From Penicillus capitatus (taxonomy: Eukaryota; Plantae; Chlorophyta), in contig OZ287704.1 in the NCBI GenBank assembly GCA_965649825.1, positions 1,016,935-1,080,934 of the forward strand: a DNA stretch of 64,000 nucleotides. The letters run 5' to 3'. Both the position numbers and the translations under genes were made by a program. Each line of letters begins with the position of its first letter. Position 1 is the first letter of the stretch. Under the pieces are notes generated by a model that saw nothing but the letters and a program-made list of their open reading frames with translations, was not told where the DNA came from and searched no databases. Positions 1 to 64,000 of this stretch are shown here, piece after piece.

Positions 1-153
1 GAACGGAATTCTCTTCCGCAAGTGTTTCTGAATAAAACCGAATCTTCCAGACTTTGCTCAAAGCTCCTTTGTCTTCACTGACGCAGTACGCTTGCTTGTC
101 TGGTTGTTTGTTCGTTGCAGGAGCGTCGGTGTTCTATGTAGACGTTTGATAGA

Positions 154-1122
154 ATGGCACCTGAAGCTGCTGCAGAGGGATACTATATGACACCGTGCTG
201 CGGTGAGGCAGATATGTCTGGATATTCCAGAACGTCTTCGCCGGATCCAAACGTGTTCTACGACGGTCACGAAGATAAGCGCGCATACACCGACGGTCGC
301 TGCGCAGGCTCGCAGTATCATTCATGGCCGACACCGGCAGGCTTTACAGCTTATCCGTCAAACGACGCAAAGACATACGCACCGTCGCCTTACAGTATGC
401 CGCCACATGGAGTTCCACCAATGCCAGTGCACATGCCATCTGTCCCCTACGGACACGGCGCCGCCGGACAAATGGTAGCACCACAACCGCCAATGTTTGG
501 CGTGCAAGCTCCACGGACTCCAACACGCACTCGTGCAGACATTACTGATACGTCCTCATCAAATTGCACTCCGAGAGACCACTATTCGACGGCTATGGAT
601 CGACCATCTCCCGTGAAGAGACATGCCCGCAAGCATGATGCTGGACCTCGATTCCCAGTCGTCAAAATTCCGGAGGGATTGAAGAAGCAAGGAGGACAAC
701 CATCACCAGCGACGTGGCTGAACATGAGAGGCTTCCCACTCAGAGCTGGCAAGCCTGACTGCAAGCATTACACTACAAAGGGATGGTGCGCATATGGAAC
801 ACTCTGCAAATTCAACCACCCGGATAACATGCCAGCGGCAACGATGCCCTATGGGATGGTGCCCTGCGTTCCTGGATCCCAACCGATGGTAATGAATGGA
901 CCCTGGATGGGACTTCACTACCAGTGGAACGGACCATGGAACCAGCATCATCATCAGTCATCGCCTGCCGTCCCGCATGCCTATCCCCCATACATGTGCC
1001 ATCCCTGCCATTCCGGCCCTTGCAGTACAGAGTCTGGACATACTGCGATTTCGCATTCGGATGGAAGAGAGCATGAAAAGGTCACAGTCGACACGGAAAC
1101 CAGTGCCATGATGTATCATTGA
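154..1122 (+). CDS. CCCH-type zinc-finger protein with Pro/His-rich low-complexity flanks (intronless)
   Basis: 322-aa ORF. FPLRAGKPDCKHYTTKGWCAYGTLCKFNHP is a C-x8-C-x5-C-x3-H finger with the plant-type FPLRxGxPDC leader. TGTAA at 1187-1191 downstream. Confidence 0.8.
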   Translation: MAPEAAAEGYYMTPCCGEADMSGYSRTSSPDPNVFYDGHEDKRAYTDGRCAGSQYHSWPTPAGFTAYPSNDAKTYAPSPYSMPPHGVPPMPVHMPSVPYGHGAAGQMVAPQPPMFGVQAPRTPTRTRADITDTSSSNCTPRDHYSTAMDRPSPVKRHARKHDAGPRFPVVKIPEGLKKQGGQPSPATWLNMRGFPLRAGKPDCKHYTTKGWCAYGTLCKFNHPDNMPAATMPYGMVPCVPGSQPMVMNGPWMGLHYQWNGPWNQHHHQSSPAVPHAYPPYMCHPCHSGPCSTESGHTAISHSDGREHEKVTVDTETSAMMYH

Positions 1123-1186
1123 AGGCGCGTCCGTCCAAACCAATCAAGTCTTTTTGAAAATTCATAGCTTTGATGCTTAAGGATTG

Positions 1187-1191
1187 TGTAA
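1187..1191 (+). promoter_or_regulatory. TGTAA chlorophyte-type polyadenylation signal (representative copy)
   Basis: TGTAA follows the stops of several genes: 1187 (+), 11098-11102 (-), 26398-26402 (-), 37482 (+), 41831 (+), 53073 (+), 57132 (+). UGUAA is the established chlorophyte poly(A) signal. Confidence 0.55.
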
Positions 1192-2119
1192 CCCCGGAAT
1201 AAAGGTAGCTGCTCCATGTGCAGCCATACACCGTTTCTCACATGGTGTGCTCTAAGTTTCTTCCCATATGCCTAGAGCATTGGGATGGTCTCACTGACTT
1301 CTTGAGAAAAATACCATTTCGTTGCGCCTCATGTGTGTTTATTTTCTTCGGTCTCAGATCTACTGAACAAACAAACCATAGTGCGCTGTCCTAAGCGATG
1401 CAGGTATCGGTTGTGTTTATACCTTTCGAGTCCGCATGTGTTGTGCGGTCCCATATACATCATTGTATCATTGCTGCGTTGCAAGGATGGCCAAATGAAT
1501 AAAGGGACACCTCTCTGTCCCACCTCTCAACAAACCATGTTTCATGCTCCTTTAAGTTGTCTCCATCTCGTTTAATTCCCGCGGATGGTGGCTCTACATG
1601 CTTTGGACGAAGTGAAGCAATCAAGCAGGCGTCATTTCATTCTGGACCCACAAAATAGGAAGAGCGGAGTTTGGTTTATCCACTCAAGAATCTTTGGGAA
1701 GGAATTGATATGGAGTCGTACTTCAAGATCACGATTTAACAGTTTGCATAAAAAACGTTTCTCTTTGAGTGGGTACTGCTGAGATTCGAATAAATGGATG
1801 ATGACTTCATCTGTCTCAGTATGTAAAAACGCACCATTCCTAACGGGCAATAACGCGTGGCTGACATTCCACCTTACATGTGTTTAACAACACGGCATTG
1901 AAGGAACATGCTTTGAGTTTGTTTATCCGTTTGTTCTGTTTGCTTAAAAGCATGTACGTATGTGTGCATGCCTGCCTGCCTGCGGAGGCATGTACATGCA
2001 AACAAACATACATCAATAAACTATGCCATTCCCCCGAGCAACTCATCATCGATAACAACAACAACGATATCGAAGATCGCTCGTTTGACCCTCGCTCTTC
2101 CAGCCAACGAAACGGTTCG

Positions 2120-5072
2120 TTAGACTAATGGATCATGCGACACGGGACGTTCCCGCAGACCGACAATGTTGTTTGTTGCAACTGGTTCCACATCCTCCCC
2201 ATGATCCACACCTTCGCCTCTCTTCTCTATTGCCTGGGGATGAATCGCATCTTCAAAGCTATACATCTGAATCTGATCATCCACTGTCTGCCCAGCATTC
2301 CCTGCATCAAAGGATTGGGTACTGTAGTCAAATCGTGGCAAGTTTGGCGAAGAAGCAGATCTCCGTGTATCTATTGCAGGTTCGGTTGGCTGAATCGCCA
2401 GTGTGGTTCGTCCCAACGATGGATAGTCAATGCGATTGACGGGGTCCTGTTCGTCATCTGTATCCGGAATGTCTTGCTCCAGCTGCTGGGGCTTATAGAC
2501 CACATTTACGCTGTCTAGGTTTCGCTCGGCAGATGTCGATGACAAGAAATACTTCTCTAGGTTTATTCCCAGGAACAATTCAATCTGCGCCTGACGATCA
2601 TTATCTTTGATGATGTTGTTGTATCGTCGCGTGATGGCAATGAAAGAATTCGACGCCCCACTAACGGTATTCTTCTTGAGCTGGCTGGACTGAGGCTCAA
2701 AGATCGTGATCTTGTCAGAATGCATGGCTTGCGATCCGGTGTAGAAGAAAGCATTGCGATCTCCGTTTTGCAGGAAGACATCGGCAATGCTCGAGAGCGC
2801 TTCTGGTAAAACCTTTCTGCGAATCTCATCCACTGTTGCTTCTAACATCGACCAGGCTTCTTTCGACAGGATCTCTTCTTTGCAGACGACCCTGAAGGAC
2901 TTCTTGCTTTCCAAAGAAGTTCTACCGCCTTCAACAGAAGGCTCCGTATCGTCCGGCGGCGGAGACCATGTCGTTCTCTTATTCACATGATCGATGTAGT
3001 ACGTGCATCCCGACACCTCGTCGATCCGAGCTTCCCAGCCAACAGGAAGCGCCTGGCGAAACTGCACCTTTGGACGTCGGTGTGAGCGACCAGTCGGTGC
3101 GGGCCACGACGGCTTGACATTTTGGCTGGGACTCTGAGACGTGGCAGATCCGGGAAGCAATCCACCAAACAATCGTTCCCTCAATGTGGGCTTTGCCCGG
3201 GGAGGATCTTCCGCTATCTCATCATCCCTTGTCAACACTGCCAACTCGAGTCGGCGACATTGTTCCACAAAGACCTGTACCACAGTACTGAAAACGGCGC
3301 CGTGGCAAAAGAAACGGACGCACTTGAACGCTAATAAAAAAACTTGCAATGTTGGTTCGATCCAAGGAATCTGCACAGTTGTACCGCGTGAGCCCTTGTT
3401 GCTGTGCACACCAGTGCATTGTGTGCTCTCCAAGCCACTTGGTCTTGGGTGCATCATCCTCTAGAATGGCACACAGTTGTCGTAGACATCGCCGACAGGG
3501 ACATTACTGGAAGGTTGCTTGGAGTAATATCCAGAAGCGAGGCCATGAGCTTGTAGCATTCCTCTCATTGTTGTCCACAGGGCTTCAATCAGTCCATGCG
3601 TTCCTAGTTGCTTGTCCATTTCATGCCAGTCCAGAGCATAGTAATCGGCCTTCAGCTGGTGCATCTTTCTTATACTGGAAAGCGCCGTGTCAAAAGCAGC
3701 AGCAAGATTAGTTTCTGATCTATTTTTATCAGGGAGTCCTTTTCGCAAGAGACTCACGAAAACGATCGGAAATCTGTCAGAAGTCTTCTCCTTTTCGGTC
3801 GTTTCCTTCAATTTCTCTTCGATTTCGGGCTTCGGCGAAAAACGCTTCTGCAGTCTTCGAATGTATCTGTGAGATGGATTCGTGTATGACCACATCATCA
3901 TCGAACAGAAAGAGATGCTCACCTCTTACAACCTGCAAACGTTTTTTGCTTTCTTATCACGATTTCTGCTTCGCCCAATCCGCTGTTCTTGAGATAGACT
4001 CCCCAACGGATCGGCACTGTTCCTCGTCTCCACGAGTATCGATTCCACAGTGCCTTTCCGGTATGTTTGTCTTCTGGTCTCCAGACAATCTGTTCGCATT
4101 CGATTTCGTTTCCTGGTTCGCAGAGATCGTTCAATCCACGGGCAATGTAACGGGTTCCGGGGTTCAGCCGCGATCGACGTGAGAGCAGAACCAAATTGAA
4201 CGGATCGCCCATTCCATCCTCGAGCTCCCTCGATTCTGCTGTGCCTTGCATCAGAGGGGGACAGCAATCATCCAGACAGACAGAACGAAAAGACTCTGTA
4301 AGCCATGCATTCCACGTAAACTGCCAAGAGGGTTCTGTGGTCGCATGCTGCGAAGGGAAGGGCCTTGTCACATCAGCATCTGCACAGTACCAATGCGCTC
4401 CGTTGACAGAGAATTCCACAATCTTATTGATATGACCCTCCAACATCTCAAAGTTCACGGTAGCTTCGTTCTGAACATCATTCGGCAGATCTGCCTAAAG
4501 AAAACAGTTCAAGCCCAATTGAGGATAGAGATGAGGATCGCACCTGACAAGGAATTCTGTGCCAACGTGCAGCTGTCACTGTCTTGATGCGAACATCTCC
4601 AGGGAGAAGAGCCGAGACGCGAGCACGCTCGACCAACAGTAGCAGTCCTGTATTTCCTATCACTGTGTAACCCAACACAGCTTCACCCTTTCCTTCGACC
4701 TACATAACGATGCCTCCCTTCAGGCAGACGAGCAGAAGTGATAACAGACGCACTTGTGCTTGCCCCTGTCCTTTCAGATACTCTAAAGCCTCATCCTGTC
4801 GGTCAGCCTGTGAGCAGGAATGGACGCTGTTGACTTTAATGGCCAACCTTGTTTGGAAAGATGTCAAGTCCGGGTGTTTGAGTATATTGCAACGCCCCTG
4901 AGAGCGAGTCAAAACGCACGAGCACGACGTCCTTTCTAGAATCCACCATGTACCGTCTACTGTTGAACACGCCAAGGGCTGACCTCTTGGTACGCGAGAT
5001 GAGCAGAAAATGTTGCTGTGTTGCTTCGAGGCGGTAGAGCACAACAGCGTCATTCTGCGCCGTGGCACTCAT
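2120..5072 (-). CDS. SAC9: SAC-domain phosphoinositide phosphatase with WW domain (SAC9-like), at least 6 introns
   Basis: The spliced model gives RRSRLNPGTRYIARG, GNEIECEQIVW, WRRGTVPIRWG, the catalytic CX5RT motif NCADSLDRTN and a WW domain (LPVGWEARID...YYIDHVNKRTTWSPP). This order matches plant SAC9. Introns are GT-AG, about 47-56 nt. Confidence 0.85.
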
Positions 5073-5165
5073 TGGACAGGACAGTGATGTCTTCTTGAAA
5101 CACAGTAGAGAGAAGTAACGTGGAAACGCGCGTCACTTTAATGACGGATACGTTCTGCCCGCGCC

Positions 5166-6724
5166 ATGCTGCGTTGCTACGCGTGGCGCCAGCTATTGCA
5201 CGGCAGAGGTGTACAGTATTGTCCGCGTGTCTGTACTAAGCGGACGCAAAGTACAAGACACAGAGGAAGACGGTGGAGAGACGCAGCTGATCTCGTTGGT
5301 GACATGGTAGTGAACGACAAGGTCGAAGTAAAAGTACAACCCATCTGTAAAAGTGCCTCTTTAGCAACCCGATCTCTGTGTTAGGTAGCAGCTAAGGCTT
5401 CTGCCAGAGCTTCGGTCGTTGAAGATGTTCGAGATATTTTGGTAGAATTGGGCATTGGAGAACGCGATGCCATCAAACGCATGGAGCAAGCAATGGACTA
5501 TTGGCAGGCGAGGTGTCCAGAGAGAACAGCTCCTGCACTCTGTCCAGATCACGTCAGCTCGATTTTGACGTTTCTGGCCGATGCAGGCATCCCTGTTAGG
5601 TTCTGTCTTCTCGTAAAGAAGGCCTGCAGAGTACATTGTACAGGTTCCTTTCGACGATCATTCAGCGCTGCCCTGCATTGCTCATGGCCTCCATCAATGA
5701 TGATCTTATTCCAATATTTGCTCTCTTCGATGAACTGCATATCCGTGGTGGGAAAGAACCAATGGAGTTGTGGTCTTGCTGATGATTGAGTCGTTGTTTC
5801 AGGGACATCCAGGACAAACATGTGCGTATCCGAGCCTACATTGCTGCTTGAGGGTCAGAAGGATGTCATACGACATGTTGTCATGAGTCTGCATCGATTG
5901 GGTATCCATAAGAGTCGAGTGCATCGGCTCATTGGCAAGTGTCCTCTGCTCCTGATGGAATCGATCGAATCCTTCAACGAAGCGCTGATTCGTCTCTCTT
6001 GCCTCTTTGCGTCGGAAGAGGACTTGATTCTCTATATCGACAGCTGCCCGCATCTCATCCTCGAATCTGAACAGCGTTTTAATGTAAAGACGGTCCCTGT
6101 CACATCACATCATTATAGAAAAACGCTATGCATCTGTAGGAAGTGCATCGAGCGCTGAAGATGGTTCAGATGACGCAGGAAGAGGTGCTGCAGTGTGTGC
6201 AAAAAGAGCCTAGACTGCTCATTAAAGATCCAAAGAGATTTGAACGTATCTGCGAGTGGTTTATGAAATCGGGGCTGACGATTTTGGAGACCAAGTCCTT
6301 GCTCCAATACTGCCCTCAGTTTCTCATACGCAGGTGGGTACACGTTAGAACACATGTTATCGTCGTTTCATGACATCCATTCTGCTTTGATAGGTTGTCG
6401 ATGCTCAAAGCGAAGAAGAAATTTCTCACCGTCGTGGCCAAGAGACCTTTTCGCGACATCCTATCCTATCCACACTACTTCCACTTTCCAATCGACCTCA
6501 CGATCGGCCCCCGTTTCACTTTCCTCAAAGAACGGGCCAATGCAGCTCTGCATGAAGCCCCTCTTGATTCTCTGATGCGAGCGTCCGATTCCGAATTCGC
6601 CAGAGAGATAGCAGAGGTCATCGAAGAAGAGTATGTCGTTTATCAGACTCAGTGGACACGCATGTATGGTCACAAATTCGATTTTCGAGGTCGTCCGAGG
6701 CAACAGCAGAACACCGTTTCTTAA
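5166..6724 (+). CDS. mTERF-family organellar protein (spliced)
   Basis: Repeated mTERF-like units (IIQRCPALL, LIGKCPLLL, CVQKEPRLL, LLQYCPQFL) and a plant-type C-terminus ILSYPHYFHFPID..IGPRF..L...ASDSEF. Short GT-AG introns keep the frame. Confidence 0.75.
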
Positions 6725-6872
6725 CATTTCAGAATGTTTTCAGTTACAGTCCATATCGTTTATTCCAGATGCTCAGAGTGACCCAAAACTGTTTCGTACT
6801 GCGATCGTAGGGATATATCATACAAACACACGGATAGCCGTCGGCATCGTCAAGAAAGGAGCACGTCGTCTG

Positions 6873-7222
6873 TCAGCCACCCATGCTTCGGGACATCTCT
6901 AAGCTCGCGCCGCTGTCTCTTCTTGAATATCATCTTTGTAGCTGCACGAACGCACGCGCGATGTCAGCGGGTACAGACGACAGACAGGGTTCGACGCTTA
7001 CCTCCCCCAGACCGTCTTGCCGCCTGAGCCTCCCTTCTTGGGCGTCTCTTTGCGACTGCGTCCAGTATCTGTCGCGTCGTTCGTCGGTGTTCGACGATGA
7101 GAGGAATAATGAAACGTACTGGAGCGTCGTTGAAGTTGTCCACTTTTCGCCTTGACCTGGCGCTCGTGACTCGCACTCTTCTGACCCACGCGGACATCAT
7201 GCTGTTCAGAACCTGCAACCAT
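6873..7222 (-). CDS. Small (~80 aa) protein with KKGGSGGKTVWG motif, Stf2/Tma10 or HABP4/PAI-RBP1-like
   Basis: Two GT-AG introns join MVAGSEQH...RRSNTGRSRKETPKKGGSGGKTVWGSYKDDIQEE...MGG*. The motif resembles the KKxGxGxxxWG signature of that family. The start codon is uncertain. Confidence 0.5.
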
Positions 7223-8041
7223 CGTTGCCAACGTCGTAGACACAAAGTCGATGTTAGGAAATAGGATGTTGCGGAGGTGAACAGACGCCGTTTATATACC
7301 CGGTGGATGACGTGACGGGCGATGACGTAAAATGGACGAGACACGAGTGGAGGACACGGACCTGGTCCCAAACCCGAAACTGGCCGATGCCGGGGTTGTC
7401 CATGCGGACCACATTCGCAAGAGAAAGAGACGAAACAGTGGGCTGACGATTTCGTTTGACCCCTGTCAACTTAGGCAGAGAATTGATCGCCCATAAAGAA
7501 TGCAGATCCAAAAACCTTGTATGTAGGAAATACGTCACAGGATTCCGAAAAAGAAAACAAGAACGAAAAGAACGTGTCAAAAAGTAAAACTCCTGACCTA
7601 CGTGTCAACGGTGTACACGAAAGAGAACGGATGGATGTACAGGAAAGTGGCAGAGCTCGAGAAGAAAGCCAAACGCATCAAGCGAAAAGAGGTGCTGTCA
7701 CTATCAGCCGTGTCCCTGTTGTTTTATGCGTTTCTCGCATAAGAGAGAGCAGAAACTAAAAGTGTCCTGCGGACTGGGAAAACATGACAGGTGGTCGACA
7801 TCTTCCGATTCCGGTCTGATCTCGTGTTCCCCACCAGCAGATGAGGTTCTGTGTCGCAGAGATCGAGGACAAAGGGGTTCAGAAAACGGAAATCTACACG
7901 ACAGCATCTTACAAAACTGTTGTCCATGTTCAGCCGATGTCGTTGGATGCTGCTGTTCATGAGTTCGATCGAATCCATATCGTTTGCGTAAGTGACGAGT
8001 GCACGGTGTTCGTAGTGTGAGCCACAAGGGAGAATGATATC

Positions 8042-10224
8042 CTACAGTGCTTCTACTAAGTGTCGATAGTCCAGAAGTAACTCTGGTAGATCGGACAATC
8101 GCAGTGTTTCCATGGTGAAGTGCAGGAAACGCGTGTTTGGATGCATCTGCATGGCTGTTTGGTGTTCCCTCCATGACTTCAGAATATCGCGTTTGAGCAA
8201 GACCCTCTTGTAGTCTGCCAGCAGTAGCCAGATGTTTCCCAATTTAAACTCCTTTGGATTTGCGCACATCAGCGTCTTTCTCGCAGCAATGATGATATCT
8301 TCGTGGTTTCGCTGAGAGAGATCTTGGGAGAATGGGATAGAGTGAGACTGAGCATAGGCAATGAGAGCTGAATCGATATAGTGATCGTCCGGTTGGCAAG
8401 AGAGCAACGGAATCTCCGTTCCGTCACGGTCGACGTCAAAGTAACTGTAGAGAGCATCCAGTCCATTTCCCCCCTGTTCTGCTACATGAATCGTATCCCC
8501 TGAGCAATACATGCAATAGAAGAGAGTAGTACTTAAGAGAAAGATCACGCACCGTTTCCGTTGACGACAGGTACCATCTCCATATCGGGCACAGATCCCG
8601 TTTGGGACATTGGGGTTGCCAGCGTATCGTTCTGTCTTGGCAACGGTGAGGGACGCGTGGATATTCTGGAAAGCAAGCTTCTAGTGGTGATCGACGGAAT
8701 GTTGTTCCAGACAGTTCCGAACAACGCATGAGGCGTTGACACTTTAGCAGATTCTGTCACAGATCGCGTTTCTGGGCCATTGTCACGCACAAGGACATTC
8801 TTGTTCATCAGTTGCCAGGGCAGAGCAGATGATGCCAGAGAAGACGCAGAAGGCGAAGTGGATCGTGGCCTTATCTCTTCGATACCCTGCAGGAACATCT
8901 GTCTATTCAGAAGAGGAATGTGAAAAGGATAGGACCAGTTCCAACCACCAAGTGTCGCCAAAGATCTCCCGTCCTCTACCTCCAAAGATAAAGAGCCGGC
9001 CTGAACTCAGCGCCACCATCGTGGGACACACGCGCTCAGATGGAGATGCCTTGTCAACAGGCGTTTCGCATTTGACCCATCTAAAGAGGGAGAAGCCTTT
9101 TTCTCGACAGAGAAACTGTGCTGGGCGAACCTGGTCTTCACAAGATCGAAAATCCAGAGTTCTTTGCTGCACGTGTGCGACTGAGAAAAGATCATATATA
9201 CTGGACTTGCCATATGTCCACCGAAACAGGCCAGCATCCGATCCTGTGTCGCTGTACAGACATCCAGCACAACATTGTCATCAAAAGAAGAGCAGAGTGT
9301 GCGGACGAACGTGCAAAGGAATGACCACTGCGGCCAAGGGGCCTGGGTTTTGCTTTGACGCAATGCCATTGCCATTGTCCCGTTCCCTCGATCTCTTTCA
9401 ACTGCCAGAGATCATCAAAAAAGGAACCCACCGTCGTTTCCCCTCCATAAAGCCATACGGCACCATTCGCCTGGGACAGTCACACAGCAACGTCAAATGT
9501 GGTATTGAAGCATCCAAGTGAAATGCGCACGACGGTTAGAGCATGATTCATCCGAGGGCCAGGTCCCGGCCCAATAGCCGCAATTTCTTCCCAATGATCT
9601 CTAAACAGTCAGAGTCGCTGATCCTGGCGACAATCCTTGACACAGCGACTGTACTGATGCACGTGCAGGATCCAGAGGTCGTTCATCGCCTTGGATGATT
9701 CATTTCTCCCACCAAATAACAGCACCCGTCCGTTTCCAATGTACACGATGCTGGTGAGAGATCGCGGGGATGGATGAACGTGTGACATCACTGCAGACTT
9801 TTTCCATGCCCAACTATCCTGAATGCAAACCTTCTCTCGATCCAATATCCCATTCCAAATCAAATCCGACCACACTGAGTGTCCATGCATCATTGAATGT
9901 CGTTCTCGATGCTGTGTTCGGAATCAATGCCTGTCCGCCGAAGAATAGGAAACCCTTGTTCACTGCTGTGGCCGAATGAAAGGCACGTGGCCCAGGGGAC
10001 CCTTCCGAAGAGATCTGAGGCCGCACCCAGGCCTCCTGTTCGACATGAAACACGCAGACGTCATCGAGAAAGGATTCTTGTTCCGTCGGGAGCTTGGTGG
10101 CGCCGCCATGGAGAACGATGAGCTCTGTGCCCCAATCATCCCGTGTGTCCACAACGACGGCGATATGGCCGTAACGCGGAGCAGGTGCATCGGCCTGATG
10201 GGCATCGATATGCGTCCAACGCAT
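8042..10224 (-). CDS. Kelch/galactose-oxidase repeat protein (At2g36360-like)
   Basis: Kelch blades PAPRYGH, PGPRAFHSA..FGG, PSPRS..LLFGG, PLGRSGHS and LFIFGGRG..GDTWWL. The C-terminal LSDLPELLLDYRHLV resembles the plant LKELGSLLRDYQRLV tail. Confidence 0.8.
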
Positions 10225-10288
10225 CTGAAGAAATGACGTCATTTCAGTCAGACACTATCTTGCAGGACTCGACAGCCCTACTGTAGCC

Positions 10289-10883
10289 ATGAAGTCCGCT
10301 ACGTCTATCAAGAAGGGACGTGTTCGATGGGACGAAGCGAATCTCAGCGAAAATGAACGCGTCAAGAAAGAGATCAACGCGACAGCGATAGAAGAACCCA
10401 AGACGCCTTATCACAGCCCATGTGCCTCGCAGACAGACCTAAGAGGTGGTCAGATAATGACGACAGGCAACGTGCTGATTCTGTCGTGATGCTACAGATT
10501 TGGAAGCGGAGTTGAATGATTATCAGGTACACACTATCGCGCCGATGCGCCATTAGATGTATGCGTGATGGATAGGCACAGCTGGATGAGGAATTAACGA
10601 CGGCAGGATTAATAAACGGAGCTGCTGAACAGTAAGGAGAATGTGTGAGCAGGGTGATCTATGAGTTGTTTGTCTGTTAGCGAAGTGACTATGCAGAATG
10701 GCTCGAAGAGAGTGAGCTTCGACAACACAGCTGAAGGACATGACGCCGTATCTGTCTTCCTGTCATTGCCAAACGCGATGTCCATCTGTTCGTTTGCAGG
10801 AAGAAAAACCTTCTTCCGAGTTTGAAGAGCACAGAAAACAACATTACTCCATGAAAGATGCCTTACAAAAGCAAGCCTTCTGA
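10289..10883 (+). CDS. Protein phosphatase 1 inhibitor-2 (IPP-2 family), spliced
   Basis: IKKGRVRWDEANL, IEEPKTPYH and FEEHRKQHYSM match the three inhibitor-2 motifs. Confidence 0.75.
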
Positions 10884-11118
10884 TCGTTGCCTCTCACGCT
10901 GGACATCTTATTGCCAGAGGGAAGAATCTGGCAGCACAGGAAGACAATGGACAACAAGAATCGGAAGCTTCATTGTGAAAAGTGAATGCTATCACGGGTA
11001 AAGAGGGTGACTGAAGATACACGTCTCATACGTGACTGTGGATATCTATCTGTGTAGTTTTGCTCATCGTTTTGCGTGAAGAATCATAAGTATTTGTTTA
11101 CACACTTTAAATGGCACC

Positions 11119-14100
11119 TCACGTCGCATTAGATGATACGGACGATGATGTTTGGCGGCGCCGGCGCGTTAATCTATAAAGACCGAACATTGCAAGAATA
11201 CCCAGCAAAGCACTCCACTTGGACACAATGAGTGGAGGCGTCCAGTTCACAAAACCTACAACACCATTGTATCAATCTTTTTGTTGACATGGCAGATTAC
11301 CCTGAGGCACACCGAAGGTCAATACAGCAGATTTTTCACTGCTATATGGTGCTCTGCTCAAAAATAAAAAGCGTCGAAGACATTGTGTATGGTGAAGAAG
11401 GCATTACTTATTTGCTCCGAGGATGGATGATTGTTTGGCTGAAAATGGCTCCCCGAAGACATCCGTTACTTTTCTTCCAGAATCTAACAGGTCGTCTGAA
11501 CCTTTGTCTTCCAGTTCTTTTACCTCCATTAGGTCGTTGATCTCCATGATGGGATGGTTCATGTAGCACTGTAAGGGATGGCTCAGGACAAAAGAGAACT
11601 CTGTGAAGTTGACGTCTTCGATCGGCTGCGGAAGATCCTCTGCCTCCAGAGATGCCTTCAGTATGTGATCCTCGCCTGTCAGACTCTGCAGAAGGCTGTT
11701 GTCTTCGTTCTCGTTCACAAAGTCCAGCATCGCATCGAGCAGCTCGAAGCAGTGATCCGACTGGTAACTGGAGTCCAGGCAGTTGGAATCTCCGTAGACG
11801 GCCAGTCTGCCGTTCCCATGGGCGGTCAGGCCCAGAGTGTAGTAGTCGCCGAAGGAGCTGGTCTCCTTGGACGTTTCCTCCAGAGAGAAGTGGTGGGCAA
11901 AGCTGTCAGCAGGCAGCCTTACAATGTTGGCCCCAGAGGAGTACTTCACTCCGCGCTGGCCGCCGATCGCCTGGGTCCCTTTGAGGACGGCGTCCCCGAA
12001 GGCAATCCCAAACTGGCCAAGCAGGTCGTTCAGGCCAGGGATGTTGCCGCCTCCCGTGGCGGGAGTCCACCAGCTGCGCGTGTTGTCATCGAAGAAGCGG
12101 AAGTCCGTGGCCGTCTTGGCATTGTACCACTCGGCGAAGACGATGACGCCGAGTCCCTCTTCCCTCACATCCGCGGCCAGTTTTGCAACCTCCTCCGGAT
12201 AGAAGACGTCTTCGGAGTCGACGATCATCAGCGCCCCGTACTACAGCGAATGGAGTCAGCAGTGTGCCGGACGGCGTCCGGCAGGCAGGACCTGTGATGC
12301 GTTGAAGCAGGTGTAGGGAGAACCCAGGACCTCCAGGTAGTAACCCCTGTCTCGCAGGTGGTCGAACATGTCGTGGAAGTTGGTGTGCGGGTGGTCTCCG
12401 TGCCAGTCCAAGATGTCTCTCTGCACGTCGAGGTTGTCTCGCGGGAAGTAGGCGGGCGGATACTTGACGGAGTGGAACTGGTCCCAGAGCACCCTCTTCT
12501 CTCGGGGAGGCTTCGGAACGATCCTCGCCTTGAACGGCACTCGGACAGTGGACTTCCTCTCCCCCCTCTCGCCCTCGACCGGGGGAGCGACGACGGTGAA
12601 GCGGATCTCTCCCTCGGCGACGCCCGAGTAGGATCGTCCAGCGGACTGGACTCGGACGTAGACGGCCAGGTATCCCGACCAGGGCCACAGGACGTCGCTG
12701 TACTCGAAGTCCATGGAGACGAGCTCTCCTGCCTTGTTGGAGGGAGCGAACTCCGGCGCCCCTTCCAGGACGCCGGTGACGCTGATGCCGTTCAGGATCG
12801 TGGCGTTGACGATCACCGGGACGGCGTCGGCATAGAGAGGCTGCGAGCAGAGGGGCCACATGTAGGGGCAGTCGGTCAGATCCAGGCTGCCTGGAACGAG
12901 GGAGGCCCGGGGCTCGTAGCTCTGCAGGATCTGCATGGACCGGACGAGGTCGATCTTTCCGGCCCCCTGAACGTAGACCGTCTCGCCGTCCAGCCGAGAG
13001 GCGCCCTCGACCAGGGCCTGCTTCATCGAGGCCGGATTGAGCAGGCTCCACCGAGCGCCTTCGGGAACGGTGCTGGCCAACAGAGCCACAGCCCCTGCGG
13101 CGACGGGAGACGCCACGCTCGTTCCCGACAGGCTCTTGCACCCGTCCTGCATCCTCGAGCCGCTCACGTCCTGGGCGTATGCCAGCACATCCGGCTTGAT
13201 GCGACCGTAGCCGATCGGCAGCTCCCAGGTCGACATCCCCCTCGACGAGAAACGCGCCATGCGATCCTCGAAGGTGATACCTCCGATTCCGATGACATCG
13301 TTCTGATCAGCCGGGTTGTTCAGCGTCCCGTACAGAGGTCCATCGTTTCCGATGGCGGACACCATGATGATCCCACTCGATGTGACCTCCAGCACCTGCG
13401 GAGAGAAGAGGCATTGAGAACTGCGACTGCCTCTAGCGATCTCGCCTTCTCGACGAATGGTTGATCGAGGAAGTCCGGCCCGCCGATGCTCAGATTGACG
13501 ATCTGCATCTTCGAGACGATGGCGTAGTTGAAGGCGTCCATGAACCAGGACGTGTAGGAGACCTGGTCGTCCGTGAACACCTTGAACGTGTAGAGCTCGA
13601 CGTCCGGAGCGAATCCAAGACATCCATCGTAGATTCCGGCGATGACGCCGGCCACGAACGAGCCATGTCCCAATCCGTCGCTCAGCGTGTTCTGGTGGGT
13701 CCAGTTCGTGCGTTCCTTGATGTTCTTGACGTGGGGGTGGTTTGCTCGGATGCCGGTGTCGAAAACGCCCACCTTGACCTTTTCGCCCGAGTGTCCCAGA
13801 TTCCAGATCTCGTCCGCGTGCAGCATTCGCGTCACCGATCGGCGGCCGGTTTTTAAGAGGCTCCTCTTCCTCCTCAGCTCTGCCCGGTCTTCGGAATCCG
13901 ATCCATACGTGTAGTCGTCGTCCTCGCTGTCGATCCCGAAAGTCGGACGGGTACGGAATCGACCTGGAGGCTTCTGAATCTTGCACTCCCGATGTCCCTC
14001 TTCTTCCTCCGCGACGTGTGCCAGACTCCGGTGCAGCAGACGGTCTGGGTGGACGTCTCTGACAAAAGGCAGCTTGAGTATGCGTTCCTATACGACTCCG

Positions 14101-14462
14101 ACCTCCCACCAAGGTCCGCTGCGAAGTCGATTCAGATCTACCTGCACGGTTTCTGCAGAGGCTGTCTGGAATCGCACGACGCCGAAGTCTGTCGGAAACG
14201 AGGCAGCTGCGTTGTGTCGCTCGACCCATTTCCACTGCGACTCGTCGTCGCTTAAGACAGCTTCCAGTGCTCGTCTCCAGTGTGCTGCCCTCCGGTATTC
14301 GCGAAAGCGGACGATGTACTGCTGTCCTCCCTCAGAGATGTTCTCTGCACCTAGTTCACTCGAACAGGTACCTTCTTCGGTGGCTGACGATGACGTCAGG
14401 ATGGTTAGACGACTCCATAGCAACAGACAGAGCAAAGTATAGAAGCATCGATAAAGATGCAT
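11119..14462 (-). CDS. SBT6.1: Site-1 protease / subtilisin-like protease SBT6.1 (MBTPS1 ortholog)
   Basis: Signal peptide; catalytic D (VFDTG), H (LGHGSFVAG), oxyanion N (GNDG) and S (SGTSVASP); S1P-specific LWDQFHSVKYPP and DWHGDHPHTNF; C-terminal TM plus RRRR tail. Five introns, one GC-AG (13396-13445). Confidence 0.92.
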
Positions 14463-14860
14463 GCTACAGAATAGTCGACAACAGAATGGAACACGAAACG
14501 TTTCCAAAAATCAGGTCATGGACATTTGAATGTGCATATGGTCGTATCAAGCAAATCAGTCTATTTGTATGCTGTACGGTAGACATCCCGATCTTTAACA
14601 GACCGCTTCTGCCTGTACTTCCTTGCATGTAGACAAGCGGAAATTTGTTCTATACTCCTTAAGCTGATGTTATACTCTGCTGCGCGTCGCTTCCGATCAT
14701 CGAAGATTCCTCGGAAGAAGCCTCAATTCGTTTCATTTTATCTTGTTTTGTTCGCGTTCAGTTTTGCCTCTTTCTCTAACATTCCTTTTCGCCTAGCTTC
14801 CAATCCTTCGAACGCTCCTCATTTCATCTTCCTCCCGTATCGTTAAGAGGGCCGCCTTAC

Positions 14861-15805
14861 CAGAACATCGATGGTCAGACTGAAGGCAGCTGTAATGTAA
14901 GCGGGTGTCAGATTCGTTTTTGGAAACAAGGTAGACCACAGAGCATGGACAAAGAGACTTAGGCCAAGCACAGAGAGAGATGTTTCCCACAAACGGATGA
15001 CCCATGGAGCACGCAACTCCATTTGAGAGATATCCCTGTCCAATCACGCACTGACGCCTGTCACATCAATCACGGCATTGCTTACCGAGTGCGACCGTGC
15101 CGTTGACAAAGGCGCTGATGAGAATGAAGATGAAGACGCCTGTCAGTGTGGCACCATCCAACAGACTAGCCATGTAGATCTATACATCCACGCCGTCGCC
15201 GAGTCAAGAGGGCGGCTGTCGATGGAGGACGGTTAGGCCGACTTGCACAGGTAAGATAAAATTGCTGATAACGCCAATTGTTTGGACGAGCGCCGCTCCA
15301 AATTCTCGTTTCTTGAAGAAACAGCTCATCAGAATGGAATTTGCAGCAGGTGCCGTCAAGAAACCCTAGTCCACACATACATGCCTTCCCTTGACATTTG
15401 CTTGAACAGAGGCAGCTTCCATGACAGGACAGAAAGGGCAAGCAGATTTCCGTTTCTCAAGTGAATAGCATTCGTTCGCAATTGCGGTAGCGAGAGGAAG
15501 AGGAAAGGGAATGTCGAGAGCTGAACGAGATCGTTCGTTGTTTTCGACCACCAATCCTTCTGATCGTCATCATCTACATCCTCATCGCTGTTCGAGTAGC
15601 GCGTCTTCTCACAGTTCTCTTCTGTACAAACATAGCTCTCCCTGTTCGACAGCGCTGCACTCTTCTGTCGACTCATCGATACCACAACACTGGACTGAAA
15701 CAGTCGAACACGGCACTTTGCCGCTTCCAGACGCGAAGCGCGTTCTTTCGCGTAACAACTGCAGCTTTTGATACAGGTGTTGGAGAGCAGACAGGTATCG
15801 GTCAT
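14861..15805 (-). pseudogene. MEX1: MEX1 plastid maltose exporter, N-terminal half only, with lesions
   Basis: Transit-like N-terminus, then PFLFLSLPQLRTNA..GNLLALSVLSWK|GFLT..NSILMSCFFKKREFGAALVQTIGVIS..Q|IYMA..RLWE..LGLS..LWSTLFP, collinear with MEX1 (PFLMLQLPQIILN..GN..ALSAVPWLGMLT..KKRE.EAA.VQTLGV). The intron 1 donor reads CT instead of GT, the frame breaks after intron 3, and the segment ends at a GTAAGG donor (14860) with no C-terminal exons downstream. Confidence 0.75.
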
Positions 15806-18800
15806 CTCTCCCCTACGTTGGTGTCGTCTTCGAGAGGGCCGCACAAGACGCTTTACTGCACAGCCGTATGGCGGCAGCCTGGGCGAGACACCTTTCAGCA
15901 CGATCGGAACGTGGGAGACATACCCAAAGTAGATCTCGAAGTGATCGTGGCACATGAAGTGGATGAGCTTGACTCTGAGCAGCTGTCCTGCATGGCCTCC
16001 GTCGGTCGGAATCTTCAAGTCGTAGCCCTGAACCGTTACTCTGTAGCGAACGCGATCGAATGCGTCTCGCGTACTTGCACTTTGCGTCGCGGCGCTGTGG
16101 CTTCCCCTTTGACCACCCAGTTGTATGCCGCCTTCGAACGGCCTTCGTGTTCATTCGAGTTTAACTCTGGACACGTAGACGCATCCATACGTACAAACGC
16201 ATGTGAGATCGGTCCTCTTTTTCTGCGAGAGGGCAATACCTGCTGGCTCGAGTCGTCGACGGGAGGCGCTTCGTGTCGATATGGGCCGCCTTGTCCGTTC
16301 GCGCTTGTGAGAACAGACGCTCGTCTCTTCGTCGAAGTCGTCCATCTTTAATGGCAAGTAACGTCACCGTCAATGCGTTCCTTGAGTCTTCTCCTGCCCA
16401 CGTGCAGCAATGTGACCCGTTACGCTTGTTTTGTCACAAATCGTCTTTGTCTACAATCACGCAAGACGTGGCTCTGAGCAGCTGTGATGCATTAAAAACA
16501 CTTTGGCTTCTACTTTCTAGAGAATTGTTAGCGCTGGGATAACTCGACAGCGGATGACATTGTGCTTCCCGACGGGCAACAGAGGGTTAGCGAGAAGGTC
16601 AGACATACACCGAAGGACGAAAGCGGAAAACAACGTTCTTTCTAAAAAGAGAAGGAAAACAACTGTTTGCAGAATAACCAATCGAAAGGTGAACAACTCC
16701 TCTAGATTCTTCGCATAGGTATGGTGAACATCGTCACCGAGTCGGAAATGGAATGCATACAATACTATACTTGGAGAGGCATACCTGCTTTGCAAAGTGT
16801 ATTAGCTGGCAACAGTCAAGTTGCGAGTGAAGATTTTTCAGAGTCCCATCGAAACACACATCGATGCCCGCCAGATAGTGTAACTAGCAATTCCTGAAAG
16901 GCCTCCTGGGTGGGGATATATTGAGCGACGCCGGACGGATTCCTTGTCATCGAATCGAACAGAAATTGTGGTGGCCAATGCCTATGAGGCAACTGTCAGA
17001 CAGACCATCCACGAGAACTCTTCTAATGACATGCCAATCGCTAGACACACAATTGTTAAGCACACGCGGTTCTGGCATGCACTGTCACGCATCCTCTGCC
17101 TTGCGGCGATCATCCACATCTTCTCAGCCATTGTCCAGGTAAGGCTGCTTCGAATTCTGTTACCATCTGAGCATTCGAGATTTCCAGCCGTCACTCCAGC
17201 TATAGAGAAGGAACGGGATCTAAGAGAACAAACTTGCCGATCTCGATGACACCGAGATCAGACTTTCCTCACAGACAGTCTTGCTGGACAGAAGCCACTT
17301 CTGTGGGCTTGACCTGTCTCCTGTCCGTGCCGCGAAGAGGCATTCCGTGTGCTCTCAACTCGACTCCATGTCAAAGGCCGTTGCCTCCGGCGCCTGTGAA
17401 GACAATCTCCGTTCCACTGAGCCTTGGAGCGCTGCCTCAACGCCAAGTCGACGACTCGTGGCACGCGCCTCACAGTGTAACCCATGTGCATCTTGGCCCT
17501 TGTCGTACAGGATCGGGGGTGAATTTGCCAACGGTCTCTGGAATTCACGGTTGCGTATACTGAATCTGTACGCGTCCCCCGCTTCAACGACGTCTGCTGA
17601 AGGTGCGAACCGACCCACTTACTCACTTCAGCAGGTTGCATTCTCGTCTTCAAGACTAACACACACCATTCCGTCGTCACATTTCTCAGTCTCTCAGTGC
17701 ATGAGCTTCTCCAGACGGCCCTGACAGAACTGGTTGGCCGTCTTTGGGTTACGATGGGAACTGCTCGACGACTGCTCTCGATGCACCTTCCCCTTTTCTT
17801 CAGTACATCCAAAAAGCACAGGTACCTATGGCTTGTGAAACTACTGTCTTGCCTTCTTAGGGATGGCGATGTCCTCATCCCTATTGAGAGGAATGGCATT
17901 GCTTCAGCTACACCACATCCGGCAGGGGGGGTACAATGATCCCGTCACAGAGTGTCTATTTCACATGAGACGGTGGCACACTTGACGCCGTCTCGAACTG
18001 TATAGCAGCCAGGTCTTTAGATGCAATGCAGTGCTTGTATTGCTCACACTGAGGAGACTGGCACATCGAGACGATCCCTCTTCGTGTAAACATTGCCTTT
18101 GGTTGCATTGCGAAGAGCTGTCTACCTTTTCACTGACGGGAGAGCATCAATGGTATAGAATGACGTTCTGAACTCGCATGTACTGCAAACAATCACACAT
18201 GTAACACAAATGTTCGTGTTATCCTCCAACACTCGCTCCAGTCTCTCACTGTCCTCTCTTCCTTTTCCAGGGATTCGGGAAATTGCTACGATGTGAGAGT
18301 GGTCTCTTCACCGCGTATTAACATTATAACGATCTAACGCGTGCACTCCGACGCTACTTTGACATCAGAGCTCCTCTGAATCTTAAAACGTGTTCACAGC
18401 ATCTGAGTTCGGCCATACAAAATATCCATAAATGTAAATCCGGTTATCTCGGCTGCTGCAACGATACTGGCAGGTAGGTCCTCTGCCGTATAACCAGCCA
18501 CCACTCCAGATCTCCACCTCAGAAAGCATGAGAAGATGATTGTATCATCGAACACTCTCATGCACATATCACTCGTCCTCTGCGCTGTTCCCGACCTAAA
18601 CTGTCTCTGAGCATAACTCTAGCAAATCAACTGCTCCAGAACACATCTGCTTTGCTAACCTGAAAAACACAAACGACTCAGATCTTTCGAGATCTCACTC
18701 TAATGCAGCGATTTCCAGGATTCTCTCACTTTTTACGCACTAGCGAACTGTCCTCGGCCAGAAGAGCGTATCTGCTAACATCCAAAATGCCAGAGTCGCA

Positions 18801-18872
18801 CCGGCCTGTCCGCAGCCCGACCGTCACTCTCCGAGCCCGTCACCCTGCGCAATACAACTGGACGAGCGAACA

Positions 18873-20695
18873 ATGTCGGTTGACAGCTTTCTTTCGCTGA
18901 GGGCCGCGCATGCGCCGCCACTCCGAGTGCCCATGCAGGACGACGACGGCTGCAGCTCGACTGCAGACGATGCTTCGGGGCTTCTGCGAGCGTCCAGCTC
19001 GATGGAGAAGGATGCCGACAGAAAGGAATCTGTGCCGCTGCTCTCCGGTGAACGACTTCTCCGGTTACTCGACCCCAACAGCCACCCACCCCCAGAGGCC
19101 AGAGACCTCTCACGTCCGTGTCTTCTGACCGTTAGTCGGCAACCGAGGCGGCAAAAGGACGTTCCCTTGAGGCGTCTGAGCTTCTATCGGTTTTCTGCGC
19201 GCGTTTCTACTCAACATGGACTGCGAGACCGCCACACCATGCGCAAACGACAGCAAGTACTCTTTCCCCGGAAAGAGGTAAGTGTTCTCCGTCATCAGAC
19301 GCTGCCGCCGAGACGCATTACGGCTTCTGCGTCACGGGCCGACTTTTCCCGCGCTATCGCGTTCAGGGAGAGCCTTTTCGCTCTGCGAACGCCGGAAGCC
19401 GCAGAAGCGCTAGTGGCTATCCGGTCGCTCAGTATGCGGCTCTTCCTGAACGCGATAGCGCATTGTTTCTGTCCATCCCTGCCGTCGCCCCCCCCCCTAC
19501 AGACACCCTGCAGTGCATCTAACCCCTTGTGTGCCTGCAGTTTTGCGGAAATGACCTTGGGGGAGGTCATGGGGAAACACCCCCCAGAGGGGTTCAGGGG
19601 GCTGCCGGACGAGGAGAGGCGAGAGTTGTTCTGGGTCTTGAAGGCCCAGTCAACGGAGGAGATGGCACCCAGGGACGAGCCATCTGGCTGGTTTGGCCCA
19701 CCGCCTGGCCAAACCAGCCAGGAAGCTACAATGAGAGCGCGCCCACGTCGTATTTCCGCAGAGGAACGACGTCGGCGCCTCTCTTCACGCCAGTCAGCTG
19801 GCAACGGCGTCCCGGAGGTAAGCCTAGATTCCACACACGACGCGACTCTTCATGTTCCTTCTGTTTTCCAGGACAATCCTCCATCGCTATCTGTGCCGCA
19901 GCCGCCATGCCTACCGCCGCAGACATCCGAGCATCAGGCTCCGCGGCCATGCCCACCGCCGCAGACATCCGCGCAACAGGCGCCGCCGCTGTTCCCGTCG
20001 CGGCCTTGCATGTATTCGTCGCCCTCGCCCTACCCAGTCTGGCCCGACGAGCTCTTGCCAGCGGCGCAGGCCTACGCGCAAGAGGCGCAGCCGCTTTTTC
20101 CCCGCGGCCATGCATGTTCTCATCGCCCTCGCCGCTGCCAGTCTGGCCGGATCATCTTCTGCCGGCGGCGCAGGCCTACGCGCATCTGGCGCAGCCGCCT
20201 TTTCCCCCGCGGCCATGCATCTTCTCCTCGCCCTCGCCGCTGCCAGTCTGGCCGGATCATCTTCTGCCGGCGGCGCAGGCATACGCGCATCTGGCGCAGC
20301 CGCTGTTCCCGTCGCGGCCTTACATCTTCTCCTCGCCCTCGCCGCTGCCAGTCTGGCCGGATCATCTTCTGCCGGCGGCGCAGGCCTACGCGCAAGAGGC
20401 GCAGCCGCTGTTCCCGTCGCGGCCATGCATGTTTTCATCCCCCTCGCCGCAGCCAGTCTGGCCAGATCATCTTCTGCCGGCGGCGCAGGCATACGCGCAT
20501 CAGGCGCAGCCGCTTTTTCCTCCGCGGCCATGCATGTTTTCATCCCCCTCGCCGCAGCCAGTCTGGCCAGATCATCTCTTGCCGGCGGCGCAGGCATACG
20601 CGCATCAGGCGCAGCCGCTTTTTCCTCCGCGGCCATGCATGTTCTCATCGCCCTCGCCCTACCCAGTCTGGCCGGAAGAGCCCTCTTTCTGTTGA
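18873..20695 (+). CDS. GC-rich Pro-rich protein with C-terminal 35-aa repeats; one -1 frame break near 20100
   Basis: The 705-aa ORF and the 388-aa ORF join at a 1-nt deletion at the end of repeat unit 1. An in-frame 54-nt GT-AG intron lies at 19818-19871. Many differences between repeat units are third-position in the MFSSPSP frame. No family recognised. Confidence 0.5.
20010..20680 (+). repeat. 105-bp tandem repeat, 6 full units plus a partial unit (MFSSPSPxPVWPDHLLPAAQAYAxxAQPLFPxRPC)
   Basis: Units start near 20010, 20114, 20219, 20324, 20429, 20534 and 20639. Confidence 0.95.
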
Positions 20696-21130
20696 GTTTT
20701 TTTTTCGTGGGGATGAAAAAAGTTTAAAAGAAATAAAAAGTTTTCTTTTGTTTTTCTGGGCGCGGTGTCTTGACTACTGCTGCTCTGCTGTTTTCTTTTT
20801 TGTGACTTTTGGAGCGTCTCTACATTCGTTTTCGTCATCGTGCACGGGACTGCATTGCCTATTCCTAATGTGTGCACGTTTATTGCGATCTGGATGTTAC
20901 GAGGGACCAGACCTAGCAACTAACGTTCTGTTTTGTTTTTGTTGTTTCAGCTGCTGCATAGCTGTTGTTTTGTGCTGGCGACATTTATAGATGGGAGATC
21001 GACTCTTATGTTTGTGCATTTCAGTAATAATTGCGGTCGGACATGTTTTTGAGCTGCGGCGGCTCATATGGCGGCGGCACATGCTTTTACTGTGTGGCGG
21101 GGAGTACATTTGAGTGGTCATTTCTGTTTT

Positions 21131-21417
21131 GTCCGGATCTGTGGAGGTGGATGTCGAGGTGTCCGGATCTGTGGAGGTGGATGTCGAGGTGTCCGGATCT
21201 GTGGAGGTGGATGTCGAGGTGTCCGGATCTGTGGAGGTGGATGTCGAGGTGTCCGGATCTGTGGAGGTGGATGTCGAGGTGTCCGGATCTGTGGAGGTGG
21301 ATGTCGAGGTGTCCGGATCTGTGGAGGTGGATGTCGAGGTGTCCGGATCTGTGGAGGTGGATGTCGAGGTGTCCGGATCTGTGGAGGTGGATGTCGAGGT
21401 GTCCGGATCTGTGGAGG
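21131..21417. repeat. Perfect 30-bp minisatellite (GTCCGGATCTGTGGAGGTGGATGTCGAGGT) x9 plus 17 nt
   Basis: Identical units read directly from the sequence; no spacers. Confidence 0.97.
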
Positions 21418-21969
21418 CTTTGTGGTATACAAAATGTGAGGTAGTGCTCCGTTTGCTGGAAGGACCTGGGATGAGTGATGAATCTGTCTCTACGACAGTG
21501 GCTGGGAGCAATACAGTATTCAGTTGATGGCACGGTAAATGACATCATGCTGAATCGATGTCTGGAGTAGAAGCTAATGAAGTGCCTTCTCTGCAGGGTG
21601 GTGGATGCATCAATGAGCTTTTTTCTGGAATACGAAATTGACAAACCGGATTCGCTTACCAAGGCATTCCGAAAACGAAGGAGATTTTGCAGCCCCTGAA
21701 GAATGAGGCGAGAATCGGCCAGCCAGAAATCATGTGAAACATCAAGGTACAGTTATCCTGTTATGACAATGGAATGTTTAGATCTATAATCAGATGCAAG
21801 AGGGGATTGGATCCTGTTGATACATTCCGAAGAGATGATATCCAGGAAGGAATGATCGGCGATTCAAGATCGTCATCCGACATCCTAAAGAGAATTCTGG
21901 ACATACAGCCCAGGACACTAAAAACAATGACCATTCCAGAAATGCAACAAGACTGAAGACATCTCCATT

Positions 21970-22780
21970 GAAGGACACAGTTTGGTTTTCGCGCACGACA
22001 GATACGTATTCACACATTCCTTTCTGCAAAGCTTGTGGACATTTATCTTACACGATGTTCCCCGTCCATCTGGGAATCTGAGGTTCCCAAAGAGGTCCTT
22101 TCATTTTAACATTTCGTGCTGAGTGGTGCTCTGTTCTGCAGAAAACTTCATTGTCCGAGAAAGATGACATGACGCGAAGAGCATGCAGAACACACCACAG
22201 TTTCCATCCTGCATAAGCTCGGTTGAATCAGCTGGAAGGTCTACATGCGCTCGGTTGAATCAGCTTCTGCAATTCGAGTTCGTCTGACCAAGGAGCCCCT
22301 TCGATGCGTACGTCAGCGCATAGCATGCTGCACTCACCAACACATTTCTCAAGGTAATCTGCAGATACTTCATGCTCCTTCCTTACACTTGATTCGACAG
22401 GCATTCAAAGAGGCAATTTCGAAGGAAGTGGTAGCAGTTGCTTGGATACACGACGGAGACTGTTTGATTGAGAGAAGATACTTTGGATGTAGTCTCTTCT
22501 ACAAGGCTTTTATTACCGTCTCATACGAGGTGATGGATGAGACACAAAGGCATCGATCGCAACGATGGTAGACATCATTGATGGATGAGACTGGAAATCC
22601 TGCATCTCGTAATGCTATGGCATCGAGTGTTCTCTGGTGTCTGGACTGGCAGAAAGGAGAAGAAGGCTTAGAACACAGACAACGACTGACGATGCCACTC
22701 TGGATTGAAGAGAGAGAGATCAATCCTGCATCGCCTAGGTTCATGCATTCGGACAACGATGGTGATTCAACCAGAGGCCG
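21970..22780 (+). mobile_element. Probable heavily decayed non-LTR (LINE/L1-like) reverse transcriptase remnant
   Basis: Collinear degraded motifs across frameshifts: AHDRY..FLQSLWTFILHDV (cf. PGPDG..F..W...DV), RIACC/LTNTFLKVI (cf. RPI.L.N...KVI), LIRQAF (cf. LI...Q.AF), FYKAFITVSYE (cf. D..KAFD.V), GLEHRQ (cf. GLRQG). No intact YADD. Confidence 0.4.
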
Positions 22781-24181
22781 TTGATCGCATCCCAACAGAC
22801 CGGATACATCAGGGAGAGAACTGGAGTGAATTCTTACCAGCAGTTCACAAGATGACCTGGATCAGATTCCGAGGCATGAGGGCTCTGAACTCTAAAGGAT
22901 CGCAGACATTCACAAGCATCCCTGACTGCAAGATCATCATCAGGACGAAAAAGACTCGTTGATAGCAGAGTCAACTGTTTTTCGAGTTGGTCAGTCTGAC
23001 AGTGGGCTGAAAGCTGCGTGGGGTCGAGAGACTTGCCTGACCCCGAGAAAAACTGCCTATTCTCATTCCAGGTATGTTCACTCTCACCTTTGCCTTGAGG
23101 TAGACTGCATCTCGCAGAATCAAAGCTGCGCTGAAGAGGGACGCACACAGCATGACGTCGGTTGATGTGGGGACCAGTTGTCATCTGAATTGCTTCCGTG
23201 CCTTTCCAGAGCATCCTCGAGAAGGGACAGATTCTCTCTAGAGGAGATCAACCACTCTGAAAGAAATGAGAGGAATCTACTCTGACGGAGGAGGTGATGA
23301 TTTGGAAGCGATGCTGAATCGGATGAGCGATCGAGACAATTCCTGCAGCCAGTTCTCCCAGTCAAGGTCACGGAGTTGCAGACCAAGTCTGGATGACGGC
23401 CATCGCATATGCGGAGAAGCATGTGTGACTGTGCTGCATCAGATTCTCCCGAAGCACCACCATCGGATTCGTCAGAGAAGTGTGCCCGGGAATGCAGTCA
23501 AGTCAGATGCCTGCCTGAGTTATCCTAATGCGGCTCATCCATCCGAAGACTCGGCAGACGTTGCCGATGCATCCTCAGGGCACAGAACAAGACTCCAGGA
23601 TGATTCGAAGAGTGACAACCGCTCTTCCACAGGGCAGGGACGAGTTGATGGTGTGTCTCTGCCATAGCAGAGAGAAGCACCACTCGACAAAATGATCACT
23701 GCAATGACATGTCTCATCAGGTAAAAAAATGCCACATATGCTCTTGTGCTCAAGGCCACTGTGCCATTAGGCTGAGATGAGGAAGAAGCGTCAGAAGGAG
23801 AGAGATCGATATATGGGATGTGCCTAGCGGAAGAAGAACTTCCTCTTCACCTTCCTGACCGAATCGTGAGCAGACTCACTGACAGACTGTCAAGCGAAGA
23901 ACACAGCAAATGCGGCAACTGGACAGACACCCACAGAGAATGCAACCATCAAATGCAGGAGGCAAAAAGTAGAAAGGCTTCTTGCGAGGCAGACAGTGCT
24001 CATGTTCGAGAAGCCCATGAGCAGTCTTGGATAACTTACCTTGCACTGATCCACCCAACCCAACCCACTTCACCCCACCCCACCCCCGGCAGCGGCAGCC
24101 GCATCAGGGAGGATGGCTGGGCGACAGGGAGAGCAGAGACCGTGACATTGGGCAGCCACGTGATTCGGTCGATGTACTCAG

Positions 24182-24727
24182 GTAAGCGTCCTTTGGATCG
24201 GCATCCAGGGCCGTCTCTTCTGTCCCTTTTCTCTCCTTCTCCCCTGGATGCCCGTCTTCTTCGATCCGGGTAACGGAATCGGCATGTGTGTTTTCTTCTT
24301 GCCTGCCTGTGGTTTGTTTTTCTCCAGTGTGAGCAATGTTTACTTTAGAGCTCGCATTGACTGATCCATTCTCTGTCCATTGCTTCCTGCCTAGAAGTTT
24401 TCTAGTTTGCATGACCATTTCTATGCGATTTTCTTTTTTGTGCATGCCTGCAGTTATCAGTGTGTGTCCCTTTGTCTACTTCTTCTACTCTGTGATCATT
24501 TTTACTTTTCTTGTGTCCTGTCGCCGATTCCGTTATCCCTCATTGCATGTCTCTTTGCTCTTTCCTTTCTTTGTTGTGTTCTTTTCCACTGTGTTGTGCA
24601 AGTGCCGGTGTAATGTTTCCTCTGTCCTGTTCTTCCTGTGTTTGTTTTTGTTTCTTTGCTTTTCTTGTGTTTTCATTCATTTTCTACTTGGTCCTTTTTT
24701 GGACCTCCTATGTGCATGTCCGCGCAG
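24182..24727 (+). repeat. T-rich structured module, copy 1 (intron-like, GT...AG)
   Basis: GTAAGC start; inverted repeat GGCATCCAGGG (24200) / CCCTGGATGCC (24242); long T-rich body; GGTCC-T6-GGACC hairpin (24690-24705); ends TGCATGTCCGCGCAG. Confidence 0.7.
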
Positions 24728-24743
24728 CGCGGCGGATCCTAGG

Positions 24744-25121
24744 ATGATTCCACGATTCGCCAATCACACTGGGAGTTCTCACACTTCCAGGGCTGCTTTT
24801 TGGGAGAGGTCACTGGTGCTCTGCCAGGTCATGTCGAGCGGCGCCGCATGCCACAGGTATGAATCCTATCTCACTCAAATGTCACATCTGACTCTGCCTT
24901 CGCAGATGGGGGTTTGACAGTACTCTCAAAGGAGAGAGTTACAGACAAGGATCTCCTCCTATCGCATTGACTATAGAGGTAATCCAACATAGCGATTCTT
25001 TGTCTACATTCGTCTGTATCGGTTTTACTAGGAGGATGATGATTGGCATGCAAGAATCAAAGAAAGAGGATCAGCCTCGACATCCGCAAGGGAGTGTCGC
25101 AAATTTCGGAGTGTGGCTTGA
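24744..25121 (+). CDS. Small hypothetical spliced ORF (~90 aa) between the two modules
   Basis: GT-AG introns of typical size (24857-24905, 49 nt; 24979-25031, 53 nt) keep one open frame: MIPRFANH...CHR|WGFDSTLKGE...IE|EDDDWHAR...SVA*. Confidence 0.35.
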
Positions 25122-25132
25122 TCAATCCTCCG

Positions 25133-25585
25133 GTGATGGCTTTCAGATCGGCATCCAGGCCCTCTTTTCCATTTCTATTTTGTTTCTCTCTCCCCCTGGA
25201 TGCCAGTTTTCCTCTTCTTGGGCAACAGAGTCTCCTTTTCTTTTCTGATGTGTGTCCATTTCCCTATTTTCTGATTTTGCTACTTTGTGCATTTCCCTGA
25301 GTTTATATCATTTGTGTTTGTTTGTGCGCATTATGAGATTCTTGCATCTGTGTTTTATGTGTATTCTCTTACCTTGTATCACACCTGTGTCCTTTTCTGG
25401 GACCTGTTGACCCTTTTCTGAACTGTTCTTGTACAATTGTCTTCTTTCCTTCTGTTTCAAACTTGCCTGTTTCATTTTGAGTCTGCAAGAGAGTTTTTCA
25501 TTTTTTGTGTGTCTCTGTCCTTTCTCATTTTTGTGTTTTTTCATTCTTGGTCCCTTTTTGGACCCTTAACTGCATGTCCGCGCAC
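25133..25585 (+). repeat. T-rich structured module, copy 2
   Basis: GTGATG start; GGCATCCAGG (25150) / CCTGGATGCC (25195); T-rich body; GGTCCCTTTTTGGACC (25549-25564); TGCATGTCCGCGCAC (AG of copy 1 is AC here). Confidence 0.7.
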
Positions 25586-26544
25586 GCGCCGGGTCTGAAA
25601 GCCACGCCGGAGATGGTTAGGCCCACTTGCACCCTCAAAACTCTCCCACACTGCCCAAGCGGACAGATCCCAACATGCATGCCAACGACACAATCCTCCT
25701 CCATTGCAGCTGTCGACCATGTATCATCAAGTAAACGCTCTCTTTTCTTTTTATCACTCTTATCAATCTTACGCCACAGGAGAGATGACTCGTTCCTCCA
25801 ATGAAGATGTTTGAAAGACCTTGATCTGAAGTCTGTATACAAGTGATTGATTGAGCTCTCTACCTTAGCTCATAGATTCTTTTTGCCTCCGTTGATTCTC
25901 TTTGCAAAAAGAGAAAGGAATTGATTCTCTATTGGCAAACTGCCAGTTGCCGCTGCTGTGGTTTTCGTTAATCTGTCAGTGAGTGATCTCACGAGTTTTG
26001 GTTTCTAGTAGCAGGCGATATCTTATTCTACTGTGACGATACACGATTCAATATTAGCTGTTTGGCATGTTCCTTTTCTACATTTGTTTCATTCTCGGTT
26101 TTCTTCTTTTCGCATTCTCTACCCACGTTGTTGGTTCAATATGACTGCCGACTTCGTTACATGACTGATGGCCGTTCTAACTGGCTCCCCAGTTTTCTGG
26201 GTCAATGAAGAACGCGATAAACGATTACCAAACGGCAGCCTCTTGATCCGTTTCGCGTCTTCAAGGGCAGCATTCCACATCTGCGCAATTTTTTCTTTCG
26301 TCACAAAAAAAATTGATTATTGAAGACATGTGTGCTTTCTAAGCACGTGCGAGACTCGATTGTATGCGGTAAAGCAATTCACTTTTAGCACCTTTATTTA
26401 CAATGTGCCATCACCAGACGCCTCATGCTTATCAAACAAGCAGAGGTTTTTGTTAAACAGACTCTGTTTGCGGACGTAGATCATTCCTACGGTTAAATGT
26501 TCGAATGGACTGCACAGAATCATGATAGACGACATCGAATTCTA

Positions 26545-27102
26545 TCAGTGTAAGAAATACGTGTGGAACAGTGCCTCTGACGAATGACTAACATTACTCG
26601 CTTTGGCTTCCATTGAGAAAACAAAGAAGAAATAAAGCGCTACACCAATGGAGATCAAATAAAAAAGCGTGACACTCAGATAACATGACCTACAGGGACA
26701 GACAGATGGACATCATAAATGTGTGAGCAACAGAGGGCGTGCGTACGTACCCTGTTTGGAGTCCAGCCACATACAGACAAAGCAATTGGGCCCATCCCAT
26801 CATAGATGATCCCCACAACGTTCCTGTCACGCATCCTGTCACATCAACAAAAGATGTTTGGCGAAATGCGCACACACATGTCAACCAGATTTTGTCTCTT
26901 GTGTGGAGGGCACGTGGAACCATGAGTCCGTTACCAGCCATAGCCAGGAGGCTGAAATTCAGAGAGAGTCCAACAAGACTGGAGGGATTTGCAAAGTTGC
27001 AGACAAGTTGACCGATGGGCTGAAATGCGAAAAGAAGGGTCGCTGTCCATGCAGAAATCCCATTCCAGGTTTTCTTAATTGCTGGACTTAATGCATCCAA
27101 TG
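26545..27102 (-). pseudogene. MEX1: MEX1 plastid maltose exporter, C-terminal half only
   Basis: Starts at an orphan acceptor (CTGTAG, 27104-27103). ISAWTATLLFAFQPIGQLVCNFANP..LVGLS..LLAMAGNGLMVPRALHTRDKIWLT..TLWG..GWAQLLCLY matches MEX1 (SGWTATLMFMWMP..QMWTNF.NP...GNGLMIPRALFIRD.MWLTG). Splicing the intron after WLT gives T+GA = TGA where MEX1 has Gly. The terminal exon and stop are followed by TGTAA (26398-26402). Confidence 0.8.
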
Positions 27103-27524
27103 CTACAGACACGGCGCATTCTACATGGCACAATGATGGCCTCTTTCTTCGTTTCACTTCAGAATGTAGGATGTATTGGGCGGGACTCAAGTCATCACAG
27201 TTTTGTCCAGGAAAGCCTGATAACATATAGAAGCATCGCCTCCTCTTGCATCAGAAACGCTGAATCGGTCATGCGCGTGCGAAACTGATCTCGTTAGAGA
27301 TCGAACTATGTTCTGCGAAATCTGATAATCATCGAATCGCTAAACAATCTCTTTTGCACATATCCCTTTTAACCTGACCCCGTGTCTTCAACATAATTCG
27401 TGAAGCATTCATTCTAGAAGTCTGTTTCGAGGGGGGCGACGGTCGGAGGACGTTAAATCTGGCAAATGTGCTTGGTATTGTTCTTGAAACGCCTGTCACA
27501 TCCAACGACTCCAGTAAAGCGTCC

Positions 27525-28212
27525 ATGTGCGCGATCACCGTCAATGTCGCGCCACTTCGAGGCGCAGACCGATGGACCAGCCGGCTGCCATTTTCTCCCT
27601 CTCCTTCCAGATCAACGTGGACATTTCGCTGTCTTCCCCGCCTTCTCTCTTTTTCGACCCGTCCCGATCGCCATACCTTCATCGTCCAGGCCGGAGCAGA
27701 TACAGAGGACAACACGTCAACAGAGAAGGTAATGCTAAACCACCGCGTTACTGACGACCAAATAAAAGCAAAACAGACACAGCATTCCATGTACAGGAGT
27801 CGGTCGCTGACCCAAAAGACATAAAGGAGGAAGAAGAAGAGGAAGATCCCATTTGGGTTCGACGAGAACGGCTGCAGGAGCTTCAAAAGGAAGAAGCATC
27901 TGAGACCTTTGAGCTCCCTTTCTTCGTCTCCCTGTTACTGTCTGCTGTTATTGCCATCGCTGCTGTTGGATCTGTATTCGAAATCGCCAACAAGCATGCC
28001 CTCTTTGGAGTCATACCACCAGAGAATCCTCTGTGGCTACCGATTCTTGCATTCTTTGCTCTGACAGGCTTGCCGGTCTCGGGTACGAAATGACCGACCT
28101 CGAAAAAGCGTCCTTGCTGAGCAGGGAATTGTATCTAGGATATTTTTTCTTTTCGTCTGTGGCTGCTGCGAACAAATTGGCGGATCAGATGGACAGGATC
28201 GACAACGCCTGA
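27525..28212 (+). CDS. Predicted chloroplast membrane protein, At1g50020-like
   Basis: Transit-like N-terminus; two introns; LPFFVSLLLSAVIAIAAVGSVFEIANK..FGV..P...FFALTGLP....SVAAANK matches that plant family as recalled. Confidence 0.7.
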
Positions 28213-28430
28213 ATACTAAACAATCCTCATTCTACTGGCACAGTTTCTCATGCATTTCTTTAAATTCTCGGAAAAGCCTCTCTCTGGTGATTATACGAGA
28301 CAAAAGAGATTCTGAACGATACATCTGCATCCATTCGGCTAGCCAGGCATGCATTTGTCCATGCATCACATTTTGCAGACATAATGGGTGACGTGACGTT
28401 TAGCGTTGCTGCCATTGCGTTGTCGTCGCG

Positions 28431-31400
28431 ATGCACGCGTCGGTGTCCTGGTATCGACTATGGATGCGCGTGACACCAATGTCGCGGTCAAAAGGAAACC
28501 TGTGTGCTCCTTTGCGTCCGTTGTCCTCAGGCGGACTGCTCTCGATTCTCTCTCAGCACAGCAAAACAAAGAAAGAGCGTTCGACACCTTCGGCAGAGTC
28601 TAAGGGAGAGAAGCCATTAAACGGTTTGGGCATCCTTGGAGAGATCGCTCGACAACGCGTCCGCGAGAACATCCCGACACCAGCGATGACTAATGGCTAC
28701 GAAAGGCCGCCAGAGATGAGACCACCATTACAGAAGAGACCTCCTCCAGTGTATGAAGATCCTTTGCGTGAACGCGCACCGACAAGGAATGCACCGACAA
28801 GGAATTGGCAGCAACCGCGGGTTGAGCCCGAACCCGAGCCCGAACGTGTGTCTTGACTTTTGACCAGAGATCTGAGATGTTGTGATGGCGGGTGTTGTGC
28901 AGAAGTGAATGGATTTCGTACAAAGTATGACGATCGATGGGCACGTTTAATGAAAAAAGCGCCAGTGAATGGCAAAGCACAGCAACAGGCACCAAGACCC
29001 TCTCTTCCATCATTGGAGAAGGCACATCAACGAAAACAACCAACCAAACCACAACAAAAAATCATAGCGATATCAGATGATATCACAACAAAGCTCTTGG
29101 CACATAAACTGGGTGAGAAATGCTGTCTTCAGAAACAGTGTTACTGGAACGGTGGAGTTAGGGGTGACCATCCCAAAACTGGAGGACGTATTGGCATCGT
29201 TAGGCGAGGCACCGGAATCGCACGAAGACATGTTGCATATCATTTGTGGATGTGAGATGAGGGCGGTTGTGTTCTAGACTGTCGATGGATGCGGCCGAGT
29301 TAGCTGCAGGAGAGTTTGGAACGATCGTCAAGAAAATCCGTTCAAACAGTCATCCAATAGCTAGAAAGCGTCAACAGCAATCGCGTTGTCTGTAGATGTG
29401 GCGGCAGGGCAGACGATCACACGTCCTCCGGTCGTGACCGTCATGGGTCATGTCGATCATGGAAAAGTGAACCATTGCTTAAAGGCCTGCTGACTTGTTC
29501 GATCGCATTTAGACGACCCTGCTCGATGCACTGCGTCATACATCTGTCGCTGCTGGCGAAGCTGGAGGCATTACTCAAGTATGCTGTGTCTGCACAGATC
29601 TGGATGTCTAGTGAAAAGGGCTCTGTAACTGTCGTAGCATATTGGAGCATTTGAAGTTCGTTTGGAAGGATCGGAGGACACATTGACGTTTCTCGACACA
29701 CCTGGGCACGCAGCTTTTTCGTCGATGCGCGCTCGGGGAGCCAGGGTTACGGACCTGGTCGTTCTTGTGGTGGCAGCAGACGACGGAGTGATGCCACAGA
29801 CAAAAGAGTGTCTCAAGCTTATACGCGAGGCCGGATGCCAATTTGTGGTCGCCGTCACCAAATGTGATCTCCCACAGGCACGCACCTCCCATCCACACGA
29901 TCCTCATTACTTATCAGTTGCCATACGATTTCAGGCGAATGTCGATAAGGTTAAGTCAGAGCTCGGTGCGGAGTCGGTGGAACTGGAGGAGTTTGGTGGA
30001 CACGTTCAACTTGTCCCTGTCGCCGCTCCCGTTGGACAAGGATTGGAAGAACTCCAGGAAGCCTTACTTCTTCAGGTGGAGCTCTCTTCAAGGTTTCCTC
30101 GTATGAGCAACGTGTCTTCACATCATGTCTTCTTTTTGTGTGGCAGGCGACAAATGTTGAACTGGCAGTACGGACGGATGTTCCTGCAACGGCCGTTGTG
30201 GTGGAAGCCAACAAAGACAAAGGATTGGGCTCAGTGGCGACGGTGATTGTAACGGGTGGGACACTCAAACAGGGTCAGCCTGTTGTGGTGGGTCATCACT
30301 GGGGAAAAATCCGTCAACTGCGAACACCGTCTGGCGAATTGGCGAAAGAAGTGACACCTGGAAGACCTGTCGAAATCTCTGGCTTGCGCAGTGTCCCGCA
30401 ACCAGGCGACGAATTGATGGTCATGTGCTCAAAACAGCAGACATAGGGAGAAGAGTTTCTGCCTGTTAAGGTTGTTCGAGATGAAGATCGGGCGAAGAGA
30501 GTGAGCATGGCACGACTGCAACGATTAGGGATGTCATTATCAGGCGGATTGCGATCCGAACAGGAGAAAGAGTATATATCCATTCATTGTGTTCTTTTAT
30601 TGGATAAGGGGTGTGGACAGGACAAAGACGGTACCTTTCTTGATTAAGGCAGATACACAAGGAACTGTCGAAGCTGTGGCACGCGCCGTCGAAGGACTGG
30701 CGAGCGAAGTGGTAAGGCATGGCGTTTCTCTACATCTGTCATAAGGTCATCGACAGATCGCTCCCGAAATTATAACGTGTGCCGTCGGGAATGTCTCTGA
30801 AGCGGATGTCATGATGGCAGAGGCAACAAATGCTCAGATCCTGGCCTTCAATGTGAAAGTGTTGGGTCATGCTGTCGAGATTACTGCCAAGGACAAGAAC
30901 GTCGAGATCCATCAGCACACGGTTATCTACCATTTACTCGATACCGTCGGACAAAGCCTTCTTGACCGTGCGCCCCTCTGTGAGGACGAGCAGGTTCTTG
31001 GAGAGGCACTGGTTCAACAAATCTTCAACATCAAATGCAAACAGTATCTCACACAACGCACACCATCTCACTCTTTCGCCTCTGCTTTTCAGATCGAAAT
31101 CGCTTTTGAATGTGGCCGGATGCGTTGTCACTTCGGGACACGTGCAGAAATCCGAAGCCCTGTTCCGTGTGCAACGATCCGATCAAATTCTCTTTGAAGG
31201 ACCCTGTACCTCACTCAAGCGACACAAACTGGATGTCGATCGCGTTGGCAAAGGAATGGAGTGTGGTATACTACTGAATCCCTTTAATCAGACAGCAGAG
31301 GTCCCTGTCCTTCATCTCCAGTCACCCTCCAGATCTCTCCCTTTGCCGACAGGGCGATGTGATTCGGGCGATTCTCAAGAAGAAAAGAAAGCCGAAGACG

Positions 31401-31457
31401 GAGACCGTTGTGGGAGGCGGAATAAGGATCGTGGAATTTTCGAATGCATCTTGTTGA
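28431..31457 (+). CDS. Organellar (probably mitochondrial) translation initiation factor IF-2, many short introns
   Basis: [15 protein letters not shown]|TTLLD, GGITQ|[45 protein letters not shown] and a C-terminal KPK..GG.IRI tail like plant mitochondrial IF2. One GC-AG intron (29878-29934). Confidence 0.9.
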
Positions 31458-31495
31458 CGTCATTCTTTCAGACTCGGATTGATTTAAGATTTCGA

Positions 31496-32864
31496 ATGCC
31501 TGCGTTTCTGCCGACGGGCTCTTTGACAGGTCTCGCTTTCATTGGCGCCATTGCCTGGCTCATTCGATTCTTGAGGCGCTCATCGCAGCACGACGACATG
31601 GAGTCCGACTCAGTCGTCGACGCCAGATTCGGAACCCTATCTCCCAACGCCCTCTTACAACTCGTCTCCCCTTCTCCCTACCGAATCTCCGCTGAGTATG
31701 TTCGTGCAGCTCAATGCCGACGTCGTGCCGAGTTTCGTCGTGGATTTGCGCTCCGCGGAGCATGTGGAGCGCCGACCAGCCCCAGAATCCCTCAAACGCG
31801 CGCGTGGTGGATTCCTCAATGTCCCAAGTAGTTGGTCCCTCGCCTAACAGGATGTCCATATCGCCGACTGTGTCTGCAGCATCCGATATCCGACGCGTTT
31901 TTGCCCGGCGTACCTCAGGAGACTTCCATTCGCGTTTTCCCACTGCTCGATTTCCGAGAAAAGAAGATTTGATCGTCTGCGTCTCCGATGAAGTGCGAGA
32001 TTGTCGCAAGGCCGTGCAGGAGATGGAAGCTCTTGGCTATGACTGGTATCGAGATTTCGTTCTATCATTGAGAGACCGGTGTCAGATCGATCGTGGTGTC
32101 TCTAGTTCGGTGTATCTGAAGGGAGGATTCGATTCCGTAACATCTCGGCCTGTCAACACCAGCAATCTCAATCGGACGTCATCCGTCAAACACATCTCGC
32201 GTCATGCCGTTGCGTTGTTGCTGGGACGCAGAGATATGCTGCCGATGATCGAGTCCACCGTCCTGGATTTGAGACGTGTGGATGAATTGGTTATGTTTGG
32301 ATCCATCCAAGGGACAAAACACCTCGTAGGTGCGTATGGTTCACTTTGGAGAAGGGATGAGATTGAGGTGGACACGTGGATGGGTGTGTAGTCAATGAGC
32401 TGCCGAAGGCGTTGACATTGGATGCCGATAAATTCGAAGAAAGATATCTGTTTCCGAAACCAGGACTCAACGATGTGGTGGTGACATCTTGTCGTACGAA
32501 CAAACGTGCCATCTGGGCAGCACAGCTGCTGACTGAAGCTGGTTACACCAAAGTCTTCGTGCACCACACCGGAGCCTACGGTTGGCGTTTTAATCTGAGT
32601 GTCAAGCCATACGACAGCTATGAACTGGGAGACGAGATTCCGCCGCCCAAAGAATTCAACAGAGAGATGCCGGATGCCAGTGCGGGATTGAAAGAGTTGG
32701 AAGATCTGGGAATCATCTCCATACCGAAGAACGAATCGGCGCGGTCCTCTCTGCAACTCGCCTCTGACAGGGATGGCACATCTCTCGAGGATTCTGCTTA
32801 TTTCCCACCCCGAGACTCATCTGGAGAAGATATGAACGGATTTGATCCTTCGAGACAGTCATAG
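31496..32864 (+). CDS. Rhodanese-like domain protein (N-terminal hydrophobic helix, probably two rhodanese domains)
   Basis: FVVDLRS.E in domain 1; VLDLRRVDE..FGSI and the SCRTNKRA active-site loop, then AGYTKV..GAYGW, in domain 2. Confidence 0.7.
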
Positions 32865-32981
32865 ATCTGACGTCGTCCGTCCATCTGTTTTTGTGGCATA
32901 ATGTACATATGATGAACGATGTGTTGCGCGAAGAGAGCTGTCACATCACCTGTCGCATCCGACAACGGTCGTCGATTCGAG

Positions 32982-34785
32982 ATGTCACGAGGCTATGCGT
33001 CGACCAGTCGCCAAGGCGGCGGGGGTCACCTGGACAAAGTTCAGCAGTTTGTCGTCTACCTCTATGAACACATACGGTGCGTTCCGGTATGGCACGTCGC
33101 TCTGAGAGATCGTCATGGGGCGGGCGTAGAGAGAAGAACATACCGGAGACGCGTTCTATGTACACGCGTTCTTTCTTTCGTCTGAGTGAAATGTACTTCA
33201 AGGATTCTGCCTGGCCTCCAGTCGAACAGATTTCTGAATTCGTCGACAGTGACAAAGTCTTCTGCCTGCTCTATCAGGTTCGATGGTTATCTGGGCCGTT
33301 CGTCCGGCCGAGTGGATTTGCTCTAGGAACTCTACTATCGTCATCTCTATGCCACTCTGTGGCCGAGTTTGGTCGATCGATCGCGGTCGTGGGATACTTA
33401 CTGTCAACTCTTCGACATCATTCTGCATGGAAAAGTGACGATGCAGTTGCCGAACGAATGGCTCTGGGACATGATCGACGAATTTCTCTATCAGTTCCAA
33501 GCCTATCACCAGTTCAAAGGAAAACCTTCTCAACAGAATCCCGAAGAACGCGCCGCAATTCGACAGATCGAATCGAGCGACGAGAAGGTACGTCGGCAAT
33601 GCTATCAGACCAAAAGAGCGAGACCGCCGACATTTTGCACATTGGTTTAGATCTGGGACATTCTGGATGTTCTCAACTACTTGGATGCCATTGTTAAGAA
33701 GTCCAACATCGAAGCATACATCCAGGAAGGAAGAGAAATCGATCTGCTGCAGAGAGAGGGATATGACCATCCCAGCAATGTCGTGATTGTGTTGGGATAC
33801 GTGTGCATGATCGGCCTGTCGCGTGTCCATGCATTGATTGGAGACTATGGAGGATCTCTCAAAGCACTGGCGCCTCTGAACATCCACGAGCCAAAGACCC
33901 TGTTCGCCACCAAGATCCCTGGATCATTCATCACGCTCTACTACTATGTTGCCTTCTCTTACCTCATGATGCGAAGGTGCTGTTCAAATGTGCGCTCTTA
34001 TCGAGCTCATGTCTTGTATGGTTAGATATATCGATGCGGCTACGTGTTTGAACGTCGTGCTGCTTTACGTTCCTAGTGCCAAGGAACTCATCTTCGATCG
34101 GACCAAAGTCAGTCAGCTGGAACGTAAAGAGGAGCAGATGTTTCAGCTTCTTGCCATTCTCGTGGCGCTATGTCCACGTGTTCAGATTCAGTACTTGGAT
34201 GACAGAGTGGCAGAGAGACTGATGGAGAACTTCGCTGACAAAGTTCAGGCCATGCGACGCGGAAACATCCACGTATACGATGAGCTCTTCTCCGCCGGCT
34301 GTCCCCGGTTCATCACGACCAATCCACCGGATACCAGCAGAGATCTCGACACCAATCAAGAGTCTTATCAGAATCAGCTCAGGCTCTTTGTGGAAGACGT
34401 GAAACAGAACACCAGTCTGCCAGATTTGCTGCAGTATATGCATCTGTACTCATCGATCTCGCTCACCAAGCTGGCCACGTTGCTGGACACAACGACAAGT
34501 GCGATTCGGACACAGCTCATGTGCATGAAGAGCAAGCAATTTGCAAAAATGCACAATCGAGAGGACACAGATCTGTTGAGTGGATCTTTCCACTATAGTG
34601 GAAGCATCGAATTCCATCTGGATATTGATACGGAGACTGGAGTGGAGTATCTGATGATTCAGGATAACGTGGTGAAGAAGAGCCATGCGCAGACGATGAT
34701 ACGCCACATTCACAAATTCCAAGATATTGTGCGCGATCTGAAACGTCTCCAGAGTGCAGCGAAGGAGACGGGAACGGCGTCCTGA
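32982..34785 (+). CDS. EIF3L: Eukaryotic translation initiation factor 3 subunit L
   Basis: F..LSE.YFK...WP, LYYRH.YA, LPNEWLWDMIDEFLYQFQ, IGLSRVHALIGDY and GCPRFI across 4 GT-AG introns. Confidence 0.92.
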
Positions 34786-34790
34786 GATTG

Positions 34791-35616
34791 TCAAGCGCCT
34801 TCTTTCTGAATCAAAACAAAAAGAGGCGTGTCGCCTAGCTTCGCACGGCCGGCCAAATCTGGCAACTCGATAATGACGGCTGCTTCGACCACCTCTGCCT
34901 TTGCGCGCTCTAACCGTACCAACAATCTCGCTCGTGCGTTTTCATACGTGAGGACATACTTAGCAGATTGATGGCCGCCTTCATAGTGCCTCCTGTCGCT
35001 ATCAAATCATCGATCTGCACAGCACGTCGATAACAGATCGACCATTGGGTGTATCCTTACGATCACGACACGTTGACCGGGTTGGACGGCATCCGAATGC
35101 ATCTCAATGGTATCGGATCCATACTCAAGGTCATAGGACTCCGAAATCTTCTCCCCTACAAAACATATCTCAAGCACTGTGCGTTTTGGCGATGGATCTG
35201 CCTGGGAGTTTGTTTGGTTTGCGCATGAGGACGAAGGGTACGTTGAGGGCCAAAGCGAGCGGTGCGCCAAACACGAAACCGCGTGATTCCAGCGCAGCGA
35301 TGGCGTCGATCTGTTGGTCTTTGTAACGTTCAGTCAGCAACTCCATCGCGTGCTGATAGGCTGCAGTGTTCAGCAGAAGGGTCGTTACGTCCCAGAAGAG
35401 AATTCCAGGCACGGGGAAATCTGGCACGCCACGAATCGCCCCGCTGATGGCGGCTTTCTTCTCTTGTTCATTGGCCATTGTCACTCGGACGATGTCAAAA
35501 CGTTGTCGCCGTCGTCGCCGTCGGCACGAATGCAACGATGCGTCGCGTAATCGCCGGGCGATGGTGCCGCATGGTTGCCTTGGAAACGACAGGCTCATGC
35601 GCGATGTCCACGGCAT
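34791..35616 (-). CDS. APT: Adenine phosphoribosyltransferase with putative transit peptide (core starts at 35478)
   Basis: [37 protein letters not shown]|[12 protein letters not shown] and the PRPP motif [13 protein letters not shown]. One GC-AG intron (35156-35201). Confidence 0.92.
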
Positions 35617-35822
35617 GAGGCTGTGTTCTAAGTAGCTACCGATGGCGAAGCGATCAGTCGTCAGCGACAGGCGGTGATGACGAGGTCGGCGTCGTGATGC
35701 ACATGTGGTTCTGGACAGCTTCCATTTTGAAGAATACGTCGCTTTTGGCGACTGGCGTTCGGCGGTTGCGAATTTCGCCTAGTGTTCTCAGTACTGAAGT
35801 GCCTTCGACTCGCGAAGCTCCA

Positions 35823-37427
35823 ATGAGTGACGTAGGCCATATATATACACACATCGTTGTGGAGAGAGGACGGATGTGATATACCTAGATACGTCGTCCA
35901 GTTAGAAAGGGAGGGACGAAGCCGCGCAAGAAAACGCGAAGCGAGGTCAAGTCGACGGAAAAGCTGACAACTCCGAAATTCGATGTCAATAAACTCAGAC
36001 AGGGATTTGAAATCGATGGTCGGAGATGCACGGCATCTTCCACTGCTTGTGCAATAACGCCTTTGCTTTATAGGAAGCTTTAAAGAAGGCGGTGGACAAA
36101 TCTTGAGAAATGCGTCAGCCTTAGGGGCTATCTTACGACAACAAATCTATGTGGATAACATCCGTGCAAGTAAGAGGATGCCGATGAAGGTCGGGCGTTG
36201 GAGACACAAGCGAGCCATGTGCTTAGATCGACCAAAGTCTGGACTGAGGCCTCAGCATTTGACGGGTTTGCAGCTCATGGCGGATATCTGTGAAGGAACT
36301 TTGCTGAATGGTGAAGTGGGTGCGACCACTGTTAATCTCAATCCTGGAGATCTCAAAGTGGGTCAGTTTTTTGGCGATACCGTAACCGCTGGAAGTGTAA
36401 CATTACTCATACAATCGATCCTACCACCACTACTTTTCGCCCAACCCGATGCAGAAGGGTAAGGCCTTTATGCAAAACGAAGCCTGTCCGTCATTCTGCG
36501 ATGATCTGCAGAAACGATGTATCTGTCGTGGAATTGAGAGGAGGGACAGATGTTGGAATGGCACCGCCAATAGATTACGTGCGTTATGTGTTGGCTCCTC
36601 TTCTTCGCTCCAAATTTGGCATCGAGCTGGAGGTGGATCTGATAAGACGTGGGTTCAATCCAATGGGTGGAGGCATTGTAAGGCTGAAGGTTCGAAGTCT
36701 GCCTGAAGGGCGACCTCTTCCTCCCATCGATTTGACAGATCCTGGAACGGTAAGCCTTGAAGACAGCCACGTCTAGTGGTGATGGCATCGATGCTGTTAG
36801 ATTTCACTGATGACCATTCACGCCTTTGCTGCCGGACGTTTCTTAGTGGCAAAAGGAGAGCAGCAAATTGTACAAGACGCAATCAACGATCTCAAGGCTT
36901 TATTTGGCATGCGCATTGAAGGCATGCTGCAAGTTCATGCCGTGCGCGAAACAGAACAGACGGCCGTGGATTCTGGTGCCGGTTGCTGCATTGTGGCGGA
37001 GAGCACAACGGGTCAGCTGTTTGGTGCCAGTGGCATGTTTCAAAGGGGATCCAAAGCGAAAAAGAGCACTTCTGCCTCAGAAAAGAAAAAAGGCACAGCA
37101 GGGAGCGATGCAGCATTTGAGATCTATGACTTCATCGAAAAACACAGTGGTGTAGATGACTGGTCACTCTATCGCTAAGGATCACACAATATTGCTTAAC
37201 CGTTTTCTTTTAGGATGCAGGATCAGTTGATTCTGTTCATGGCTCTGGCTGGTGGAAAATCTAGAATTCGAGTATGGGGTCCTACGTCTCACACAGAGAC
37301 AGCTATTCATGTGGCGCAGCAGTTAACGAATGCGAAGTTTAGCATGATCATGGACCAGCAGAATCCTCAGGCACCTTCGACCTGGATCATAGAGTGTGAA
37401 GGCATTGGCTTCACAAGGAAAGGATAA
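35823..37427 (+). CDS. RTCA: RNA 3'-terminal phosphate cyclase
   Basis: FEIDG|SFKEGGGQILRNA, RPKSGLRPQHL, TAGSVTLLIQ, LRGGTDVGMAPPIDY, RRGFNPMGGG, QDQLILFMALA, HTETAIHV, CEGIG. Confidence 0.88.
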
Positions 37428-37657
37428 CAGAGAGCACTTCACAAGCGTCATTTCTTCACATTGTGTCAACTCCATCAATTTTGTAAGACTGCCGACAGTG
37501 CTTTGCTTTGCTTCATTCTGTAACCATGGCTCCCTGCTTGTTTTCTTTTGCTTGAGCTTTTCGATCGTGATGAACTGGAATCCATGATTCATCATCATTG
37601 TTCTTATGAAGCTGGTGGATAGTTGCTCGACTGCAAAAAAGAAACAGATTTTAAATA

Positions 37658-39223
37658 TCATGACTGAGCGGATGAAACGTTGCTGAATACCGGCGCCATC
37701 GTGTGGAGTCCATGAGGAATGGAAGTTGCTGGTTGCTGAGTTGAATCGACCCCAAGAGTACTCAAAGTGGACATTGGTCCGCTGATTGGGGCCATGTTGT
37801 AAAGCTGAGGTGGAAATTGTTGAAAGTTAAGTGTTGCCATGGGTGGCACGACAGGCGCTTGTGTCATAGGAACAGATGATGACATCTGCTGCATGAGTGC
37901 TGGCGCTGTAGGCTGTTGCATCACACTTTGCGGCTGCTGCTGTTGTGGATAGACTGTTGGTGGAATGCCTCTCTGCGTAGAGACATCCACAGATTGAGAT
38001 TGTGGTGGTGGAAGATAGCTGGGAACAGCAGCTGCCTGTGGCTGGACAATGCTAATCAGACCGGCTGGATTAAGACTGCCGTCCACAGCTGTCACCAGCT
38101 GAGCCGGGTGATACGTACCGTCTGCTTGCAACACAAGAATCGCAGGGTGTGAGCCGAATCCTCCTAACCACACCTGTCACATCAACCTTGCCTGACAAAG
38201 GCCAGTCAAATCACCTGTTGGAGCTTGAATCAAAATCGGAGGCACAGAGGCATCCGTTTCAGCCGGAGTTGCCGATACCTCCTGTGGCGGCGCCGCCTTG
38301 ACCGGTTCAATCTGTTTCTGTGGTGGCGGTGTTGGCATGCGTGGCATGTGTGGTGGATATTGCTTCTTGCCTCGAGAGGCATCGTATCGGTTCAAAGAAT
38401 CTTGAACCTAAATCACATATCACACATACTCACTCTTCTATCGTTCACGACGAACAAATCGCCCACCATCTGCGTCGCCAGTTCCACGGCCGCCACATCA
38501 CCGGAGATGAACACGCACTGCAGCTCTTCCCCCTCTTCGTGCGCTGCACAGCCATCTCTCCATTGACAGGATCCATCACTCGTGGCCTGTGACTTACGTT
38601 CGACTCGAACACGTGCACGTGTCTCTTCTTCGATCTGCTTAATATTCTGTCCTTGTTTACCGATCAGACATCCAACGTTCTCAGGCTTCGTCTTGAGTGA
38701 GACGCTTGCGTGCATCTGTTTGGCGTAGTCGTCATCGACGGATGCGACGACGGAGCGCAGTTCCTCGAATGCCGCTTCGATCTGCACATGCAATACAAAG
38801 TCATGTCTGCAGACGACCCACCCCCACCCCGTCTGTCTTCCTTGGCTGTCATCGCACCTGTTCGCGTCGTCCACGGAGTTCGACAAAGGTTCGTGCGTTT
38901 TCGCTTTGTGGTGAGTGGACATGGACACTGGCGCCAGTGCGACTGCGAATACTCCTTGCCGTTCCACCTCCTTTGCCGATAACGGCGCCAACCATTTCGC
39001 GCTGAATATCGAACTCCATGCTGAGAAATGAAGGATCCTGATGAAAAGCTTCGTTGCCGAATTCGGTATCTTTGCGACTGCCGCCTCCACGCCATCCGCT
39101 ACTAAGCACGAGCATTCCCGTCAGAACGATGAAGGGAAGGAAGGCGAAGAGACGTGTTGCGTTGGTGGCGTGGACCGACGCGGCGTTGTTGCACCTCGGT
39201 ACCGTCGCGGTCGTTTGTTTCAC
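37658..39223 (-). CDS. KH-domain RNA-binding protein (2 KH domains, Gln/Pro-rich tail)
   Basis: VGAVIGKGGGTARSI and VGCLIGKQGQNIKQI GxxG loops; GT-AG introns. The start may be at 39115. Confidence 0.75.
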
Positions 39224-39324
39224 CTCGGCCGCGTTTCATCGACTGGATGACGAAGGAAATGAAGCAGAGCCGAGAATGGCCGTGTAGACGCGAATGGCTG
39301 TCACATCCGTTGATCAGTCTTGTC

Positions 39325-39687
39325 ATGGGAAGGAAGAAACGACGCAGCAAAGACGACGATTGGACGCCGGATGCGGAATCCGAAGGCGACGCAGAAAACC
39401 AAAAGGAAAAGAAAGAAGCGAAGAAAACGAAGAGAAAGTCAAAACGCACGAAAACGGATCAAGAAGCAAATGGAGAAGTAAACGAGGATTTGGCCGCTCT
39501 CTACTTTCGCGCAATGGACACCGAGAAAACGGGAACCTTGACGCTGAGTCACATTCAGAAGATGATCGAGACGTTAGACGTCGATGTGTTGGAAGATCAG
39601 ATACAAGACATGATGACATATGCACATGATACGACACAGAGTACACAGGGTTTGGATCTAGAAGCTTTCTGCAAACTCGTGGTATGA
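39325..39687 (+). CDS. Small protein with basic N-terminus and EF-hand-like C-terminus
   Basis: YFRAMDTEKTGTLTLSHIQKM resembles an EF-hand loop; second degenerate hand ...GLDLEAFCKLV. Confidence 0.6.
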   Translation: MGRKKRRSKDDDWTPDAESEGDAENQKEKKEAKKTKRKSKRTKTDQEANGEVNEDLAALYFRAMDTEKTGTLTLSHIQKMIETLDVDVLEDQIQDMMTYAHDTTQSTQGLDLEAFCKLVV

Positions 39688-39708
39688 GCAGCTGCCTTAG
39701 ACGCGCCC

Positions 39709-40228
39709 TCATGATATGGCCGTCGATGGGTGGTGTCTATAGAAACACTTGAAGGAGAAGGATGTGTGATGGAAGGAATGAGGATGGTCCGAAGGTAGCA
39801 ATTGGAAAGAAACGGTTCTCTATGTTAAAAGCGTTGGTTGTGAATAATGCTTCTGTATACGACGGGCCTGCACGATGATGACAACTTTCTTCAATTTGTT
39901 ATGTGGCGGCGCAATGTTGTCACAAAGAATGGAAAGAACTGGACATTGAACTCGATCATCTGCACGCTCAATTCTGGACAACAGCAATGAACAGGTTTCT
40001 TCTTGATACAAGACAGCAAGGTTACACGTGGTGCATATAACGGTCGATTGAAAACATGTTATCTTTGGACACGTCATGTCGGTCATGTGTTGTAAATCGA
40101 TTTCGTTCGCACCGGCAATAGCTCGTGTCGTTCAGCGATTTCGGATGACAAAATGCTTCTTTCTGCGAATACGTTGAGGATAGAGTAGCTGGATGCGGTA
40201 AATGAACGACAAAGCAAATGACGACCGC
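39709..40228 (-). CDS. Hypothetical spliced protein (5' end undefined)
   Basis: A 50-nt GT-AG and a 48-nt GC-AG intron candidate keep one frame open. No family recognised. Confidence 0.3.
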
Positions 40229-40903
40229 CTGTAAAGAAAACACACAACCGTTTTGAGCGATGTTCTTCTTTGCTTGCCAAGGCAGGAATCGCACGTCAGA
40301 GAATTCGATTCGAGCCGGGTGAAATTTGGTTCTTGGTGGGAGCGCTGTTAAAAGTAGAAAGGTTGGTTGTCTCCTAAACGACGATAAGTGAAGCTCTGTT
40401 CAGTCGACGACATCAATGCCGTCGTCTAGAATACAAGAGCGCTCTTCCGGGCTACGGCACAGCAAATGAAGCAGAATACGAGTATTCGTATAAAGCTGCG
40501 GAATACAGCCACTCTAATTAAGCAAAGGTGAGAATTGGACTGTTCTTTGAAGAAACGGTACTTATTGATAGTCATCCGATCGTGAATGATGATCGAAGAT
40601 CCGAAGAGAGTGAATGATTTATCTGGTCACTTCCCTAAACATACCCTATCTACTCTCTCGCTGTCTTTTAAGTCGCACAATCCGGTAGGATTGTCTTTCT
40701 TTATTTGTCGGCCGTGGGTGCTGCGCTACAGGTCGTCGCATCAAGCCGTTGGTTGGTTAAACGGGAAGGACCTTTGGTTTTACGTTCCGCCTTTTGTCGT
40801 CGATCCAGTTTTATTCGACGCTATCTCGGCGTATTGTCTCTCCGCGTTTTACACCGCAGCAATCATCTAACAGCGTTGCGAGGTGAAGAGAAACCAGTTT
40901 TGC

Positions 40904-41722
40904 ATGAATACTCTGCAGCCAGACTGTCTTCCGTTTGACGGCACGTGCAGATGCAGCCGCGACGGAGACATAACTCTTGCATTCGCGGACGGTTCTTTTC
41001 TGAAAACGCATTCCAAGTTTCTGCAACTGGCGTCTCCCATGTTCGATGCGATGCTCACAGACTGCTCTGAAAGAGAAAGAATAGATATGGAAAGAACGTC
41101 TAGACGAGCATGGATCCGTATTCTGAACTTCCTGCATCCATCGGCCCCACCTTTTGTATGGGACATCAACCCGTTCAAGGAAACAGATCTAATAGTACAG
41201 ACACGTATTCTCTGATAGGCCCTGTAGTGTTTTGGTATTTAGGCTGACATGGTTGAACAGGCGAGGAAGTTTAAGTTCGACTCTTTGCTGACGTTCTTGG
41301 ATGATTCGCTTTGCTTAATACTTCCTCCTAATTGCTTCTGTAATCTCGGAAGCAGCAAAACCGTCACAGTTGGGAGCAGCAGTAACGCCGGAAGTAGACT
41401 TTTCGGGAACAGAGCCGGCGCCTTTAGCTTCGGCTCCTCCGTCTTCGGAACCTCCATCCCAGAAGACATGGTGGAGTTTTGCCGCTTGGCAGTTCATTTT
41501 GAGTCAGAGTTGCCGAGAGTAAGCAAGAGGATTTGTTTACTGCTTAGCATCCACTTGCGGAAAATCGTCACCCTGGATCTTCAAAACCTTCTTAGCCACC
41601 AAGGAAGCGACTTTTCGGGTCATAATCGTGATGTAAAGATTTTCAAAAGTATTCTCGAGAATGCCAGCCTCGATTTCTTCAAGAAGCTGGTGGATGGTCT
41701 GCTGGTGGAACGTATTATATAG
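40904..41722 (+). CDS. BTB/POZ-domain protein
   Basis: DITLAFADG..LKTHSKFLQLASPMFDAML...WIRILNFLHP is the BTB core; one GT-AG intron; TGTAA at 41831. Confidence 0.75.
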
Positions 41723-41923
41723 GACCTTATCGCCGTTCGGATTCTTCACTGATGGATCCGACCATCAAACTCTCTCGGGCACTGTCCTGTTTGGTTGAGT
41801 ATCGCTCAGAAACGAAGAAAGCGTGGGCTGTGTAAGAACCTTTTTTTATTCGTAACGCTATTGTTTCGCTCGCCGTCGTCAGCGATGCAAAAGATAAGAC
41901 AATCGCCGATAGATTCAGAGGTC

Positions 41924-42769
41924 TCAGTCAAAAATACAAACACTTCTCTCATTCGGCATAGCCTTGATTGGTGAAATGCACCTCGAAGCGTCGACTCTCT
42001 TAGTACCGACTTGTCCGCGGTGTTCCTTCTCGATCAAATGGCCGATCGAACACGCGGTGAACGTATGGTAATGACCATCAGAGCGCAATAAGCTGCACTG
42101 CAACGAATGTTTGTCGACAAAAGAACGAACAACGCGCAGCACAAGAATTCGTTGCTGCAAAAAGGCAAAAGAGTTGCAGGAGTTCAAGCACGTAAGAGTT
42201 TAGTGAGCGCCGTTCGGGTTTTCTCCGAGCACTTCGTTTTTTTGCCTTCACAGATATGATCGAACGGAATCGTGTTGAGCTCATCCGTGCTCCTTTTGTC
42301 AGCTCCAACTGCTACAAGCATCTGTCCATACCTATACCTAAGCGAAGGTTAACGCAATCGATGGCTTACCTTGGCGGATTGTAATTTGCCAAAAATAGCT
42401 GCCACATGAAGTGCAGAGAGGCTTATCGTTTGTTCCATAAGACATTGGCAGACTTGCCGTGTTGAACATCCGCAGACCAGATGTCGCGGTGGTACGATCC
42501 GCAATGGCCGGGAATACCATACCGTGTAACGAGAATGGATTTTAAATATCTAGAATCTTCACAAAAGACATGCAGATAATAAAGAGAATCACTAAAAACA
42601 AACAAGAAATCAAGGTAGAAAAAACACGTGTGTATGGAGGCTTTCTCAGCCGAGCGCTCGAGCGCTTGATGATTGACGGATCATCACCACTGCTCTTCGC
42701 GAGAGAGCCAATACTGTCACCTCCCTCTCTCGCATCAAATCTCGTCCATGTCGACCTTCTGGCTTCCAT
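41924..42769 (-). CDS. Hypothetical single-pass (type II) membrane protein, spliced
   Basis: MEARR... N-terminus with a hydrophobic stretch (VFSTLISCLFLVILFIICM); further exons are linked by GT-AG introns; junctions only partly resolved. Confidence 0.35.
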
Positions 42770-42784
42770 TCACTTAACTTCCTT

Positions 42785-44385
42785 TCATCCACAACTCTGT
42801 GTGGGACTAGAGGCTGTTTGGCTTTCTTTGTTGATGGCGTCATCTGCCTGAACGGCTTCAGAACATCTCTGTGGAGTCATACAGAATATCAGTCAAGAAC
42901 TACAGAACACATCTCCTGACCTTCTTTGGTGAGCAACCACCTGACTCATCCTCTGTGACAGAACTATCGTTCCCATCTGATCGCCTCCTCTTCTGCTTGA
43001 AGGCGGACGCAGAAATCCTCCTCGATCTTCTCCTTGGCGTCCTTGTGCGTCGAAGTGATAATTCGCCTTCCTGCATCTCGGCGTCCATTGCGGTCTCCTC
43101 GTCGATCTGCCGGTTGCCATGCCCTGCCGAGGCGTGTTGCAGCGAAGATCCTCCCAAATCGATGACCGGCGATCGGTTGTCGTCAGTGCGATCGGCTTTG
43201 CAGTCGCGGATCGTCTTATGAAGTTGACTGTCCAACAACTTTTGCAGTTTCAGCCAGGCTGCTTCCCTGCTGATTAGGTTTTGTTTGAGAGACTTAGTGC
43301 GTGCGTCTCGTCGATCCAAATCCCGGTCACGTCTACACACAAATCAAATCACTCGACCATGAACACAATGCAGTAGACAGGAACTACTGTCTGGCTTCCT
43401 GCATCGTGATGTCGTGTGTTGTATCCAGTTCTGCTTTTCTGCTCAGGCACACAGTGTGACAAAAGAGTGACATAAAGAAAGCTTTACTCTTTATCTAGAT
43501 CTGCCCTTCTTTGAATGACTCTCTCCTGCTCTGAATTCTTTCGAGTCAACAGAGCCTGCACCTCGTCATCCGTCACTCTCTTCTGTTCCAAAAAGGCATC
43601 TTCATTGTCAATCATGTCGTCCTCCAGCTCCAGAAGGAAGTCACGCTGACACTTTAGCTCACGCAATTCTATCTCCAATGGTTCCAAGTGACGGAGTTTC
43701 CACTCCCGCTGAGCGATATCTTCTTTGCGCTGATCAAGCAAGATGTCCCTGCAGCCATGACATGCCTCACGACCTTCCGGATGGTGAGACGCCTCTGCTC
43801 ACGTCTCATCAAGTCTCTGCTCCTTTTCATCCAGGTAGTCTTTACGTCGCTTGACGCTGTCGTTGCGTTCTTGTAAGTAGTCTTTGCAGACAGTGGCAAA
43901 GTCTGCCTTATCCTCTGCAAACTCCTCCTCCTCTGCGTTCAACTTCTCTTCTCTACAGAAAAAGACGGATAAGATTCCGTCTCGGCGTCCTATGGAAGGG
44001 CGACGGACTGTCGGTAGAGTTCCAGAATCTTGTCGACGAGAGACTCGCCAGTGAGACTCAGTGCAGTCTCTCTATCCAATAACCTCTTGTTCCATGCTTC
44101 GAGATCGTTTTTGAAACTGCGTGAAGACAACGCGCATAGTCCGTGTTGTGTCTGCGAATATAGACGCTCACTTTTGGAGTCTTTCAAAACGCGCGTAGAG
44201 ATCGTTGCTTTCGCGGTCTTCCTGCGAATGACGTAAGCGTCGTCGAGAAGTTCAAAGTGCGGGTGAGACTCACTGCCGTGCGCGGAAAGTTGCTCGGTCC
44301 TGAGTTCGCCATTTCCAGAAACACGATAGCCGGTAAACTGAACGAACGCACAGCCGGTTACGTCTGTCTGTTTATTCGTACGCAA
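42785..44385 (-). CDS. Coiled-coil protein of unknown function (5' end uncertain)
   Basis: E/K/R-rich heptad exons joined in frame by GT-AG introns (DKE|KAEL...ARQ|RDRD...PKK|RCSE...SCG*). Confidence 0.55.
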
Positions 44386-44648
44386 TTTCGCAGTTGATGG
44401 GACGTTTCCTCAATCAGTCCGATTACAGATATATCATCGTCCTTCAATTGCACAAGAATGCCGTTTTGCTTTGCTTACATTCAGGTTCGTCGTAAAAAGA
44501 ACGATGTACGACGTTTGATTATAGGCAAACGATATACTCGAAGCAGACCCTATACCCAAAATAGGAGAACCCCAGTGGCCATGTCAGGAATGGCATTGGC
44601 ATTTGCCACGATCCGTGGAAATGGTGTAAGAAAGATATCCTTGCAGAC

Positions 44649-47600
44649 TCAGGAAAACCATTGCCCATACTTTGGTTGGATATGGCCATATGACTGCGAC
44701 TGATGTGCATGCATCAGTGTATCGAGCCGATCGTGTGTTTCTTTTTGCATCCTTCTGGATGTCTGCTGAACGTTAGATGCTTCACCTCGATGGCGTTTTG
44801 CTCCTCGTTTTGAAGGTGATCCGATCTTTATGCGATGCTTCTTGCTCTTTTCGACAGCCAGACTCGCATTTTCATCTGATGGATCTGTTTGTGCAGCATT
44901 GTGGGAGGCCAGTCGTCGCTTCTTCTGCTTTGGCTTGTCGACTGGAGTGTCGACTCTCGTTTCTTTCAGTTTTTCGCGTCTGCGTTCGTTTTTGCCTTTT
45001 CTCTTTTTCTTTCCGAATCCAAACGTCACATCCGTAATCACTGGCACAGATGCAACCATTGAGCAAAAGGGTGAAGATTTCTTGCCTTACCTCTTCCTTC
45101 TTCCAACGCTTTCTGTTTGAGTTTCTGTATCTGTTCCTCTCTTCTATCAATGATCTTACGATTATCGATGGCAAACTCCACAATGGGTCGCCGCTGTGGT
45201 CCAAAGATGTCAGGACTAGCATTCATCTGGCGTAGGGCACACAGCGCATGCTCATGCAGATCCAACTCCACAAACCCTCTCCTCAACGACTTCCCCTTTG
45301 ATGAGTCATCATAAAGCAACTTCGCCTAGAAGAAAGGCGGCAAGTATCGTCCTCACCTCACGGTATCAATCTCGCAACCTGTTTGACGACTGGCTGAGAT
45401 GCCGTTGCTCTTTTTCGGATGGATTCGATAACGAGATGCTCCAATCCGGCTTCTGTCATTGTGCTCGGCAGGTTTCGAATACAGAGACGTGTCTTTGAGA
45501 CAAAGAACAAAGGATTCTTCAGCTTCTCGCGCTTCAGCTGAATGGATCGCTTTCGTATCTCCTGATCTGTTCTGCTGAGTTCATTCCAAGCTTCAGATCC
45601 TTCTTCGATACGACCTTCCTGGAGCAAATAGAGATTCCTTCGATCCTGAACGGCAAATGAGCGAAGAGATAGTGACAGAGAGAATGTAAACAGATCTACC
45701 CACCGCTTTCTGTTTCTCCTGCTTTCTCTTCGTTACGATGGTCTTGACGTCCTGGCGAGACACGGCCTGCTTCACAGTAAAGGACAGTCCGAAAACAGAG
45801 GGTCCCTTTTTTGCTTTATCCTTCCTGAACGCGCAATATCCAAATGCTCTCTCCAAGAAATGAAAGTGGGCGTTTGCCGTCCATACTTTGAATGATCGAG
45901 TGTTTCCAGTGCTCGTCTTTGATCTTGCTCGTTCACATACTCGACGAAAGCAGTGCCTTGACAGGGAAGCACTCAGCGATGGGTTGAGAAAGTACAGCTG
46001 TTATGCCTTTAGACTTGCCGGTGGCCTTGTTTTTGACGACGAACACTGACTTCAATGTTCCAAACTGTTCCATGTAAGACTTCAGAGTGTGTTCATCCAC
46101 ATCTAGCGCAAGACCCGATACAAAGATGGTTCTGGTGAGATCGCTCTGCTTCTTCTTTGTATCCATCTCTGTCCAAAAAGCATTCCTGAAAAAACTTCCC
46201 AGAGTTGCAGATGGATGATAACCTCTTTCCTTCTGCACATCTGTTAAATGAGATGATACGTGTGCTGCTGCTTTCTGTTCGATGGACTCTTCTTTTCTCT
46301 CTTCATCTAGACCAACTATTTCCGAAGGCATGACATCCGGTTGACGGACAAGAGTGCCCGATTGCTCGTGCTCCTCGACATCGTCCTGCTCATTACGAGT
46401 CTTGACATAATTCAGGTCACACTTTTCTCGACACTCACGACATGTCTACTGTCGATTAATGCATTTGCTTTAGAGAGCATCGATTGTTCGTCGGTGTTGT
46501 CGATTACCATCGATTTCAAAACGTTCTCTATTCTTTCGTCGGCGTCACTGTCAATGGACTCTGTCGCACAGAAAACATTAAAATTGAGATTCTACTCAAA
46601 GTGCAAAGAGGTCACCCTCCTGGTGCTGATAGCGTTTCTTTGAAACAGCCCAGTCCACAGCAATGGTACGCCCACAAATGGTCTAAACAAGACACGGTAT
46701 CCCCTGACCCAATATCACTGAACCAACCTGTCCATTGGCATTTGCAATGGCATTCTGAGCATGTGCCCTGGTCGTAAAGTAAGCAAATGCAAACCCTAAG
46801 GCACCGAATACGAACGTCTCAGATGCAGAGAAAACAAAATCACAAGCCTTTGTTCAGCGGAACGTCCAACTTCCAGACATATCCAGAAACAGAGAGCAGT
46901 TCATGCAACTTCTTCGAGTCCATCTAGGCCATCACACGATCCTCCAATCCCCTCGAGCCAACGCAGAATACTCGAAATGGCAGATTTCGAATGATGACTT
47001 TGTTTCGTTTGATGTAGGCTCCTTCTCCACTCACTTGCCGGCACCACAATCGCACGTCCTTCCCATTCTCGATTTTCAACGTCGCGTCATGAAGTTGAGC
47101 AACAGCCTTTAAGGCCACAGCAACCTAAGAGACATGTATCGTCTGCTGCCACTCTGCCCATTCGATGCCAACGCTGTGGAATGTAAAGATCGCCACTTCT
47201 GTCGGACAGCCATCTCGAAACAGATGCGCTGCCGTGCAGAGTGAAGAGGGCACCGGAAACATAACACCCTCTACCTGATCAAACAGCATTCTCATGGCAA
47301 TCGATTTGACAATGCTGTCACCTTTCCAATGGCGTTTGCCCTCTTCTTGACGTGCTGCAGAAGATCGGAGGATAATCCACCCACTGCCACGGAACGCACT
47401 TTGGCATGGATACCCAGAACGGCAAACGGATCTTCTTCTCCCTCACTAATTGCACTTGCCCTTTGTTCATTAACAGCTGACGTCCATTTGCGTTTCTTTC
47501 TCTCATCAAATGCCTCGCGTTCCTTAGCAAACTCAACCTGACAGACACCATCCACCCCACGATCCTTCGATTGCTGTTTCATTCATCGAATCCTCACCTT

Positions 47601-47855
47601 TAATTCGCGATCTCCGACTTTTCGACCGTTGAGTGCGTCCAAAGCGGCTTTTGCGTTTTTGGTCGAATCGAATTCGATAAATCCAATTCCTTTGTGTCCT
47701 CCACGATCGTTTCGTCCGTTACGGATCAGAAAAGATTTTATCACGCCATTCTGTCCATCGAGAAGTTGACGAAAAGCATCGTCATCGAACGCACGGGTGA
47801 TGCCGCGAACGAAGAGCGTTCGTAGCTGCGTCGTCGATCTTGATGTCATTTTCAT
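44649..47855 (-). CDS. RBM28: Multi-RRM nucleolar protein, RBM28/Nop4 family
   Basis: RRMs: TLFVRGI..HKGIGFIEF; VIIRNLPF..KGFAFAYF..IAVDWA; TIFVSGL..SKGTAFVEY; VSKTRLCIRNLP..GFVEL..RRPIVEFA. Ends in WFS. Two GC-AG introns (45957-46006, 46796-46847). Confidence 0.88.
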
Positions 47856-48166
47856 ACACAATTGCGTGTCCAAAGTATCGATTCCACTGTTGAATCTTGC
47901 CTCTGAACGGAACGGCGCGACGACTGCGCTAATAAACCACCCAACACAAGAAAACCGTCGTCTTTGGATTATTCGAGATGCTAGACTCGAACAATATCTC
48001 GATCGATCTAGTGAGAGAATAGAAGTTGGACAGAGTGTCAATCGCAACGACATCGATCCACCATCACTGTCACATCCGAAAATACTTCGTAGAGGAAGAT
48101 CCCTCCAGCAGATACCAGCTTCGCCGTGCACCTAGATGTGAGAAGTGAGCACAAGTTTGATAGAGA

Positions 48167-51100
48167 TCATGTGTTGTACATCGATGCGTCGCTGTGGTTG
48201 CCACACATACACATCATGCGACGTCTTCGACAACAGTACTTGATTTGTGGATCCGTGCATGGATCAACTGCGCGAAAAGAAAGAAGTGGAGTTGGACAGT
48301 GCTCGCCGAAGATGCATCGCGATCTGCGTCTACGTTTACCTTTGCCTTGGTACTGTTTTTGCTTTTTGCTGGATGCCGGCATCCCACATGGCTGCGGATG
48401 TTGTTTCGGGCTCTGGTCTCCAATGCCGCCTTCTGATTTCGCAGCTGGTGCATCGAGCCCGGCCTCGAAGGACGCGGTACTCGGAAGAGTAGGGGTGCTC
48501 TTCGAAGCAGGCAGCGAAGTTTTGGTGGAACTGCCCATCGGAGTGGACGAAGCAGTCCCTGTGGATGTTGTGCTCCCTCCTCCCTTGCCAGACTGTCCTT
48601 GGTGAAGACTCTCTTGTTTCGTGGTCGAAACGCTGGTCGAAGCAAGTTGTGCCCAGATGGATTTGACATCTTTGGAGGTTCGATGGGCTGGGATCTTAAA
48701 GTCAGGTTTCGATTTTCCTATCGATGACTTAGTTGAGGGACGACTGGAGACAACGGACTCTTCCTTTTTCTTGACTTCGGACGTTTTGGCGGATATGGTG
48801 GTGGTGGGTGGATGTAACTCCGACCAGATGCTCTGGACATCCTTGCTACTCTTGTGCTTGGGGATCGTCGCTGTGGACCACTTGGATTTTTTCTTCTTCG
48901 TTGAGGCAGAAGATAGTGTGCTGACGCTGGACTCTGTTTCATCAGCGGTGGATTTCTCGGTCGTATCCACCGAGGGTGCTGAGACGGTAGAAGGTTTCTT
49001 GCTGGTGACGGATTCCGGCATCTCTGTGATGGTCTTTCCGGCCGTGTCGACCCTTTCTTCGGTGGTCTCTTCTTCCTTAAACTCTTCGAACTTCGGAAGC
49101 TGAGTCTTCTCGCTCTCGGTCTTCTCCTTCGAGGGTGTCGAAACCGTGGAGGGTTTCTTACTGGTGGCAGCGGATTCAGTCATCTCCGTGCTGGTCTTGC
49201 CAGCCTTGTCGACTTTCGATCCGGTAGTCTCTACCTCTTTCGATTCCTCGAATTTCGGAAGCTGAGTCTTCTCACTCTCAGTCGTTTCCTTCGAGGGCGT
49301 TGAAATGGTGGAAGGTTTCTTGCTGGTAGACTCCGACATCTCCGTTATGGTCTTGCCAGCCTTGTCGACCTTCGCTCCGGTAGTCTCTACCTCTTTCGAT
49401 TCCTCGAATTTCGGAAGCTGAGTCTTCTCACTCTCAGTCGTTTCCTTCGAGGGCGTTGAAATGGTGGAAGGTTTCTTGCTGGTAGACTCCGACATCTCCG
49501 TTATGGTCTTGCCAGCCTTGTCGACCTTCGCTCCGGTAGTCTCTACTTCTTTCGATTCCTCGAACTTTGGAAGCTCAATCTTCTCACTCTCGGTCTTCTG
49601 AGTAGTTTCTTTCGTTTTTGATGCTGCTTCCCGACCTTCCGTTTTGCCCTTTTCTGTCGTCTCTGCTAACACCGTATCAGTAATCTCAGCCGTTTGTTGT
49701 CCCTTCGTTTGTTCAGAGCTTTTCGTTTCAGTCGACGGTTTTTCTTCTCCTTTTGTCATTGTCGAGCCCACCTGGTATTCATCAACATCTGCCACGCCTG
49801 GACCAAGGCGCCCAAAGGCCGCTTCTCTGGTAGCTGCCAAATGTTGCTCCGCTCTTTCAGTGCTTTTTTCTCCTTGATCTCCCTGGATTACCTGTCCAAC
49901 TTTATACGTCTTTGTATCGGCGTCGCCTAGGAACTATTCGTTAAGCCTTTCATCATGTCTCTGACATCGCATTCACCTTCAGTCGTGCCAGTCGTTTCGG
50001 CAGCTCCCTCCGTCTCACTTTCGGAGTCACTAAGCGCCATAACGTCGTCTGCGGTAGGCTCGCTGCCAACAGTATACGTTTTCTGTTTTATCGCCACTTT
50101 GCCTGAAGCAGAGCATCATGCCTTCAGAACATAAAAATCATTGCAATACTGTCTTTAGCGATGACAAGGATGTCCTCAACAACCGTTGTCATTGTCTCCT
50201 GAAAAGCAGCAGCCGTCATCACTCCTTGCCCCGAAGACTCTCCCATACTCGCACAAGCAGACGTCGACGACTGGCCTCCTACCTAGAAAGGTGCATGAAC
50301 AGACGGTCACGAAAGAAGCCAGGACCAAACGTGAATCACTTACACCGACAGTTGCTTGTTCGATCTTCTTGAGTTCCAATTCGGCCATAGGCTGGGGAGC
50401 ACACATCCAATCTGCGCAGCAGCAGGGAGTTTCTTACTGGCAGGCGTTCCCCTGTCACTTGCACCACGGCCTCCCGAATAGAGGCAGCTATGATCCTGGG
50501 TCCAAACTCCGACATCACTTCCGCGCAGACCTTTTCTTTGTCGTCTACATCCAATGTATACCAAACACGAACGCCACACGACAGAAACGCCCACCTGATT
50601 TTGCACTCGCTTCTGTAGCAATAATCAAGTCTGCATAGGCAGAGGAGATGATCGATGTCGTTCTCTTTGCTTGTACTTTGACATCGGCTCCATCCGCCGA
50701 TTCAAACATCGCTCCGGAAAGAGCGTCTTCGATCTTTTTTTGCATGTCAATTCCAGTCTACCCACAAAACGCACAAATCACAAAGCGGATCATCGCCTCG
50801 GCGCTATCCATACTTTGTTGACAGCATCAGGTAAGACAATGCGTGTAGAAGAGTGACGTGTGACGACACTGCTGGTCGTTTTGACACTCGTTCGTGTCTC
50901 CGATCCTGTGGTGACGTCTTCCCCGACGCTTTGTACGTGTTTTTGTTCTTTTTCCGTCACGTCTACTTTCTGCTCGGCTGTTCCAGTATCCTCTTTTTTC
51001 GCTTCCACGCCCTCTCCAATATCCGCAGTGCTGCTTGTGTTGCTTTTGGCAACAACTTCTGATCCTCCAGCAAACTCGGATTCACTCGTCGCTGTGGCCT

Positions 51101-51343
51101 CCGCGTTTATCATCCATTGCACGAAATTCTCCGCTCGCAAGCGGGGACGCAATCTCTCTGTTTTGCCTGACACGTTATCGACATGTTTCCGTCCTCACTC
51201 AACGTACATACTTACCTCGACAGAGAGTGAGAGTAGTAAGAATGCAGAAGGCCTATAGAGTGAAAAGCTCTTCGGTTTGTTACAACAGAGCGGATTTCGA
51301 GAAGGGTTACCAAAACAAGGAGATGCGAGCCGCTGAGCCGCAT
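48167..51343 (-). CDS. Large predicted secreted S/T/E/K-rich (mucin-like) protein with internal repeats and Cys-rich C-terminus
   Basis: Two GT-AG introns give the signal peptide MRLSGSHLLVL|AFCILTTLTLCRG|KTERL...; long final exon 48167-49840; middle exons only partly resolved. Confidence 0.6.
48962..49592 (-). repeat. Coding ~156-bp tandem repeat x4 (ESEKTQLPKFEESKEVETTGAKVDKAGKTITEMSESTSKKPSTISTPSKETT)
   Basis: Four 52-54-aa units visible in the 557-aa ORF; two are nearly identical in DNA. Confidence 0.93.
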
Positions 51344-52088
51344 CGAAACTTTAAATGGTCGTCTCGTTATCTGAAACGGACTGACGTCCGATAGACGAAA
51401 CAGAGAAGCGTAATGCGCAGGAATCTATGGTACGGGTTCTATCTTGCAGACCGCACTCGGATACCGAAACGTGAATGGGTCGCTGGATTTGAAAGATTGA
51501 CACACCGGCTCGTGTTTTGACGATAATGAGCATGCAAACAGCCGCGGATGTAACCGTCGAAGACGCTGAAAGCGACAGAGTCGCCTGTCACAGATGGTGG
51601 CACGTGTTTCTTGGAGCTGGACTCTCCCTTCGATTCCCGCCCACGCCTTTCTGACAACAACATTCAAAACGCGTTACGCGTGTCATCAATCATACAATGG
51701 TTTCAATAAAGGGACGAGATGTTCACGAATCCTGTACATTGGAGTGCCCGCGTTGCATTTTGCGCCTCCTTTTACAAGAGATATATCAACAACAAAGACA
51801 GCGTCGTTAATGACATCGGTGAAAGGAGCATGTCCAGAAAGATAACACAAAATGGCAAATGAGCAGGGCCAATCTTCAGGACCATGTCAACGAGGACATC
51901 TGTGTGACAGCTGATGTGTCCGAACGAGGAACCACAGTGAAACAACCTCTAGCGATCCTTCTTTAGAGGCGGCTGTGGTGGCTGGATGCGCTTTTTATTG
52001 TGTGGTCGGTCACATGCAGCAGACAAGCTTCGTTTTCTGAGAGGCGGATCCGAGGCTGACGGAACGTCTTTGTCAACCCTATCAAACC

Positions 52089-52992
52089 ATGGCTGCGATT
52101 GCGTCTAGAGGAGGAAATTTCAGGAATTCTTTGACGAAGAGCTGCTCGTTGACTTCGAATGTGACAGGCGCCGTCTGTAGCGAACGATCCAGAGCGGCCA
52201 GCGCGTTGTCCACCGATGAAGTGTCCTCTCGCCATTCGAGGACGACAGTTCCTCCGATCGTCGGCCAGAACGAAGCACCATCGAGTGATCGCGTCCCCGA
52301 GACGTTGACGGAAGCGATTTCCGTCTTTCTGAGGCACCCGACCGTTCTGGAAGTTCTGGTAGGGATGGTCGGAATGGGATACTACCGCCTGTCCCATCCG
52401 CTGACGGTCACAGACACGCTTGGTGACGCTTCATACCACACACATCCTGTTAAACAGAGGGCTTTTACAGTGGGTGTCTCTGTGGCTGCATTCTGGATCC
52501 TTCAAGAATGGTTTCTCCACAAGTACCTGTTACACTCCGATACACCATGGATGGGTAATGTCACACTTTGTTGGACATCGCCTGAGAACAGACGTACCCT
52601 CTAGGCCGACGCATTCATGCTCAGCATCATCAGAGACCTTTCTACCACGTCTGCATCGACGAACCTTTTCTCGTTTTGGGCGTCATGTGTGCATCCGCTC
52701 TGGTTTTCAAGACCATTTTCCTGAACGCTGCACTGGGAGACACAGCTATTCTGGTGTATTGGTTGATGGGACTGGCGTATATCTGGTGTCATTTTTTGGT
52801 CCACACAAGGTATGTACCGCGCAACAGATTCATGAAGGCCATTCGACGTAATCACATGCGACATCACTGCAAGTAATCTCTATCCATCTTCATGCCTCTC
52901 ACTATTCACGTCTACGTTTCAGGGACAGTCGATATTGGTTTAGCTTCACCTGTCCCTTGATCGACACCGTCTTGCATACAACGCCACGCTGA
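52089..52992 (+). CDS. Fatty-acid-hydroxylase superfamily membrane protein (His-box di-iron type)
   Basis: QEWFLHKYLLH, IHAQHH, WCHFLVH and NHMRHH His boxes; three GT-AG introns; transit-like N-terminus. Confidence 0.7.
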
Positions 52993-53408
52993 TGCATTTG
53001 ATTACACAGCGGCGAGTAGTTTCTAAAGATTTTTGGTGTTCTTTGAATCCGTCACATCAAAATCATTTCTCATGTAAAAGCGCACACTGTGCAACAGTTT
53101 TCGGCCTCAGGGACGGACTTTAATAGTTTTGTATGCTGAGATCATGTTTGCCACTTTCTTGGACAGAACCAAATCCCTCTTGCTTTCTTCGATCACACAA
53201 AACGGCTGTCTTTTGCGAAAGCACTCGCGAATGGCATAGAGCGTTTCGTAACGCGACCGTGCAATCTGCTCGAGGTTCTGCAAGTAATCGCGTCGAACGG
53301 CGGACTCCGACTCGACGCTGTAGCCCAGATGGATCCCAGAGCGTATGAACTTGCGGATGACGTCGGCGCGCGGCATTTACACGAAATCAATGATAGATAC
53401 CCCAACAC

Positions 53409-54431
53409 TCAATCGTCGTCGATGTTCTGTTCTTCGTCAGATTGAGGAAGGTATTTTGCCTCTGATAGCTCCAACAGCCCTTCAGGCGGTGTCACCAGCA
53501 TCCTCCCCCGCTGCAAATCCACGACCGGAACAAACTCTTTCACAAATGGCAGCAATATTGGTCTGATCAACGACACATCAATGCCACGTGGCAGTCCCAT
53601 CACGAAAGATGCCATGGTGGGCGTACTTTGCTTTGTTGTCAGGATGACGGTGGATGATGAGAATGTCGGGTGAGCCGTCTCCAGGGAAGACAGAATCGAC
53701 GCGTCCAAGCATCACGTCCCCTTCATTCTAGACCACGACAGAGAAAGTGAGACGCACGTTTATGATACCACTGTCCAAGTTGACACTTGCTGAATAACAT
53801 CCAGACCAATGAGCTGCTGAATGTAGTATTCGTCTTGAGGTAGCTCCTCCCGTTCGTCGGATGAAATCATCAGCTGAGATCCATTCAACAGAGCGGCCTG
53901 TAGGAGAGAAACATCTCCATACAGCCCATATCTCGCCATTCTGACTTCTTCTCGCTGATCAATGTTTTTAAACTTCAGGATCCAAAGGGAATGGCCTTTG
54001 TAGATATGTGGCCGACCACCCATAGATTCGACCTGTCTCGGACCGGCACGCGTCGTCGCTGCACCCAGCCCTTTCTTCGACGGCTGAATCCATCTAGAAG
54101 GCGTTTTGAGCTGAGGGGAAAGAGATGGGTTCTGTCTATTCGTCCGTCCGACCTGCGTCCCGGTTTCTGCAATCGCTCTTCTGGAAAATCGGTTGTCGGT
54201 TGGACGCGGACTTCGCCATGGACACCATGTGTTCCACCGATCACGCCCACTTGAACCAATTCCTGTGCCAGGATCCTCGCAGAGCTACTGCACGGCGCTC
54301 GATTCGATTTACCGGAGCGTTCGCCTCTTCCTGGAGAGCATAACCCATTACCTGCCGGGCATCTGCCGCAAAGCACGTCCTCTGGGGTCTCTTGCAGCGA
54401 GCAGTGATCCCTGGCTGTCGGGAAGATGCAT
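53409..54431 (-). CDS. rimM: Plastid ribosome maturation factor RimM
   Basis: VGVIGGTHGVHGEVRV..TDFPEERL, LPQDEYYIQQLIGLDV, LLPFVKEFVPVVDLQRG.M.VTPPEGLLEL. The 5' end is approximate. Confidence 0.85.
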
Positions 54432-54570
54432 GGCGCAGAGACGCAAACATGACGCGAACAGACGCGTTAAACGCAGACGACGACAAAAATGACGTCCATT
54501 GAGGAATCCGGCCTTTCTTCCTCGCATTCACTCTTCATTTTCGGATCGTTCTGGATGTTCGACGACGCCC

Positions 54571-57057
54571 ATGGACGAGATCATCGACGAATGTGATGTG
54601 AGCGAAGACATCGAGTGCCTCGACGAAACAGGTCGTGTTGGACAAAGGCAGACGTGTCGTTCGAGAAACAGAGACGGTTTCTAGATGCTGAAGTGGAAGA
54701 CGAAGTGGATGCCGAGCAGGCAGAAGAGCAGGAGTCGATCGCATCGTCGCCGTCGTCTGCGGGGAGCGAAGAAACGACGATTCGACAGGGACGTCCATTA
54801 TCCGCCTCGACGTCACATCATTATCCAGGAGGATTGGCCGCGCCCTCGACGCCACATCCTCTTCAGTGGAAAGGTCAGCGATCAGCGAGATGGCTTTTGT
54901 CCGATCCCCAGCTGTGTTTGCCAGTCTCTGATGTGACGTCTTGGCTGGACGCGATCGGTTTCCAGCAATACCGAAAGAAATTCATCCATCATTCGATCGA
55001 TGGAGCACTGTTGTTGCAGCTGACAGATTCTCAGTTGAAACTGGATGTTGGAATTGGTCCTCTGGGTCATCGGCATGGGATTCTGAAGGCCATTGCGAAT
55101 CTGAGAACAGTGTGCCGCTATCCGGCATCCGATCGGCCACAGTCTGCGCCGACACGATCCACCCAGCACCATGTATCTGCCTTGTCCAATATCGGATCGC
55201 CTTTGCCAAATCTCTCTGGAGGTGGCATCGTGGATAGGCATGCATTATGTGCAGGAGGCTGAATCGTCTTTTTATGAAGCACGACGAACGCGTCTGCAGT
55301 GCAGAATTGAAAAGACTGAGGCAAAAATCGCCGAACGCAGAGCGTCGGTCTCGGGCATTGCGTAGGACATTGATTGATGATATGGCATGTCTGTCGACAG
55401 TTTGGTGAAACGGGTTATGGCAGAGATCAAAGAAGACGAGGCGTGTTTACACAATCTCATAAGCGGACTGCATCATTTGGAGATCCGTCCCAGGTCTGCA
55501 CAGATGCCATTAAAGAATGCACTGGATCAAAAAGGACAAGTCGGCGCTGTGGCACCTAAGCCTTTCAAAGAGATCGACCGTCTGCTGATCAAGGTACCTT
55601 GGTTTCCAGCCGGCGAAGGCACAGCCAACAAACCAGTGTTCTCAACACCGCGGCACCCCAAAGGAGACAAGCTGCAGTTGGATATCTACGATGCTTGGTG
55701 ACAGGAATGTCATTCTTCGTGACTTAGGAAGGGCCACGTGAAGGGAAAGTCTTTTCTGGAACGACTGCACGAAGATTTGGATTTGCGCCGGCATAAACAG
55801 AAAGTACGGTGCCGTCGTGGATGTTGCCAAGAAACGTAGCATTGTCGTCAGCTTTGTGCAGTTGCAGTCCAAGCAAGCATTACCAGGCAGTAACCCTAAC
55901 CAGAGCGAAGCATCGACTCTGAAACGAGATACGGCTCTGGTTGTGACCTCTCTGAGAGAAAAAGAGGGCAATACCGTCACGGAAGAGAACCTTCACGAGC
56001 AACTGGAGGAATTCCTGCAGAGTGGCCAAATCCAACACCACTTCGATCTGGATTCCGTCCAGATAGAACGCATTGAAAAAGCAACAGGCTCTGCCAGAAT
56101 CATTGCATTGGCTGGAGCCATTCGGACGCGAAATTTCATGGAGAACTACAGGTGTATCCATCGTATTCTCAGAAGCACGGCCGCGATCTGCGATGTCGAT
56201 GTCATGCAGACAAGAGCTTCGAAACCGAGACGCCAATTTGAAGAACCTCCGTAAGAAATGGAACAGCGAATCGCAGAAGCCAATGGACAGCGAAGAATCA
56301 ATGCAGCGAGATGTCTTAGAATTCCAGAAAATTGCTCTTTGTTGGGGATGGAACAACGGTATGATCGGAGATATCGCATTGGATGACTTGATCAAACGTG
56401 CCCAAATCGCCAAAACGGCAACCGAAAACGGAAAGAGCGTTGACTGGTCTAGCGTCAAGTAAAGCACTGAGAGCATCCACGAGATGTCACGTGCTTTCAG
56501 AGATTGTTTGCATCTGCCACAGAAAGACAAGAGTGATAAGGCAGACGATATGACATCCTCTGTGATGCTGCTGTCGCAGATGCCTTCGGGAGATCTGCAG
56601 AGAATGCTCATTCTACAAGGCACCAAGAAACAGGCCGCATTGTACAGGTGCAGCGAGAATTGCACGTCCATCCAACGATGCATGAATGGACCTCAATGTG
56701 TCGTTCCAGAGCCATCCGCAGTCGGAAGTTTCTCTCTTTTGTTGAGAAGGACATTGACAGACGGGAGCAGAAGAGACGAGAGTACTGGAAGTCTTGTACC
56801 CCTCCGAAGAAGGTTCTGAGCAAAGAGCAGGCCGATGGTTTCTTCGATCGGCTCATGGAAGATGGCGTCAAAAGGTTCGATTGGCAGCAGCATCTTTGGT
56901 TCATGACATTTCTCTCTGTAGGAAAGAGAAACATGAGCAACAGGTTCAGGAAAAACAGCAGAAAGAGGAAAAAATGCTCAAGGATATGGCCAGCAAGTAT
57001 CAACTGCAGAAATCTCGGCTGGCGAAGTCCAGAAGGGCATCAAGCAGGAGGAGCTGA
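54571..57057 (+). CDS. SAM-domain protein with coiled-coil C-terminal region
   Basis: DVTSWLDAIGFQQYRKKFIHHSIDGALLLQLTDSQLKLDVGIGPLGHRHGILKAI is a SAM domain; multi-exon; TGTAA at 57132. Confidence 0.7.
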
Positions 57058-57201
57058 ATTCTGTGGGCGTGACGTGTCGATGATGGCGGCCGGATCAATG
57101 ATGGGACATGTTATCTGTGAACCACGTTCACTGTAACACGTCTCCGCTTTTCAACTCCATTATTGTATCATCCGTTTGACTTTCGCACGTCGCCGTTTGA
57201 C

Positions 57202-58550
57202 ATGGAAAGCGACGAACAGAACGTTCAAACGCCGCGTAGCGGTAAAAAGAAAGGAGGGTCGAAAGCCAGCGCGGCATTCCGCAGAATGATATCGCGCCGT
57301 GTCAACAGGTCTATCAGCTCCGAACGCGGCGGTTCTGCTTCGAGCTTGGAGAACGCACAAACAGATGCGCCATCGGGCAAACGTTTCGGAACTCTGAGAC
57401 GTTTCAGTCGTGGTCGAAACAAAAGCGACGTGGGAAACAGAGGTGCGGTGACGGAGCGAGCGCCACGTCGCTCCTTCAGCGTCGACGATATGGCAAACAT
57501 TGAGAACGAAGGCGTGAGTCGAGAAGAAACGGACTCGTCTGTGACGGCCACCGAAAAGGAGGTCGTTAAAGATCACGACTTCGGAGACTCGGAGCAGTTC
57601 GCAAAGCCAATTGTTTACGCGAACGAAGGTGAGATGAGAGTCGAAAGAACATCTAAGCAGTGGCATTGTGCTGCAGGGCTCGTTCCGCCAGATACGCCAG
57701 TTCATGAACAGCGCCAAAATCCAAGAGCCGTCGACACACGTTCGAACAGCTCGGCGAACATCTCTGGAAACGATGAACTGCAAGAAGCTGAGGCCAAGGT
57801 TTGAGCGTCGAAAGAGAAAGAGTGAGGATGCATGATGTTTTGTAGGAAGCGGTGTTTGAGGACGCATCCGAGCGTGTTTGTGCCGAGGCGATGCAGGCGA
57901 AGGAGTCGGAGATCGAAGAGAAAGTCAAAGAAATCGATGCACTCCGAGATAGCTCCTTTGACTATGCTGCCGATGCAGAGGCAGATGCCACAATCGACGC
58001 ACAAATCGAACGTACCGTGATAGAATCTCTCACGAGAAACGAGACCGCTAGTACAGATGTGCCAGCTGATGAAATTGCGAAAGATGCAGAACCTACCGAA
58101 GAAATAGAGACAGAAAAAGAGAAGAAAGTCATGGTAGAAGAGGAACCACCGATAGAGACGACACAGCCCGAATCAACAGAACTCGTCGAGGCCGTCGCAA
58201 CGGAAATGACAGAAAAGGATGCAGAGGCATTCGTTGAGGCCGTGGAAGACATCAGCATTGCACAAGTCACAACAACGACACGTGGAATAGATATTACCGA
58301 ACAATTAGCCAAGGCAGAGAAAGAAGATCAGGTCGTTGCCGACGATGAGGAAGAAGCTGAAGAAATGATCATTGAACCTGAAGCATCGATGACCAAGCCC
58401 AAGCGTCGAAGAAAGCTCAGGATCATCAGAAGGGTAAGGGGCATCTGTATTGCGATGTCATTTTGTGCATGTATCTCTGTCTAGGCATCCATATCTCTGG
58501 CCTCCTTGGCAGTGGGACTGTTGATTGTCATTATCAAAAACAAACATTGA
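57202..58550 (+). CDS. Acidic low-complexity protein with C-terminal TM anchor (tail-anchored)
   Basis: Two GT-AG introns; ends KPKRRRKLRIIRR|ASISLASLAVGLLIVIIKNKH*. Confidence 0.6.
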
Positions 58551-60380
58551 TTTGGTGGAAGCCTACTCTTGTTTCAGTCCCCGTCAGATTTGTGCGATTT
58601 TTGCGACATATCGAAGCGTGCTTTGGGAGATGCATCAGTGAGTATGAGATTTTGTTGGCATCTTTAGGTCAAGCAAGGAAAGGTAGTGTGTTGCGACGTT
58701 GATGACTCGAATGTATTTCAAAGCACTTCCGAAGCTCTTTTTTCTGATTTTGGTTGCATTGCATGAGTGGCGGGCATCTGTCATACGAAGGGGGAGATGA
58801 AGATTTCTCTGTCTGTCCACTTTTTATTCTCGGGGGTCAGCGCCCAATCTTTGTGCATGGATTCTTAGATCTGTCCCATCTAATAACAACAGTGATTGGC
58901 GTATCTATCTCCAGAAGCACGATTTTTCGATACTTCAGAATTCTGAGCTCAGGAATATCGCTTCGTAGAATCATTACGTCATTGGAAGACATTGAAAGAT
59001 GTGTGAACAAAGTCATTGAGCAAGACAGTCCGTCGGATATTACGAAAATGTTGATTCTCATTAAATTACCGATTCTTGTGCACTCCATTTTTTCTGTTCC
59101 GAGCATTCGGTCTGTGGTGTCCTGCACAGAAGCTCTGGACATGTTCTTCTTTCCTTTGATCTGAGGCTGTTTCATTAACCGTCGTTGGTTGGGTTGAGAA
59201 AAGGTGCTGCTGTCCAATGTGCCTGCCGATTGGCGACAACACAAATTTTCTCTGCTAACGAGAGACAACTGTAAGATGGACACGTAACACACAGCTTCAC
59301 AGGACAGACAAGTCCATGATATGATACACCCTTGCGACGTGAAAGACAACGAACGGAATACGAAACGTCACATCTTTATCGCGACGGCGTCCTCTGTCGA
59401 ACGCTCAATGAGGCCAACAAAGACGACGCGTGCGCATGCGTTCTGTTCATCGTGGTCGGTGGAGTGGTCAAGCGAGAGGGAGGGGACAGGGGAAGGTTAG
59501 CGAGTGCTCATAGCGATGGCATGCAATGTCTGTCCGCATGATGTCGTCTCGTGCATCTGCGCATTTCCCGTTGGCATGCGTCGCGCACAAGAGATCGGCC
59601 GTGCGGTAAACTTCAAACAGTTTCTGAATCCGACTGTTTCAGCAACGGACGACGCGACAGGAGTGTGGAGGTCCTGAACTGTCGGCGGTGTCACCCCAAG
59701 GTCCAACGACACAAGCAGAATCGTATCGTGCGACAATATCTTCCTATCGCATCCGTTTAAGAGCTCTTCCTCTATGACGTTTCGTTAAAGAACGGTCGTT
59801 GTTTTAGAAACGACTGGATGAGGCAGAGAAGCCTGTTGATGGATCTGAAGATGAAGTGACAGAGGAAGGAGTGCCGGATGAGCCAGAGGAGAGCTTAGGA
59901 CTCCGGTACTCGAAGTCCTGCCTCCATTTCGCAAATTATCTTTCCATCCCAGAGTCGTATTAACTGCGCTGTACTTCTATCGATCCTTGATTTCTCCCCT
60001 TCTTCCAAAATCCTGTCGCTTCGTACCCACATGCTCGGAATACTCCATCGAAGCCTTCAAGAAATATGGTCTGTGTCATAAAAGTACCTGGTGGACATGA
60101 TATTGACGGCTCCGTCGTGTTTTAGGTGTCTGGAAAGGCAGCATCTTGACAGCATGGAGATTGGCACGGTGCAATCCATTCGGTCTCTCTCAAAAAGATC
60201 AAAGAGCATCGTACTGACTTCGATCGATGCAGGTGGAACAGGATACGATCCGCCGAGGTGGCCTCCCGTTGGTATGGAAGGGCTATTCTGATGTGTGAGT
60301 TTTACAATAGTAACGTTGAATTTGAAGACCACTATGCCCAGCCATCTCGTCATTTTATTTCTTTGCGTCTATTAATATCT

Positions 60381-63300
60381 ATGGATGTAACCTGCCCCCA
60401 CTGTCGTGTAAGAGAGAGAGATTCCTGTGGCGTGACGTTTTGTGGTCCATTGTCGTACTGTCGGAGAAATTGAACATATAAACGGCGATATGGAGCCCAG
60501 TTTCCAGCACTTTGCTCAGCAGATCCTTAACTGCCACGTTGCCTCTACTGTAGAACAGAAGGTCGACGGGCGTTTTGCTTTTGCTCTCCTCCACGCGCTT
60601 GTGCCTCCCACAGTTGGCGTTTCTCAAGTCGGCGCGAGAGTACGTCACTGTCTACGCGCCGCCAATAGACGCCCTGTGTCTCAACACGGTCTTCAACCTC
60701 CAAGTCCTGCACATACTCTGGGATTCTGACACGACACAGAAATCATCGACGCTTTAGGTCTTCGGACACTTTGTCCTCTTTCAGGAGCTGCTGCAATTGA
60801 TCGAGACGATTTTGGGGTCATTGCCTCGCGTTGAGTTAATTCTGCCAGTCTTTGATTTTATCGAACGGGTTGGACACGGATGCCGAGATGAATGGATCAG
60901 CACAGTGCTCCGCATGTGTGGCCGTCTCTTCGCCAACATCTTGCCACACACACTGAACGTTCTCTCCAAACTATTGCGACAACGACCCGGACATTTTCGT
61001 TCCAGGGGAGAATGACGACATTGGCTGCCACTTGGAGACTGTGCTGGCAGAAGATGTCGTGTCTGGGACAGAGTCTGGGCGTCAAGGCGCTGAGCTCCAC
61101 TTGTGAAGATCTGCAGCTCGCCGGCATCGATTTTGTGGAGACGCTCATCTTGCTGTACACGGAACGCGCCACGCTCTCTGCAGCAGGCCGTCCTCTCGTC
61201 CGCTCTACGAAACGCCTGAATTGTGATCTGCTAATAGGGAGTGGATGTGGGGCACCCACAGCTGATATGCTTCTCTTTAACTGTCGCTATTTGATCGATC
61301 AGCTGACAGAACAGTTGGCGACAGAAGGACCTTCTGGAAAGGGTCCTCTCTCACTCGTGCGATCACTTGCGAGGATCGTCTCGCGCAGGGAGAAATATTT
61401 TGACTCTCTTGTTCCGCATCTGCTGAAGCACACATCGTCAGGAAAGTATCGATTGGGACGCGGAATACCGACGGCCTCCAGCTCAGAGCTCTCATTCGAG
61501 ATGCAGCTCGCGACAGCATTGAAACAAGCGCTGCTCTCTCTGATGCAATGCAACATCTCGAACAGACAGAAATCGATGCTCCTGCTGGGACTGAGTCAGC
61601 TCGGATCGACAGAAGACACCATCGGACTGCACAGGAATCTCACCTCTGAATCGCTCTCCTTCAATGCATCCTGGTATACTGCCGCGATGTTTGCCACTTG
61701 CTGTCTGCAATCCAATGGCTGTCATGTCAGGAATTATCGATCAGACGGACCTGCCGAGACGCCGCAGGCAAAGAGAGTGCGGTTTGATCCAGGATCTTCA
61801 CCAGAGTTGGATGAGCCGTCAGAACCGTCGACCAATAAAGACTTCGCCAAGATATTGATCGATCAGGCAAAGAGCCTATTCCTTGGAAAGCTGAGTGTCG
61901 AAGAGCTCGAGATCGTTCTTGCCATCCTCCACCGAAATGGCCATGGGGACTGTATCAAGCTCATCACTGAGCAATTGGACCCAGCCTTGGTCATGGATAT
62001 CGTCATTCGTGGATTTACACATTCCACGGTGCTCACCTAGTCGTCCACACGGTTCGTGGCATATGGTTTGGTATCTTTAGTTGTTAGAATCTACTGATCG
62101 AAAGACTGCTTCGGAGAAATCTGGCACCGATAAGACCCAAGCTCTTTATCAAGATCTGAAGGTGTTTGATGTGCAACCAGACGACACCTTAGGACGATTC
62201 AATCCGTCGACAGAGTCTTTGACAAAGCCTCTCTTCTATGAAATGACGTGACGTTTCTGTAGAAAAGCGACGAGGACGTTTGCCATGAGCATGGGAGAAC
62301 GTCAGGTGCTGATCGAACATAGCAGCAGCCAACTGCTCAAAAACATTCCTGCCGCTGTTGCACATTCGCTGCCCTTTGGAATGCAGTTCCTTTCCAAACT
62401 GGCCAGCAGAAGCAGCGTATCCAATATCCCACTACACATGTTGACAGATTTCATTACCAACAGTGTCCAGTCCAAGTACCACACCACGTTGCCCTCGTGC
62501 ATCGCGAGTAAATGCATCGGTGTCTGACGCAGACCAGATACGGTGTGCGATTTGAGTCTTCAGTTTCTTTTCGATCTCTTTACTGTCCACGGCAGTTCGG
62601 TGCCAGAGGTGTCCGACATCGACGCCTTTACCAGGTCGATGGAGTCCTTTCATCCTTCACAGCTGCAGCATCCCTACGATGAAGCACTCTACGAGATCCT
62701 GGACCGAATCCGCTCCTCGGAGATTGAGGGCAGAGACAAACTCCTGAAGAGTCTGCTGTTGGATGTCCCAGCCTTGCCGCCCAACATCGTATTCGATTTC
62801 TTTCAGAGCGTCTTGACGGATACGCCGTCCACTGCCATGTCTTTCCTCATCACAGCAAACACGCTGATGGAATCGCGACCCGCACTGAAGCCGGTCTTGC
62901 TCGAGACCGTTCTGGAGACATGCGTGAGTGATGACAGCGACATTCGAGACAAAGGCATTCGACTGGTGAAGAACAAACTTCACCAGGATGAAGAACTGTC
63001 CGACAGAATTGAACGTTTCGCCTTTGACAGTCTCCAAACACTAGTGCATCTGCAATCTCCACTACAAGACGAAAATGCAACGCTGGCTGGAAAGTACTGC
63101 CATCTGTTTTTGGCGCTGTGTACTCGAAAAGCCGTCCTTCTGCATAAACTTATGGAAGTCTTTGCCGAAGCGAGTAACGAAGGGAAGAGTGTGCTGTTAG
63201 AGAATGCCAAGCAGCTTTCAGAGGCAGCCGTCTTTCTTCTCCCCGAGCTGCTGATGTTGATCAAAGAAGTGCGCAAAGGAGCTGAGCCTCTGCTGTTGCT

Positions 63301-64000
63301 GCTCTTATCGATTTTTCCAGACAAAACACCGCCACAGAGAGTGATCGATGCCTGTCTGGAGCACTATCAAGAATCGAAGGATGTTCACTATCTGGTGCCC
63401 ATTCTGCCGGGTCTTCCGAGAAAGCGTGTCATGGAATTGGTTCCGCTACTGACCCAGCTGTCCCTCACGGAATTTGCAGCCGCCATTACAGACTTGGTCG
63501 GTCACTTGCCTTTTGGAGATGCAACAGTGGAACCCAGTGAAGTTCTCGTCGCGCTGAGTACGTTCTCGGACGCCCAGGGCAATACAGAAACCCTGAATGC
63601 CGTGAGGACAGCCCTGGACCACTGCATCAAGCAGATGGCGAATGTGTTCGATAAGGAGGTCTTGGCAGGGGCACTGAACAAGCTGGTGCACGTACACACG
63701 CTGCCCGTGCTATTCATGAGAATGGTCCTGTTGGCAGTGAACCGAGAAAAGGAGCTTGGATCCTTTGTGCTGCATTCGGTGTTGTCTGCCTCTGTGGTTT
63801 CCTCAAAAATCCGTTCGGATCCTGCACAATGGCAGGGTTACGTGTTACTGCTTCAGAAGATGGCTCCCGCTTCTTTTAGACATCTCTTGACATTGCCAAC
63901 GCGGCTCATGACGGCAGCACTGCATGACATGCCGAAAAGTTTCTCGGAACGTTTTCTGGAATTCGCAGAGAGTGAAGACTGTGATGTCCGAGCATCAAGG
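60381..64000 (+). CDS. SYMPK: Symplekin (polyadenylation scaffold), runs off the window end
   Basis: N-terminal region (..GIDFVETLILLYT) and Symplekin_C-like PSEVLVAL...VFDKEVLAGALNKLV..TLPVLFMRMV...WQGY...SFRHLLTLP; no stop before 64000. Confidence 0.82.

Follow-up and report, generated by a model that had tools for sequence, protein, structure and literature searches.

A circularly permuted, decaying MEX1 copy in a green-algal genome, probably inserted by way of a DNA circle

Organization of the locus

MEX1 (maltose excess 1) is the plastid-envelope maltose exporter, with a role known in Arabidopsis. The window, meaning the whole 64-kb stretch of DNA analysed here, contains a copy of this gene in two pieces on the minus strand, with exons 1-4 (15805-14861) preceded by exons 5-7 (27102-26545; Table 1). 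The initial annotation had placed the two halves in this C...N order at the same positions, and both tblastn and the exon bounds projected from an intact orthologue confirm it; each exon piece is matched once in the window by its exon peptide (tblastn, E 1e-13 to 1e-47), and the same search finds no second MEX1 copy or remnant elsewhere within the 64 kb. The assignment to MEX1 also holds, as a query from the N-half matches six proteins, all with a precomputed PF28566 (MEX1_N) domain, and the pieces match the intact gene on contig L002 of a relative at 95-97% identity; for the exon peptides of the window copy, identity to the intact gene in close relatives is 92-100%.

Three blocks of the window align with the L002 locus by blastn: block A (15903-14839) with L002 10113-11181 at 97.0% identity, block B (27134-26228) with 11180-12090 at 95.6%, and block C, which derives from an SMC6-like gene and whose match extends over 16381-15887, with 16559-17053 at 95.2%. 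Beyond these three blocks the rest of the 20.6-kb L002 locus is absent from the window (blastn), and contig L001 gives the same pattern.

Table 1. Features of the insertion and of the permuted MEX1 copy (window coordinates)
Feature	Position	Strand	Description
Whole 12.3-kb insertion	14839..27134	-	MEX1 3' half, X', SMC6 5' fragment, MEX1 5' half (minus-strand order)
Block B, MEX1 pseudogene 3' half	26228..27134	-	3' part of intron 4, exons 5-7, ~320 nt beyond stop
Pseudo-exon 5	26878..27102	-	AG acceptor at 27104-27103
Pseudo-exon 6	26751..26823	-	
Pseudo-exon 7	26545..26689	-	natural stop at end; TGTAA ~140 nt 3' (about 26402-26398)
X', 9.8 kb within the insert	16382..26227	.	no conserved ORF, no transposon hallmarks
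Block C, SMC6-like 5' fragment	15904..16381	-	begins ~35 nt 5' of ATG, covers exons 1-2 (ending ..HFMCHDHFEIYFG), stops ~20 nt inside intron 2
Head-to-tail junction, SMC6 intron 2 to MEX1 5' region	15887..15903	-	~30-nt patch of imperfect similarity
Block A, MEX1 pseudogene 5' half	14839..15903	-	begins ~98 nt 5' of ATG, covers exons 1-4, stops ~22 nt inside intron 4
Pseudo-exon 1	15416..15805	-	ATG at 15805
Pseudo-exon 2	15243..15365	-	
Pseudo-exon 3	15086..15179	-	
Pseudo-exon 4	14861..15035	-	orphan donor GT at 14860-14859

The MEX1 pieces break at a single point inside what is, in L002, the 51-nt intron 4, and both halves of the intron are kept, the first ~22 nt in the N-half and the last ~29-31 nt in the C-half; the initial annotation was therefore right to place the break within one intron. 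The outer ends of the insert are neighbouring bases of this intron (block A reaches to L002 11181, and block B starts at 11180); they overlap by only 2 nt (AT), and put together they give the complete intron 4. The two halves do rejoin, as had been proposed, but the description of a join almost without a gap was an understatement, the intron being complete at the DNA level.

Intact MEX1 at the donor locus

The comparison set consists of related algal contigs (L001-L008) from ENA metagenome assemblies. MEX1 is colinear in three of them, L001, L002 and L003, at a conserved locus with the order Homeobox-KN, MEX1, N6-adenine-methylase, DJ-1 and SMC6, in which 4.5 kb separate MEX1 from SMC6 further downstream. 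In L001 and L002 the gene is intact, its 7 exons coding for a protein of 410 aa and separated by six GT-AG introns of 50-63 nt; L003 has the same synteny and an undeleted start of exon 5. The L002 protein matches Caulerpa, Bryopsis, Myrmecia and Ulva proteins carrying PF28566, with identities of 64% to Caulerpa lentillifera g2895.t1, 43% to Bryopsis and 38% to Ulva, all with MEX1_N. The check for an intact MEX1 elsewhere that the initial annotation had suggested thus yields none in the window and an intact colinear gene in L001 and L002.

L002 (ctg340196, 31x) comes from the same sample as L004/L006 (ERZ25074695 ctg340197, 32x), which bear the permuted insert; from the shared sample, equal coverage and adjacent contig numbers, L002 and L006 appear to belong to one genome. 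Alongside the permuted insert that it shares with the window, this sister genome has a MEX1 gene that is intact and colinear, and the window's own genome presumably keeps an intact copy as well. Duplication with reciprocal loss, which had been offered as an alternative, fails on the same contig, since the donor copy in L002 is not lost.

The empty acceptor site and the second assembly

In L005 and L007, from more distant relatives, IF-2 and SBT6.1 are adjacent and ~3 kb apart; this is the empty site, which makes window 14839-27134 an insertion of 12.3 kb, situated between the IF-2 side (beyond 27134) and the SBT6.1 side (below 14839). In L007, 3-9622 corresponds to window 36739-27131 and 9634-20438 to window 14832-4059, and the L005 spacer aligns colinearly with the joined flanks of the window. 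For the SBT6.1 synteny that was to be checked in relatives, the gene adjoins IF-2 in both contigs. A single 1.61-Mb contig carries both L007 and the donor locus L001, on opposite strands and separated by ~280 kb.

L004/L006 are colinear with window 33460-4089 and display the same permuted order with identical junctions. An assembly artefact with misordered contig pieces, which the initial annotation had named as the finding that would overturn its reading, is compatible with the window taken alone; however, the same order and all five junctions recur in this independent assembly of another sample, 1-5% diverged from the window, the window contains no Ns, and the pieces carry private lesions relative to the canonical copy. 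The permuted order is therefore no misassembly, and such an artefact has next to no probability.

Composition of the insert

The SMC6-like fragment of block C stops short of the Walker-A continuation of the protein (NFVSGKNGSGKSAILQAI), which is present only in L002 (translation). It is joined head-to-tail to the MEX1 5' region, so that L002 ~17037 meets MEX1 position -98 (L002 10113), and the junction is identical in L006; the homeologous patch at this point has a local alignment score in the top 1.2% of random pairs. At the left junction of the insert an ATTG(G) microhomology is shared, and ~11 nt of the target are lost.

In the sister genome the 5' end of SBT6.1 occurs a second time, as a separate copy in inverted orientation (L008) that starts ~25 nt before the ATG. 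The gene-fragment copies (SMC6 from ~35 nt and SBT6.1 from ~25 nt before the ATG) begin near gene starts and keep their introns.

The donor segment 12090-16559 (methylase, DJ-1) is missing from the insert, and the unrelated 9.8-kb X' stands in its place. X' has no similarity to L001/L002 or to the rest of the window, is single-copy among these sequences, and holds two tandem repeats, of 105 nt x 6.8 (19960-20676) and 30 nt x 9.6 (21130-21417). Its ORFs appear as unconstrained DNA when compared with L006, with N>=S, frameshifts and stops, and the 59 ORF pieces of X' contain no Pfam domain of note.

Capture of the MEX1 and SMC6 pieces inside X' by a transposon (a Helitron, a Pack-MULE-like element or a tyrosine-recombinase element with a circular intermediate) would suit an insert that is a mosaic of gene fragments and anonymous DNA, and the further gene-fragment copy nearby in the sister genome (L008) is in keeping with it. 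Such capture is nevertheless considered improbable: the terminal-repeat search finds no LTR, TIR or long direct terminal repeat in the insert, the 59 ORF pieces contain no transposase, reverse-transcriptase, Rep-helicase or recombinase domain, X' is not repeated among the sequences compared, and the insert terminates on both sides in MEX1 intron sequence rather than in element termini.

Decay of the permuted copy

Intact genes read TAG/CAT TGG ATG GAT GCA (HWMDA, phase 0) across the exon 5 acceptor; the window and L006 have in common a 4-nt deletion directly 3' of the exon 5 acceptor, between 27100 and 27099. The mismatch between a phase-0 donor and a phase-1 acceptor noted in the initial annotation is real and is caused by this deletion, and the alternative AAG acceptor invoked to restore the frame is unnecessary. 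Three further lesions are found only in the window: the intron 1 donor (15415-15414) is CT, as opposed to GT in L001, L002 and L006; exon 4 has a 4-nt deletion between 15016 and 15015, with a frameshift and a stop at codon 228; and the last base of exon 5 (26878) is T instead of the G seen in all others, creating a TGA across the exon 5/exon 6 junction. L006 has lesions of its own, namely a 4-nt deletion in exon 2, an additional A in exon 4 and an intron 6 donor changed from GT to CT.

The window copy hence lacks an uninterrupted ~400-aa coding sequence with usable splice sites. Substitutions are distributed as N21:S11 on the branches of the permuted copy and N15:S41 on the canonical branches (Fisher p = 6e-4); purifying selection is not apparent in the permuted copy, from which the canonical genes differ at this p value. 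Fourteen quartet-informative sites group the window with L006 and seven group L006 with L002; the latter may reflect gene conversion or recurrent transitions. Judged by these sequence features, the window copy is a dead pseudogene that evolves neutrally, with different lesions in each lineage.

This bears on the suggestion that the MEX1 of this organism is functionally split, its halves being expressed apart and joined by trans- or back-splicing, or acting as two half-transporters. Most of the exon sequence is kept in both halves, the N-half with an ATG and the C-half with a stop and TGTAA, as might be expected of such a gene; against this stand the frameshifts, nonsense codon and destroyed donor of the window, the other lesions of L006 with one frameshift in common, the neutral N:S ratio, the intact colinear MEX1 in the sister genome bearing the same insert, and the start of SBT6.1 only ~400 nt after the orphan donor of the N-half. 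A functional split gene is accordingly very improbable; there is no evidence for a split or trans-spliced maltose exporter, a false lead that is now removed, and no starch or maltose phenotype is expected.

Proposed origin of the insertion

The comparisons above establish that there was an insertion, from which donor it came, where the break fell and how the junctions run, and also that the copy has decayed and that the sister genome keeps an intact one. The 12.3-kb segment is probably a duplicative insertion via a circular DNA intermediate, in which the MEX1 copy is not the working gene. The circle would have been closed where a point ~20 nt into SMC6 intron 2 is joined head-to-tail, at the short homeologous patch, to a point ~98 nt 5' of the MEX1 ATG; the SMC6/MEX1 junction is read here as the putative closing junction. 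The final circle would have held MEX1 in full, together with the 5' fragment of SMC6 and 9.8 kb of DNA from elsewhere (X'), and one cut halfway along MEX1 intron 4, without loss of sequence, would have produced a linear molecule that was end-joined into a chromosomal break in the IF-2/SBT6.1 spacer. When a circle is cut inside MEX1, exons 5-7 come to lie upstream in the linear molecule and exons 1-4 at its downstream end, in the same orientation. The MEX1 copy would have been dead on arrival and decaying since, with the donor gene intact under purifying selection.

Much of what a circle predicts is found: an A-B order turned into B...A in the same orientation, a single opening point, a head-to-tail closing junction, an empty acceptor site (L005, L007) and a retained donor (L002, from the sample of L006). 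The initial annotation had proposed a circle opened in an intron and reintegrated, and this is favoured by the empty site, the intact donor, the adjacent ends and the SMC6/MEX1 junction. A circle also predicts that the insert consists of the donor segment between the points joined at closure; however, the 4.5-kb donor middle is absent with X' instead, so at least two further junctions have to be explained. A chimeric circle, an intermediate locus and a later replacement are candidate accounts of X'. The circular topology of the intermediate is deduced from the permutation alone, and the order of events bringing in X' is likewise an inference.

Replication-based template switching (MMBIR/FoSTeS-type) without a free circle is an unlikely explanation, though less so than those weighed above. 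A broken end in the IF-2/SBT6.1 spacer would copy MEX1 from intron 4 onward, followed by the source of X', the SMC6 5' end and the MEX1 5' region, before returning to the spacer; in a variant the donor is looped and not excised. Junctions with only microhomology or short homeology and an insert that is a mosaic of at least three sources agree with it, and for comparable cases in humans Chicote et al. suggest that a circularised donor takes part in a replicative interaction (PMC7450558). Copying must however end at the exact intron 4 nucleotide where it began, a coincidence that by our own estimate arises in ~4% of cases under random stitching of four fragments, and that a single cut of a circle gives automatically.

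Comparison with known systems

The KIT translocations of cattle colour-sidedness are a precedent for a circular intermediate. To our knowledge such events have not been described before in this green-algal lineage. As a mechanism, circular-intermediate duplication is already described in humans, where A-B to B-A segmental duplications are attributed to circular DNA (PMC7450558, Chicote et al. 2020; PMC7188851, Takahashi & Innan 2020). The window insertion shares with these a distant duplicative insertion with reversed block order, same orientation and retained donor, as well as outer ends that are adjacent in the donor, a head-to-tail junction, and only microhomology or short indels at the junctions. 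It differs in being much smaller (12.3 kb) and in a green alga; in a cut inside a 51-nt intron, as a result of which a single gene is circularly permuted; and in the replacement of the 4.5-kb donor middle by 9.8 kb of foreign DNA, which implies a chimeric circle or more steps. It provides a natural case, resolved to the base pair, of a gene circularly permuted by duplicative reinsertion, with donor, empty site and two independently decaying descendants, and thereby a worked example of how circle-mediated duplication would lead to permuted exon order. That this siphonous (bryopsidalean-type) alga routinely shuffles gene fragments through small DNA circles or related end-joining, as the SMC6 and SBT6.1 fragment copies next to the permuted MEX1 might suggest, is doubtful; if it were general, exon shuffling and gene permutation in coenocytic algae would have a recurrent source that is so far uncharacterised.

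Unlike working members of the MEX1 family, the window copy is split, permuted, frameshifted twice and neutral, with a nonsense codon and a dead splice donor. It resembles duplicated (non-processed) pseudogenes in its retained introns, its disruption on arrival and its independent lesions in each lineage; these are ordinarily colinear with the parent, whereas the window copy is circularly permuted with its ends 10 kb apart. For annotation, half-gene models beside SBT6.1 and IF-2 should be flagged as pseudogenes. Circularly permuted tRNA genes are present in red and green algae and are rejoined at the RNA level (PMC3978253); the window MEX1 is like them in that its 3' half precedes its 5' half on the same strand, but the permuted tRNA genes have intact halves, are the sole copy and form a circular RNA, while the halves of the window MEX1 are broken and an intact copy exists.

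Permuted MEX1 Pieces in the Window

The two pieces of MEX1, the plastid-envelope maltose exporter, lie on the minus strand in permuted order, with the C-half (exons 5–7) ~11 kb upstream of the N-half (exons 1–4); each MEX1-like exon peptide has a single match in the window (tblastn, E 1e-13 to 1e-47). An AG acceptor opens the C-half, which closes with a stop and then TGTAA; the N-half has its own ATG and terminates at a GT donor, ~400 nt beyond which an SBT6.1/S1P-like gene begins with its first exon. The initial annotation had described this arrangement, accurately as judged by the tblastn coordinates and these signals. The window, eukaryotic DNA with ~50% GC, contains zero Ns. Tandem duplication with reciprocal loss predicts extra MEX1 remnants; neither tblastn nor tblastx found a further MEX1 copy or remnant in the 64-kb window, which argues against it.

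Coordinates of the MEX1 exon peptides and of the blocks matching the donor MEX1 locus (L002)
Feature	Window position	Strand	L002 position	Method
N1 (N-half)	15553-15419	minus		tblastn
N2 (N-half)	15365-15243	minus		tblastn
N3 (N-half)	15179-15084	minus		tblastn
N4 (N-half)	15019-14861	minus		tblastn
C1 (C-half)	27103-26879	minus		tblastn
C2 (C-half)	26824-26750	minus		tblastn
C3 (C-half)	26688-26548	minus		tblastn
Block A	15903-14839	minus	10113-11181	blastn, 97.0%
Block B	27134-26228	minus	11180-12090	blastn, 95.6%
Block C	16381-15887	minus	16559-17053	blastn, 95.2%

Intact MEX1 in Relatives

A search with the N-half protein returned only six matches, all six annotated PF28566 (MEX1_N); membership of the MEX1 family is based on this precomputed annotation of the homologues. 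Among the six are the full-length, colinear P0002 (401 aa) and P0004 (Caulerpa lentillifera g2895.t1), and an 84%-identical ORF on a 1.6-Mb ENA metagenome contig. An exact look-up of the window's C-half ORF matched no record. Among relatives, contigs L001 and L003 (ERZ26696514) and L002 (ERZ25074695) share the gene order Adaptin, protein kinase, Homeobox-KN, MEX1, N6-adenine-methylase and DJ-1, with the seven exon peptides colinear inside 1.6 kb in both L001 and L002. The L002 model encodes 410 aa from seven exons separated by six GT-AG introns of 50–63 nt, and L001 is likewise intact; the intact protein is 64% identical to that of Caulerpa, 43% to that of Bryopsis sp. KO-2023 and 38% to that of Ulva mutabilis. 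These identities place the organism among the ulvophytes, near the Bryopsidales. The window introns (15415-15366, 15242-15180, 15085-15036, 26877-26824 and 26750-26690) are also very short, several MEX1 introns end in a TGAYRTGACAG-like motif, and intron 5 is a stop-free multiple of 3 that can be read through in frame.

The 12.3-kb Insertion and Its Empty Site

A search with the SBT6.1 first-exon ORF showed orthologues in both samples. In ERZ25074695, L004/L006 (ctg340197, 32x) is colinear with window 33460-4089; the order in L006 is IF-2, C-half, X' (the middle of the insert), SMC6 fragment with N-half, and SBT6.1, with all junctions identical to those of the window. Misassembly of the halves is excluded, since this is an independent assembly of a different sample. 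Synteny in L005 and L007, which are more distant relatives, places IF-2 and SBT6.1 only ~3 kb apart: L007 3-9622 corresponds to window 36739-27131 and L007 9634-20438 to window 14832-4059, and the L005 spacer aligns colinearly to the joined window flanks. Window 14839-27134, common to L006, is therefore a 12.3-kb duplicative insertion that arose after the ERZ26696514 lineage split and before the window and L006 lineages parted. At the insertion site ~11 nt present in L005 are absent from the window, and the left junction shows ATTG(G) microhomology.

L002 (ctg340196, 31x) comes from the same sample as L006, so the intact gene and the permuted copy very probably coexist in a single genome. In ERZ26696514 the MEX1 locus (L001/L003) and the IF-2/SBT6.1 locus (L005/L007) are each found on two diverged contigs at 147-183x, which represent either two haplotypes or two closely related strains. 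Divergence between the window and L006 steps up abruptly at the insert's left edge, from ~0.7% on the IF-2 side (27135-33460), intergenic DNA included, to ~3% over the insert and SBT6.1 side (13315-27134); this step may mark a point of recombination between haplotypes. An apparent small membrane-protein-like gene, conserved in L005/L007, occupies ~27700-28400, in the interval from IF-2 to the insertion site; we take it to be the At1g50020-like gene of the initial annotation.

Donor Blocks and Junctions

Exactly three blocks of L002 match the window by blastn; L001 gives the same three at 85-90%, and tblastx adds no further matches. Blocks A and B together make up the entire MEX1 gene, from ~98 nt upstream of the ATG to ~320 nt beyond the stop. 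The break, which the initial annotation had already placed within one intron, separates two neighbouring bases midway through the 51-nt intron 4, with both intron parts kept. Block C comes from an SMC6-like gene, which in the donor locus is found 4.5 kb downstream of MEX1. It covers the 5' end of that gene, starting ~35 nt ahead of the ATG and stopping ~20 nt inside intron 2, and in the window is joined head-to-tail to the start of A. Around this SMC6|MEX1 junction the two sequences resemble each other imperfectly over ~30 nt, with a local alignment score that ranks within the top 1.2% of random pairs. An mRNA origin was considered for the fragments, which start near gene 5' ends; it is ruled out by the retained introns and by block B, which continues ~170 nt past TGTAA.

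In the window, B and C are separated by the 9.8-kb X' (16382-26227), which is unrelated to the donor methylase/DJ-1 interval and has no blastn match elsewhere in the window, L001 or L002. Pfam searches of 10 and then 59 ORF pieces gave no relevant domains, transposon domains included; weak matches to DUF4248, Bactofilin and others (E >= 2e-4, one piece each) are taken as repetitive-ORF noise. A repeat search of X' found no LTR or TIR, and no ORF of X' is conserved between the window and L006; the entire insert is unconstrained DNA. Window 18500-20000 is hypervariable relative to L006 (19-24% mismatches; 2-5% over the remaining insert) and overlaps the start of a non-conserved, proline-rich, repetitive ORF of 705 codons (18873-20990, plus strand). 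Tandem repeats occupy 21130-21417 (30-nt x 9.6, perfect) and 19960-20676 (105-nt x 6.8, 89% matches); the window and L006 arrays of the 30-nt unit are about 360 nt apart in length.

The SBT6.1 5' end is present a second time, as a partial copy, in L008 (ERZ25074695 ctg340197, 200633-221007) at about 9980-12235; the copy is inverted and separated by ~27 kb from the complete gene, which the contig also carries. Its similarity begins ~25 nt before the ATG, with unrelated sequence upstream, and it is free of MEX1 sequence. This copy and the SMC6 fragment (start at -35) jointly suggest that gene 5'-end fragments were duplicated repeatedly in the ERZ25074695 sister genome.

Decay of the Permuted Copy

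The permuted copy is dead; its lesions were called relative to the intact MEX1 genes. The window and L006 share a 4-nt deletion (one TGGATGGATG unit) directly 3' of the exon-5 acceptor (between 27100/27099), which produces the donor/acceptor phase mismatch recorded in the initial annotation. Found in the window only are a CT intron-1 donor (15415-15414), the loss of 4 nt from exon 4 (between 15016/15015) leading to a stop at codon 228, and a T at the last base of exon 5 (26878; G in intact genes) creating a TGA across the junction; the lesions confined to L006 are a 4-nt deletion where exon 2 ends, an additional A in exon 4 and a CT intron-6 donor. Non-canonical splicing was considered for the CT donor and the in-frame intron 5, and is ruled out by the six introns of the intact genes, all GT-AG. 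Parsimony places substitutions at N21:S11 on the permuted-copy branches vs N15:S41 on the canonical branches (p = 6e-4), and the L002 branch carries one change only, which is synonymous. The window pieces belong to the MEX1 family by descent, yet failed every sequence-based test of a working member. Fission into half-transporters is contradicted by the lesions, the N21:S11 count and the intact gene in relatives; trans-splicing or back-splicing of the halves is likewise contradicted by their broken state and the intact copy.

At seven quartet sites (L002 10258, 10645, 10976, 11176, 11411, 11984 and 11991) L006 agrees with L002 against the window and L001. These are scattered transitions, and L006 and L002 are of the same sample; the sharing could reflect ectopic gene conversion between pseudogene and intact gene, or recurrent mutation.

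Origin of the Insert

The locus can be read with high confidence as a non-functional duplicative insertion; that it passed through a circular intermediate is probable. A DNA circle would have been cut once and then ligated into a chromosomal break. Four features fit what a circle is expected to leave: a B...C-A order with all blocks oriented alike; ends of the insert that abut in the donor without loss of sequence; the head-to-tail SMC6|MEX1 junction; and insertion distant from the donor in opposite chromosomal orientation (a single 1.61-Mb contig carries L007 and the canonical L001, on opposite strands and ~280 kb apart). The weak point of the circle is X', as a simple donor-interval circle should carry the methylase and DJ-1 genes instead; a chimeric two-locus circle, an intermediate locus or a later replacement of the middle is therefore called for. 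The main competing mechanism, template switching with no free circle involved, must account for copying that ended exactly at its starting point. Among the readings offered by the initial annotation, reintegration of a circle thus stands as the probable one, and trans- or back-splicing, fission, reciprocal loss and misassembly all fall.

The permuted MEX1 introduces no new biological principle; it is a clean, well-documented algal example and a useful warning for annotation. Circle-mediated duplications are a known class, to which this event is assigned, and the same circle logic has been applied to human segmental duplications in which A-B became B-A (PMC7450558; PMC7188851).
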